A stretch of 64,000 bases of DNA, from assembly GCA_030390025.1 (NCBI GenBank), contig CM059449.1, positions 35,898,001 to 35,962,000 of the forward strand. Direction: 5' to 3'. The notes under the pieces were generated by a model that saw nothing but the letters and a program-made list of their open reading frames with translations, was not told where the DNA came from and searched no databases. Numbering within the stretch: the first letter of the stretch is position 1; each line of letters begins with the position of its first letter. A program made the translations under genes and the position numbers. The stretch comes from Squalus acanthias. Lineage: Eukaryota. Below, one piece after another: positions 1 through 64,000 of this stretch.

Positions 1-275
1 CGTTCTGGGCCTTGCACAAGGTAAGATTGTACTCCGAGCTACACCGCCGATCGTAATTTTTGGGCCAGTATTTTACTTCGAGGCAACTCAGGAAAATAAG
101 GATGTGCCGTGCATGGATAAATAGTTAGTCATCCTCAGGATTACCACGTCTAGGTGGCACAGAGAGTGATTGATTTGAGTGAAGGAAAAATCAGCATTAA
201 TTAGTACACTTTTTTTGTTCCAATTACGTGTGATGTCCATAATCGTGATTTATTTACCCACTCTCGCACTTGCAG

Positions 276-1165
276 CCAACTTGGTCAAAATTGTGATTCT
301 CTTCCGGGGAAAACGCGGCCACTCCATGTAAATCACTATTTACCTGGTGGCCATGGCAGTGGCCGATCTGCTGGTCCTGATATTTGGCGGGGTCCTGTAT
401 GAGATGAAAGCAATTTATTTCCCGGATTCATTCCTGGACTACACTCCGGTCTGCAGTCAGAATGTCTTCCTTATTTATGCTTCTATTGAATGTTCTGTCT
501 GATTAACTGTCGCTTTCACCTTTGATCGATTTGTCGCCATTTGTTGCCAAAAAATAAGAACTCAATATTGCACCGAAAAAACTGCGGCAGTGGTTGTAGC
601 AACGATATCGGGGCTGAGCATTTTTGAAAATTTCCCAATGTACTTTATTTTAGTACCTCGCGCAATAATTGACAATATACCGTAGTTCTGTGAACTGAAC
701 TCAAAACTCTATACTGTACATATATGGGTTATATTCTTATGGCTTGACATAGTTTAAATCCCTTTTATTCCTTTTCTTTTGTTTTTGATATTCAATGGTC
801 TGACCATCAGGCAATTTCTACTGAAAAGTAGAATCAGGAGGGATCTCCGCAGAATCGACAGTGACCCAGAAATGAACAACCGCAGGAAATCCATCGTTTT
901 ACTGCTGGCCATATCTGGCAGTTTTATCCTGTTATAGATGGTAAGTTTAATTCATTATATATCTGTACAAATTATGGATATTCAATACTTGCACACAGAC
1001 TGCAGTAATCCGTTCAACATTTTGGAACAAACTGGATATATGCTGCAGAATATGAGTCCTTGCACAAATACCATCATTTATGCAGTGTCCCAGACTAAAT
1101 TCAGAGTGGAGTTAAAGAATCTGATTCAATATCCCTTGTCTGTAATTACTAAGTTAGGGAAATAA
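276..1165 (+). pseudogene. GPR139/GPR142-like class A GPCR pseudogene, main coding exon (exon 1 would lie upstream of the window)
   Basis: Acceptor ttgcag|cc at 275/276. Translation ANLVKIVILFRGK..YLVAMAVADLLVL..LTVAFTFDRFVAICC..NRRKSIVLLLAISGSFIL..SPCTNTIIYAVSQTKFR is collinear with the copy at 49231-50142. Several in-frame stops (TAA ~328, TGA ~500, TAG ~682, TAA ~755, TAG ~934). Confidence 0.9.
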
Positions 1166-1976
1166 TTAGAAGGTCTGAGTCTAACCAGAGCTGACTACAA
1201 AGAATTGAGACTCGCTTCCATCTTATTTATTCAACACGGGCAGCAGCCGATCAGCCGCTTGTTATTCGCCCAACACCATGTGCTTTTCGGTAGAGTTTAA
1301 TGGAGAGGAAAGTCGCGCGGGAGTGTAATGAGCGTCCGACCTGCTCCCGCCTATTTTGCGCCGCACCTGAAGGTGAATTTCACCCCTGGTCGGTGGAACT
1401 TTCACCTCTGGCGGGAGCGAGGTCAATGGAAGGAGATGCGGGCGGCGTTTATAGACAACAGACGATCCAATTCTCCCCATTTTACTCCACGCCGAAGTAG
1501 AAAGTTCCCTGGAAAATTTTCCCTTTTTGCATTTGTGTGACATTTTAACTTTCAACTTGACTCTCTGACGAAGATTTTCACCTTGTCGCTGGAGCCTGAA
1601 ATCGATGTTGCAGATTGGCCACCGGTGCTAGAAATTCGTCTTATTCTCATTCCCATTGTAACCACAGGGTTAGCAGCAGAGTACTACACTGGCCTCGCTC
1701 CCTTCAGTTACAGAGGGAGAAGTGGCCAAGGGATTTGCTCCGGACAACTGTGTTGGCGATGCTGCTGGTGAAATGTGAGTGTGTGGACAGGATCGGGCGC
1801 GGCTGTGTTTCCAGTAATTGAACAGTGTTTGCAGTCACTGTTTCTGCTCACAGATGGAGACTGTCTACCTGAGACCAATGTCGGAGTCAATTGTACTAAT
1901 TAGGAAGGTATAAATATTAACAAAACAAAATTTTAAATCCCTGGCGTGCCATTATTCAGTGCGGCCGTTACGTAAT

Positions 1977-2720
1977 GGGCCGAAAATTGATCCCGGGACG
2001 CGAGAGTACGCACTGCGTACTCTCGCGTATTCCCACTCCAATTGCCGGTTTTCTGCATGCCCTGCGCATGCGCTGAAAACCGGCAATTGCTCTTCCGAAA
2101 AGGGGGCGGGGCCTGGCTGCATCGCGTGCGCGCTACAGGCTGCGCGCACGCTGTGCACTTCATGCTTTGGACGCGCAGGTAAGTAGGGAAGATTTTGGAA
2201 ATGTAAAAAGGAGGAGTAAGACCCGCTTTTAAGAAGGTAAGTAGTGAATTAAGTATTTTTTTGAATTTTTTTTTACAGGTATATCTTTTTTATAGACTTT
2301 AAAGACAGGTAAGTTTATTTTTATAACTTTTTAAAAGATTTTAAATTTTTTCAAAAATTTAATTTTTTATTTAAAATGGTTAATTTAATTAACTATACTT
2401 ATTTTATTAATGTGATGGGTTTTTTTTTTAATTTAATTGAGGTTTAGCTGTTATTTTGGGGGGGTGTAAGATTCATAAGTCTCACAGCCATGCTGTGAGA
2501 CTTATGAATGGAAGATGGTGTGCTGCCATTGGCTCTAACTGAGTCACGTGATCCCACAGCTCGCACGAATTAACTACGCCGCTGGGATACGCAAGCCCAG
2601 CACAGCTGATGTCTGGAACATCAATTTCGTGCGAGCTGGATCAGAAAAAGCATAAGCGAGGTGAGACATCGCGGGGAAGGCTTACCCCCGCGGGAACAGA
2701 GCGAGATCAATTTCTGGGCC
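1977..2720 (+). mobile_element. ~750-bp MITE (PIF/Harbinger-like), copy A
   Basis: Imperfect TIRs gggccgaaaattgatc / gatcaatttctgggcc, 3-bp TSD AAT on both sides, internal hairpins, AT-rich core. Homologous to 15530-16276, 16329-17089 and 34526-35286. Confidence 0.85.
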
Positions 2721-2894
2721 AATGTCTAAAACGCCAGTTTGTGCAAATGCAGAGGAGATTTGACAATGTTCCTTCAAAGTTAAACAAGTTAGTAATATTT
2801 GAATTAAGTGACTGAAACATAAGTCGGGGTGAAATGTTTATGCAAATTGAGTTGTTTCAGTAGTAAAGCAATTACACTTAGATGAATACATGGA

Positions 2895-3818
2895 AATTCA
2901 TATATCCAAATTTGCCGACGACACAAAATAGGTGGAATTGTAGGCAGTGTAGATGGAAGCATAATATTGCAAAGGGATATTGACAGATTAAGTGAATGGG
3001 CAAAACTGTGGCAAATTGATTTCAATGTAGGCAAATGTGAGGTCATTCACTTTGGACCTAAAAAGGATAGAACAGGATACTTTCTAAATGGTGAATTCTA
3101 CAAACAGTGGAGGTCCAAAGAGACTTGGGGGGCCATGTACATAGATGATTAAAATGTCATCAACAGGTACAAAAAATATTCAAAAAGGCTAATGGGATGC
3201 TGGTCTTTATATATAGAGGTCTAGAATACAAGAGGGTTGAACTTATGCTGCAGCTGTACAAAACCCTGGTTTGACCGCACTTGGAGTACTGTGAACAGTT
3301 CTGGGCACCACATCTTAGGAACCATTTATTGGCCATGGAGGGAGTGCAGCGTAAGTTTACCAGAATGATATCCGGACTTCAAGGGTTAAGTTACAAGGAG
3401 AGATTGCACAAATTATGGTTGTATTCCCTAGAATTTAGAAGGTTAAGAGGTGATCTGATCGAAATTTTCATGATATTAAGGGATACAGAAAGGGTAGACA
3501 GAGAGAAACTATTTCCACTGGATGGGAATTCTAGGCCTAGGGGGCATAGTCTAAAAATTAGAGACAGACCTTTTAGGAGTGAAATTAGCAAATACTTCTA
3601 CACACAAAGGGTGGTGGAAGTTTGGAACACTCTGCCGCAAACGGCAATTGATGCTAGAACAATTGTTAATAGTAAATCGTAGATTAATAGCTTTCTGTTA
3701 ACCAAAGGTATTAAGGGCTATGGTGCAAAGGTGCGTATATTGAGTTAGGTCGCAGATCAGCCAGGGTCTCATTTAATGGCGGAGCAGGCTTAATCCTCTT
3801 CCTATGTTCATATGTTCC
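2895..3818 (+). mobile_element. CR1 LINE, 5'-truncated decayed copy (RT C-terminus and 3' UTR)
   Basis: SKFADDTKIGG, LQRDIDRLSEWAKLWQ, YCEQFWAPHLR, FYTQRVVEVWN motifs; short tandem-repeat tail (ctatgtt). Confidence 0.9.
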
Positions 3819-4225
3819 TCTGATTAACGATGATTATTTCAGCGTGTTCTTGGATCCAAAGCAATTCTCGCCTTTGACCCTCTCAGGTTCTGGTTAAACA
3901 CCTTTGAAATCTAGGGAGTGAAATCCAAATGTTAGACAATCCCGAGATGATGGTGCAGAGCACAGTACAGAGAATGAAGTGACTTGTTCATTCTCTTTAC
4001 ATGGTCCTTCCCCTTCAATGTAGCTCAGTGGCAGCTCGTTTAGTGCACAGGAGCAGCGGGACTAAAGAGTGGTCGATTCTCACTGCTTTCGCCCGGCGTT
4101 AACGGGGCGGTAATGGCTTCCAAATGGGGTCGGTAGCCTTATCTTCCCGGTAACGTTGTGCAGGTTCCAATCAGTTCCACAGGCGATGGAACCGGAAAGA
4201 TTTGCTTGCACTCCGGACTGCCGGG

Positions 4226-4405
4226 CTGCCAAGTCGCTATCGCCCGATTTGCTGCCAAGTCGCAATCGCCATTTTGCTGCCATGTCACTATCGCCCGATT
4301 TGCTGGCAAGTAGCTCTCTCCCATTTTGCTGCCAAGTCGCTTTCTCCCATTTTGCTGGCAAGTCGCTCTCTCCCATTTTGCTGCCAAGTCATTATCACCC
4401 GATTT
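4226..4405. repeat. Imperfect tandem array of ~21-26-bp units (tgccaagtcgctatcgcccgattt / tgccaagtcgctttctcccattt)
   Basis: About 7 visible units; produces repetitive spurious ORFs. Confidence 0.8.
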
Positions 4406-4437
4406 GAACTACCGCCCAAGACAATTTTATACCCCAA

Positions 4438-4620
4438 TGGGTGTCATTTTAATTATTGGTGTTAATGTAAAACGGGCGATATTGAATCGGGTATCTGTTA
4501 TTCACCTCTTCCGATTTTTCCATGAAGTCAATGGGAAAGAAAATTGGGGGAGGTGTGTAACGGGCGGCTGATCAGATATCGCCCGTTTTACCCTATCTCC
4601 AAATCTGAAAATGACTCCCA
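4438..4620. mobile_element. Short (~150-200 bp) palindromic MITE family; further copies near 5407-5545, 10572-10712, 12215-12360, 12998-13220, 14875-15060, 15355-15520, 18053-18232, 19470-19620, 21975-22160, 23425-23610, 47790-47970, 62210-62430, 63185-63315
   Basis: Near-complete inverted symmetry: gggg..aattt..gtaaaatgggcgatatcgg arm, central ccattgaagtcaatgg-type palindrome, mirrored ccgatatcgcccattttac..aaattacccc arm. Confidence 0.75.
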
Positions 4621-5614
4621 ATGACTCTCCAACCTGTCTTGCCCCTATGAAGGTGCCATGATCGCAGTAGACACGGGCAATATTTGCCCTAATGGGGCAT
4701 TATTTTTAACACCTGGGAGTTCTAGTTCGCTTTGTGCTCTTCTGATTACATTTCTACCCTTTACCTTAATGTCACTCTGAAGCCATTTACATCACAACCT
4801 TAGATTTGGTGTGAAGGGGTATTCTGGAGGAGGCAGTCTCCCTCTACTTCACCTGGTAGTCAGGTGGGGTCCTGGATCTGGACTTACACTTAAACATCTG
4901 GCGTTAAGCCAAACCAGCCCTTAGGGATCCTCAGGCTGCAGTGTGAATGTGGCCTATGGGAAGAGAAAGTACTCGCTCCAATGCAGAATCAGGAACGCTA
5001 TTAAACTTGCATTGTCACTGAGACAATTAGTGTGGATCTGTGTCCTGTCAGCCCACTTTCATTCACTTCTAGGAATTAAGGTTCGCCTTTAAAACGTTTC
5101 AGAGGAATTGAACCTTTCCATGAAGTGTGATGCTGACCTCCATTCTTAAATCTGGGTTCTTTTGATTGGCAGGTTGTGGGGTGCTGCATAAGGAAGTATT
5201 TCAAGTATCCACCTTGTTCCGAAAAGACACACTTTCAGAGAGAATACTTGATGATGTTGGTAATAAAGGTTTTTTAGCAAGTATGCTTCCCTCTGAACAT
5301 ATCAATCAAACATAAAATCATGTTGATGCTGATGGTGTTACCATGGGGAAAGTTTTCATGTGTGGGCCACCTGTTAGAAAATGTAAGGAGGTGACATTGG
5401 GCTCAGGGGGTAGCGCCAAATGGCGATAGCGAATCACCAGCCAGTTTCACAACAACCCCATGGGCTTTTCTATTGACTTCAATGAAAGGGCGGCCGATTC
5501 ACAAGTGGATATTTTGTGTTATCGTCGAAGACCAATTTCGCCCCCTAAATTGATTAACAAAGAACTGGATTTCAATTTCATTATACTTAGGGCACGTGCA
5601 TATCGAAATAAACA

Positions 5615-6235
5615 GAAGTTACAACATGGAAACAAATCCTTCAGCCCAACCAGTGCGTATCGGCATTTACTCTCCACACGAGTAAATATTACTAATCACA
5701 TTTACCCACCCTGTTCTCATATCCCTTCAACCCCTTTTCCCTTTGTCCAACTTCTCAATCTAATCTTAAATGTTGTGATAGTTTGTGCCTCAACTTCTCT
5801 CACTGGAAATTGATTCCACAGCCTCACAACACTCCGTGAAAAGAATCGTCTCCTACCTTCTGTTCTAAATCTCTAATATTTAACCTGGTATCTATAACCC
5901 CTCAATTTTGACCTTCAACTATTGGAAACCGTCTGCTTCTATCTACCCTGAGCCATCCGTCCATCATTTTAAACACTTGTATTATGTCACCCGGTATAGC
6001 ATTGTTCAAATAAAAAGGCGCATTTTCCAAGCCTTTCCTTATATTTGTGTTTCCTTCTATCAGGCCGCATCCTAGAGAATTCACCTTGTAGCTTCTCGAA
6101 AGCTCAAGATCCCACCTATCGCGTGAAATTCAATACTGCACACAGTGCTCTAACTCAGGTCTTATTAAGGTTTTATAGAGGCTCATAGTTACGTCTTGGC
6201 TGAAATGTTCTGTACCTTTGGGGTTAAACCTAGAA
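5615..6235 (-). mobile_element. Old decayed CR1 3' fragment
   Basis: Reverse-strand remnants GDIIQVFKMM and FSRSVV-type CR1 3' sequence. Confidence 0.65.
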
Positions 6236-6299
6236 TTCCATTAGTAAGTTTGCCACGATAAGATACCATTTGTTCTCAAACAATTCAATAAATGAACCA

Positions 6300-8095
6300 T
6301 TTTAATCCCACTCCAGAGAATTGAGCATTAAAATCTAGGCTGATAGTAGTAGGGAAAATGCTAGAGTCTATTATAAAGGATGTGATAACAGGACACTTAG
6401 AAAATATCAACGGGATGAGACAAAGTCAACATGGATTTATGAAAGGTAAATCGTGTTTGTCATACCTACTGGAGTTTTTTGAAGATGTAACTGGTAGAAT
6501 AGATAAGGGAGAACCAGTGGATGTGGTGTATTTGGATTTTCAGAAAACCTTTGATAAAGTCCCACATAAGAGGTTAGTGTGCAAAATTAAAGCACATGGG
6601 ATTGGGGATAATACACTGGCATGGATTGGAAATTGGTTAACAGACAGGAAACAGAGAGTAGGAATAAATGGGACTTGTTCGGGGTGGCAGGCGGTGACTA
6701 GTGGGGTACCGCAGGGATCAGTGCTTGGGCCGCAGCTATTCACAATATAAATCAGTGATTTGGATGAGGAAACCAAATGTAATATTTCCCAGTTTGCTGA
6801 CGACACGAAACTTGGAGAGATTGTGAGTTGTGAGGAGGATGCAAAGAGGCTTCAAGGCGATTTAGACAAGTTGATTGAGTGGGCAAATACATGTCCGATG
6901 CAGTATAACGTAGATAAATGTGAAGTTATCCACTTCGGTAGGAAAAACAGAAAGGTAGAGCATTATTTAAATGGTGATAGATTGGGAAATGTTGATGTAC
7001 AAAGGGACCTGGGTGTTCTTGTACACCAGTCACTGAAAGCAAACATGCACGTGCAGCAAGCAGTTAGGAAGTCAAATGCTATGTTGGCCTTCATTGCAAG
7101 AGGATTTGAGTACAGGAGGAAGGATGTTTTACTACAGTTATACAGGGTCTTGGTGAGACCACACCTGGAGTACTGTGTGCAGTTTTGGTCTCCTTACGTA
7201 AGAAAGGATATACTTGCCATCGAGGGGAGCAACGAAGGTTCACCAGACTGATTCCTGGGATGGCAGGACTGTCGTATGAGGAGAGATTGGTTCGACTAGG
7301 CCTGTATTCATTAGAGTTTAGAAGAATGAGAAGGGATCTCATTTAAACGTCTTAAATTCTGACAGGGCTAGAAAGACTGGATGCAGGCAGGATGTTTCCC
7401 CTGGCTGGGGGTGGGGGGGGGGTCTAGAACGAGGGGTCACAGTATCAGGATACGGGGTAGGACATTTAGGACTGAGAAGAGGAGAAATTTCTTCACTCAG
7501 AGGGTGGTGAACCTGTGGAATTCTCTACCACAGAAGGCTGTGGAGGCCCAGTCACTGAATATATTTAAGAAGGATATAGATAGATTTCTAGACGCAAAAG
7601 GCATCGGGGGTATGGGGAGAGAGCGGGAATATGGTATTGAGATAGAGGATCAGCCATGATTATATTGAATGACGGAGCAGTCTCGATGGGCCGAATGGCC
7701 TATTCCTGCTCCTATTTTTCAATGTTTGTATGACACTCCAGTGCAGTACTGAGGGAGTGCCGAACTGTCGGAGGTGCCGTCCTTCAGATGAGATGTTAAA
7801 CCGAGGCCCTATCTGCCCTCTCAGGTGGATGCAAAAGATCCCATGACACCAGCTCGAAGAAGAGCAGGGGAGATCTCTCCGGTTTCCTGGCCAATATTTA
7901 TCCTTCATTCACGATCATTAAAAACAGATTATCATTATCACACCACTTTTTGCGGGAACTTGCTGTGCGCAACTTGAATGCCGCGTTTCCTACATTACAA
8001 CAGTGACTACCCTGAAAACGAAAGTACTTCATTGGCTGTAAAGCACTTTGGGACGTCCTGAGGTCGTGAAAGGCGCGCGATATAAATGAAAGTTT
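6300..8095 (+). mobile_element. Deu-domain SINE (SacSINE1-like) split by a CR1 insertion; 5' part ~6300-6343, 3' part ~7731-8095
   Basis: cccactccagagaattgagcattaaaatctaggctga resumes as tgacactccagtgcagtactgagggagtgc...aaaagatcccatg...gcactttgggacgtcctgaggtcgtgaaaggcgc..tataaatg. Confidence 0.75.
6344..7730 (+). mobile_element. CR1 LINE, 5'-truncated (RT domain with stops and frameshifts)
   Basis: QHGFMKGKSCL, VYLDFQKTFDKVPH, GVPQGSVLGP, FADDTKL, RRNFFTQRVVNLWN. Confidence 0.93.
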
Positions 8096-8224
8096 TTCTT
8101 TTTCTTTCTTTATAACAGATATTTACAATTCAAATATAATCCTGGGGCAGGCCAAAGGATTTTCTGCAAAGCCGCTGTGTCATACTTTTACAAACAGGGG
8201 TGTAACATTATACCCTCGCCTTAC

Positions 8225-8330
8225 CTCTGTTTTTTCCTCCACATATAGATTAAAACTATAACGATAGCCAGCGACACCAGTACACACACGACAATCAGCC
8301 CCACATGCTTGACTTTCTCTACTTTTCCTT
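8225..8330 (-). CDS. MHC class I-like gene, connecting peptide/transmembrane exon
   Basis: Acceptor tttttcag| in phase 1; encodes EGKVEKVKHVGLIVVCVLVSLAIVIVLIYMWRKKQR (hydrophobic helix plus basic stop-transfer); donor ag|gtaagg. Confidence 0.8.
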
Positions 8331-9239
8331 CTGAAAAATATTGGCAAGGGTTGTATAATTATATGTGCGGATTGACAGTTGTATATATAATCCGTGGAAA
8401 GCTATGGCCCTGCTCATGGTAAGTAGGATGATGCGCTGTTTTATATGGACAGTATCCCTACACCATATAATGCACAATGTATTATTTCATTAAGGTTTCT
8501 TTAAAGCCACAAACTTCACTTTTTGTGAATAAAGCACAGATTCTGGTCAAAGACAGGTGGTCAGGCTGTAAAGGTGACTGGGGGGTGGTGGAGGAAGAAG
8601 CAATGACTGTGAAGAATGAAGCATGGATTCTAGACTGATCGGGGCTGGGCCAGCGATAAGAATGTGCTGCTGGGAGGCCAGTGGAAAAAGGTTGTGGTCG
8701 TGGTGCTCAGCGAGGCAGGGGGAAAGCTAGCAGTCCTCTACCACGCAAACCCCCATGGATCGCTGTGTGAGGGGAGCCAGGTAGGAAAGTGGCAGAGGTC
8801 TGTGTCTGCGGGCCTGGTGAAAGGGGCAATATGAGGGGTAAGTAATGGCAGTTGAATAGATAATGCCAATGTGCCAGCTCCCAGGGCTGGGGGATCGAGC
8901 TTCTGACCGTCCCCGCAGCTCTGTGTGATGGGATGGGGCTCAAGGTGCAAAGTTTACATTTAATTCACACAGTTAAATGTTTGCTCCCTTTTACTTATCT
9001 ACAGCAACATCACTGCTGTCTCCAAAACCCAGACTGCTCCACAGTGCCACTCAGTGGTCAGCGTCTGTAACTGCTTACAGACTCCGTTTCTTTAATGCGA
9101 ATTTTCAATGTACTGCAAGAGCAGGTTTGTGGTATCGTTCAACAATAGGCGGCACCCTATCATTTTCAATCTGTCACCTAATGTAATGTTAGATTGGTGC
9201 AGCAGCTTTGGAATCTTAACCACAGTCACCATTTTCAAA

Positions 9240-10310
9240 ATAGACAGATAGAAATCGCGAGATAGATAGATAGAGNNNNNNNNNNNNNNNNNNNNNNNNN
9301 NNNNNNNNNNNNNNNNNNNNNNNNNNNNNNNNNNNNNNNNNNNNNNNNNNNNNNNNNNNNNNNNNNNNNNNNNNNNNNNNNNNNNNNNNNNNNNNNNNNN
9401 NNNNNNNNNNNNNNNNNNNNNNNNNNNNNNNNNNNNNNNNNNNNNNNNNNNNNNNNNNNNNNNNNNNNNNNNNNNNNNNNNNNNNNNNNNNNNNNNNNNN
9501 NNNNNNNNNNNNNNNNNNNNNNNNNNNNNNNNNAGNNNNNNNNNNNNNNNNNNNNNNNNNNNNNNNNNNNNNNNNNNNNNNNNNNNNNNNNNNNNNNNNN
9601 NNNNNNNNNNNNNNNNNNNNNNNNNNNNNNNNNNNNNNNNNNNNNNNNNNNNNNNNNNNNNNNNNNNNNNNNNNNNNNNNNNNNNNNNNNNNNNNNNNNN
9701 NNNNNNNNNNNNNNNNNNNNNNNNNNNNNNNNNNNNNNNNNNNNNNNNNNNNNNNNNNNNNNNNNNNNNNNNNNNNNNNNNNNNNNNNNNNNNNNNNNNN
9801 NNNNNNNNNNNNNNNNNNNNNNNNNNNNNNNNNNNNNNNNNNNNNNNNNNNNNNNNNNNNNNNNNNNNNNNNNNNNNNNNNNNNNNNNNNNNNNNNNNNN
9901 NNNNNNNNNNNNNNNNNNNNNNNNNNNNNNNNNNNNNNNNNNNNNNNNNNNNNNNNNNNNNNNNNNNNNNNNNNNNNNNNNNNNNNNNNNNNNNCAGAGA
10001 TATACAGACAGAGAGACAGACAGAGAGAGACAGTCAGACNNNNNNNNNNNNNNNNNNNNNNNNNNNNNNNNNNNNNNNNNNNNNNNNNNNNNNNNNNNNN
10101 NNNNNNNNNNNNNNNNNNNNNNNNNNNNNNNNNNNNNNNNNNNNNNNNNNNNNNNNNNNNNNNNNNNNNNNNNNNNNNNNNNNNNNNNNNNNNNNNNNNN
10201 NNNNNNNNNNNNNNNNNNNNGAGTGGGACGGAGAGAGAGAGAGAGAGAGAGAGAGACATAGTTAGAGAGACAAGGAGACAGATAGAGAGAAAGACAGACA
10301 GACAGATCTG
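9240..10310. repeat. AG/AGAC/AGAT microsatellite region containing N runs (9276-9994, 10040-10220)
   Basis: Simple repeats abut both N blocks. Confidence 0.9.
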
Positions 10311-11885
10311 ATTATAGGAAGCTGTGTATATGCAGCCCATAAAAGAGACCTTTAATGAACCGATTGTCTAATGGAAGGGATTGTATTAAACAACTGGGAA
10401 CTGCACAGGTTGGGCCGCAACATCTGGAAATTGCCCTCAGCAGAGGATCAGCGCAGTAACCGACCAGAAATACAATTCCAGGTCATAAGGATCATCCTAC
10501 CTGTTCCCCTGAGGGAGGCACCTTTCCATGGAGAGACCTGAATGAGCAGCACCGTTATCTATTAAACAATTTGTGGTAGATTTTCACCGCGCCGCTCTGG
10601 TGTGAAATTGTCGCTGTGGATCAGCCGCCTGTCACACAAACTGCCCGCTTTTCATTCCCATTGGAGGCAACTCCGGTTTTACAGCCGGGCGGCAGGTTGG
10701 AAATCTACCCCGCTGTGTCTAAACCAATAGCAGGAGGTTCCCCTGGAGACATTTGGTGACACTGTTAATCACCAACAGCAATTTCTAGGCTTATCTCCTG
10801 GGGTTCCCCTACAGCTGTCCCAACCATCATTCTTGCTGCAGCTCCTTGCTTTCTGGGCAAAGCCCACCGCCCCCACCTTCCCTGCCTGCAGCTCCCAGTG
10901 CACTTCGGCTCATCCCCGCCTCAGAAGCCCAGCCTCAGACTCACCCTTACCACCAGGCCGCATTATTTTCACCCCTCCCCCCCCCCCCCATTTCACTACA
11001 TTTTAATGACCTTTCCTCACAACACTTCCCCACTCCTCCTCTAATATCCCAAAGTGAACCGTCCTCTCATTCCCCACCTGAACAAAGAGACAAGAGAAGC
11101 AAAAACACACTGAGGCTGAAAGGGAAATAGCTCAGCACAGAGCCAAAGTTCCAGCTCAGAAACCGAGCAGCTCCATCACCACAGTGAAAGGGAACAACAA
11201 TGAGAAAGCAGAAACAAAGAGTGAAGCAACAGCAAGTCGGGGAAATAAAGAGTCTGATGTCTGAGAGTGGGTGGTGAATGTAGATTAATCCATTCTCTAA
11301 CCCAGATAGACTGTGAACAGGGATTGATTTGTTATCTAACTCTGAGACCATGCAGTGTGTGTGAGGTGTGTGGGTATGGAGTGGAGATAGACAGCAAGAA
11401 GCATTGGGAAATATATCCAGATAAAGCAAGTGTGAGAAGCACACAATGAGGGGTAGGCGCAGATTATGGAAGTGTCAGAAGATAACAGAAATGGACTAAA
11501 AGAGAGAGCAAGAATGAAGAACAATCACAGACAGCCTGAAGTACAGAGATAATAAACGTGTTGTCTGATGTATGAAGAAATAGAGAGAAAGAAGAAGACA
11601 GAGAAAGTGATGGACAAGAAAAGACAGTTACAGGGAGTGGAAGATTTCAATGTTCCTGTTCTTGTCCATCAGCAACAGCCCGGGAGAGCCAATAGTAACC
11701 AATAAACATCACTGGGAGACAGAATATCCGGTTCATTTGTAGAGGAATAGAGTAGTAAAGCAGGGAGGTAATGTGCAATTTGGTTCAGTCATTCATTTCA
11801 TTGATCTCTTTCTGCTCTCTATCTCTGTATGGGTGAGTGTTGCTATTATTGATGGATTGTTCAGTATTGCTGCTCATGTCCTTAC

Positions 11886-12152
11886 CCCAGGAGACTGTTT
11901 TCCCACCCGGCAAGCTGCTGTGCTCAATATGACAGGAGTATTGTTTCCCATCATACGGATCAAATTCAAGGGTTGTCGTTAGTTGATACGTCCCATCGTG
12001 ATTGGGTAATAGCCCAGTAGATTTGGTCTCAGGGGCATGTTCTCCATTCTTCAACCAGGTCACGCTGATGGACTGTGGATAAAATCCAGTCACAATGCAG
12101 TGGAGAAACCAACGATCAGCAGCCCTGGCAATAACTGAGACCTCAGGGGAAA
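11886..12152 (-). CDS. MHC class I-like gene, alpha3 (Ig C1-set) exon
   Basis: 267 nt, phase 1-1, atgtag|..|gtaagg. Encodes VSPEVSV..LHCIVTGFYPQSISVTWLKNG..LLPNHDGTYQL..YSCHIEHSSL..VSW. Confidence 0.95.
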
Positions 12153-12380
12153 CTACATGATAGAACGACAGTTATTTTCAACTTCAATAAAAGTCACACA
12201 TTTCAAAACAGAATGAATGAAGTCATTTTAACTTTTGCCACTAATGTAAAACAGGTGATATCGGATCAGCCGCCTGTTAAAGGAGAATGGGGAGAGGTTC
12301 ATAACGGAAGCTGATCCAATATCGCCAGTTCTACACTATCGCCAAAATTTAAATTTACCCCCAGTTTGTTCTGAACTTAC

Positions 12381-12656
12381 CTTGTCTGGTTAGTGAAGCA
12401 TTTCCAATTGAATAGTATCTCCTCCATAAATCCACACAGTAATTTTCTAATAAGCTCTTGAAATAAAGATTCATCTTTGTTTCCTTATCCCATTTCACTT
12501 TGAAGGTCTGAGCTATTGGATCATGTACGGTCCAAACCAATTTGTCTTTATCGAAACTAAATGAGTATCTTCCATCATAAGCGAGTTTCAAAACCCCTAC
12601 ACTAGGATTGGCATCATTCAGCTCACAGCCAAACAGTCCTTGAATGTAGTGAGTAC
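12381..12656 (-). CDS. MHC class I-like gene, alpha2 exon
   Basis: 276 nt, phase 1-1, ttctag|..|gtaagt. Encodes THYIQGLFGCEL..AYDGR..KVKWD..LENYCVDLWRRYY..LTRQ with C101/C164 equivalents. Confidence 0.95.
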
Positions 12657-13579
12657 CTAGAACAGTAATTGAATCGATCAATAGCTACATAATTATCTCA
12701 TCTATACACCAAATCTCAGAATTTCAGTTATTCTTTAGTTACTCTTTCCATTACTATGTGTAGAAATGGAATTTAGTGTCTAAAACAAGGTTCATCACAC
12801 AGGGACATAGAATTTACAGCACAGAAAGAGAACAATTGGCACCAAAGTTAAACGGCAGCTGTCTGCTGTAATATTCCTGCTATATTAGGTGTTCAGACCT
12901 GCATGAAAAACCCTAACAGTGTCCTAACCAATGTCTTCTGTAAGTCAACATCAATTCCCTGATGTTATACTCAATGACCCATTGAGCAAAATACAGACGA
13001 GGTGAAATTGGTCTTTGCCAGTAGTGCGAAATGGACTCATAGCGAATCAGCATTCGTTTTACACTCCACCCATTGTTCTTCTAATAACTTCAAAGATATA
13101 AAATGGGCTGTCAATTCACCATGGCCCCAATGGAAGGGAAGATTGGGCGGAGTGTGTAATGGGTGGCCGATCCAATATCACTCATTTTACACTGTCACCA
13201 AAAGTTAAAATTACCCCTCACATATGCAACACCACAGGACATTGAGTAGAAAATTTAAAACTCTTACATCTGTGTGTAATTCCTGTCCACAAAAGCATAC
13301 TTCCTGTTGTCATATTTCTATTACATTTGTGTTAACAATTCCGTTTATAAATTCCTATGTCCACCTTTATAAGGAAGCTGCCACCGTCGGCTGGTCATGC
13401 TGTAATTACACCCTCCCACCGGTGGTGGCACTGTCGGACTTAGCTTTGCATTTCCCAGAGAAACTGCGGTGCTCCAACCAATTCTACTTCTCTGCTTCCC
13501 AAATTGAATAAATGTTGGTATTTAACTAAAATCTAGCTATATTATATTAGAAATGTTATGTACTACCTGTCCACACAAC

Positions 13580-14535
13580 CTACTACGTACAGTTTTGGTC
13601 CCCTTATTTAAGGAGGGATATACTTCCATTGGAGGCAGTTCAGAGAAGGTTCACTAGGTTGATTGCTGGGATGGAAGTGTTGTCTTATGAGGAAAGGATG
13701 AGCTGGTTCGGCCTGTACTCATTGGAGATTAGAGGAATGACAGGTGATCTTATTGTTACATATAATATTCTGAGGGGGTTGGACAGGGTTGATGCTGAGA
13801 GGGTGTTTCCCCTCGTCAGGCAATCTAGAACGAGGGACACAGTCTCAGAATAAGGGGTCGCCCATTTAAGACGGAGGTGAGGAGGAATTTCTTCTATCAG
13901 AGTGTCGGGAAGCTTTGCAATTCTTTTCCCCAGAGAGCTGTGGAAGCTGAGTTATTGAACATATTTAAGGCTGAGATAGGCAGATCTTTGAGGAACAGGG
14001 GAATCAAGGGTTAGGGGGAGCAGGCAGCAAAGTGGAGTTGAGGCCAAAATTGGATCAGCCATGATCGCATTAAATGGCAGAGCAGGCTCGAGGGGCCGAA
14101 TGGCCTGCTCCTGCTCTTATCTTATGTTCTTATGTTCTTACTTCCTGTTGTCACATTTTTATCAACTTTGCCCATTATCAATTCCTCTGGATTCGTGTTC
14201 AAAATCATAAAGGCCTTGGATAGAGTGAATAAGGAGTGAGGTCGTTAACAAGAGGACACAGATTTAAGGTAATTGGAAAACGTGCCAGAGGTGATATGAC
14301 GGTTTTGTTTACGTGGTGGGTTGTTGTGATCTGGAATGTATTACCTGAGAGGGTGCTGGAAGCAGATTCAATGGTGACTTTCAAAAGGGAATTGGATAAA
14401 TACTTGAAGGGGAATCGTTGCAGGGCTATGGGGAAAGGGCAGGGGAGTGAGTCTAATTGGATAGCTTTCAAAGACTCGGCACAGGCACGATGGGCCGAAT
14501 GGCCTCTTTCTGTGATGTATTATTCTATGATTCTA
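13580..14535 (+). mobile_element. Two CR1 3' fragments (~13580-14140 and ~14205-14535)
   Basis: EAVQRRFTRLI, TRGHRFKVIG, FKRELDKYL, gggccgaatggcct 3' motif. Confidence 0.85.
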
Positions 14536-15529
14536 TATCTCAACATTTGAAATGGGAGTTGCCGATGAAAAGTCAGCATGTTGCAATTGCACCCTCGCTC
14601 CAATGGTGGCGCTGTAATGCCTCAGTTTTTTGTTACCCAACACTTCAGCCTATACTTCTGGAAAACTCCCGTGTATAAACCAACTCTACTTCTCACCTTC
14701 ACAAATTTCCAGCAATGTTGTTACTTAACTATAAAATAACATGCCAGAATATTAGCCAATGCTGTCACAATACATGCCAGAAATGATATTAAATTGGGGA
14801 CTGCGTTATGTTTGCACAGCATAGGCTAACATTCGCTGTCCTCCAAGCTTGTTACAATGGACTTGACTCCATGAAAGTAATTTTGACTTTGGATGAGTGT
14901 GTAAAATGGGCGATATTGGATCGTCCGCCCATTTTGCACCTCGCCTGATTCTCATGTCCATAGAGGTCAACGGAAGGGAAAATTAGACAGGGAGTATATT
15001 GGGTAGTCAGTTCGATATCGCTCATTTTACACTATTGCCCAAATATAAAATTTACCCCTAATGAATAGAAAACTGCGGGCAGTGCATTATGCTTTTCTGA
15101 TAAGCAACCTGCGGGATATAAGATGGCATTGAAGCCTCAAACTTACACATCTACATTAAATATCAAATATGTGCTCACTAATATCACTGAGCAAATGCAA
15201 TGATATGAATAATAATCCTTCAATTTAATATTGCCAATATAATTCAATAAACACAATATTGCCAATATGATTCAATACATGTGTTATTTCCAATGTCATT
15301 CAATAAATCTATTACGAATATTATTCATTAAAAGTAATATGACCATGCATGGAGGGGTTAATTTTAAATTGTGGTCATAGTGTAAAGCGGAAAATATCGG
15401 GTCAGTGGCTTGTTATAAACCTCGCGCAATTGAAAGGGAATCCGAGCGAGGTGTAGAACGGGCGGTCGGTCCAATATTGGCCACTTTACTTATTTGCTGA
15501 AGAGTTAAAAATTACCCCATAAACATAAT

Positions 15530-16276
15530 GGGCCAGAAATTCGGCTCTTCGGCTTCCCGCGGGTGCAAGAATCGTGCGCGTACTTACATACCGCGCCTGC
15601 CGTTGTGCTTCGGGCCCACGTGGAATTCGGCTGCTGGGCCTCCTGCAGCTGCCGGCGTGCAGTGTTCGTGTATCCCAGGGGCGTAGTTTGTTCGAAGCGT
15701 CCCCTGGGATCACGTGGGCCATGGAGAGCCAATCGGAGCAGGGAATCTTCATTCATAGATTTGACAGGAAGACCTGTCAAATCTATGAATAGAGATCGGC
15801 CCCAAAACCTCACTAAAACTTCAAATAATTTTTAAAAAAGCATCACATTTTTAAAATAACTATATATTACATAAATTAACTACTTTAAACAAAAATTTAA
15901 ATTTTTGAAAAAATTAATTACACTTTTTAACTGTGCTAAAAATAAACTTACCTTTCTTTAAAGTATGTAAAAAAGATAAAGCTGTTGAATTTTTTTTAAA
16001 TTGTACTTAATTCACCACTTACCTTGATAAAAGCAGGCCTTGCACCTCCTTTTTCCCCACGCAGCTTCTCCGTACTAACCCTCATGGAGAAACCTGAAAA
16101 AAAACTGAAGTTCGAGGTCTAAGCACTGCCTCTCCAGCGCACGCGTTCGACCTCTGAACCCCTTCCTTCAGGGGAACGGAAGTTCCGGTTTCCAGCGCAT
16201 GTGCAGTGCATGCGCAAAACCGGCACTTTCGCTCGGTCTGTGGGTGAGTACCCGTGGAGACCCGAATTTCTGGCCC
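15530..16276 (-). mobile_element. ~750-bp MITE, copy B (reverse orientation, in the MHC alpha1-alpha2 intron)
   Basis: Perfect 15-bp TIRs gggccagaaattcgg / ccgaatttctggccc flanked by AAT/ATT. Confidence 0.85.
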
Positions 16277-16328
16277 ATTATGATTAGTTACATGTAAACC
16301 ACCAGCAAAACAATTAAATAAACATAAT

Positions 16329-17089
16329 GGCCCGAAAATTAGACCTAATACGTGAGAGTACGCATTGTGTACTCTCGCGTATTAGATCCCGAATTGCTGG
16401 TTTCCTGCATGCACTGCGCATGTGCGGGAAACCGGCACTTCGTGAATTGAAAAGGGGGCGGTTCCTAAGTGAACTGCGTGCGCGCTACAGGCTGTGCGCA
16501 CGCAGTGCACTTAGTTTTTTTTCAGCTTTGAATGCGCAGGTAAGTGGTGAAGATTTTACACACATAGAAAGCAGGCGTAGGACCCCCTTTTAACAAGGTA
16601 AGTAGTTAATTAAGTGTTATTTTAATTTTTTTTCAACAGGTTTATCTTTTTTAGAGACTTTAAAGAAAGGTAAGTTTATTTTTATAACTTCTAAAAAGAT
16701 TTTAAATGTTTTCAAAAATTTAATTTTTTGTTTAAAGTGGTTAATTTATTTAACTATACTTATTTTATTAATGTGATGGCTTTTTTTAATTTAATTGAGG
16801 TTTAGCTGTTCTTTTGGGGGTGTGGAGTATTCATAGCTTTGACAGGTCTTCCTGTCAAAACTATGAATGAAAGATGGTGTGCTGCCATTGGCTCTAACTG
16901 AATCACGTGATCCCAGAGCTCGCAAGAACTAATTGCGTCTCTGGGTCACGCAAGCACTGCACGGTTCCAACAGAGAGAGCCTTTGAAACTAAAGTTCGTG
17001 TGGGCCCGGAGCAAAAAGGTAGGCGCGGAGTGCGATATCGCGGGGAATCCTTACCCCCGCGGGAACCATCCATGTTTAATTTCTGGGCC
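16329..17089 (+). mobile_element. ~760-bp MITE, copy C
   Basis: ggcccgaaaatt..aatttctgggcc termini, TSD AAT/AAT, same internal hairpins as copy A. Confidence 0.85.
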
Positions 17090-17239
17090 AATATTACAAA
17101 TATCATGAATTAAATGTAATAATACAAATGCCATTCAATAAACACTGGTGGTGGTGGGGAGGGGTGCATTTTTATCTGTTGGACCAGGTAAAATTTGTTC
17201 AATGCTGAATCGGCCGCCCACTTTACACCATGTCCGAGC

Positions 17240-17690
17240 CTGGAGGAGTCCGTGTTCCATGTATGTATCGAATGTGAGAGGTTGCAGCCCCTCTTCCATT
17301 ATTTGAAGCGCCTGCTCCTCGATTTTTCGCTGCACTGCAGGCCCACGCTCCTGATCTTTGGTCACTCCGTGCGGAGGGGAACGGGCAGATCGGGGGGCCT
17401 CCTTGTAGGGACTGGCCAAAGTGGCCATCAACTGGTCCAGGCAGCAGGCGATCGAGGGGATCGTTCGGACCAACTGCCTGCCTCTCTTCTGCGGCCACGT
17501 TCACGCCCGGGTGGCCCTGGAGATGGAGCACCCGGTGTCCGCCGGCATGCTCAAGGCCTTCCGCGACCGATGGGCATCGCAGAGACTGGAGTGCATCATC
17601 ATCCCCGTAACCAAATTTTAATTTACGATGTTAAGTTTGCTTTAATGGTTATTTTTAGTTACAGTTTATTTGTTTATAATGTGCACCTAA
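17240..17690 (+). mobile_element. 5'-truncated Tx1-clade fragment (ORF2 C-terminus and 3' UTR)
   Basis: LEESVFHVCIECERLQPLFHYLK and AINWSRQQAIEG..HVHARVALEMEH match the end of the ORF2 at 53466-57365; 3' UTR differs. Confidence 0.9.
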
Positions 17691-18269
17691 AGAATTCAAC
17701 ATGTCCGATTTTCAGAAAATCGATTAAGCTGTAAAACAACAGCTGATTCACAGGCGCCCATATTTTGCCCGTTTTAAACCACATCTCATTTTCTTTATCG
17801 ATCGCGGTGTAAAACAACAGCTGATTCACAGGCGCCCGGATTTTACATGTGATGAAAGTGAAATTCAACTTTAGCAGGGTTGCTGAACGGGTGGGAGCGG
17901 AAAAGCCGCCTGTTATAGATCCGGCCCATTTTACTGTGAAGGGAATGGGAAGGAAAATCAATCAGCATGTATAAAGGGTGGCCTCGCTGCTACTGCCCAT
18001 TTTACACACACCAATACTGAATTTCGCCCCCTGTATGACCAATTTCATTCATTGGGGTTAATGTTACCTTCCAGAGATGGTGTAAAATGGCTGATATCCA
18101 ATTAGTTGTCCATTATACACCTCGCCTAATGTTCCCTTCCACTGAAGTCAATGGAAGGGAAAATCAGGCGGGTGTATATCAGGCGGTTCGATATCACTCA
18201 TGTTACACTATCCTCCAAGTTTAAATGACCCCTGTCGTTCGCTGCATTCATTCAAACGAATACACTCAC

Positions 18270-18529
18270 TTGATGTTTGGTTGTTCTGCTGCAACCATCT
18301 ATCAACCTGTCCGTGATGAGTCCGTGGAAACCAGCTTGAGTGCTTGTGTATCCGTCCCAGTAACTCTTGTCAAATGCTTCCGCCATCCATTGCTGTCTTG
18401 GAACAGTTATCTTCATATTTTTGTCGTAATAGCTAATCTCACAGCCATCCAATCGTCCCAGGAAACTATACTCCGGCAGATCAGCAATCCCATGGTTCAG
18501 GGTGTAGTAATATAGCAGGGAGTGAGACT
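18270..18529 (-). CDS. MHC class I-like gene, alpha1 exon (260 nt; apparent 1-nt deletion near 18312)
   Basis: Acceptor atcctag|ag tct cac; ESHSLLYYYT..LPEYSFLGRLDGCEISYYD..PRQQWM..SYWD. The 3' end reads QVDRWLQQNNQTS (N86 sequon, phase-1 donor a|gtgagt) only in the shifted frame. Confidence 0.9.
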
Positions 18530-20004
18530 CTAGGATATAATACAAAACAACATCATTGGCATATCAAATATCAGAAATGTCCGTTTGCAAAACAACTTCG
18601 GAAAAATAATTTATTCCGAAAAATGAGAGATCACTGGATATTTTGCCATCGCTCCCGTATTAAACCATTGCAGAGAAGACAAAATGAGCCTTAATATTTA
18701 ATGTTATCCATTTACAAGAATATTCCCATTTTCCAAATAAATGAAAAATGTGATGGTTCGAATAAATTACATCAGCTCATCTCATTTGTAAATCGTAACT
18801 TTAAGATTTTAGTCCCACGTCTGACCTGGGGATTCTTTGGTGAATTAGTGAGGAAGTGCATCCAGAATTATGGTACTAAGCCGTGCAGAATCCACCCCTG
18901 GTGCGTGCGCAGTGATCTACTCCCAGCCCGCTGCTTGTAGCGACATTAAAATTGGCCTCAGATTTACTGAGCGAAAGAGGGGGAAAAGCAGCTTGAATAT
19001 ATGCAAATTGCGGTTAAAGGAGGTTATCAGGGCCCTCAGCAATATTTCCCTCTCTGCCCACATTGTTACCGCTAGTTCCTGATCCTGCCGACACACTGGA
19101 ACCACTCGGGAGGCAGATATTACAGGGATCCTCAGTTGGTCTGAAATAAAATGCTGGAATATTTAGGAGACATTTTACTTCTATTTTGTTGTAGGATTTC
19201 ACTACTTAATCTATTTAAATTTCTTGTACTGGCTGCTGAATATTTTGAACTGTTAATGGACTTCTCGTAATTTCACTCTGGAATGTAGTGAGTGTCAGTT
19301 GTGATTGGAGGAGAGCCATGGGAAGTCTGAAGGGAAGGATTAGTAGAGCAGCGGCTAACTTCAGGCGGTGCGAGGCTGTGCAGATAGTAAGAGAGACGTG
19401 AAGCCGAGTCTGACCTTGTCAGTCCTGGTGAGGTCATTACGTTTCCTCCTGCAATGCAGCTAGATCCTTGGGAAAATGGAATATAAATTTGTCTTGGGTG
19501 GCAGCGCGGAATGGGCGACAGCGAATCAGCAGCCAGCTTTGCCCGCGGCCTGAATTTCTACTCGATTGAAGTCTTTGGAAAAGAAAATTGGACGATAGCC
19601 AAAACAGGCTGTCGATCTCCATCAGCCGCTGTCGGTTACCATGCACTTTATACCCAATGTTGCTGCAATTAACTTGCTCATCCACCTCTCGCCATTACAG
19701 CTGACTAATTTGACGGGCCTATCATTACCTATTAGAGGAGTCGAGGTCCTCAGTACCAGTGCTAACTTGCTCTTCAAGCGCCTCCACCGTTGCCCAGAGA
19801 ATCGGAGGACACCTGACCATGTCATGAAAGCTGCTGCTCCAGTAAGTCGCTCTCCATTAACTACCCTTGAAAAGTGCATCGTCCCTTTAAGGGACTGCAG
19901 GCAGCCTTTAAAGCAAAAGGTCTTGGCGCTCATTTCATGTAAATGAAGCCGGATCATGAAATTATACTGTCCCCACCAACTTAATCTATCAGACAGGCGG
20001 AGCA

Positions 20005-20220
20005 TAGGTTTACCAACCCTCCAGAACTATCCCGGAGTCTCCAGGAATTAAAAATTAATCTCCTGGACACCGCTGCAAGAAACTAGAGAGAAAGATAACA
20101 ACAACAGCACAACAATCACAATTACAATAATATTAGAGCTGGGGACAGAAGGCGGGTTGACTGGGCTGGAGGTCATGTGATGAAAGCTCCTGGAATGAGT
20201 CCAACCAACGTTGCCAACAC
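20005..20220. mobile_element. Possible short non-autonomous DNA transposon (TAGGGTTGCCAAC-type end)
   Basis: Left end taggtttaccaaccctccag; degenerate gttgccaac near the right end. Confidence 0.4.
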
Positions 20221-20389
20221 GTCGGCCTGAATCACCGCACAAATTCCCATCTATGATTGAGGGACATTACTTCAGTCCTGCAGTAACTCTCTGGCGTGTT
20301 TCTTAATCGTCCAACGCCACACGAGGCCCTATCGTCACCTCACCATTTCAACCAACACAGGAGCTCCCCCAGGGCATCCGCAAGGTCCG

Positions 20390-20605
20390 AGGCAGTTAGT
20401 GTAACCCGGACTAAACACGGGGGCAGTCAGTGTAACCCGGACTAAACAAGAGGGCAGTCAGTGTAACCCGGACTAAACATCGGGGCAGTCATTGTATCCC
20501 GGACGAAACACGGGGCAGTCAGTGTAACCCGGACTAATTACGGAACAGGCAGTATAACCCGGACTAAACACGGGGGCAGTCGGTGTATCCCGGACTAAAC
20601 CCGGG
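20390..20605. repeat. Minisatellite, ~30-bp unit ggcagtcagtgtaacccggactaaacacgg, ~7 copies
   Basis: Direct tandem units visible. Confidence 0.95.
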
Positions 20606-20679
20606 TCAAATACTTTGTTCATGATGGCGGTCTAGTGCAATAATGAATATAGCCGCACAACTCCTGTCATTTGACTTAC

Positions 20680-20731
20680 CAGGAACCACCCTTTGAAAAA
20701 AGTAAAGGCTCACTAAAGCAAAGAGGAACAT
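20680..20731 (-). CDS. MHC class I-like gene, proximal signal-peptide exon (L2)
   Basis: 52 nt, ATG..MFLFALVSLYFFQRVVP+g|gtaagt; the phase-1 donor fits the alpha1 acceptor. Confidence 0.7.
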
Positions 20732-22941
20732 GTTTCAGGGAGTCACTCAGTGAAAACCCTGTACAGCGAGACGGGAAAGTTATGTCGTTGCCCGAACCTC
20801 TCCCACATTATTCTACTTATCTCGTTTAGTGAAACTCATTCTATCCAATGGGAATGAACTCACCTCCCGTCACTGGGGAGGGAATCTCTGGCTCTATTCC
20901 CAACATTAGGAACTGCGGGCAGAATTGGATTAGAAAATAACACACTGGTCAATGGCAAAGACTTGAAACTGGAGGAAGACTGGGACACAAATTGAAGGCA
21001 TCGGCGATAATATTACCCACTGAACCTGATCGTTAGCGATTATAGAGCTGGCTGTTAAAAGCAGCAGCAATCTCCAATCCTGTGTTTGCACCTTATCAGA
21101 AGAGGTGCAAACCTCACTGGCAAATACAGCCTCGCCTTGTTAAGGTCAATGAAAGGCCAATCACAGGCTGGTCACTTTCAGTGTTTCTGCTGGGTGATAG
21201 AAAGTTTACAAGCTACACAATCTGAAAATTCAACACTCCTCCGTTTCAGTGGCGGTGTAAATATATCTGCTTTGAACAGATTGAGGCTCTGCTAAAATAG
21301 TGGAAAGAGGAATTTCAGACCAAGATACAAATACACTTGTTCATTGAGCCTTATTACTCGCTGTACCGCCATACATGTTCTGCCTAAAATTACTGTTGGC
21401 AATATTACTGAGACATGTTACTGTCCATTGCTGTAACACAGGTGATATCACACTTGTTTTAAGCAGGCTACACCATTAAAATAACAGGCAAAGTAATGTT
21501 ACACCAATATGGTAAGCGTTTCACCTCTAATATCACCAACATTAATTTAGGAACAGGAGGAGGCCATTCATCCCCTCGAGACTTTTACTGCCATTCAATT
21601 AGGTCATGGCTGATCTGTATTTTAACTCCATCCAATCATGGAATAATATAGCACAGAAGGAGGCCATTCGGCCCATTGTGCCTGTGTCGGCTCTTTGGTA
21701 TAACGAGCCAATCAGTCCCACTCACCTGTTCTTTCTCCATAGCCCTGTATTTTTGTTTTCCCTTTAATTATTTGTCCAATTCCATTTTCAAAGTTTCTGT
21801 TAAATCGGCTTCCACCTGATGTCCTGAGGTGGTGAAAGGCGCTGTAGAAAGGCAAGTCTTTCTTTCTCTCTTTCTTCCACAGCGAGCTGTAACAGGTGCC
21901 GAAAGCTGCCTCTGATGTTCACCCCGAACAGCTCCAGGCTGTGAGCAGCAGGCACTGATCAATTCCAACAGTCAGTGGGCTCGATCTTGACTTTGTGCGA
22001 TAGTAAAACGGGCGATAGCCAGTCGGCAGCTCCTTTTACAGCTCTCCAGATTGTTACTGCCATTGAACTCAATAGAAGGGGGGAAACGGAGAGAAAGATG
22101 GAAAACTGGCGGCCGACTCGCTCTCGCCCTCGTTACACCATCGCACAGAGTCAACATGAGCCCGAATGGAACCGCACATGGTGGGAATCCGCTACAAACT
22201 GCAAATGTTGCAAATATGCAGCAGGTCAGTGTGAAAGAGACAGAGAGGTTAACTCTGGGAGCTCAATCTTCACCCGAACCTGCACGGAACGCCTCAAAGC
22301 TTCATTCTAAAGCGAGTCGGAAAGTGTAAAAGAGGTTCCCGGGTCGCTGGAACCCGTTTCCCCCTGTGATAAAAGTGAACCCCTCCCTCTGTATTTTTAA
22401 TGATTTGTCCGATTTATTGGGAGTTTTAAAAGGTTTTCCAAGTTCCCAGGAGGTAGAAAGAAGCTTTTAAAATGCAGCTTCCCGCCGGCTGCAGTTACAC
22501 TGAAACAGGTGTGAACCCGAACCGACTGAGCCGCTTTCCTGCAGGAGTCTCGCCGCTGGGCTCTGGGTCACTCAGGGGGTCAGGTCGGGACTGGGCTCGC
22601 AGTTATACTGACACTTCCGTACCCGCAAGCCGCTTAGCGGGAACAAACTGTCCGTCCCCCTCCTGCTTATCAGAGCGAACATACAAGCTGTCACAGTAAC
22701 TGAGCGGTAATGTCAGGCTGTCCGGACAGTAATGGACATCATCTAATCCAAGCAGAGGGAGAAGCGAGCCTGAGAAGCAAGATGGAGATGCCAATCCCGC
22801 TTCATCGCTTCACTTCCGCACACACTGACTAGTTTCCCTGTGTGAAACACCTGATGTGACCGACAGGCCTGCCGGTTACAGTCTAAGATCAGAGGGTGAG
22901 CCTGGAGACATTCAAGGATGCATCCCGAACCGGCTACTCAC

Positions 22942-22993
22942 CAGACAGGGCCGCTTGTAGGCGGAAGAAACTCAGTACAAGTGACAGAAACAT
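22942..22993 (-). CDS. MHC class I-like gene, distal signal-peptide exon (L1)
   Basis: 52 nt, ggcATG..MFLSLVLSFFRLQAALS+g|gtgagt, phase 1, in a CpG-richer region. Confidence 0.75.
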
Positions 22994-23104
22994 GCCGTCC
23001 CTTCCGTCCGCCAACCTGCTGTCTCTCCCAGTGACAGAACAAGATTGAGCGATTTGAATGGAACCGAGCCCAGCTTCACTCACAAGTGGGCAGTGCGGGA
23101 GCTC

Positions 23105-23185
23105 ACCATCCAATCGCAGTAAAGATCCGTCACTGATTGTCCAGGGCTGTCCCTGAACCGTGAGCAGCACCGAAACTGACTCACA
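23105..23185 (-). promoter_or_regulatory. Putative MHC-type promoter module: AP-1/IRF half-site, X1-X2-like box, Y box (inverted CCAAT)
   Basis: Minus strand reads tgagtcagtttcgg ... ccctggacaatcagtgacgg ... gcgattgg, 110-190 bp upstream of the L1 ATG, in the ISRE-X-Y order of class I promoters. Confidence 0.5.
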
Positions 23186-25274
23186 GTCCAAGGCCTGCGC
23201 CATGTGGCCATGGACAATACACGGCGGGCGGTTAGAAATATGTTTAAAACAGCGCTCCGGGGGTTAAGTTGTATAATTGATAACAATTAATATATTGTCT
23301 GAATCTAGCGGGAAACGCCCTCGTTGCCGCAGAGAGTCGAGTGATAAACTATTCAGCTTGTTGAACCTCAATACAGTGAACCACCGAAGTTCATATCACG
23401 GCAATTAAACCCTTCCTGACCCCGTGGGGCTATTTTAACCTAACCCGCCCGGCCGAACAACTGCCGGCATCGGGGGCAACACTGGTTTTACCCCGCGCCC
23501 AATTTTATTCTCCATTGAAATCAGTGGAGAGTAATATTGTGCGGGAGCGGGAAAGCAGCGTTCCACCCGCCCCGTGGGATCCCGCCCAGCCACTAAGGTT
23601 CAAATTGCCCCAAACTGCGGCTGTCATTGCAGCAGCGGCGTGTGGGCTAATATTTCATTTTTTTTTCATTCCGGCTTACTTTACACTTGAACTGACATTA
23701 CTTTGTGCTTCTGAGCTGTCAAACCAAACTGTAAAATATAAAGTCAAAGTACTGAGTAAAAATAAGGACCGAATGTCCTGACTTTCAAATGGGAACTGAA
23801 TTATTCTAGGAAAAACACCCAATGCTCCACCCATCTCAATTATTACAATTCCTAAATTACCCTAAATCTTCTTATGTAACTATGAGTTATATAAAACCAA
23901 AGGTTTCTATCAGTAAGGAGAGAAGGCAGGAATTATAGATAGATGGAGATGAATGATGTCTGGGCGCCTTGGTCCAGTTTTCCCCAAGCCTCGAACCCAC
24001 CTCACTGGAATAATACACTCGGTGCTAGATGTTCAATAGAAGGGAATTCAGGCGGGTTCTGCAAATGGTGTGGGAGCCTCTCCATCTGGTTTTACTCTGT
24101 GCTCCGCCAGGCGAGGCTTAATATCCAGGCGGTAAAGATGGGAATCTGCCCCATGGTCATCACCTTGTGAGCAATGTCAACAGCGACATCAGAAGCACTG
24201 GTTTCTTGGTTGCATTTTCACGGTTTGGAAACAGAACTCTAACCTTGATGAGTGTTTAGTGAAACAAGTTGCAACAGTTTGTTGTGAATACGCACAATAT
24301 TCCATCAAGGTGGGCAATTAAAAAATGTTGCTTTGTTGGTGTTTCCCGTCTCCAACAAAGAGTCGATGTGTCCCTCTGATCTGTGTTGACGTTGTTATTT
24401 TATCCAAGGCTGCGACCTGGTGGGATGTGGGATTAGAATTAGCCTCCCTGTTATGGGCTGGCAGATCCCAGGTACACATTGTTGTTCGACATTGAGTGAC
24501 CTCCCGCTAGAAGATCCTTGTGCACCTATGTTGGATCGGTCTGTGCTGCGCTGCACTGCCCCTCACAGTGGAATATCCTGCTTACTCTCATTCTATGGGC
24601 TCGCACCTGAAAGGTGATCTCATCAGAGAAATGGGAGAGGTCGCAGGCACCCGCAGAACTCTGTCTCAGCATCAGGTACCGCCTCCTCTACAGGAGGGCG
24701 AGGTCACAGAATGAGAGGGAAATTCAGAGAGAAAGTGTAAAAACCAAACCAGGGAAAGACGTCTGATTACATTTCTCCCAGCAATTGTTTAAGTCTTTTT
24801 AAACTAGACTGTCCCACTAACTTGTCTAACTTTCCCATGTTTCCACTTTCCCAAAGACTCTCATGTTCCCGTGGGTGAAATTGGCATTTTATCCATTTAC
24901 TAGTCTCTACATTAAGACATCAGCATTTTACAATATTATTTTTAAAATGCGAGCACTGGGTTTTGTGACACCTGCGGGCCCCTAGAATGATTCACGCCTG
25001 GAGTCTCTTCCTCTTGTAGTTTCACTTCCTCTGAAAGAATTAGCATTGCATTTGAAGAATTATTCAATTCAAGATTCTGTAGAACTTCCAAGTTCCCTGA
25101 GAGCACAACAATCGTTTCATGATCACTTTAAACTGTAAACGTATTTCTTTATTTTTCTGTTATTGTATGTTCGTACAGAACCAGATTTGATATCAGAGAG
25201 AATCCAATTGCTCCTCCGATACCTACTGCTCTACCGTGACTCCACCAAGCTTCTGCATTGTTGTTTGAGCCGAT

Positions 25275-26860
25275 TACATGGAATTACACGTTAGGATCTT
25301 CATCACAGGAACAGGCCATTCGCCTAACTGGTCTATCTGTTTGTTTATACTCCACAGGGGTGTTATCCTAATCTAATTACTGCTTCACACTCTGTCCCTA
25401 TATACCCCTATATTCCCTCCTCCCTCAGGTATGTATCAAGCCCAGTCTTAAATATAGCAATGCTCTCTGCTTCAACCATTCCACGTGGCAGCGAGTTCCA
25501 CATCTCAGCACTCTGTGTGTAAGGAAATGCCTCCGAAATTCTTTACTTAATCTGTAAGTGTCTACAAGAAACCAGCCCCAGCCCAGCCCAATCTTTCCTC
25601 ATAGTTGTGTCCTCCCAACTCTGATAACATCTTGCAAATATTTTCTGTACGTTCCCCAGTGCTTCAATATCCTTTTTGTAGCATGGAGTCCAGAACTGCC
25701 CAAAATGCTCCAAATCTGATCTAACCAAGACTCTGTATCAATGTAACATTACATAGAAACATAGAAACATAGAAAATAGGTGCAGGAGTAGACCATTCGG
25801 TCCTTCGAGTCTGCACCGCCATTTAATGCGTTCATGGCTGAACATGCTACCTCAGTACCCCATTCCTGCTTTCTCGCCATACCCCTTGATCCCCCTAGTT
25901 GTGAGTATTATATCTAATTCCCTTTTGAATATATTTAGCGAACTGGCCTCAACAACCTTCTGTGGTAGAGAATTCCACAGATTCACCACTCTCTGGGTGA
26001 AGAAGTTCCTCCTCATCTCAGTCTTAAATGGCTTTCCCTTTATCCTTAGACTGTGACCCCTGGTTTTAGTTTCCCTAACATTACCTCCCAGTGTTTTGTT
26101 ATATTCTGCTCGAAATGAACCCCAGTACTTTGTTTGCAATTTTTATGGTCGTATCACCTTCCGTTGCTACTTCGAAGGATTTGTGCATCTGTGTTTCCAG
26201 ATCTGATTGCTCTTCTACCACATTTACTTTCTTACCTTCCAAGGAATAATTACACTCCTTATTCCTCCTACCAAAAAGAACCACCTCACTATTCGCCATA
26301 TTGAATTTAATTTGTCATTTATCTGCCCACTCTGCGAGCCTGTTTGTGTCTTCTTGTATTTTAGTGCAGTCTCCACATTATTGGCTGCACACCCCAATTG
26401 GTATCGTGTGCAAATTTCCACACCAGGAGGGAAACCCCCCCAGGAAATGTCTAATGGATGGCTGATCACCAAATTCAAAGTCATCCCCCATACATCGACA
26501 CTCTGAGTCCAAATCATTGATGTTTATGGTGGACCACAGTGGTCCCAGCACAGGTCCCTGCGGGACAACACTTCCCACTTGCCGTCAGTCTGGGAAACTT
26601 CCCTTATCACCCACCCCCATGTTGTGTATTCTAACCATCTTTCAATTCAGTCTGATACCTGACCTCTGACTCCACAGGCTCTGACCCTTGCCATGAGCTT
26701 CTTATCGAGCAGCTTATGGAAGGCCTTTTGAATGTCCATGTAGATCACACCTACTGCATTGCCCTTGTGTATTCTTTCCATTAATTCTTCAACTTATTCA
26801 ATAAGGTTGGTTAAACGTGGCCTTCCTTTTACAAACCCATGCTGACAATTTTATATTATA
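25275..26860 (-). mobile_element. Decayed CR1 LINE with a nested younger CR1 3' fragment (~25750-26080)
   Basis: VPQGPVLGP, VRSDLEHFGQFW, MRRNFFTQRVVNLWN; (catagaaa)n tail at 25752-25775. Confidence 0.85.
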
Positions 26861-27309
26861 TTCTCCAGGGGTAAATTGATCTCGGGCCCAGCGCAAAACA
26901 GGCGATGGTGAAGTGACTGGAAAACATTTAATTTAAGTGACATAAAGTGGGATGTCCAAAAATGAGTAAATTATATATTGCAACCTATATACTTCTAGCG
27001 TTTGATAATCAAGTCAAATGTGTTTTATTATAATTCTTCTACTGAATTCAAATCTGGCGACTGGGAAACAGGTGTCTGACACAAACTCACCCCGTCCCTG
27101 CCGGGTTAGGCTAAAATTACCACCAGATGATGTAATTCATCATCTGGAAGCAATATATGTCAGAAGGACGCAGAGAATTATGAACACAGATGTGTACACT
27201 AAGGCTTCGTCTGATATTCCATCCTGCTCATCAACTTCGTGATATTTAATTTGTTTCCACTATCTATAGCAACAGTGACACTAAATATTATGTCAGTGAT
27301 TCTGTGGGG

Positions 27310-27730
27310 AGACTAGAGAAGCTGGGATTGTTCTCCTTCGAGCGGAGATGGTTAAGCTGTAATAGACATGATGAAAATCATGAAGGGATTGGACAGAGTA
27401 AGTAAGGAGCAACTATTTCCACTGAAAGAAGGGTCATGTAATGAAAGGACTCAGATTTATGGTAGTTGGCAAAGGAACCACAGTTGAGATGAGGAGAGTT
27501 TATTTTACGCAGTGAGTTGCTGTAATCTGGAATGCACTGCATGAAAGGGTGGTGGAAGCAGATTCAATTATAACTTTCAAACGGGAAATGTATAAATATT
27601 TGAAGGGAAGAGAATTGCAGGTTTTGGGGAAAAAGCAGGGGAGTGCGACTAATTCAATAGCTCTTTCAAAGAGCCGGCACAGGCTAGATTGGCCGAATGG
27701 CCTCCTCCTATGCTGTAAAGTTCCATAATT
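27310..27730 (+). mobile_element. CR1 3' fragment
   Basis: ctagagaagctgggattgttctcc...ggccgaatggcctcct. Confidence 0.8.
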
Positions 27731-28986
27731 GTTCAGGTTATGACTATCGCTGTGCTATTGATTATGTACATTTTAGATAATCTCAGATTATATCTGATGG
27801 TGTCCCAGTGGGGTGTCACAGTGCTTACCTGACATAACTTTAATTTCAAGACTTCACTACAAAACTTATCCAATCCGTTCTTTATGTTCCGCGTAAATGA
27901 AGCTTTTTCCTGTTTGTGTATGAAGCAACATGTAATGGACATCTAATTCACCCCCTCAGTATCAGTCCTATAGATGCAGCAAAGAAGTATCATCAGGAAC
28001 CCCTAATGGATTCTTTCATTCACATTCGATGGATGTGGGCCAGATGTTCCTGTCTCTGCACCTGGGAGCTGTTGAATTGTCTGTTGCAGTCAATACTTGA
28101 AAATCTCCGGTGGAGGAGAGCGCTTTCCCCAAACGGAGCTTTCTGATTGTCCATTCATTCCTTTATATGGAGGGAAGATTGGGCAGACCTCTGCATAGTG
28201 TGTTCGCTTCCCCGCCCAATGTTGAACTGAGATGTGATTTCAGATTCCATAGTTATTATAACTAATAATGTCTAGAGATGGAGAAAAAACTAAGAGTGTA
28301 GACACTGTAGATTAGATCTAGTCGGTTTTGGTTAGGCTTGAGACAGACACGAAGAATTATCAAGGCACAAGTATCATTCATTAAATGATTGTTAAATGTC
28401 TCTAAACTACAACTATTCATCAAATATGCAAAGAAACGGCTACTAAATCAGTAAACCAGTAATATATATAACTGCAAGCGTATTATAAGATGTTATGATT
28501 TGTTCTTCCTATGTGACCGACTCAGTCAAGCCAGCATTTATTGTCCATTCGTTCTTGCCTTGACTGCATTAAGAGCAGCTATGTTGGGTGGGATAGCATC
28601 ACTTGTAGGCCAGACCAGATAGAGAGTGTCAGGTCTCCTTCTCTGTAAGACATTAGTGAAACAGTGCGGTTTTTATGATAATCCGCCAGCTTCCGTGATC
28701 ATTTGTCTTGGTGGTAGCCCACAAATTATCAGACTTACTGCTTTCAATATTGGAATTTGGACTCAAAACCTTTCCGATGCTCGTCCAGTACTACCTTCAC
28801 TAGGCTACTGTATTATCCCCCTCACTCGTTCTGGAACATTGCTAATGTATTTACAAAATACTGCTTTCATAGTTCTCTGGTACAGCTGAATGAATAGGCA
28901 ACAGTAAATAATATAATTCAACTGGGATTGCGTGCTGTGCGTTTCACCAGGTGGATCCAGGGGGATTTTTTTACAAATCAACTTAC

Positions 28987-29246
28987 TTGAACTGAGGTTC
29001 ATCAGTTGTAACGTTCTGGAAACTTGCCCTTTCTGACTCCGTGGAAACTGGCTAGAGTAATTGTGAGTTCCTCACAGTAACTGGTGTCACAGAAAGTCAC
29101 CATCCACTGATTCCTTGGAACCGTTATGCACATATTGCTGTCACAATAGTCTATCTCACAGCCATCCACAATCTCCATTTTACTATAATCCGGAAGATAA
29201 GAACTCCCATGGTTCACTGTGTAGTGATGCATCAAAGAGTGAGAAT
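28987..29246 (-). pseudogene. Orphan paralogous MHC class I-like alpha1 exon (260 nt; same apparent 1-nt deletion)
   Basis: ttctag|at tct cac; DSHSLMHHYT..LPDYS..DGCEIDYCD..VPRNQWM..SFHG. Shifted-frame end QVSRTLQLMNLSS+a|gtaagt. No alpha2/alpha3 exon found before the next gene. Confidence 0.85.
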
Positions 29247-29391
29247 CTAGAACACCATAATATATTGGAATAACATCAAGTGTTAGAAATCAGTTCACTG
29301 AGCAATTTGTGCAAGAATCTGAACTTATATTCTGACATCAGAAATATTAAATTAGTGGAAATTAATACACGTTTCCTGAGAAGATACAATG

Positions 29392-29593
29392 NNNNNNNNN
29401 NNNNNNNNNNNNNNNNNNNNNNNNNNNNNNNNNNNNNNNNNNNNNNNNNNNNNNNNNNNNNNNNNNNNNNNNNNNNNNNNNNNNNNNNNNNNNNNNNNNN
29501 NNNNNNNNNNNNNNNNNNNNNNNNNNNNNNNNNNNNNNNNNNNNNNNNNNNNNNNNNNNNNNNNNNNNNNNNNNNNNNNNNNNNNNNNNNNNN
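29392..29593. other. N run (gap or masked sequence)
   Basis: About 202 N characters. Confidence 0.99.
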
Positions 29594-30282
29594 TTTGAAA
29601 TTATGAAATCTGGCCACGGGTTCCCACAAATCACTCAAACATCTTTGTGTGGGTTTTTTTCCCAATCGCTGTTGTCTGAACGTTCTATTGTCCACAATAA
29701 GAGATTACATTTTAAAACGTCAACGATTATATTTTACAATACAATCATTAATTCTATCCAGTAAATTGTCTTTTGCATCTTTTAATGTCTTCCTCAAACT
29801 GTCTAACTGAAGGCCTCATCCTCTTTCAGAAGCTTGGTCTTTGAGTTGGATGGTGACGGTTCAATCTGGGATTGTTAACTAGGCCTAATTTCCCAGCATA
29901 CACCTGTAGCGATCAGTGAGCGGGGAATGTTTTTCTTTACATTTTGCCAGGTTTTTCTCAATGATGTTTCCTGAACTAATATTGAAGAAACCTGGACGAC
30001 CAGTGACAAATCTTTATTGTGGTAAAACATAGGCTACATTTTCTCTACAAGAAAAGGCCATTGGGCCCATTGCAACTCATCCCTCCGGGGTTAGGACTGT
30101 CCCAGTAGATTGGAACTTCATTGGGAACACCATGCTTTCCTACTGAGGAATTCATCGTAGCTTTCATCATCCTTGAGGAAAGTTGCTCCTAATATTTGTT
30201 TTCAATTACCAAGCCATTAACCTAAATCTGTGTCTTCTGACTTACTTTAAAATGTTATACTGCAGTCTTGAAAGTGGCCTTA

Positions 30283-30478
30283 ACAGACTGATATGAAATC
30301 ACCCTGTGGGGCAGTGTGACCCCATAACACACTGATATGAAATCACCCTGTGGGACAGTGTGACCCCATAACACACTGATATGAAATCACCCTGTGGGGC
30401 GGTGTGACCCCATAACACACTGATATGAAATCAACCTGTGGGGCAGTATGACCCCTTAACAGACTGATATGAAATCTC
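30283..30478. repeat. Minisatellite, ~44-bp unit cactgatatgaaatcaccctgtggggcagtgtgaccccataaca, ~4.5 copies
   Basis: Direct tandem units visible. Confidence 0.95.
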
Positions 30479-32444
30479 CCATTCTTCCAGTTGTGTTTTG
30501 AACCTGGGTCCCCCGTGAGTGTTTCTAATCGTTCTCTTTCACACCACCCCATTCCTCACACAAAAATACTCGATCACAAATATCGTATGGATTTCGGACA
30601 AGCAAGACGAAGGAATGGTCCTGCTGGAGCCCACCTACCGAAACAGTCCACTCTCCATTAACTGAAGATTTAGTACTGCTCCATATTGAAGGCAGTTTGG
30701 AGGAAACGCTCAGGGAAGCACGGACGCAGAATGTACGCTGAGTGGGGACTTCAATGACCACCGCCAAAGTTGCCCAGTTGTCTCTGCACTGGTAAAGATT
30801 CGGCACTTGTACTGGACGTAGAATTGCTGTACCTGGTAAGGCTTCGGTGCAGATTATTGAATACCAATACTGTTAAGGAATAATGCTGGTACATGGAACT
30901 GTGCCCTTTAAAATGTAGAGTAGAGGTGCTCCATTGCAGTTGACTGCATGGCGGGGTCTAGTCATGGTGTGGATTCACGGAATGAAGGCAAACGGGAAAT
31001 GTACCTTGTTCACAGCTCAAGTCCTGGGACATGGAATATTAGACATTACATATTCGCTGCAGTTTGTTTGTTCATTGCTTGTTTTGCTGTTATGGAGCAA
31101 ATTGCAAAGGTTTCAAGAATTTCCAGCTATCTTCTCGTGGTTGGAACACTGAAAATGCGGAACTGTGAGTCCGGTAACGGAAACAGCTTTGTTGAAGGGA
31201 CGCGGGTGTCTCTCCAGTTCGGCAGAAACTAAAGCCACAAAGTTTCGTTTTCTGTCACTCAGAGACTAGCAGTGTTAGCAGAAAGTCCCTGCACATAAAC
31301 CGCAAGCGACAACAAATATAGCACAGAGCACATTGCTTAAAGCATCCACAACATGTTACACAGTCGGATCACGGAATCGACCATTCCTAGCCCAGCTCCA
31401 TTACATCCATTGTGTATACAGAGTGACTTTAAGTGCAAGTCGGAAATGACAATGGTATTCTAAATGGTGAATTCACTGTCTTCCGCTTTCTTTCTGTACT
31501 TTCAGACTCTGTTTTGCTAAAATAGAATATTTGGAAACTCCAGCGGATCCAGTAAATTGGAAGGCTACATTGGGAAACTATTGGATCCGCCATTCCTCTA
31601 TCGGGGGAGCGCAAGAGGCCAGAATTGGAGGCGCGCAGATATGTACATAAAATAAAGGCAGTGTTTGGAAAAGTTTCTGGGACTCGATAACGGTGTTCAA
31701 CAGATGTGATATTTGATCGGTTTAAATGACCCCCTGGCTGACCTCAATGTTTGATTTCCGATTTTAAAGGAAATTTGGTATTATTAAAGTTTGTTGTTAA
31801 CTTGGCCGCATTGTACCAATTACGGAAGGTGGATTTAATATTATTTAAAGGGGTACTTCATTCACTGGAAAGCTCAAAGGTCCACAGGTATATCTAACAC
31901 CTTTCTCCCTCCTCCCGCCCCCGACTGTGTTTTAATCTTTAAACCTGACGATCTGGGCACTGTGCGAGGCCAGGAAGTAAGGACGGGATTTCCTTGCTCA
32001 ATACAAGTATGAAGAGTCCTTCCAGTCACATCATAAATGGCCAGTGCGACCCCCGTGCGGGGGAGGAACTTTACCAGCAAACCAAGACTCAGTGTCTGGG
32101 CTCCCCCATGAAACACAGACTGAAAGGTGTTCTATCCGATGTCAGTTGGTTCCTGTGCACTCCACAGTGAGTCACTGCCTCCGGTATAGGAGGGAAAAAT
32201 AATTCATCCCCACCCCTAAAACAAAAGAAAAATTCTCCAAACCGTACATTTCAATTCGGTGATAGTGAGTAACAGACATGGAGATATAAAGCTGTTGGTT
32301 ATTTGAAATCATTCTGGTTACTAATAAGAAAATAAATCCATTAAATTGAAACATTATCTGAGAGTTAGCTTTCTTGAATTATGTAAAGGACGCTTTGGGC
32401 CCGTCACTAACTACAACATGGAACACTTATCTTCACGTGGTGCA

Positions 32445-33215
32445 TTACATCGAGTTTACAGCACAGAAACAGGCCAATCGGCCCATTCGGCCCATCTGGC
32501 CCCTGCCAGTGTTTATGCTCCACACCAGCCTCCTCCCACTCTATTTGCTTCATCTCACCCTATCCACATATCCTTCTATTCCTTTCTCCCTCATGTACTT
32601 ATCTAGATTCACCTTAATACGTCTGTACTATTCGCCTCTCCCACTCCACGTGGTAGCGAGTTCCACATTCTCACCGCTCTCTCAGTAAAGACCTTTCTCC
32701 TGAATTCATTGTTCGATGTATTAGTGATTATCTTGTATTTGTGGCGCCGAGTTTTGGATTCCCCACAAGTAGAATCATCTTCTATAAGTCTACTCTATCG
32801 AACCCGTTCACAATCTTAAAGACCTCTAGCAGCTCACCCCTCAGTCTTCCCTTTTCTGGAGTAAAGTGCCCCAGTCTATTCATGTTTTCCTGATAGTTAT
32901 AACCTCTCAGTCTGGTGACATCCTTGTAAAAAATACTTTTTCCAATGCATCTATATCCTTTGTTTTTATAATATGCAGACCAGAACTGTGCATAGTAATC
33001 TAAGCGTGATCTAAGCAAGGTTCAAAACAGGTTTAACATAACTTCTCTGCTTTTGAATTGTATTTATCAAGAAATTAACCCCAGTGCTTTGTTAGGATTG
33101 TATGGCCTTATTAACCAGTGTTGCTGTATTTAATGATCTGTGAATGTTTACACCTAGATCCATTTGCTATTCTACCCCATTTAGTCTCTTATTTTCCAAA
33201 GAGTATGTGGACTCC
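32445..33215 (-). mobile_element. CR1 3' fragment
   Basis: LRSRLDYYAQFWS, GRLRGELLEVFKIV. Confidence 0.8.
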
Positions 33216-34525
33216 TTACATACGAACATAACAAATAGCAGCAGGAGTAGGCCATTTGGCCCTTTGAGCCTGCTCCACCATTCAATAAGATCATGGCTGA
33301 ACTTTTACCTCATCCCCACTTTCCTGCACTATCCCCGTATCCCTTGATTCCCTTAATATTCAAAAATAAATCGATCTCTGTCTTGAATATACTCAACGAC
33401 AGATCCTCAACAGCCCTCTGGAGTAGAGAATTCCAAAGATTCACCACCCTCTGAGTGAAGAAATATCTCCTCAACTCAATCCTAAATGGCCAAACCCTTA
33501 TTCCGAGACTGTGACACCTTGGTCTAGACTCTCCAGCCAGGGGAAACATCTACACTGGCAAACCCTGTAAGAATGTTGTATGTTTCAATGAGATCACCTC
33601 TCATTCTTCTAAACTCCAGAGAATATAGACCTAGTCTACTCAATCTCTCCTCATAGGATAATCCCCCCCATCCCAGGAACAAATCTGGTGAACCTTCGTT
33701 GTACTCCCTCTATGGCAAGTATATCCTTCCTTAGCTAAGGAGTCCAAAACTGTACACAATACTCCAGGTGTGGTCTCACCAGGGCCCTATATAACTGCAG
33801 TAAGACATCTTTATTCTTATAAACAAATCCTTTTGTAATAAAGGCCAACGTACCATTTGCTTTCCTACTTTTTTGCTGTACCTACATGCTAACTTTCAGT
33901 GATTCGTGTACAAGGACACCCAGGTCCCTCTGAACCCCACCATTTTGTAATCTCTCAACATTTAAAAAATACTCTGCTTTTCTATTTTTCCTACCGAAGT
34001 GGATAACTTCACATTTCTCCACAGTATATTCCATTTGTCGTGTTCTTGCCCACACACTTAGACTGTCTATATTCCCTTGAAACTTCCTTGCATCCTCCCC
34101 ACAACTTACATTCCCACCCAGCTTTGCATCACCAGCAAACTTGGATATATTACATATAGTCCCCTCATCCAAATCATTGATGTAGATTGTGAATGCTGAG
34201 GCCCGAGCACTGATCCTTGCGGTAACCCACTAGTTACAGCGTGCCAACCCGAAAATGATCCGTTTGTTCCTACTCTCTGTTTTCTGTCCGTTAACCAATC
34301 CTCAATCCATGCTAATATATTACCCCCATTCCCATGAGCCTTAATTTTGTTTAACACCCTCTTGTGTGGCACCATAGCGAAAGTCTTCTGAAAATCCAAA
34401 TACACCCCATCCACTGTTTCCATCTTATCTATTCAGCTATTTACAGCGTCAAAAAACTCTAACAGATTTGTCAAACACGATTTCCCTTTCATAAATCCGT
34501 GTTGATTCTGCCCAATCCCATTAGT

Positions 34526-35286
34526 GGCCCAAAACTTCGGCTGAATACGGGAGAGTACGAACTGTGTACTCTCGCGTATTCGGTCCCGAAGTGCCGGCTT
34601 CCTGCATGCACTGCGCATGGGCGGGAAACCGGCACTTCCGGTATTGCTAAGGGGGCGGTTCCTAAGTGAACCGCGTGCGCACTACAGGCTGTGCGCACGC
34701 AGCACACTTAGGTTTTTTTTCAGGTTTCAACGCGAGGGTAAGTATTGAAGATTTTACACATAAAAAAGGAGGCGTAAGACCCCCTTTTAACAAGGTAAGT
34801 AGTTAATTAAGTATTATTTTAAAAAATTTTCAACAGGTTTATCTTTTTTAGAGACTTTAAAGAAAGGTAAGTTTATTTTTATAACTTTTAAAAAGAATTA
34901 AAAAAAATTCAAAAATTTTAATTTTTGTTTAAAGTGGTTAATTTATTTAACTATAGTTATTTTATTAATGTGATGGTTTTTTTAAATTTATTTGAGGTTT
35001 AGCTGTTCTTTTGGGGGCAATTTGTATTCATTGTTTTGACAGTTCTCCTGTCAAAACTATGAATGAAAGATGGTGTGCTGCCATTGGCTCTCCATGGCCC
35101 ACGTGATCCCAGAGGTCGCATCGAACTAACTGCGCCTCTGGGACATGCACACACTGCGCGTCGGCACCAGGGAGAGGCCCAGGACCAGACGTTCGTGTGG
35201 GCCCGAAACATAAAGGCAGGCACGGTAGGTAGGATCGCGCGCGATCCTTACCCCCGCGGCAAGCCTCCGAGTCAAATTTCTGGGCC
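34526..35286 (+). mobile_element. ~760-bp MITE, copy D, inserted in the CR1 RT region
   Basis: CR1 sequence cccaatcccattagt resumes as aatattttctaagtgccctg; TSD AGT/AAT. Confidence 0.88.
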
Positions 35287-36344
35287 AATATTTTCTAAGT
35301 GCCCTGTTTCCACTTCCTTAATAATAGATTCTAGCATTTCCCCCACTCCTGATATCAGGCTAACTGGTTGTACTTCCCCGTTTTCTCTCTCCCTCCTCTT
35401 TTAAAAAGTGGGATTACATTTGTTACCTACCAATCTGCGGGAACCGTTCTAGAATCTATGGAGTTTTGGAAAATGACAACCAATGCATCCAGTATCTCTA
35501 TATCCAACTCTTTCAAAACCCTAGGATGTAGGCCATCAGTTCCAGGGGATTTATTGGCCTTCAGTCCCTTTAATTTGTCCAATTATATTTTATTACTAAT
35601 ACTAATTTCTTCCAGCTCCTCATTCTCGCTAGACCCTTGGTTCTCCACATATTTCCGGGAAGTTTTTTGCGTCTTCTTCCATGAAGACTGTTTCATTCCT
35701 CAGCCATTTCCTTATTCTCCATTATAATTCTCCTGTCTCATCCTGTAACAGAGTCACATTTACTTTCGCTAATCTTTTCCTTTCTTCATACCTATAGAAG
35801 CTTTTACAATCTGTCTTTATGTCTCTCGCTAGTTTAATCTCATATTTGATTTTCCCTTTCTTTATCTATTTGAAATACGCTCTTTCCCGAATCCTCCCAC
35901 CCACACCTTCATTAGTTTAATGCCCTGTCTGCTGCTCTAGTTATTCCGTTCGGCAGGACACTGGTGCAAGCCCGGTTTAAGTGGAGACCGTCCCAAAGGA
36001 ACGGTTCCCTCTTTCCCCAGTACCGGTGTCAGTGCCCCATGAACTGCAACCCCTTCCTCCCACATAACTCTTTGAGCCAAGCATTTAAACCTCTAATCTG
36101 TTTGTCCCTATGCCAATGTGCGCGTGGCTCAGGTAATAATCCAGAAATGATTAACTTTGAGGTTCTGCTTTTTAATATTGATCCAAGGTCCTTAAAATCC
36201 CTCAGCAGAAGCTCATTCCTTATTCTACCTATGTCGTTGTTTACTACATGGACCACGACAACTGGATCCTCCCCCTCGCACTCCAAATTCTTCCCCAGCC
36301 GCGAGGAGATATCTTTAACCATGGCACCGGGCAGGCAACACAAT

Positions 36345-36945
36345 TCTGTGGCAACAAGAGCAGGTCAGAGGCTAAGTATTCCGTGGCGAGTTTCACACCT
36401 GCTGACTCCCCAAAGCCTTTCCACCATCTACAATGCAAAAGTAAGGAGTGTGATTGAATACTCTCCATTTGCCTGAATGAGTGCAGCTCCAACAACACTC
36501 AAGAAGCTCGACACCATCCAGGACAAAGCAGCCCGCTTGATTGGCACCTCATCCACCACCTTAAACATTCAGTCCCTCCACCACCGGCGTACCGTGGCTG
36601 CAGTGTGTAACATCTACAAGATGCACTGCAGCAACTCGCCAACGCTTCTTTGGCAGCACCTCCCAAACCCGCGACCTCTTCCACCTAGAAGTACAAGGCA
36701 CATGGGGACACCACCACCTCCAAGTTCCCCTCCAGGTCAAACACCATCCTGACTTAGAAGTATATCGCCGAACCTTCATCGTCGCTGTGTCAAAATCCTG
36801 GAATACCCTACCTAGTAGCACTGTGGGAGTACCATTACCACACGGACTGCAGCGGTTCAAGAAGGCGGCTCACCACCACCTTCTCAAGGGTAACTAGGGA
36901 TGGGCAATAAAGGCTGGCATTGCCAGCGACGCCCTGATCCCATAA
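36345..36945 (+). mobile_element. 3' fragment of a CR1/L2-group LINE (same family as 43810-46495), inserted in CR1 ORF1
   Basis: RAGQRLSI..LTPQSLSTIY..KKLDTIQDKAARLIG; 3' end aactagggatgggcaataaa. Confidence 0.85.
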
Positions 36946-38269
36946 AAATTTTAAAAAAAAACCTTCAGAACTTCGGCTGCAGAGAAAAGTATCTATCTAC
37001 CTGACTATAATGTCCCCTAGCATAACTACATTCCCTTTCACTCCCCCCACTTGAATGGCCTCCTGCACCACGGTGCCATGGTCAACTTGCTCAGTCAACA
37101 TGCAGACTTTTCCCTCATCCACACTGGCAGCAAGAACCTAATACATTTTGGACCAGGGCAAAGGCTGAGGCTCCTCCAGCACTGTACCTGGGGTTCCCTT
37201 ACCTGCCTGAATTTCCGTCACACGCTCCTGTCCCTGACCACTAACCAGACCTGTACCAATACCTAACCTAAGTGGTGTCACTGCCTCATTGATCAAAACA
37301 TCCAGGTTACTCTACCCATTTGTGATGTCCCGCAATGTCTGCACTTCAGACTCCAGCTCAAAAACTCTGAGATGGAGTTTCTCAAGATGTAGGCACTCAC
37401 TGAAAACGTGGTTGTCCGGGATCAGAATGCTCTCCACAAACTCCCACATGCTACAGTTGCGGCAAACCACCTGCACTACCATCCCTTTATGACCTTGTTT
37501 TCTTTAATTAAATTTAATTAATTGTGTATTTAGGCAACTTAGTTTACAGTGTAATTTCTTGACTACTTACTTGATCTAGATTAATTTAACTGTACTGCAA
37601 TTAAATATCTACTTGTAACACAAACCACAAGTAGTGTAGGCAAAAAGCAACAACTCATTCCCCCTCTTCTCCGAATTCCCACTCTTTCCATAATCCCAAA
37701 TAAAACACACTGTTCAAGTCTACTCCGTTTAATCCCGCACTGTGTAAGATTCAAAAGCCTCTGATTAATGAAATGTCTGCTCATCTCAGCCCTAAATGGC
37801 CGCGCCCTTCTCCTGAACTGTGCCCCTAGTTCTAGACTCTCCAGCCAGGGGAAACAGCCTCTCGGCATCCAACCTGTCAATCCCCTCAGAACCACTCTTC
37901 CTGTGATACCCAGTGTTAGTAAAAAGCACGGGCGAGTCAGGTATATGCCGTTGGATGCAGATTAAAGCTCCCTCCACCACCTCAATAAAGTTCCTCTGCT
38001 CCAACCTCGGAGGAGCGCCCCCTCCTGCATCACTGTGCAATGTTCTATTCTCTCTGGTTCAAACCACATCCATTTATTCCAACAAGTCACTGTTCAAATT
38101 ATAGTAATATTAGTTGCTGTGCTTTTATTCTTAATGTTAAACTAAATCAAATAATTACTTGCGTGTTTATCTGTAATGCATCACATATGCTGTTAACCAA
38201 AAATAAGTACTGTATTAAGTCTGGCAATGAAGGGCACACATTGACTGTGGTCATGAATAGTATTCAACT

Positions 38270-38960
38270 GTAAAAGGTGTACAACATCGTACAGGGTGCA
38301 GCCATTGATTGTAAAGTAATTCAAAACTATACAGGGTGCGCTTTCAGTCAGTGTAAAATCAGTATAAAATCGGTGTGTAATCTCGCGGGGGCGGGGCGGG
38401 CGATTCATTGATATAAAACCAGGGCAAAAACATTCCGGGGGGTGGGGAGGCATTCATAATCACTGCTAAATCATACAAGGAATGAATTTATTAGATTTAT
38501 GTAATTAAAATAAAATCAGACAGGGAATGCATTCATTACCTTTAGACAGTAAAAAACATTCAGGGACTGCATTCCGTTAGAGTTAAATCAGAATTAAATC
38601 ACACAGAGAATTAATTTATTAGGAACAAAATCAGATCAAAATCACAGAGGGGTGCATTCAGTAAGTGTAAAATCAGAACACAATCACACACACAGTTCAT
38701 TCAAGTGTAAAAGTAGCGTAAAATCGTACCCGGGGTGCAGTCATTTGGTATAAAATTAATACAACTTATGCAATGGGCGCTTTGAATTGGCTAAAAATCA
38801 GTAATAAATCAGACGGGGACGATTCATTAGGTATGGTTTCAGTACAAAGCCTTTCAGAGGCGCTTTCATCAGGTTTGTAATTCAATACAAAACGAGGGAA
38901 GGGTGCATTCATTCGGTGTAAATCAACACAATACCACAGAGGGGATGCTTCCATTTGATG
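38270..38960. repeat. Degenerate ~40-45-bp tandem array (cagggtgcattcattagtgtaaaatcag-like)
   Basis: Recurring g(g)tgcattca(t)..gtgtaaaatca motifs at regular spacing. Confidence 0.6.
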
Positions 38961-39059
38961 TGCAATTAGATCAAAAAGGTAGGAGCGAGAGAGAGAAATA
39001 AATGAGTGAATAATTCTAGAGTCACAAAAGTCAAAGAGGAAAACCAGACAGATTTAGTA

Positions 39060-39400
39060 AAAGAGAGGAGAGGTGCGGAATATAAGGAGAGGAGAGAGAA
39101 GCGGGGATGAGAGGAGAGGAGAGCAGAGGCGAGGAGACGAGTGGAGAAGAGAGGGCAGGAGAGCAAAAGAGACGAGAGAGGAAAGTAGAGGAGAGCAGAG
39201 GAGAGCGGAATAGAAGAGAGCAGAAAGTAGAGGAGAGGAGCGTACAGGAGCAATGGGAGGAGAGGAGAGAGGAAAGGAGGAGAGGAGAGGAAATGGGAGC
39301 AGAGGAGAGGAGAGGATAGGGCATGGAGGAAAAGGAGAGCGCATGGAGTGAAAGGAGAGAGAGGGCTGATGTAAATGACTGGAAAGGAAAGAGATAAAGT
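39060..39400. repeat. GA-rich low-complexity tract (gagga-like units)
   Basis: Purine-rich imperfect pentamer repeat. Confidence 0.9.
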
Positions 39401-40069
39401 GAACAGAAGTGAATAAGATGTAAATTGCGTGGATCAAAGATTCCAGTGAATACGGAGTTAGATTTTGCTGGACCTGCTCCAGTGTCTTTAGGATCACCTG
39501 GGCCCAGTCAATCCAAATCTGCCACCAATTCCAGATTGTCACCTGCTCCAAACCTGTTGAAACCCGCCGATTTGCTGCCAACTCCGCCTCTGTTACAACA
39601 TCCAGATCCGCCACCAAAACTTTTCTTACAGCACCTCATAGGCTTTTAGTGTAACCTGGCATCTGGAAGTGAAAGAGAGATCGGAGATATATCAGCAGCA
39701 TTATACGAAGCGACAGATTGTTAAGTATTCAATTTGTCTGATGTTACAATTGTTAATTAGCTGTTACAATATCATGTTTGGAACCTATGCAGTCACTTGT
39801 TCATGGTGGTGGTGACCTATTCTGCCTTGTCTTCTGGCTGCTTATAGTGAGCGCCCCCTCGGGGATATGGTTAGTGTTACAATGACAAGTCCAATCCACA
39901 CCTCCTAGTATCTGCTGTGAGGTGCAGGTCTCTCGATATAGTGAGAAGATGTGGACCGGGCTTCTGGCGTTCTACTCTAAACCTAGAAATTCGTCTCGAG
40001 CAGCGGCGAAAAACGGGTGGTGTCGGATCCAACGCCCGTTTTTTGCAGCGCCTGATATTACAGTCATCG

Positions 40070-42700
40070 TATCATAGAATGGTTACAGCACGGAAGATGG
40101 CCATTCGGCCCGTCGAGCCCGTGCCGACTCTCAGCTAGTCCCACTCCCCTGCCCTTTCCCCGTAGCCCTGCATTGTTTCCTTCAGATACTTATCCAACTC
40201 ACTTTTGAAAGATAAAATTGAGTCTGCCTCCACCACCCTTTCAGGGAGTGCATTCCAGATTTTAACCACTCGCTGCGTAAATAAGCTTTCTTCCATCGAC
40301 TTTGGTTCTTTTGCCAATCACCTTAAATCTGTGTCCTTTGGTTCTCGACCCTTCTGCCAATGGGAACAGTTTCTCTCTATCTACACTGTCCAGGTCCCTC
40401 ATGATTTTGAACACCTCTATCAAATCTCCTCTTAAACTTCTCTGCTCCAAGGAGAACAACCCCAGCTTCTCCAGTCTATCAACGTAACTGAAGTCCCTCA
40501 TTCCTAGTATATTTTCTGCCTTTTTAACTGCTTTCTCAACCTGCCCTGCCACCTTCAACGATTTATGCACACAGCCCCGCAGGTCTCTCTGTTTGTACAC
40601 CTCCTTTAGGATAGTACCATTTAGTTTATATGTCCTCTCCTCATTCTTTCTAACAAAATGCATCACTTCACACTTTTCTGCGTTAACTTTCATCTGCCAC
40701 ATATCCACCCACTCCACCAGCCTGTCTATATCATCCTGAAGTCTATCACTCTCCTCGTCACTGTTCACTGTACTTCCAAGTTTTGTATCAAATGCAAATT
40801 TTGAAATTGTGCCCTGCACACCCACGTCCAAGTCATTAATATATATCAAAAAAGCAGTGGTCTTAGAATCGACCCCTGGGGAACACCACTGTATACCTTC
40901 CACCAGTCCGATAAACAACCGTTCACCACTACTCTCTGTTTCCTGTCACTTTGCCAATTTCTTATCCATGCTGCCGCTGTCCCTTTCAGTCCATGGGCTT
41001 CAATTTTGCTGGCAAGCCTATTTCGTTGCATTTTGTAGAACGCCTTTTGAAAATCCATGTACATTAGGTCAACCACATTACCCTCATCACCATCTCTGTT
41101 ACCTCAGCAAAAAACTCGATCAAGTTGGTTAAGTACGATTTGCCTTTAACAAATCCGTGCTGGCTTTCCTTAATTAATCCACCCCTATACAAGTGATTTG
41201 ATTTTGTCCCTGATTTCTGTTTCTGAAAGCCTCCACACTACCGCGGTTAAATTGACTGGCCTCTCGTTGCTGGGTTTAACTTTACACCCTTTTTTGAACA
41301 ATGGTTTAACATTTGCAATTCTCCTGTCCTCTTGCACCACCCCCGTATCTATGGAGGATTGGAATATTATGACCAGTACCTCTGCGATTTTCACCCTGCA
41401 TTTCTTCAGCATCCTAGGATGCACCCCATCTGCTCCTGGTGATGTATCTACTTTAAGTACAGCCAGCCTTTATAATACCTCTTCTTTATCAATTTTCATC
41501 CTATCAAGTGTCTCTACTACCTCCTCCTTCACAATGTCTATGGCAGCATCCTCTTCCTTGGTAAAGACAGATGCAAAGTAATCATTTAGTACCTCAGCCA
41601 TGCCCTCTGCCTCCATGTGTAGGTCTCCTTTTTGGTCCATAATACCTTACTATTTCTTACTTCGGTGCTCTCTGCCTCTCCCCATCCTTTGATCACTTTA
41701 TTTCCGCTTTCTAATGTTACATCCCGGTGCCCATCTCGCTGCCAAATTAGTTTAACCCCCCCCCCCCCCCACCCCAACAGCACTAGCAAATCTCCCCGCA
41801 AGGATGCTGGTCCCGGCCTTGTGGAGGTGCAACACGTCTGGCCTGCACAGGTCCCACCTCCCACAGAACCGGTCCCAATGACCCAGGAATCTGAAGCCCT
41901 CCCTTATGCACCAACTCTCCAGCCACACATTCATCTGCTCTATCCTCCTATGTGTATACTCACTCGCACCTGGCACCAGGAGTAATCCGGAGATTACTAC
42001 CTTTGAGGTCCTGCTTTTTAATCTCTTTCCCAGCTTCCTAAAATCTACCTGTTGGACCTCATCCCTCTTTCTACCCATGTCGTTGGTACCAATATGGACC
42101 ACGACCTCTGGCTGATCATCCTCCCCCCTCAGAATGTTCTGCAGCCGCTCAGTGGCATTTTAACCCTAGCACCAGGGAGGCAACACAAAATCCTAGAGTC
42201 ACGTCTGCGGCCGCAGAAACGCCTGTCTGCTCCTCTAACTATCGAATCCCCTGCCACTATTGCTCTCCCACTCTTCTTCCGCACCCTCTGTACAGCTGAG
42301 CCACCCGTGGTGCCGCGGACATGACTCTGGCTGTACTACCCAGAGGAACCAATGCCCTCACCAGTACTCTGAACAGAATACTGGTTGGAGAGCGAGATGC
42401 ACTCAGGGGGCTCCTACACTACCTGTCCTGGTCCAGCTTTTCGATCTGGCGGTCACCCAATACTCCTTAGCTGTGGAATGACGACCTCCTGAAATGTGCT
42501 ATCCAAGTAGTTCTCAGCCTTGTGGATGCACCGGAGTGACGCCAGCTGCTGTTCAAGGTCCGAAACCCGGAGCTCGAGCTCCTCCAGCTGACGGCAACTT
42601 CTGCACACGTGGTTGTCCAGGACACAGGAAACGTCCTGGATTGCCCACATGGCACTGGATGTGCACTCTGTGGGACTGAGCTGCCCTGCCATGCCTCCAT
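40070..42700 (-). mobile_element. Internally deleted CR1 LINE with ORF1 (zinc finger/leucine zipper and SGNH esterase) and RT remnants
   Basis: ECTSSAMW..HVCRSCRQLEELELRV (42453-42692), VHIGTND..VVISGLL..DVLHL (41752-42102), MDFQKAF, SKFAFDTKL. Confidence 0.9.
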
Positions 42701-43289
42701 TTAATAGGCTATTAACTAGCTTTACAGAAACTTAAGACTAAGATGTATCTAATTTAAATTAATATAACATGGTATTACAGTTATTAATTTAATATAGTAT
42801 TAACAGTTACTAATTAAATATAGTATTAACAGTTACCAACCTCAAAGTTTCTGTTTTATCTGTAACCAGCTATTTAAACACGGACCCTGGAAGAGCAAGA
42901 AAAAAAAACAAAGTGACCTTTACCAACCATTCAGTTACCAGCTGTCCAATGACGTCAATGGAACTGAATGTCAGGCGCTGCGTATAACGGGCGGCCGATT
43001 CGCTACCGCCCATTCTGCGCCACCAACTGAGATGAATTTCTCGGCCTGAATGTATGCAAAGGAGGAAATGGGCAAGGGCCGATGGCACACACAAACAATA
43101 ATTTTAAAGGGAGCCCAGCTCCAGTACTTAATACCCCAGAGCTCCAGAGTGATAGAGGTGGGCTGCAGGAGGCTGACCCTGCTAGGAAAGTTGGAACTAT
43201 GGTAAACATCGTTAATAGAAGGGAGGATCTCCTTCATAGCAGCTGTTGAGTCCTACTTTTTAAGCCTAGATACCAGAAACATCACCAAA

Positions 43290-43465
43290 ACAGATTGTCT
43301 GTTCATTATCGCATTGCTGTTCGTGGGAACTTGCTGTGCGCAGATTGGCTGCCGTGTTTCCTACATTATAACAGTGACTACACTTCAAAAGTACTTAATT
43401 GGCTGTAAAGATTTTTGGGACGTCCTGAGGTCGTGAATGGCGATATATAAATGCAAGTCTTTCGT
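43290..43465 (+). mobile_element. Deu-type SINE 3' fragment
   Basis: Matches 7920-8095 (gggaacttgctgtgcgc..acagtgactac..gggacgtcctgaggtcgtga). Confidence 0.8.
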
Positions 43466-43809
43466 TCTTTGTAACTCGAGAAAGAGAGGAATAATAGGGA
43501 GTAGGGAGACAGAGGGATAGAAGTGAAGGAGAAATAAATGCTGGTAGAGGTGAAAGAGAGGTGAAGGGAAAGAAAAAGACAAGTGAATGAGAAGAGATGA
43601 AAGAGGCAAGGAGAACAGAAGTGAAGGCGGTGTAAATATCACGGTTCAAGGATTACAAGAAATACTGGTGTAGATTTACCTCATGCTGTGCCTGTAGTAT
43701 AGCAAAATATAGTTAAATGCCATGTTAAAACTGAAAAGAAGAGAGAACAGTCAAAGATAAAGATACAAACTGGGCAAAGTTAGTTTCAATTAGTAAAAGT
43801 GAACCTTTT

Positions 43810-46497
43810 TTTATTCGGTTACGGGATGTGGCCGGCGTTGGCAAGGCCAGCATTTGTTGCCCATCCCTAAATGCCCTTGAGAAGGTGGTGGTGAGCCGCC
43901 TTCTTGAACCGCTGCAGTCCGCGTGGTGAAGGTACTCCTACAGTGCTATTAGGTAGGGAAGGTTTTCCAGGATTCTGACCCAGCGACGATAAAGGATCGG
44001 CGATATACTTCTAAGTCAAGATGGTGTGTTTCTTGGAGCAGAACTTGGAGTTGGTGGTCTTCCCATATGCCTGCTGCCCTTGTCCTGCTAGGTGGAAGAG
44101 GAGGCGCATTTGGGAGGTGCTGCCGAAGAAGTCTTGGCGAGTTGCTGCAATGCATCTTGTAGATGGTACACACTGCAGCCACGGTACGCCAGTGAATGTT
44201 TAAGGTGGTGGATGGGGTGCCAATCAAGCGGGCTGCTTTGTCCTGGATGGTGTCGAGCTTCTTGAGTGTTGGTGGAGCTGTACTCATCCAGGCAAGTGGA
44301 GAGTATTCCATCACACTTCTTACTTTTGCCTTGTAGATGGAGGAAAGGCTTTGGGGAGTCATGAGGTGAGACACTCGCTGCAGAATACCTAGCCTCTGAC
44401 CTGCTCTTCTTGTCACAGTATTTATGTGGCTTGTCCAGTTAAGTTGCTGGTCAATGGTGACCCCCAGGATGTTGATGGTGAAGGATTCGGCGATGGTAAT
44501 GCCATTGAATGTCAAGGGGCTGTGGTTCGACTCTCGCTTGTTGGAGATAGTCATTGCCTGGCACTTCTGTGGCGCGAATGTTACCTGCCACATATCAGCC
44601 CAAGCTTGAACGTCGTCCAGGTCTTGTTGCATGCGGGCATGGAATGCTTCATTATCTGAGGAGTTGTGAATGGTGCTGAACACTGTGCAGTCATCAGCGT
44701 ACATCTCCATTTCTGACATTATGTTGGAGGGTAGGTAATTGATGAAGCAGCTGAAGATGGTTGGGCCTAGGACACTGCCCGGCGGAACTCCTGCAGCGAT
44801 GTCCTGAGGCTGTGATGATTGACCTTCCACCACGATCTTCCTTTGTGGTAGATATGACTCTAGCCAATGGAGAGATTTCCCCCCGAATCCCATTGACTTC
44901 AGTTTTACACGGGCACCTTCCTGCCACACTCGGAGAAATGCTGCTTTGATGTCAAGGGCAGTCACTCTCACCTCACCTCTTGAATTCAACACCTTTATCC
45001 ATATTTGGACCAAGGCTGTAATGAGGTCGGGAGCCGAGAAGTCTTGGCGGAAACGAATAAGGCATCAGTGAGCAGGTTATTGCCGATGAGACTTTCCATC
45101 ACTTTGCTGATGATTAAAAGTAGACTGATCGTATGGTAATTGGCCGGATTGGGTTTGCCCTGCTTTTTGTGGACAGGACATGCCTGGGCATTTTCCACAT
45201 TGTCGGATAGATGCCAGTGTTGTAGCTGTACTGGAACAGCTTGGCTAGAGGCTCGGCTAGTTCTGGAGCACAAGTGTTCAGTACCATAGGCGGGATGTTG
45301 TCGGGGCCCATAGCCTTTGCCGTATGCAGTGCGCTCAGTTATTTCTTGATATCACGTGGAGTGAATCGAATTAGCTGAAGACTGGCTTCTGTGATGATGG
45401 GGACCTCAGGAGTAGGCCGATATGGATCGGCCACTCGGCACTTCTGGCTGAAGATGGTTGCAAACGCTTCAAACTTGACTTTTGCACTCACGTCCTGGGC
45501 TCCACCATTATTGAGGATGGGAATATTCTTGGAACCTCCTCCCCCGTTAGTTGCTTAATGATCCACCGCCATTCATGACTGAATGTGGCAGGACTGCAGA
45601 GCTTTAACCTGATCCGTTGATTGTGGGATCGCTTAGCCCTGTCTGTAGCATGCTGCTTCCGCTTTTTAACATGCTTGTAGTCCTAGTTGAAGCTTCCCCA
45701 GGTTGGCCCCTCCTTTTTAGGTACGCCTGGTGCTGCTCCTGGCATGCTCTTCTACATTCCTTATTGAACCAGGATTGGTCCCCTGACTTGATGGTAATGG
45801 TAGAGTGAGAGATTTGCCAGACCATGAGGTTACAGATTGTGGTGGAATACATTTGTGCTGCTGCTGATGGCCCACAGCACCTCATGGATGGCCAGTTTTG
45901 AACTGCTAGATCTGTTCTAAATATATCCCATTTATCACGGTGGTAGTGCCACACATGGAGGGTGTTCACAGTGAGAAGACGGGACTTCGTCTCCACAATG
46001 ACTGTGCGGTGGTCACTGCTATCAATACTGTCATGGACAGATGCATCTGCGACAGGTAGATTGGTGAGGACGAGATCAAGTAGGTTTTTCCCTCGTGTTG
46101 GTTCTCTCACCACCTGTTGCAGGCCCAGACTGGCAGCTATATCCTTCTGGAATCTGCCAGCTCGGTCAGTAGTGGTGCTACCGAGCCACTCTTGGTGATG
46201 GACATTGAAGTCCACACCTATAGTATATTCTGTGCCGTTGCTACTCTCAGTGCTTCTTCCAAGTGGTGTTCAGCATGGGGGAGTACTGATTCATCAGCTG
46301 TGGGAGGGCGGTAGGTGGAAATCAGCAGGATGTTTCCTTGCCCATGCTTGACCTGAAACCATGAGACTTCATTGGGTCTGGAGTCAATGTTGAGGAATCC
46401 CAGGGTCACTCCTTCCCGACTGTATACCACTGGGCCGCCACCCCTGGTGGGTCTGTCCTGCCGGTGGGACTGGACATACCCAGGGATGGTGATGGAG
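43810..46497 (-). mobile_element. CR1/L2-group LINE ORF2 (APE endonuclease and RT), frameshifted
   Basis: TYRPP, DFNVHH, SDH endonuclease motifs; GPDNIP, LDIKAAF, VPPGSVLGP, YADD RT motifs. Confidence 0.92.
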
Positions 46498-47392
46498 GAG
46501 TTTGATGGGATGCCAGAAAATGTGGAATGAAAGCTTTACAATAAGGCAATGCAGAGACAGTGGGCATCATTCAAACAGCGGAATATTAATCTACAGCCTA
46601 GACATATTCCCACAAGTAAAGGTAGCTCACCAAAAGCTGGAATTCCTAGAATGAGAATTGAAATAAAAATTAAGATGAGAGTTAAAAAAGCAAGTGACAT
46701 TTCGAATGTAAAAGGAAATCAAACTGAAAAAAAACAGACCGGAAAAGAAAAGATTCGAACTGGTAATAAGAAGTCTGAAGGAAGACTGGCAGGTAAATAG
46801 TAAAGGTTCTTAGGAACAGATTAAAAAAACAAAATAATAGTTAAATAAAGGGAAGGATTCATTAAATGAGCAAGGAAATAATCTTCTAGAGGAAGAAAGA
46901 ATGTTAGAGATATAACAGAAACCAATATTCAGCCCCAATTTTCACCAAGGAATGCGATAGAGAGAGTGAAAGGATATAAGAGGAGGACATGGGTCGATTA
47001 GATTGGTCGTGTGACAGCTTCTGGAACCAGAAAACAGGACAATATTGAGCAAATCCTGAAAGTTGTGGGCTAGTTAAGGAGAAGAAAAATCAATCTGTAA
47101 AGAGCAAGCGCTGTCAGCCAAATTTATAGTTATTTGAGGAAAAGCAAGAGGCACATTTACTTTGACAGTCCTGTGTGTATTAATGAGTTATCACCTCTGT
47201 GAAGTTAGTGCACACAGGAATGTAGGGCAAATAGGTTAAAGTTCATCAGAGAGTGTCTCCGATCAGGAGTTCCACCCTCCTAATAGTCAAGAATCATTGT
47301 AGTAAAAGCAGCTGCCTGATCTGTTTGTTTAAAAGACCGTAAGTAATGTCAGTTATTGTGTAACCTAATTGTCTCACTTGAGATTTCTCTCA

Positions 47393-47404
47393 GATATAAA
47401 TAAA
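47393..47404 (+). promoter_or_regulatory. Putative TATA box of the GPCR gene
   Basis: gatataaataaa about 85 bp upstream of the ATG at 47483. Confidence 0.5.
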
Positions 47405-47482
47405 GGATTGGATTGAAGCGGCTTCATCTTCTTGTCAAACTGAGCTGTTGCCTCCAGCACCGGCATCGTGTGACTCAAAGAG

Positions 47483-50142
47483 ATGGATCGACCAATCCTT
47501 GCCCAGATTGAAGCGGTTTACTACCCGATTCTCGCAGTGTTTGGTGTTCCTGGTAAGTCATTACCATCAGTTGTCAATGTCACTCGGGGTTTACCTGTAT
47601 CACTGCTCTTGTTGATTCTGTGAGCTGTTTGTTTTCACGGGCTTGTTTGTACTGAGATCAATTAAATGTCACCATTTCTAGTGAAACATTAACGCAATAA
47701 CGTCACAGAAATTCCCAGGGAAGCTACAATTGTCTCTGCAGTTTCAGCACCAACAATTTTAACAACTTTCACCACAGTCTCGCAGTACTGGGGGTGGAAT
47801 AGGTCTTCGGCAGCAGCTCGAGACGGACTCACAGAGAATCCGAACCTGTTTCACTCCGCGCACAATGTTTTTCCCATTGAAATAAAAAGTAAAGTATTTC
47901 GGGCACGGTCTGAATGTGCTGCCAATTCACTATCGCCAGTTTTGCGCTACCGTCCGATACAAATTTCACCCACAGAGTCGGAACAGAAGAAACTGGCAGG
48001 GAGAGAGAGAGAGAGAGAAATAGAGAGCGACAGAGTCAGAAATATAAAAATAGTTTAAAGAAAAGAGAGAGAAAAGGAAAGTCAGAGAGACAGAGGGTAA
48101 ACTGAACTCTGCTCGCCACGTGTAAAACCGGGGCTCGCGAGCTGACAGCTTGTTTGAAAACTCGCTGGATTATTTTTCCATTTACTTCAAAGGACTTTGG
48201 TTTTGCTCCCGGACTAAGAATCCAGAGACATGGACCAATCTTCTAAAAATAGTGAGTTCAAATCCACCATGGCTGATCGAGAATGTGTGAATTCGGTTAA
48301 AAAATACCTGGAAATAAAAATAAATGGAGCATTCATAAATTGACCAGGTATCATAAAGAGCCAACTGTTTCACTAATATTCTTTAGAGAAGGAACCTGCC
48401 GTCCTTACCCGTCTGGCCTATACATGACTCCAGTCCGTCACCCACTGCCCTCTGAAGTGGTCTAGCAAGTCACTGAGGGCAACTAGGGATGGGCAATAAA
48501 TGCCAGCGATGCCCACAGCCCGGGAATCAATTATAGTATACACAGTAAAGGTAACTGTGCTTGACCCATTGATTTACTGTTTTCTCCCTATTGCCACGTC
48601 TCGCGGTCTGCCAACTTATGCCTGAACCTCGGGCTTCCTTTCTTTACATAATTGCTTGTTTCTTCTTAGTCCACTATTCCTTCACCTTGGCCAAGATGGA
48701 TAACGGGTTGAGATGCCTTCTGAGACTCTCCAAAGAATCTCAGAATCCTTGACTCCGATTCTGACACCCCCTTTTAATGTTCCCATCCCTTGTATTTGAA
48801 TTCTACACCTTTTCCTTCTCCCAAACCCGTCCCAATTTGCAGCTCAAGCTGTGCTAGTGAGTAGACCTGGGTGTTAAGAGCGCACTTCAGGTTAATACTG
48901 TACATTAAACCCTCCCTCATAGCCATTCTGGACTAAAATACCCTGATAGAAAAATCCCAGCTAAAGAGAAACAGAGACAGAGAGAGATGATTAGAGCGTC
49001 ACAGAAACAAACTGAGACATAGAGAGAGAGGCAGGAGAAAGGCAGAGTGTGAGTAAAACTGAGGGATGGTCAGAATCAGTGACAGATATAGAAATACAGA
49101 GAGAGTCAGAGAGAGAGAGCATGAGTTGAGCAGTAGAAAATATGTGATGTAATTTGATAAACTGTCATTATCTGCCGGCCATTTTGTTTTGACTATGATG
49201 ATTAATTTATTTTTTTCTGTTTTATTGCAGCGAATTTATTCACAATTGTGATTCTCTCCCGTGGAAAGTGCGGTCTCGCCAAATGTATCACTCGATACCT
49301 GGTGGCCATGGCAGCAGCAGATCTACTGGTCCTGATATTTGATGTAATACTGTATCAGATTAAAGAGATTTATTTCTCAAATTCATTCCTGGACTATACT
49401 CTCATCTGCTGTCTTAATCTCGGCCTGGCATTTTCTGCCACTGATTGTTCTGTCTGGTTAACCGTCGCCTTCACCTTTGATCGATTCATCGCCATTTCTT
49501 ACCCGAAGCTGAGAGTCAAATATTGCACCGAAAAAAACTGCGACTGTGATTATAACAACGGTGTGTGGTTTGAGCCTTTTACAAAACATTCCATTTTACT
49601 TTGTAAGTGAAGCTGGTGAAATAATTGATAACATACAATTGTTCTGTGCTGTAAAATCTACCTTCTACACCTTTCCCATTTGGATGGCTTATCTCTGGCT
49701 CCAAATTATTTTAACCCCACTCGCTCCATTCGTGTTCATTGTACTGCTCAATGCTCTGACCATCAGGTTCATTGTACAGGCCAGTCGAGTCAGAAGGAGA
49801 CTCCGAGGGAGCAAGAAGGGTGAGAGTCACAATGATCCAGAGATGGAGAACCGAAGGAAATCCGTCATCTTATTGCTCGCAATTTCAGGCAGTTTTATCC
49901 TGCTATGGGTGGTAAATTTCCTCTATGAAATATGTATACAAATTACAGATACTCATTTCTTCCGAACAGATTACGCAGATCCTTTTACCGTCATGGAACA
50001 CAGTGGATATATGCTCCAGCGTTTGAGTTCCTGCACCAACACGGTTATTTATGCAGTGGCCCAGACTAAATTCAGAGATGCGTTAAAGAATGTGATTAAA
50101 TATCCATTTGCTCAGATGATTAAGTTAATAAAATTAAATTAA
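47483..50142 (+). CDS. GPR139/GPR142-like class A GPCR, two exons (47483-47552; 49231-50142), ~326 aa if one extra A at 49531-49537 is removed
   Basis: Exon 1 MDRPILAQIEAVYYPILAVFGVP+g|gtaagt; acceptor tttattgcag|cg; ANL (TM1), MAAADL (TM2), DRF (TM3), SSCTNTVIY (TM7). A7 here versus A6 in the paralog at ~576-581. Confidence 0.9.
48190..48525 (+). mobile_element. SINE-like element sharing the 3' tail of the CR1/L2-group LINE
   Basis: gagttcaaatcc B-box-like motif; ends gggcaactagggatgggcaataaatgccagcg as at 36890-36930. Confidence 0.6.
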
Positions 50143-50169
50143 TGCACTAAAATTAAACCATGATTCCCC

Positions 50170-51920
50170 ATATGAACATAGGAACAGGAACAGGAGTAGG
50201 TCATTTAGTCCCTTCAACCTGCTCCGCCACATCATGGCTGATCTGTGAATCTAACTCGATATACCCGATTTTTTTCCATATCCCTTAATACCTTTGTTTA
50301 ACAAAAATCTAGCAATCTCAGATTTCAAATTAACAATTGACCTCACATCAATTCCTCTTGCGGAAGAGAGTTCCAAACTTCTACCACACTTTGTTTGTAG
50401 AAGTGTTTCCTAACTTCACTCCTGAAAGGCTTGGCTCTAACTTTTCGACTATGCTCCCTAGTACTAGAATCCCCAAACCAGCGGAAATAATTTATCTCTA
50501 TCTACCCTATCAGTTCCCCTCAATATCTTGAAAACTTCGATCTAATCACCTCTTCCCTTCTAAATTCCATGGAATACAACCCCAGTTTGTGTAATCTCTC
50601 CTCGTAACTTAACCCTTGTAATCCAGGTATAAATCTGGTAAAATTACACTGCACTTGTCCAAGGGCAATATATCCTTCCCACGGTGTGGTGCCCAGAACT
50701 GCTCACAGTACTCCAGGTGTGGTCTAACCAGGGCTTTGTATAGCTGCAGCACAACTTCTACCCCCGTGTATTCTAGCCATCTACATGTAAAGGCCAGCAT
50801 TCCATTAGTCTTTTAATTTAGTTTCTGCATCTGTCCATGACATTTTGATGATCTATGTACATGGGCCCCAAGTCTGCTTGGACCTCCACTATTTCTAGCT
50901 TTTCTCCATTTAGAAAGTAGTCTGTTCAATCCTTTTTAATTCCAAGGTGAATGACTTCACATTTGCCTACGTTGAAATCCATTTACCAGTTATGCCCATT
51001 CACTTAATGTATTAATATCTCTTTGTAATGTTATGCTTCCATCTGCGCTGCTTATAATGCCGCCTATCTTTGTGTCATCGACAAACTTGGATATGTGGCT
51101 TCCTATCCCATCATCTAAGCCCTTAATAAATACAGTGAATAGTTGAGGCCCCAACATAGATCTCGCGGACACCACTAGTCACATCCGGCCAATTAGAGCA
51201 CCTGCCCATTATTCCTGCTCTCTGTCTTCCGCCGCTCAGCCAATTTCCTGACCAGGTCAATAATTTGCCTTCAGTTCCATGAGTTTCAAGTTTAACTAAC
51301 AGTCTCTTATGAGGGACTTTATCAAATGCCTTCTGGAAGTCCATATAAATAACCTTCATAGACATTTCTCTGTCAACCATCACATCGGCAAAAACATTCA
51401 ACCAGGTTCTTCAGGCATGACCTAACCTTTACAAATCCATGCTGGCTCTCTCTGATCAGCTGAACATTTTCAAGGTGTTCAGTCACTCAATCCTTATAGA
51501 CTGGAGCAATTTTCTGACACCAGATGTTAGGCTAACTGCTCTATAAGCCTTTGGTTTCCCGCTCTTACCTTTCTTAAATAGCAGACTGACATGCACAATT
51601 TTCCAATCTAAAGGAATGGTTCCCGAATCGAGAGAACTTTGGAAGATTATAGTTCGGGCATCTGCAATGTTCTCACCTACTTCCTTTAAAACCGTGAGCT
51701 GAAAGCATCTTGTCCTGGGGATTTGTCGCTCTTTAGTTCCATTATTTTCTTCATTACTGTTATTTTGCTTATGTTAATTTTGGTGAGTCCCCATCCCTGA
51801 TTCAATATTAGTTTCCTTGGGATGTCCGGCATGCTGATACAAAGTAATTATTCAATATGTCCGCTATTTCCTTATTTTCACTTACAATATCACCGTTATC
51901 AGTTTTCAAGGAACCCACAT
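50170..51920 (-). mobile_element. CR1 LINE (RT and 3' UTR); appears to resume at ~60577-60640 beyond the nested insertions
   Basis: YMDFQKAFDKVPH, SKFVDDTKIGG, LVRPHLEYCEQFW. Confidence 0.88.
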
Positions 51921-51921
51921 T

Positions 51922-52239
51922 CACAGAATCACAAAATCCCCACAGTGCTGATAGAGGCCATTTCGGCCCATCGAGCCTGCACCGACACATATCCCACCCT
52001 ATCCCCGTAACTTCACGTATTTAATCCCCCCTAACACTAAGGGTCAATTTATCATAGCTAATCCACCTAACCCGCACATCTTTGGACTGTGGGAGGAAAC
52101 CAGAGCACCCGGAGGAAACCCACGCAAACACGGGGAGAATGTGCAAACTCCACACAGACAGTCATCCGAGGCCGGATTCGAACCCGGGTCCCAGGCGCTG
52201 TGAGGCAGCAGTGCTAACCACTATGCCACCGTGCTGCCC
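51922..52239 (-). mobile_element. HE1-type V-SINE (tRNA-derived), full length
   Basis: Minus strand gggcagcacggtggcatagtggttagcactgctgcctcacagcgcctgggacccgggttcgaatcc (A and B boxes); V-domain gtgtggagtttgcacattctccccgtg..tcctcccacagtccaaaga; CR1-type tail. Confidence 0.9.
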
Positions 52240-52343
52240 ATATTTTGCCTGATGTGGAGATGCCGGCGTTGGACTGGGGTGGACAAAAATGAGAAGTCGC
52301 ACAACACCAGGTTATAGTCCAACAGATTTATTTAATTTTACGA

Positions 52344-53340
52344 GCTCTTTTTGGTTGGACAAATCAAAATTTACTGTAAATCAATTAAAACTTTAAATGA
52401 AACTTAATAAATCAAATCAAAATTTGGAAGTCCGGGGTGACGATGCACTCCAGCATGTTTTCCCCTGAGCAGAGGGAGCTCTTAAGTTGAAGGCACACCT
52501 CTCCCTTTATTTGAATTAATTGGGAGAGGGGCCTTCTCCCCTCTGCTCAATAGGTACTTAATTAAAATAGATTGAGGTGCCTCTTAGAGAGAGAGGCAGA
52601 GAGAGACAAGAGACAAAGAGAGAGAGAGGGGGGGTGGGAAGGAGGGAAGCCGCAAGGGCAGGGTCGCCACTCAGGATAGTGGGTGGGTGGGTGTTGGCAG
52701 GGGGGTGCACTCTCCGATGTAATAAAAGTCTTTGGTGGTGGTCTTCTGGTGGGGGGAGAAGATGTCTTCACCTGGGATAGCTGGAGATGCCCAGGCTCAG
52801 TCCTGCACCAGGTCTTAACGATGCCCAATAAGATTAAATTAATTGGGGACTTCACCTAGGCAGCTCCAGCTGTCCCAGGTCAGGCAATGGGAAAGGGGTG
52901 TTTAATATGGTGTGTGCGGCCTAGCTTTTACAGAAGCCACACACACACACACACACCCCTTGGATGTTCCGGCCTTCTTCTTTTTCTTCTTTCCTCCCCC
53001 CACCTACAAAACAAAGTCTCTGGGAGAGTGCCCCAGAATCACACCCACCTGTAGCTGTTCTTTCCTTCCTTCCTCCTTCCAAACAGATGATGTTTTGTTG
53101 TTTTCTCCCCTCTCTCCCTCTCCTAAAATGGAGGCCGATTGAGGAGGCAGTGTGGAAAGGCCTCTCCTCTGGTGTTTGATGGCCTTGGCCTTCCTTTCTT
53201 CTCCCTCTCCTCTCCTGTCCTCTCTCTCCAGGCACCTCAGTTGTGGGGTTGTTGGTTGTTGGTGGTGGCCTGCTGTCTGGTCTCCTTCTCCTTCTCCTCT
53301 TCCTGGTCACAGAGACCACCACTCTGCTGCTGCTCCTCAG
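52344..53340 (-). mobile_element. Internally deleted non-autonomous Tx1 copy (~890-bp 5' UTR fused to the last ~110 bp)
   Basis: 52457-53397 is nearly identical to ~59628-60563; 52344-52454 is nearly identical to 53398-53507. Confidence 0.9.
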
Positions 53341-53465
53341 TCAGCAGCTCCGAAAGCTTGTGATTTCAAATAAAGCTGTTAGACGATACCTGGTGTTGCT
53401 CTTTTTGGTTGAACAAATCAAAATTTACTGTAAATCAATTAAAACTTTAAATGAAACTTAATAAA

Positions 53466-56400
53466 TCAAATCAAAATTTGGAAGTCCGGGGTGACGATGC
53501 ACTCCAGCCCCCGCGGCGCCCACCGGTCGCGGAAAAACTCAAGCGTGCCGGCGGACACCGTGTGCTCCATCTCCAGGGCCACCCGGGCGCGAACATGGCC
53601 GCGGAAGAGAGGCAGGCAATCGGGCCGAACGACCCCCTCGACCGCCCGCTGCCTGGACCAATTAATGGCTTTCTTGGCCAGGCCCAGGAGCAGTCCTACG
53701 AGGAGGTCCTCCGACCTACCCGCTCCCCTCCGCACCGGGTGACTGTAGATCAGGAGCGTGGGGCTGAAGTGCAACCAGAAATTGAGGAGCAGCCCCTTCA
53801 AATAATGAAAGAGGGGCTGCAACCTCTCACACTCAATATAAATGTGATAGACGGACTCCTCTAGGCCGCAGAAATGACAAGCAGCCTGGGAGTCCGTAAA
53901 CCTACTTAAAATCCTATTGCACGGGACAGCTCCGTGCAACACCCTCCAGGCCAAGTCCCCAATAGAACAAGGGAAGACTCCCGCGTAGAGAGCCTTCCAA
54001 TGGGGACCTTCGCCTCCGCCGGACGGCAGGATGGTACGCCAAGGCGTGTCCGGACGGCAGACGAAGATGGCAAAGTGGAGAGTGTGCAGGAGCAGCCCGT
54101 ACAGGAAACGCCTCCGTGCGGATTGAAAGGGCACGGAGGGCATTTCTCCGAGAAGGCTCAAGTGGTGAGGCGGCGGCTCCCGAGGGAGGATTCGGGGCCG
54201 CGCGCCGATAAGGAATTCCGTCCGAACGGGGGTCAGTTCGGACGGGATCGCCCCACGTGCTTGAGCCTCCTCGACACACCTAGTGGAGACGGGGCCCAGT
54301 GCCACTTTTAGCGACTTGATGGCTTTGACCGTGAGCCAGACGTTGACCCAGGACATGCGCCTCGCCAACTCCTCCGGCGCCATCCAGCCCGCTCCTCCGC
54401 CATCGAGCAGGTCCCCGACTCTGGTCACCTTACCGGGCACAGCCCTGCCCTCCGCCAGCCAGCCGAACCCGCGGTCGTGGAGGTGCGGATTCCTGAACAG
54501 TGGCTCCCGAAGGACGGCCGCCGCTCCTGACGGGGGAGAACTGCGCTCGGAGGCGACGCTGTTCCAAACCCATAGCAGTTCCTGGTAGAAGACAGGCAGC
54601 TCCCGCAGGCTGGCACGCGTGCCACCCACTCTCACAAACAGGAGCTGCGTGTCGTAATTGAGGCCGTGCAGCTGGCGGAAGAAATACGTCGCCAGCGCAC
54701 GCCACCTAGGAGGATTCTCTACGTACAGGTATCTCTGCAGCGTCTGAAGACGGAAAGTCGCCGCCTGGGTGCGAAGGCACACCAGCGCCTGACCGCCCTC
54801 CCTAAGCGGGAGACTCAAAACCGCGGCAGAGACCCAGTGCTTCCTTTTGTCCCAGAAGAAGTCGACGAGCTTCTTCTGCATCTTGGCGACAAACGCAGGG
54901 GGAGGGATCAAAGTGACCAACCGGTACCACAACATGGCGGCCACCAGCTGGTTTATGACCAGCGCTCGACCCCTGTAGGACAACACTCGGAGCAGTCCTG
55001 TCCAGCGCCCTAGGCGAGCGGTGACTTTGGCCTCCAGCTCTTGCCAGTTCGCCGGCCAGGCGTCCTCGGCCGGGCTGAGGTAGACTCCCAGGTAGAGGAG
55101 GTGCGTGGTGCTCCAGGCGAAAGGCCCGAACTCCTCCGGCAGGGAGTCCACCTGCCATGGGCCCACCAGGAGTCCAGAACATTTCTCCCAGTTGATCTTG
55201 GCGGAGGATGCGTCCGAGTAAATCCGCTGGCATTCTCGCATCCTCCGCAAGTCGACGGGATCCGTGACCGTGAGGAGCACGTCATCGGCGTAAGCCGAGA
55301 GGACCACCTCCACACCCGGCCCTTGCAGAGCCAGTCCCGTCAACCTCTTCCGCAAGAGGCGCAGGAAAGGCTCCACGCAAACGGCGTATAACTGACCGGA
55401 CATGGGGCATCCCTGACGCACCCCCCTCCCGAAGCGAAGGGGCGCCGTCAAAGACCCGTTAACTTTAATGAGACACTCCGCGGCGGCGTACAGAAGTCGG
55501 ATCCGGGCGACGAAATGCGTCCCGAACCCGAATGTGCGCAGAGTCCCGAAAAGATACTCGTGATCCACCCTGTCGAACGCCTTCTCCTGATCCAGGGAAA
55601 GGAAGGCGACCGACAGACCAGCCCTCTGGGAATGGTGGACCAGGTCCCGGACCAGATGGATGTTATCGTGGATACTCCGGCCCGGGACCGTGTAGGACTG
55701 GTCGGGGTGGATCATGCGGGCCAGCACGGTGCCAAGGTGAGCAGACATAGCCCTGGCGAAAATGTTGTAGTCCGTGCTGAGGAGGGAGACCGGGCGCCAG
55801 TTCTTAAGTAGGCGGAGATCGCCCTTCTTGGGCAGCAGGACGATGACCGCCCTGCGCCAAGAGAGGGGCATCTCCCCGGTCGCCAGACTTTCCCCCAGGA
55901 CCCGCGCGTAGTCGTCCCCCAAGACGTCCCAGAACGCCCTGTGGAACTCCACGGTCAGCCCGTCCAGCCCCGGGGACTTGCCCCTCGAGAGCTGGCGCAG
56001 GGCGCCGGTCAGCTCCGCCAGGCTTAGCGGAGCTTCTAAATTCTCGGCGCCCTCCGGGCCGACCTTCGGCAGGTCCTCCCACAAAACTCTGCGCGCATCC
56101 TCGTTGGACGGATCCGAAGAGAACAGAGCCCCGTAATAGGCCCGGGCCTCCGCGCTGATGCCCTCCGGATCCGAGACCAGAGATCCGTCGTCGGCCAGCA
56201 GCCCCAAGAGCTGCTTACGGACCCCCCGTCTTTTTTCCAGCGAGTAGAAGAAGGGGGAGCCACGGTCCAGGTCCCGCAGGAACTGGATCCGCGACCTCAC
56301 GTACGCGCCTCGGGACCCGACCAGCTGCAGGTCCTTCAGCGCGCCCTTCTTCTCTTCGTACACCTTCCGCAGGGCCGGGTCCTCGACGACTTGACCGAGA

Positions 56401-57365
56401 CGGGACTCCAGGTCGAGCACTTCTTTCTCCAATCGCCCGACCCGGGCCTCCCGCCTCTTGGTCGACCCCTTCGCGTACTCCTGACAGAAGACGCGGACGT
56501 GAGCCTTGCCCACGTCCCACCATAGCCTCAAGGAGGGGAAGCCTCCCCGCTTCCTTCTCCAGTCGGCCCAGAACCGGCGAAACGAATCCCGGAACCGCGC
56601 GTCCTCCAGCAGCAGGTTGTTAAAATGCCAGTACGCGGACCCCCCCCACGAGCGCAGCGGAGCGAGCTCCGCCCACACCAGGTGGTGGTCCGTGCACGGC
56701 ACCGGCCGCATGGAAGCCGCCGGAACGCAGGAGACGTACGCCCGGGAAATGTAAAGGCGGTCGATTCTGGACCTTCCTCCTCCAGACCTCACGCTCGTGA
56801 AGGCGCTGGAGTCGGGATGGAGATTTCGCCAGACGTCCACCAAGTCGAAGGACCCGACCAGGTCCCGCAACTTCTCCATCGCCGCCGGGCTTCGCGGGGG
56901 ACCCGACCGGTCCTGCGCCTCGAGGGTACAATTGAAATCCCCCCCGAGGATGACGCACTCGCCCACGTCGATGGAGCCCAGAAGAGCGGACACTTCTCCG
57001 AAGAAGCGCACTTGCTGCGCACCGGTCCGGGGGGCGTACACGTTCACTAAATGGAGCGGCACGCCTCCCAGGCGAACAGTGACCTGGAGCAAGCGGCCCG
57101 GCACGTGCTCCTTGACCCTCAAGATCTCCGGCTGAAAATGCGGGGCCAGCAAGACAGCCACCCCGCAGGAATTGTTAGAGAGGTGACTCATGCTGACCCC
57201 TCCTTGCCACTCCAGGAGCCACGTGGCCTCGTCTCCCGGAACGGTGTGGGATTCTTGCAGGAAGCACACCGCATATTTCCCGTCCCGAAGGACCGAGAAG
57301 TTATTGAATCTACGGCTTGCCTCCCTGCTGCCGTTGATGTTGAGGCTGGCTATGGTTATCTTCAT
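53466..57365 (-). CDS. Tx1 ORF2: APE endonuclease, reverse transcriptase, C-terminal Cys/His finger (~1299 aa from ATG 57365)
   Basis: SLNING, FLQESH, NVYAP, GGDFN, SRIDR, TDH; KSPGLDG, WRPVSLL, LDQEKAFD, GVRQGCP, YADD; CHFCGLEESVYHIYIEC. Uninterrupted. Confidence 0.97.
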   Translation of the reverse strand: MKITIASLNINGSREASRRFNNFSVLRDGKYAVCFLQESHTVPGDEATWLLEWQGGVSMSHLSNNSCGVAVLLAPHFQPEILRVKEHVPGRLLQVTVRLGGVPLHLVNVYAPRTGAQQVRFFGEVSALLGSIDVGECVILGGDFNCTLEAQDRSGPPRSPAAMEKLRDLVGSFDLVDVWRNLHPDSSAFTSVRSGGGRSRIDRLYISRAYVSCVPAASMRPVPCTDHHLVWAELAPLRSWGGSAYWHFNNLLLEDARFRDSFRRFWADWRRKRGGFPSLRLWWDVGKAHVRVFCQEYAKGSTKRREARVGRLEKEVLDLESRLGQVVEDPALRKVYEEKKGALKDLQLVGSRGAYVRSRIQFLRDLDRGSPFFYSLEKRRGVRKQLLGLLADDGSLVSDPEGISAEARAYYGALFSSDPSNEDARRVLWEDLPKVGPEGAENLEAPLSLAELTGALRQLSRGKSPGLDGLTVEFHRAFWDVLGDDYARVLGESLATGEMPLSWRRAVIVLLPKKGDLRLLKNWRPVSLLSTDYNIFARAMSAHLGTVLARMIHPDQSYTVPGRSIHDNIHLVRDLVHHSQRAGLSVAFLSLDQEKAFDRVDHEYLFGTLRTFGFGTHFVARIRLLYAAAECLIKVNGSLTAPLRFGRGVRQGCPMSGQLYAVCVEPFLRLLRKRLTGLALQGPGVEVVLSAYADDVLLTVTDPVDLRRMRECQRIYSDASSAKINWEKCSGLLVGPWQVDSLPEEFGPFAWSTTHLLYLGVYLSPAEDAWPANWQELEAKVTARLGRWTGLLRVLSYRGRALVINQLVAAMLWYRLVTLIPPPAFVAKMQKKLVDFFWDKRKHWVSAAVLSLPLREGGQALVCLRTQAATFRLQTLQRYLYVENPPRWRALATYFFRQLHGLNYDTQLLFVRVGGTRASLRELPVFYQELLWVWNSVASERSSPPSGAAAVLREPLFRNPHLHDRGFGWLAEGRAVPGKVTRVGDLLDGGGAGWMAPEELARRMSWVNVWLTVKAIKSLKVALGPVSTRCVEEAQARGAIPSELTPVRTEFLIGARPRILPREPPPHHLSLLGEMPSVPFQSARRRFLYGLLLHTLHFAIFVCRPDTPWRTILPSGGGEGPHWKALYAGVFPCSIGDLAWRVLHGAVPCNRILSRFTDSQAACHFCGLEESVYHIYIECERLQPLFHYLKGLLLNFWLHFSPTLLIYSHPVRRGAGRSEDLLVGLLLGLAKKAINWSRQRAVEGVVRPDCLPLFRGHVRARVALEMEHTVSAGTLEFFRDRWAPRGLECIVTPDFQILI

Positions 57366-57390
57366 CTCAGAAGCATAGTGCAACCTCTAC

Positions 57391-59550
57391 CTAACGGAGG
57401 GGAGGGAGCGCGGTCACTGACGACCACCACTCCCTCAGCAGCCCAGTGTGGAAACTCTTGAGCCGACGCAGCTCGAGCCGGCCAACGTCCTTGTCCGCGC
57501 CCATGATTTTAACGGCGGCGCGGACGGACACGACGAGCAGCGCCAGCTCCGACCACTTGTCGAGGGCCAGCCGGATCTTCTTGTGACGACCCTGGCTCAT
57601 GGCCATAAAATCCCGGAGTTCCCCTACGGGGATGAGGGGAGAGTCGGTGAAGGGCACGAGGGCGTCCATCACCTCGCTGCCGATGGACTCCAAATCGTCC
57701 TCGATGCCCACCACCGAGTCCCCGTCCTCCTCCGGGAGGTCGTCACCGGCGGCCGACCCGTCCGTCGCACGGGGTGCAGCGAACGGCTCGGCCGCACCGG
57801 CCGGCCCCGCCTCCATCACGATCCCACCCCCAGGATCGGTGGCAGAGGAGTCCACCCTGGGCTCCTTCAGGGGCGCCGGGCTGGGAGGCGGCGGCGGCGG
57901 TTCGGGGCCCCCCCCCCGCCTCAGGCGCCGGAGCGACCGGAGAAACCGGGGAGAAAATAATCTCAAATTCCTCCAGTACGTCCGGCGCCAACATCAGAGA
58001 CGGAGTCAGGGGGCTTTCTGTCTCCCCGCCACCAACCTCCGACCCAGCGGGCTGGGGATTGTTAAAGTCCTCCACCAGGTCGAGCAGTCCCTGGGAGATA
58101 TCTGGATTGTAAAAGGCGGGCTCGGCTTCAGCCTCTTTGGCCTCGCCCGCCCCAGTCCCCAGGACGCCCGACCCGGCGAGGAGCAACGGTTCCGGAACTA
58201 CATTTCCCTCCGCGGGTTGTTCCGCGCCCCCCCCCCACGGGCAGGGTCTCTTCCCCATCCCCGGGAGGCACAGGTCGGACAGACTCGGCTGTCTCACCCT
58301 CCCGAGGGACAGACGACCCCCGCCGATCGCGCGCGACGATGACGGTGGTGGGGTGGGGCGCAGCACCCACGGCGGGCGACGACTCCCCCTCTGCGGAGGG
58401 ACCTTCCTCCTCGCAGTCCTCCTCCTGGGGGTCTAGCTTTCTTTTTAACATATTGGGGCCCGGAGAGGGGGAGGCCTCCATGTCTGCTGGGGCCTCCCTC
58501 TCTGCCCCCTTCCGACGACTGGGTTTCTTGGGCACCTCGGGCCCGAGCCCGGCCGCAGGTCTTGATTTAGCTGCCTCAGCAGTTGCGGTCACGGTCACGG
58601 GCCCGGGCACGAGGACCCCCCCAGTCTCATGCGTCCCGATCAACTCCGCGATGTACTCGGGCGTGAGTTCGGTCAACTCGGATGTTTCCTCCACGAGGGG
58701 ATCCGCCCTTAGGTGTTTATTTTTCCTACGCGCCTTCCTTCCCCCCGGACGCTCTCCCTCCCCCCCGCCGGAGGCCGTGGTGGTGTTGGCCTCCGATTTC
58801 GACCGCGCATCCGTCGCCGTCGACGCGCGGACAGTATCAGGGGGAGGGGGGGCGGCGGCGCCAGCCCTGGCCGCGCCAGGTGTCGCGGCGGCCTTGGAGG
58901 CGGGGCAGTTTTTGCGGACGTGCCCCACCTCCTTACAGGCGTAGCACCGCACGCCGTCCGAGGTCCAGAAGACGCGGTGGGCGGTCCCCCCGTGGAGCAC
59001 CGTGAACGCGCCATCCGCGTCCTCCTCCCGCGCCAGCCGGACGAAAAGCTGGCGCCAGAAGGAGAAGATGTGCCGAAGGCTGGCTTCCCGGAAGCCGAGC
59101 GGGATGGGTGTGATCCCCGACCTCACCTCCCCCAGTTGACGTAGGTGGGGGAGGAGGAGCTCACCCGGAACAAAGGGCGGGACGTTGGAAACCACAATCC
59201 TTTGCGCGGTGGCCTCAAGGGGGTCCACCGGCAGGAAGGTCCCGCCCACGGTGAGCCCCTTCTCGATGGCCAGGGACACCGCCCACTCCGACCCCAGGAA
59301 GAACACAGCCTTGCCGTACATTTTAGAGGCGGCGACGATGGCTGAAGGGCCGACAACCCCAGCCATGGCTTTTACGCACGCCTCTATAGTCATGTTGGGG
59401 TGAGTGTAGCTCTTGACCCCATTCTTCCTCGTAAGGAGGGTAAAAGGTGACGGGGTAACAGGAGGACTCGTGGCTGCGGCCGTGGCCGCGGCTGCCACGC
59501 TTGCGTATGTCCTCGCTGCCCCCGCCACCGGCGAAGATGTAGTCGCCATG
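57391..59550 (-). CDS. Tx1 ORF1 (RRM-like region, CCHC knuckle, low-complexity tail), ~720 aa, split by two +1 shifts in G runs (~58230, ~57910)
   Basis: IVAASKMYGKAVFFL, RIVVSNVPPF, CYACKEVGHVRKNC. Three overlapping ORFs join at poly-G tracts; stop 25 nt before the ORF2 ATG. Confidence 0.88.
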
Positions 59551-62500
59551 ATGGGTTGGTCTTTAAGGGCTACACTCACCCCAAGTCACAGGCCTGAAGG
59601 TGTTAATGGCCTCGGTTTTTTTGTTTTTGTTTTCCCCTGAGCAGAGGGAGCTCTTAAATTGAAGGCACACCTCTCCCTTTATTTGAATTAATTGGGAGAG
59701 GGGCCTTCTCCCCTCTGCTCAATAGGTACTTAATTAAAATAGATTGAGGTGCCTCTTAGAGAGAGAGGCAGAGAGAGACAAGAGACAAAGAGAGAGAGAG
59801 AGGGGGTGGGAAGGAGGGAAGCCGCAAGGGCAGGGTCGCCACTCAGGATGGTGGGTGGGTGGGTGTTGGCAGGGGGGTGCACTCTCCGATGTAATAAAAG
59901 TCTTTGGTGGTGGTCTTCTGGTGGGGGGAGAAGATGTCTTCACCTGGGATAGCTGGAGATGCCCAGGCTCAGTCCTGCACCAGGTCTTAACGATGCCCAA
60001 TAAGATTAAATTAATTGGGGACTTCACCTAGGCAGCTCCAGCTGTCCCAGGTCAGGCAATGGGAAAGGGGTGTTTAATATGGTGTGTGCGGCCTAGCTTT
60101 TACAGAAGCCACACACACACACCCCTTGGATGTTCCAGCCTTCTTCTTTTTCTTCTTTCCTCCCCCCACCTACAAAACAAAGTCTCTGGGAGAGTGCCCC
60201 AGAATCACACCCACCTGTAGCTGTTCTTTCCTTCCTTCCTCCTTCCAAACAGATGATGTTTTGTTGTTTTCTCCCCTCTCTCCCTCTCCTAAAATGGAGG
60301 CCGATTGAGGAGGCAGTGTGGAAAGGCCTCTCCTCTGGTGTTTGATGGCCTTGGCCTTCCTTTCTTCTCCCTCTCCTCTCCTGTCCTCTCTCTCCAGGCA
60401 CCTCAGTTGTGGGGTTGTTGGTTGTTGGTGGTGGCCTGCTGTCTGGTCTCCTTCTCCTTCTCCTCTTCCTGGTCACAGAGACCACCACTCTGCTGCTGCT
60501 CCTCAGTCAGCAGCTCCGAAAGCTTGTGATTTCAAATAAAGCTGTTAGACGATACCTGGTGTTGTGCGACTTCTCATATTTTTCCTGACCATCCTCTTTC
60601 TCCTAATATAATTGTAATAAATTGTGTGTTGATTTTGATGTCACTTCCTTCCAAGTCTCCCCAGTCCCAATAACGGCCCAGAGCTGGTTCTCAGTCTCTG
60701 TGGGGCTTAAAGCTGGCGCTGTTGTATTGTGACAGTTTAAATGCTGCCGCCTGTCGGTAAATGTCCTCCACAGCAGAACACCCACCTCATCACATCCAGT
60801 TCACTAAAGATGGCAGATTCGGTGCTCTATTCATGAGCAGTCAGACACTGTGCCGATGAATTCTAGTAACGATCGTAACCAGGCGCTCTTAAAGATGAAA
60901 AATACAATTTGAATAAATATTTCCGCAACCTAATCCTTTCAACTCCCTGACTGGGTTTAGGTTCATTGAGTGACGATTATTGTTCCATGTCACACTCAGC
61001 TGGCCAGTCTTCAGGCTGAGCCTTTCCTGTGAGTGCTGGCCGACCATTTTAATGTGGCCTATTGCAGCCCCACTACTGCTGCTCCTACTGAGACCAGATA
61101 ACACAGCTCAGACCCCACGGCTTGAACCTGGGGCCCTCTTGGTCTGGTTAAAGGAGAATTCCCACTTTGGTGCTCTGAGCACTGCCCAGGAGCACAGATT
61201 GTAAAACCACGAATTTCAATGTGTCGGCTGAGGATCTGGGCCTCGTGTGTGGAGTCGGTGAATCAGCCCTGAGGTGTTTATAATGTGGGTGATTAAAATG
61301 AAATCAGTGGGAGTAAAATGAACCATTTGTGAATATGAATCATCTCATCATGTTTCTCGTAAATGTCTCAGAATGCATCAAGTAAAATTATTTTGATGCG
61401 GTGAGTGATTTTATTTCGACGGTTATCCTGTACACCTCGGGATCTCACAAACAGCCTGGGCAGCTGTAGGGTTGAGCCAATAGACATCAGGTTAAGGGGA
61501 GAAGCGAAGGCCAGGTTTCCTGCTCCTACTTTTAAGAAACGTCTCTGTACATCTGATGAGGTGTGATCGTGCTTAACTGGCCTCCACTTCCTGAATATCA
61601 AATTGAAACTTAAGTCTATATGTTGCCCTTATATAGTTGTTGCCAGAATGGATGTTGGCAGATTTAGAGAGATGTGGGATTAGATTATTATTTTTACTGT
61701 CTGGTTTGCACACACCTTATGCATCCCACCTGATCTTCCTGATTTATTGCAATGGATGTTTAAGTCCCAGGCAGTAAAGATGAAAATTTAGCCATTATGT
61801 TTCTCAAATTCCCAATGGGCACACTAGTTACAGAACGCCCAGTGCCGGTTTGGACAGATTTAATCTTTGCCTGTAAGGACAATTTAAGCATCATTTTCTA
61901 CAATTTAGCTTGGTATCAACTTCTTTAATTCTGTCATGTTACACAAGAGTTTTAAATCCGCTTCTCTCACAGAAATCATATCCCACCTTTTCTTAAAACA
62001 CTTTTTTGTTAGGATTAATCAGTTGGTCTCGGGAAAGTTTGTTTGAGGAGATCCACTCTGTTCAAATACATACATGCTGTGTGATTTGTTCCGGCTTGGC
62101 TGGTGTTTAAATTTTAATCGAGATTTATTAATTCATGAAGCTTCATGGAATTTAATGTTGGCACTTTTCAAATCCAAGCAAATTGCTGTGGATTGTTTCT
62201 AGCGATTATACTGGGCAGAATTGCCTGCTCCTGTGTCTAAGGTTCTTCTTAATCACCTGGGCACCGTGAATAAAGGGGAATGGAAAGAGCGCGGTAAATG
62301 CCCAGAAGGGATCCTGCCCAATTTGTTGTCCATTTAAATCAATGGGCAGGCATTCGGCTGTGTTCATTAGGGGCTTGTGCTCCTTCTTCCCCAGTTTTCC
62401 TGTACTCACTGTTCTGAGGCAATCCAATTGCCCCGGGTATATGGACAGGAAAATCTAGCCCTCTCTGTCTGAGCATTTAAAAAGCTTTCGGACTGATAAC

Positions 62501-63384
62501 TACCATATTTGATGAGAAAATATTAAAGGTATCACTGCATAAAAAGATTAATTACAGTACAGTTTTACCACAAGACTTGCAAACGAATTACTTTCTACAA
62601 CACGATGCAACTGCTGTAAACATGTGTCAAATTATTGCTGCTGTTCGCTTGTTTTATTAACAGTTAATAAATCTGTTTGGGGATTAAAGCTAAAATAATG
62701 TTTGGTGTAGTTTTACTCGACCACTTTACAACAACAAGGAGAATCCCACTAATTTACAAGATAGATAAAACAAATCTAAACCTCTCACTTTTTTCTGTTA
62801 GTGATGCTGTTACATAGATGGACTTTAGTAACCCATTGGCCAACAATAAACATAAGTTTTTCTGATATGTCTGATCCAAACTCTTCATAATTTTGAACTC
62901 CTCTATCAGATCACCACTCAATCTGTTGCCTTGACTCCTTATATGTAAAGCTAATGCCGATCAGAAATATAATCTAGATATTGAATAGCCGCTATCCCTT
63001 GGGATTAATACATGGAGAGTCAGGATCAAGTGCATTCTTCAAGTGAAGCAAAGCTGGACATTCGGAGGTTTAATGGACCAAGGAACGCAGATATCATTCA
63101 ATCCCAGTTTTATAGTCCTGTATTATGCTCTTATGTTTATATGCTATTATAAATTCTGATATCTATATTTATATTGGAAACCATGGAGTGTGAAATCGGG
63201 TCGGGTGTAAAACATGCATCAGACCTGAACCAACTCCATTCCCACCAGGTGGCTAAGGTTAAAATCGGCGCTGCTATCATCATCTTTTGTGCAGCGCTAC
63301 AAGTTAAATTACCCTAAATGCTTCTGGAAACCATGGTGGTGAAATTGACTTCAATGCAGAAACAAATCGGGCGGAGTGTAATAG

Positions 63385-63506
63385 GAACTTAGGACATAGG
63401 AACATAGGAACAGGAGTAGGACATTCAGCTCCTCGAGCCTGTTCCGCCATTCAATGAGATCATGGCTGATCTGCGACCTAACTCCATACACCCGCCTTTG
63501 CCCCAT
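63385..63506 (-). mobile_element. CR1 3' terminal fragment
   Basis: (aacatagg)n tail and caggagtagg..cctcgagcctgttccgccattcaat. Confidence 0.75.
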
Positions 63507-64000
63507 TGTAGGATAGAGTGTACCTGTAGGATTTAGTAAACATTATTAAGATTCTATAACCATTTTACATAACTGTAATATGTGGAATTGTATGTTTAAA
63601 AACCTAAAAAACCTGTATAAAATGGCGAATGGCTGAGACCAAAGCATGCTGGGAAAATTATGCCAACCTGACTACAAACATCCCAGGCGATAAAGACTGC
63701 AATCTATCCCAAGTTTCCTATGCATGGTAGAAGTAGTATTTCCACTGGTCTTCTCCCGATGACTCACCGCAGCTTCAATAAAAGGTCTTTATAATCCGGG
63801 AGACACGGTGTAAAATATTGAGATTACCACAGGAGATCGGCAGATCCCTTCTTAGGAACTGTATGCAATAGTGTTGCTGCAGACACTACACCCCTGATGC
63901 AGGGGTCATTTGCACCTTCAACAATGGGATGAAAGTCGGGAGGGATTTACAATGGCCCGTCAGCATTGATATTGGGGATGATATAGTAGCATGGATTGAG

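Follow-up and report, generated by a model that had tools for sequence, protein, structure and literature searches.

Two alpha1 exons of the MHC class I type in the window, a stretch of 64,000 nucleotides from Squalus acanthias, are each one nucleotide short. Comparison of their sequences with those of their paralogs suggests, at a probability of about 0.85, that the two shortfalls arose from two different one-base losses, which occurred independently while an expanded shark UGA cluster underwent birth-and-death evolution. One of the exons (exon A) belongs to a UGA gene and carries a change that is private to this copy. The other (exon B) is likely a fragment pseudogene that was amplified together with a block made up of B, a leader, and the gene.

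The window lies on a chromosome-scale contig (C26) of a 3.7-Gb genome. Translation in all six frames, tblastn, and a profile built from 9 homologs located one class I gene in it, on the minus strand. The MHC proteins encoded in the window were nearest to shark and ray MHC proteins. The best PDB match was 9CH4 both for alpha1 (123.6 bits, compared with 44 for the next match) and for alpha2 (146 bits, compared with 60), and the aligned stretches of 9CH4 agree with the Gcirratum_UGA rows in the available part of the supplement of PMC10751288. When alpha1 and alpha2 were compared with reference UGA and with other class I lineages, both lay far nearer to UGA. The exon plan of class I genes (leader, alpha1, alpha2, alpha3 of the C1 type, and TM, connected by phase-1 junctions) was found, with alpha1 one base short (Table 1). 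Judged by these similarities, the gene is a member of the shark UGA lineage of non-classical MHC class I genes. UGA is characterized in the available text of PMC12562908 as a single- or low-copy, CD1-like class Ib gene that binds lipid, the last property being attributed there to a personal communication. A second leader-type exon, L2, is likely an alternative first exon of the UGA gene. L2 was scored intact in 23 of 28 copies, and it is similar to the leader of P0005.

Table 1. Positions of the UGA exons, the lesion context, and the orphan alpha1 exon in the window
Feature	Position	Strand	Description
Connecting peptide / transmembrane (TM) exon	8225..8330	-	106 nt, intact
alpha3 (Ig C1) exon	11886..12152	-	267 nt, intact
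alpha2 exon	12381..12656	-	276 nt, intact; shifted frame stops 39 nt in
Exon A, alpha1 of the UGA gene	18270..18529	-	260 nt; private -1 and substitution near 18311-18314
Lesion context	18308..18325	-	Perfect 7-nt direct repeat, CACGGAC twice, 11 nt apart; this copy only
L2, second leader-type exon	20680..20731	-	MFLFALVSLYFFQRVVP, phase-1 donor GTAAGT
L1, leader exon of the UGA gene	22942..22993	-	52 nt, intact; MFLSLVLSFFRLQAALS, phase-1 donor
Exon B, orphan UGA-derived alpha1 fragment (likely)	28987..29246	-	260 nt; -1 at approximately exon nt 214 in all 28 copies

DNA searches of the genome, in which 40 of 50 candidates and 40 of 49, respectively, were scored, and a protein search detected 21 full-length and two partial A-type alpha1 exons and 28 B-type exons; the protein search recovered all 28 of the B-type and all 21 of the full-length A-type copies. 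Sixteen A-type and 17 B-type matches were located on C26 alone. There were 18 distinct sequences among the A-type and 17 among the B-type copies, and some of the copies on small contigs may be alternative haplotypes. The partial A exons L022 and L027 were left out of the counts, as were the type-crossing matches L023-L030 and L059-L060; L022 spans the lesion site and has the base. Each UGA exon was present in 18 to 23 copies, and the single- or low-copy state given in the available text of PMC12562908 does not hold in this genome. The high copy number is read here as a local expansion. Pairwise omega was 0.36 (95% CI, 0.21 to 0.66) among the A exons, 0.31 for alpha2, and 0.23 for alpha3, and the variants in A were distributed over the codon positions as 18/22/30. 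Frameshifts were rare in the paralogous coding exons (0 of 19 for alpha2, 0 of 18 for alpha3, and 1 of 27 for the leader), and dead copies (L079/L142) are known in the family. A literature search found no paper on a UGA expansion, and no primary UGA paper surfaced either.

The sequence-only reading had described A and B as divergent exons with the same one-nucleotide shortfall, and its description of the exons was confirmed. Both are 260 nt and bounded by AG and GT on the minus strand, and in both one frame stays open through the 5' part, and the 3' end that resembles MHC (QVDRWLQQNNQTS / QVSRTLQLMNLSS) is found in the shifted frame. When X was placed at the break, both exons aligned to the 86-residue alpha1, which is in frame in all 11 shark and ray homologs, and the Asn of the sequon fell in a column that does not vary among these 11 homologs. 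The accompanying statements, that neither exon bears other damage and that the remaining exons are intact, were only partly correct. No further stop was present in either window exon, but B keeps 22 of the 28 invariant residues, compared with 28 of 28 in A. The leader, alpha2, alpha3, and TM exons are indeed intact, but they form a single set, which is that of A, and B has none.

The shortfall itself was found not to be the same in the two exons. The gaps represent different events in neighbouring codons, at approximately nt 217 in A and nt 214 in B, so that the sites are separated by about 3 nt, or one codon, and their sequence contexts differ. Among the 21 full-length A-type exons, 20 are 261 nt, and the 260-nt form occurs in the window copy only. 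The -1 is present in all 28 B-type exons (27 of 260 nt and one of 242 nt), and the gap is identical in all of them. The letters on both sides of the gap in A are A-type, the lesion string of A has a single occurrence in the genome, and window A groups with an intact 261-nt sister copy. These lengths, gap codons, A-type letters, unique lesion string, and intact sister together indicate that there were two events, and that neither shared inheritance nor transfer between the exons was involved. The puzzle of why an old lesion common to both exons had not been followed by more damage therefore dissolves, because the lesion is not shared. The observations that had been named as contrary to the sequence-only reading were largely obtained, namely full-length alpha1 in paralogs and homologs and neutral evolution of B.

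The equal 260-nt length of A and B is likely a coincidence. The chance that one of the 21 A copies loses a base within 9 nt of the B lesion was approximately 0.05, based on the rate of private 1-nt losses in the window (6 in 23,542 nt, the A lesion counted in); the pattern was chosen post hoc from a large scan, in which such a value is unusual but ordinary. A 1-nt indel anywhere in the 21 A exons would have a probability of approximately 0.88 if the exons were unselected. With regard to the proposal of independent deletions at a hotspot, independence was supported and a hotspot was not shown. The close spacing of the losses, for which no hotspot mechanism was shown, is the observation that stands against independence.

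The change in A consists of one lost base and one substitution and is not a plain shortening of a run. The 7-nt direct repeat at this site was created by the change and is absent from the intact copies. If A were spliced as is, translation would stop at codon 117, which is 39 nt into alpha2; skipping of alpha1 would preserve the frame. An mRNA with such a premature stop would likely be degraded by nonsense-mediated decay. Contigs from four of four DNA runs had the extra base at 18310-18313 at full depth and were without the linked alleles of this copy (e.g., at 18343); contigs drop rare variants, and the four-run result neither confirms nor refutes the lesion in A. Among the sequencing runs listed in a search, none was recorded as RNA and none contained half of the query words, a result that bears on expression in neither direction.

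Exon B is located 6 kb upstream of the UGA leader L1. No second alpha2, alpha3, or TM was detected in the window by protein profile searches, no remnants of alpha2 or alpha3 were detected by DNA profiles in the window or in eight stretches taken from other units, and a scan of 111 candidate donors revealed nothing leader-like upstream of B. An alpha2-like match at 27092-27127 (E = 0.59) was weak and unsupported by the profile searches, and it was rejected. The next mapped element downstream of B was a leader in 25 of 28 copies, at a distance of 4 to 11 kb, and was never alpha2; in the remaining three copies, there was no mapped element within 40 kb. A protein search with the B exon (70 aa, longer proteins only) returned two candidates, neither of which was significant; this is weak evidence, and no weight was placed on it in either direction.

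The pairwise omega among B copies was 1.28 (95% CI, 0.78 to 2.31), and at a kappa of 2.5 it was 1.65 (CI, 1.03 to 2.90), slightly above neutral; these values are derived from pairwise comparisons only, and the pairs are not independent counts of events. The comparison of dN/dS on the two sides of the shift, which had been proposed from the sequence, gave no selection on either side in B by pairwise omega. The variants in B were evenly spread over the codon positions (35/35/28). B had 100 variant alleles per 260 nt, compared with 102 to 124 in adjacent bins for two of three references and 86 to 102 for the third. A distance of 0.28 for the upstream flank of B was set aside because the flanks were non-homologous. 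Invariant residues were kept at 98% in A copies and 71% in B copies, and the invariant Trp, Ala, and Phe are gone in 17 of 17 distinct B copies. Extra lesions in the B copies were a stop (4 of 28), loss of the acceptor (2 of 28), loss of the donor (1 of 28), and an 18-nt deletion (1 of 28), with shifted-frame stops in B left out of this count. From the missing exons, the omega values, the flank-like density of substitutions, the lost residues, and the lesions, which include the disabling -1, it appears that B is a fragment pseudogene that multiplied along with the duplication block.

One indel event was counted in B, compared with 4 to 26 in well-covered flanking bins (Poisson P, 0.04 to 0.001), and one stop event, compared with approximately 3.8 expected (Poisson P, 0.11). 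Because the non-coding bins beside A also drop to 1 to 2 indels, the deficit in B was rated as mild. The few indels and stops in B, together with an in-phase GC donor, are left unexplained by the fragment reading.

The adjacency of the loss sites in two exons that lie 10.7 kb apart in the same orientation would be accounted for if gene conversion had carried the -1 from B into A or if both exons had inherited it from a common ancestor. Gene conversion had been listed among the alternatives in the sequence-only reading. However, A has gained no B-type letters at its gap, no donor-specific tract was found, the exons are only 71% identical, and window A nests beside an intact sister, all of which make transfer or common descent very improbable. 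Programmed recoding, by which a ribosomal frameshift or transcriptional slippage would restore both exons, agrees with the MHC-like 3' ends and the sequon in the shifted frame, but this likeness is equally expected from a young lesion in A and from modest neutral drift in B. The X_XXY_YYZ slippery heptamer was absent in 8 of 8 exons tested, the base is simply present in 20 of 21 A paralogs, and B is orphaned and neutral. In addition, a family-wide shift flanked by purifying selection on both sides, as in a programmed -1 frameshift, was not observed. Recoding is therefore hardly credible and falls away as an explanation.

A consensus error in the assembly, which had also been put forward for both exons, is implausible for B, the gap being present in 28 of 28 copies on eight contigs. 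For A it is a serious contender, and we set the odds of a real loss against an error at about six to four. In the case of an error, this gene copy would be intact and the shortfall of B would still be real, which is compatible with the main reading. The lesion in A is private and touches a G run, the rest of the A gene is intact, including all of the invariant residues, and none of the contigs of the four DNA runs has the loss. Moreover, 11 private indels were found in 23,542 nt of the window in comparison with four sister units, nine of them of 1 nt and several in homopolymers, and a neighbouring GPCR (49.2-50.1 kb) carries a private frameshift, with A7 in place of A6, that is shared by 0 of 10 paralogs readable at the site. 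On the other hand, a loss with a substitution is not a simple shortening of a run, dead copies exist in the family, the sister units have similar private indel counts (6 to 14 each), and the coding exons of the paralogs are seldom frameshifted. The last two observations suggest that most of the private indels are real and have been filtered by selection. It is also conceivable, at a small probability, that B was rescued after its frameshift and now accompanies nearly every UGA copy, where it would either supply a shorter, alternative alpha1 or act in regulation from a position upstream of the UGA promoter. A cryptic GC donor (AGG|GCAAGT) is present in phase after nt 219 in 18 of 28 B copies and would give a 219-nt in-frame exon; the acceptor AG is retained in 26 of 28 copies, indels and stops are few, and a leader follows most B copies. 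However, the GC donor is degraded in 10 of 28 copies and is preceded by an in-frame stop in 4 of 28, the amino acids of B are under no purifying selection, its substitution density is that of the flanks, the structural Trp, Ala, and Phe are gone, and no leader is located upstream of B in the window.

Under the reading of two independent losses, B would be what is left of an older UGA paralog, which diverged and was then deprived of one base and of the rest of its exons; it would subsequently have been carried along at each duplication of the B-leader-gene block. B was probably functional along much of its long branch, because there is no stop and one indel there and the omega between A and B is 0.50 to 0.71. 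If the loss in A is real, this copy would be a recent null allele or a young pseudogene, its mRNA would be subject to nonsense-mediated decay, and the intact paralogs would buffer the loss. The loss could perhaps have stemmed from slippage onto the 7-nt repeat upstream.

As found, the locus represents ordinary MHC birth-and-death evolution, in which a copy that is broken or mis-assembled lies next to a fragment pseudogene. In this genome UGA, which has been described as single- or low-copy, is represented by approximately 20 copies, which are mostly intact and evolve under purifying selection. This expansion and the two candidate leader exons are side results useful to shark immunologists, and the neutral B fragment would be a ready marker for the order of the block duplications. 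If B were still used, a CD1-like, lipid-presenting gene would have expanded to about 20 copies that come with a choice of two leaders and an accessory exon of their own, and the splicing in of B would be an unusual way for a frameshifted MHC exon to be rescued.

The change in A is weakly similar to the short template-switch complex mutations described in the available text of PMC5453318, in which an indel and an adjacent substitution likewise perfect a nearby repeat. Unlike those cases, only a 7-nt direct repeat is involved here, and matches shorter than 12-13 bp carry a caveat in that work. Exon B is comparable to primate MHC-U, which consists of exon 3 only, and to the MHC-W and MHC-V fragments, which, according to the available text of PMC12674619, are likewise isolated class I exons in repeated blocks beside functional genes. 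In contrast to these primate fragments, B corresponds to alpha1 of shark UGA and not to primate exon 3, and it is present in 28 copies.

In the region of approximately 32.7 to 38.4 Mb of C26, the contig that carries the window, at least 16 alpha1 copies of the non-classical MHC class I lineage UGA were found in both orientations; UGA is an expanded family on this contig. The copy number of UGA is given as single- or low-copy in PMC12562908. Genome-wide, alpha2 was clean in 18 of 19 UGA copies and alpha3 in 17 of 18. One copy, composed of the exon matches L079, L142, and L089, is fully dead, and alpha3 was reduced to its last 75 nt in three further units. The more distant alpha1 exons on C26 and on a second contig, C3663, together with an alpha3 cluster also located on C3663, represent other class Ib lineages.

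Features in the window (window-relative coordinates) and elsewhere in the genome (contig named)
Feature	Location	Strand	Remarks
Dead UGA copy (L079, L142, L089)	C26, 36.28-36.29 Mb		Stops in alpha2 and alpha3; donor lost; first leader without ATG
More distant class I alpha1 exon	G000:C26:30699752-30699958		42% identity to the alpha1 fragment query (exon B)
More distant class I alpha1 exons	C3663		34-38% identity to the same query
Second leader-type exon	20680-20731	-	Between first leader and alpha1
Rhodopsin-family GPCR, single exon	~49200-50139	+	Frameshifted; A7 run near 49532
Second GPCR, same family	~230-1162	+	Several in-frame stops
Non-LTR retroelement, near-intact	52344-60564	-	Open frames of 485 aa and 1306 aa
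Long imperfect inverted-repeat element, MITE-like	15522-17065; 34522-35294; also 1970-2723

The frameshift of the first GPCR gene arises from its A7 run. Its paralogs have A6 or an interrupted run at this site, and 10 of 11 retain open frames of 311-356 codons. The A7 indel is private, being either an error or a young lesion. The second GPCR gene is a pseudogene. A 943-nt direct repeat (52456-53398 and 59628-60564; 98.9% identity) flanks the retroelement.

The first UGA leader lacked an ATG in 11 of 27 copies, and the second leader-type exon had an intact score in 23 of 28. It is likely that UGA uses two alternative first exons. The leader of P0005, a sevengill shark isoform, resembles the second leader-type exon.

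Follow-up and report, generated by a model that had tools for sequence, protein, structure and literature searches.

The window analysed here is a 64,000-nt stretch of the Squalus acanthias genome (GCA_030390025.1, contig CM059449.1, positions 35,898,001 to 35,962,000), in which two units of a Tx1-type LINE lie on the minus strand inside a Penelope-like element (PLE). In the orientation of the LINE, the locus reads PLE stub, leader 1, full Tx1, leader 2, internally deleted unit and opposite PLE arm (Table 1), confirming from the sequence the order given in a first-pass annotation (Penelope arm, full Tx1, 57-nt copy of the arm, deleted Tx1, opposite arm). That annotation had placed Penelope arms on both sides; the downstream arm is there, but the upstream "arm" is merely an 11-nt stub. 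The 13-bp TSD that it described around the whole is present as well, matching at 12/13 positions, but its owner is the PLE insertion and not Tx1. The centre of the host palindrome is indeed lost, together with the downstream part of the host arm, and the microhomology claimed for the terminal 3′ junction between the Tx1 tail and the PLE arm was found to be 3 nt (AGC). The reported LTR mimicry (~940 bp) likewise holds and comes from a 943-nt direct repeat (52456-53398 / 59628-60564; 98.9% identity between copies) made of the two Tx1 5′ UTRs. An LTR retrotransposon or TRIM was rejected on this composition of the repeats, and the scanned ORFs gave APE-RT and no integrase.

Table 1 Features of the Tx1 dimer locus (positions in the window; the Tx1 element is in minus orientation).
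Feature	Positions	Strand	Basis or remark
Left 13-bp TSD copy of the Penelope insertion	52240..52252		12/13 match to 60576-60588
Host PLE inverted arm with 30-40 nt tail	52253..52344	-	Inverted repeat; tail feature as in passages of PMC8557442
Deleted Tx1 unit, 3′ end, 110 nt	52345..52454	-	Repeat comparison; tail haplotype also at 5 other fetched loci
Single untemplated base at internal deletion joint	52455..52455	-	Joint: 1 match genome-wide
Deleted unit, 5′ UTR (LTR-like repeat copy 2)	52456..53341	-	Repeat comparison
Leader 2, 57-nt copy of PLE arm downstream of nick	53342..53398	-	Sequence match
Full-length unit, 3′ UTR, ending at fixed family junction	53399..53465	-	3′-end comparison genome-wide
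ORF2, 1299 aa, open; APE endonuclease, RT, C-terminal zinc-binding motif	53466..57365	-	Pfam and YTX2 match
ORF1 with zinc knuckle, broken here	57391..59549	-	ORF scan, Pfam
Full-length unit, 5′ UTR (LTR-like repeat copy 1 = 59628-60564)	59550..60507	-	Repeat comparison
Leader 1, same 57-nt PLE-derived head as leader 2	60508..60564	-	Sequence match
Host PLE 3′-terminal stub, upstream half of Tx1 target site	60565..60575	+	Inverted repeat, target 30-mer
Right 13-bp PLE TSD copy	60576..60588		Pairs with 52240-52252

The 3′ repeat of the two units (111 nt) is 99.1% identical, and about 6.1 kb were removed by the internal deletion in the downstream unit. A non-autonomous, internally deleted (SIDE-like) LINE family was rejected because the exact 28-mer across the deletion joint occurs once in the genome. 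The dimer is seen in the assembly, and among the short-read pieces listed, no contig of X1, X2, X7 or X8 spanned 52200-54200. Short-read pieces of X1 and X17 on 53285-53475 cross the leader junction with merely 30 letters on one side, those of X6 and X19 reach the 3′ junction with only 9-11 letters (the bar being 31), and together they give only a hint that the two junctions are conserved across species.

Pfam identified PF03372 and PF00078 in ORF2, with PF13966 below cutoff, and the zinc knuckle PF00098 in ORF1. ORF2 matched Xenopus YTX2 over 100% of its length at 50% identity (1371 bits) and human L1 ORF2 with 278 bits (obtained from a different database), and by sequence similarity the element belongs to the Tx1 clade, nearer to Tx1 than to L1. 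A separate ORF1 with a CCHC zinc knuckle is present, of about 718 aa in intact copies. In the window, its frame is broken near 58237 and again near 57918, each time by a +1 insertion (mutation or assembly error) in a homopolymer run. Both ORFs are open (ORF1 710-725 aa, ORF2 1299 aa) in 7/35 full-length units sampled, and the family is young, its copies being about 98% identical to consensus.

The host arm at 52253..52344 is of a subtype unlike that of the Tx1 leaders and ends abruptly near a hammerhead cleavage motif; elsewhere in the genome, the same arm is continuous with RT and CxxxxCxxC/GIY-YIG-like ORFs. At three loci, visual inspection of ORFs that stop 308-414 nt short of the junction showed RT, a CxxxxCxxC linker and GIY-YIG-like motifs; in Pfam, RVT_1 stayed below cutoff (2e-5) and GIY-YIG gave no match. 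A Neptune-type EN+ PLE has RT followed by a CX2-5CxxC linker and a GIY-YIG endonuclease, and by these motifs and its ending in the arm, the host is classed as one. The arm fits a minimal hammerhead (CUGANGA core, extra base, stem II, GAAA, palindromic 15.2-16.2 and stem I), and stem I co-varies, with 33 TCAC/GTGA versus 8 TTAC/GTAA pairs among overlapping fetched loci. Rfam searches on four loci (L009, L013, L020 and L027) returned no hammerhead, only hairpin look-alikes below gathering score. We regard the arm as a minimal hammerhead by its fold and as putatively self-cleaving.

Genome-wide, 337 of 404 exact 3′ ends of the family adjoin the same base of the Neptune-type PLE terminus, against a chance expectation of 0.004 of 404, and all 31 5′ ends checked at 30 top loci come after the PLE arm. 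These figures support the earlier proposal of a Tx1 family that parasitizes Penelope termini, and a one-off insertion with random flanks was rejected on them. Kojima (2015) takes more than 20% of flanks of one type as the mark of a target-specific Tx1, a share that 337/404 exceeds. The host PLE greatly outnumbers the LINE: the exact target 30-mer occurs 68,929 times in the genome, and about 0.5% of exact targets are occupied. Copies truncated at the 5′ end have a TSD of 13-16 nt. All 13 resolved off-target insertions start with CAACA, and 10 of them have TSDs of 11-16 nt (C3:199M, one of 12 listed off-target candidates, gave no match at 90% and was left out); this fixed start fits an APE endonuclease that would itself cut the site. 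At least 28 of 97 on-target 3′ ends belong to full-length copies, versus 0/13 off-target loci (p=0.036), a tally from which one full-length copy was excluded as a deleted on-target array and which becomes 1/14, with a weaker test, if that copy is counted.

The leader that heads full-length copies is joined to the element at one identical junction with 389 exact occurrences genome-wide. The first 13-15 nt of leader 1 lie where the normal Tx1 TSD sits. At arm position +25, the leader agrees with the local host flank at 12/20 loci and differs from it at 8/20; for these eight loci, an origin of the leader purely as a long TSD was rejected. It is heritable and travels with the element, judging by these comparisons. 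Leaders with T at +25 are confined to T flanks (8/13 versus 0/7, p=0.015), the pattern expected of a variable crossover. The claim that target sequence is carried on the RNA thus gains indirect support from the recurrent junction and the mismatched flanks. The 57-nt leader itself is present as annotated, but many copies have a PLE-derived head of more than 57 nt. Of 62 sampled 5′ ends, 21 continue past the antisense arm into some 16 nt that match the opposite (sense) arm, that is, a collapsed fold-back, and 24, the dimer locus among them (53326-53341 in the deleted unit), have a variant of this sense-arm stretch. The leader was also considered as half of a ribozyme and rejected, as GAAA does not follow and the core is altered in 24/45 long leaders. 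The leader corresponds to target DNA downstream, not upstream, of the nick, and the analogy with R2 drawn earlier for 5′ integration therefore fits poorly, since an R2-like reaction needs target sequence from upstream of the first nick.

Tandem arrays are common, 57 of the first 100 leader junctions in the match list falling inside arrays even though only about one exact target in 200 is occupied. Among the arrays of truncated units that were fetched, 7/8 have one common 5′ breakpoint, shared by the outermost unit where seen, and one array (L114) has two breakpoints 19 nt apart. The L104 array combines 14 units and a single breakpoint with five tail haplotypes that recur identically at other loci. 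Plain sequential insertion with short TSDs, as in R1 and SINEU-3, would treat the leader as an inert hitch-hiker and explain the 5′ ends of the dimer by a common source element. It is a documented mechanism (in parts of PMC2718515, PMC4494074 and 10.1101/158386), TSDs are kept at the junctions, and 9/17 adjacent pairs of long units have no long common tract, but 14 units cannot end at one base by independent truncation and neighbours have locus-private variants in common. The common breakpoints refute it as the sole mechanism; it stays valid for some junctions, the two breakpoints of L114 fitting it as well, and as an account of the dimer we consider it very unlikely.

Eight of the 17 adjacent long-unit pairs agree past position 100 before they first differ (at 123-1552), whereas between loci the 99th percentile of the first difference is 99.5 and 0/970 pairs exceed 250. 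The identity tracts of neighbours start at position 0 and are anchored at the 5′ end, not scattered. Private substitutions are more numerous in the downstream unit in 13/16 untied pairs (p=0.021), "private" being relative to the 46 units in the alignment, which represent a small share of the family, and the array pairs not being independent; on this count, downstream units look older. The earlier proposal was a single TPRT event in which the RT jumps within the RNA, yielding the deleted unit, and then end to end from the leader to a second RNA, aided by target sequence at both RNA ends. R2 template jumping has been described in vivo (passages of PMC3414825), and arrays occur much more often than expected from random re-insertion. 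RNA 3′ ends probably extend into the target as well, because the first base after the tail varies between C and G independently of the upstream copy. Template jumping is nevertheless disfavoured because it predicts neither common breakpoints with different tails, nor 5′-anchored tracts, nor older downstream units. The private leader would further have to come from a source element that left no further daughter in the assembly, and for R2 internal deletions, the same passages of PMC3414825 favoured recombination over a jump. We judge two jumps in one event improbable for the dimer, while a jump behind the internal deletion itself is possible, given the one untemplated base at its joint.

A further alternative is local duplication with tail replacement, by unequal crossover or slippage between the leader or TSD and the downstream arm, followed by TPRT at internal junctions or ectopic conversion that swaps the tails; here, a monomer would have been duplicated, one copy deleted and the 5′ repeats homogenized by conversion. 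Such duplication does occur in the family, as no more than 1-2 bases in 2289 separate three off-target units (L110-111), the C11 trimer shows the pattern of unequal crossover, and haplotypes recur in L104, where units 9 and 13 agree at all variable columns, and in L105. However, none of the 17 adjacent long-unit pairs is identical (17-116 differences each), the position-0 anchoring of their tracts speaks against it, and in truncated arrays, a first duplication would have only 15 nt of homology to work with. What speaks for it at the dimer locus is that neither the deletion joint nor the private leader is found anywhere else, leaders 1 and 2 having three locus-private changes in common and a private 24-mer occurring twice in the genome, both times here. 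The two units have no differences in 60-427 and four in 428-935, and four differences in 508 nt fit the private rate of the locus, 4.2 per kb; against a duplication, the tails represent different family haplotypes, differing by one base at a family-polymorphic site. Local duplication is the least improbable of the three alternatives, although we still hold it to be unlikely.

Private variants are common to the two units only within the first 262 nt, and over 428-935 both fall in one haplotype group, with 3.7% of between-locus pairs equally close. Statistically, this break in identity is no more than suggestive (p about 0.03-0.09). The deleted unit would probably be the older, with a switch point between element positions 262 and 428; against neighbour copying, the 5′ end of the deleted unit at C592 is unlike that of its downstream neighbour. 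The history of this locus is less certain than the family-wide model.

The explanation we prefer, and consider probable, is that the locus is a dimer of a young Tx1 LINE inserted at a fixed base of the PLE 3′ tail, whose full-length copies are headed by a copy of the downstream target, and that a second insertion used the regenerated site, its cDNA likely switching onto the neighbouring DNA and duplicating the neighbour's 5′ end. Site specificity, TSDs of truncated copies, a heritable leader and arrays combining common 5′ ends with tails of mixed lineage are features of the sequences themselves, and we infer the steps of neighbour copying as follows. At a site of the A^CAACAC type, the APE endonuclease would nick the bottom strand, and TPRT would begin on a family RNA whose 3′ end probably extends a few bases into target sequence. 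The 3′ end of the cDNA would then find homology in the top strand immediately downstream of the nick and pair with it: at an empty site this is the PLE arm, matched by the leader, and at an occupied site the previous Tx1 copy. Because synthesis would run back to the nick, the new unit would take over the 5′ junction and private mutations of its neighbour, and because the site upstream would be rebuilt, arrays would grow at their 5′ end, with unequal crossover contributing some units. The leader is probably a fossil of the pairing step acting on a PLE fold-back. More tentatively, and with somewhat less confidence than doubt, we suggest that a leader from downstream of the element's own nick is an evolved finish, by which a full-length cDNA invades and copies back to the nick, with no need for a second-strand cut or for end joining; occupied sites would then serve as high-efficiency landing pads on which truncated cDNAs are restored to the neighbour's length, driving satellite-like LINE arrays.

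How the 5′ ends of non-LTR elements are joined is still described as poorly understood (in parts of PMC6895275 and PMC13486585). The family studied here preserves, in hundreds of young copies, some of them with both ORFs intact, a readable genomic record of what may be one such route, homology with downstream DNA. For retrotransposon-based insertion, this suggests as a design rule that a 5′ end homologous to the downstream side may raise the share of full-length products. A retroelement terminus is added to the known targets of Tx1, and a LINE can evidently make tandem arrays and false "LTRs" that mislead annotation.

The proposed pairing resembles the chimeric L1 insertions attributed to Gilbert and colleagues (2005), in which the cDNA reportedly pairs with a resident L1 and completes by homology, causing a duplication. 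For L1, this is said to be a rare accident, whereas here pairing with a neighbour appears routine and built into the element through the leader. Drosophila R1 is likewise a site-specific APE LINE, with a 14-bp TSD and arrays formed by re-insertion into the TSD, and the melanogaster type has target sequence on its 5′ end (passages of Stage and Eickbush 2009, PMC2718515). That sequence comes from upstream of the nick and anneals to the upstream top strand, whereas the sequence here comes from downstream; unlike R1, moreover, array units here inherit the truncation point of their neighbour. In parts of Kojima 2015 (PMC4494074), tandem SINEU-3 with a TSD between them are explained by sequential insertion, and some SINEU-2 have 5′ extensions from the target.

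A search by titles and starts of abstracts returned no paper on a Penelope-targeting Tx1 or on neighbour copying; Repbase, subscription papers and the supplements of PMC4494074 were outside its scope, and the family may already be named in those supplements or in Repbase. Penelope has no mention in the main text of PMC4494074, and its passages on Tx1L gave no description of a downstream-target leader or neighbour copying. According to the same passages, Tx1L of Xenopus laevis (YTX2_XENLA) shares with the present element two ORFs, the APE endonuclease and a target in another transposon, there the piggyBac-type Tx1D but here the terminus of a retroelement. The crocodilian families Tx1-Mar, Tx1-8_Crp, Tx1-4_AMi and Tx1-9_AMi are described there as targeting Mariner, LTR or Harbinger elements, and crocodilian Tx1 families are old (85-91% to consensus) compared with the roughly 98% found here. 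The host, for its part, resembles the Neptune PLEs with minimal hammerheads described in parts of PMC8557442 and PMC4209133 in its tail, inverted arrangement, CxxxxCxxC linker and minimal hammerhead core.

The arrangement claimed in the first-pass annotation, a Penelope-like element (PLE) arm followed by Tx1, a copy of the leader, a deleted Tx1 and the opposite arm, with a target site duplication (TSD) on the outside, was borne out in the window (G000:C26:35898001-35962000 of the 3.7 Gb assembly). Read in minus orientation, a PLE stub is followed by the 57-nt leader, a 7.1-kb Tx1 unit, a leader of identical type, an internally deleted unit of 1054 nt and the opposite PLE arm. The LTR-like repeat of 943 nt (98.9% identity) consists of the two 5′ UTRs plus their leaders. 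An uninterrupted ORF2 of 1299 aa, with APE and RT domains, is 50% identical to Xenopus Tx1 ORF2 across its full length; its protein relatives among the matches listed include shark and ray sequences. ORF1 contains two +1 insertions, both within homopolymer runs. The repeat into whose 5′ end the PLE inserted has a tRNA head and is probably SINE-like. The palindrome centre, missing at a 3-nt microhomology, was most simply lost by a later deletion, and the internal deletion of the downstream unit may have arisen by an RT jump or by DNA deletion, origins treated in the consulted part of PMC3414825.

The host repeat is a Neptune-type PLE by the description in the sections of PMC8557442 consulted, with weak Pfam support. 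An exact 30-mer of its arm occurs 68,929 times genome-wide, and at three loci the arm terminates an antisense ORF that ends 308-414 nt short of the junction and encodes RT motifs of PLE type, a CxxxxCxxC linker with a GIY-YIG-like motif, or both. On its PLE-sense strand the arm holds a predicted minimal hammerhead like those in the available portion of PMC4209133; its stem I co-varies, and Rfam detected no hammerhead in the arm.

The suggestion that this Tx1 family parasitises Penelope termini held at the 3′ flanks. A 19-nt 3′-end motif, which represents only part of the tail haplotypes (variants of the 3′ end), has 404 exact matches, and 337 of them lead straight into the same 11 target bases (0.004 expected). 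Of 15 off-target candidates, one gave no match and another turned out to be an on-target array carrying a deletion. The remaining 13 all start with CAACA and are all 5′-truncated, with TSDs of 11-16 nt in 10; truncated on-target copies have TSDs of 13-15 nt. Of 97 on-target 3′ ends, at least 28 belong to full-length copies, versus none of the 13 off-target loci (p=0.036), the latter count becoming 1/14 if the set-aside array is included. At the terminal 3′ junctions of many loci, a G often follows the tail directly in place of the C of the upstream target copy, which suggests that the 3′ ends of the RNA run into target sequence.

At the 5′ side, across the 30 best loci, the arm likewise precedes all 31 Tx1 ends; three of these loci are one duplicated segment, and two of the ends are the window's own. 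One leader junction motif occurs 389 times genome-wide. Among 62 fetched 5′ ends, 45 carry a leader of 57-58 nt, 12 a form of ~46 nt that folds back at an AAGCTT palindrome, and five the TSD only; the 5′ junctions are inherited, since one of these short junction types was found in three units from two of the sampled loci. At arm position +25, the leader of the first-inserted unit matched the host flank at 12 and mismatched it at 8 of the 20 loci with a comparable unit and flank (C18a and the window, with no comparable stretch, were excluded), and T leaders occurred only beside T flanks (p=0.015). The mismatches and the confinement of T leaders suggest that the leader is carried on the RNA and would recombine with the local target at a point that varies. 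Long leaders run on into the opposite PLE arm in 21 of 45 cases, as if a cDNA had once invaded a PLE fold-back and synthesis had then returned to the nick.

Among the matches listed, 57 of the first 100 leader junctions lie within arrays of 2-6 tandem units (21/64 clusters), although ~0.5% of exact targets are occupied. None of 17 adjacent unit pairs is identical (17-116 differences); full-length pairs from different loci differ at 107 positions on average. The first difference lies past position 100 in 8/17 adjacent pairs (maximum 1552) and past 250 in 0/970 between-locus pairs, and of the 16 untied pairs, 13 have more private substitutions in the downstream unit (p=0.021). Eight arrays of truncated units, chosen for clustering in coordinate lists rather than at random, have a single 5′ breakpoint in seven cases and two breakpoints in one (L114). 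All 14 units of the array L104, the outermost included, start at element position 6792 and bear five tail haplotypes, each identical to tails found at other loci; in the array L105 a private change within the TSD is common to all six junctions.

We infer that the simplest single model would be repeated target-primed reverse transcription at a site rebuilt upstream, in which the new cDNA would switch from RNA to the homologous DNA downstream of the nick and then copy back to the nick. This neighbour-copying model accounts for breakpoints, identity tracts, age polarity and array excess, as well as for where the leader came from and where it sits. Its strongest rival, local duplication followed by tail replacement, draws support from near-identical units at L110-111, a trimer on C11 with a crossover pattern and repeated haplotypes within L104. 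Together with nine adjacent pairs without a long tract and a deleted unit on C592 that differs from its neighbour, these cases count against neighbour copying as the sole process, so unequal crossover and plain double insertion (the latter treated in the consulted parts of 10.1101/158386, PMC4494074 and PMC2718515) also operate. Other internally deleted array units occur at L083 (C592), L108-109 (C5) and L138 (C4), each with a distinct joint, and two are reduced to the leader plus a few bases of the 5′ end. By eye, translations of the DNA downstream of the arrays L078 (C18) and L066 (C3538) showed an ORF resembling histone H1 and an ORF for a Gypsy-type RT.

Features of the window (plain positions) and of other loci in the assembly
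Feature	Location	Remark
Outer TSD	52240-52252 and 60576-60588	encloses whole structure; 12/13 match
Leader 1	60508-60564	
Leader 2	53342-53398	
tRNA-headed SINE-like repeat	51925-52239 (-)	
Rhodopsin-family GPCR coding stretch (PF00001)	49513-50142 (+)	2 kb from insertion
3′ fragment of older related Tx1 family	17238-17624	81% identical
Facing Tx1 3′ ends	G000:C2:164562541/164562698; C4:152277715/152277832	on both arms of a single PLE palindrome
Six tandem leader junctions	G000:C8:78131304-78167196	full-length spacing, ~43 kb
Diverged Tx1 (81-92%) joined upstream of array, L106	G000:C6:142882500-142888500	different spacer beginning AACAACC; possibly sister family or hybrid unit
Second Tx1 family (~85% identical), L095 and L092	G000:C8:17059900-17067500; C559:411900-419800	antisense within GT repeat of target-specific Tx1's 5′ UTR

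Outside the window dimer, neither its deletion joint nor its private leader occurs in the assembly. The two units of the dimer show no differences in 60-427. Of the four differences in 428-935, two are found in the deleted unit alone and each remaining one recurs in one other copy; variants common to both units and absent from 43 other copies all lie in the first 262 nt, and the units end in different family tails. To judge from these comparisons, the data fit, at modest strength (p about 0.03-0.09), a history in which the deleted unit would be the older and its first 262-427 nt would have been copied by a later insertion. Neighbour copying is, by a cautious preference, our reading of how the dimer formed. 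Duplication with conversion seems doubtful, the single event with template jumps proposed at first is unlikely, and we give very little credence to any other origin.

Tx1 families targeting other transposons and tandem re-insertion are already known. The literature searched, with Repbase and the PMC4494074 supplements outside that search, yielded neither a PLE-targeting Tx1 nor a description of routine neighbour copying. R1 of the melanogaster type, as far as the consulted part of PMC2718515 describes it, carries upstream target sequence, whereas the leader of the shark Tx1 is downstream target sequence.
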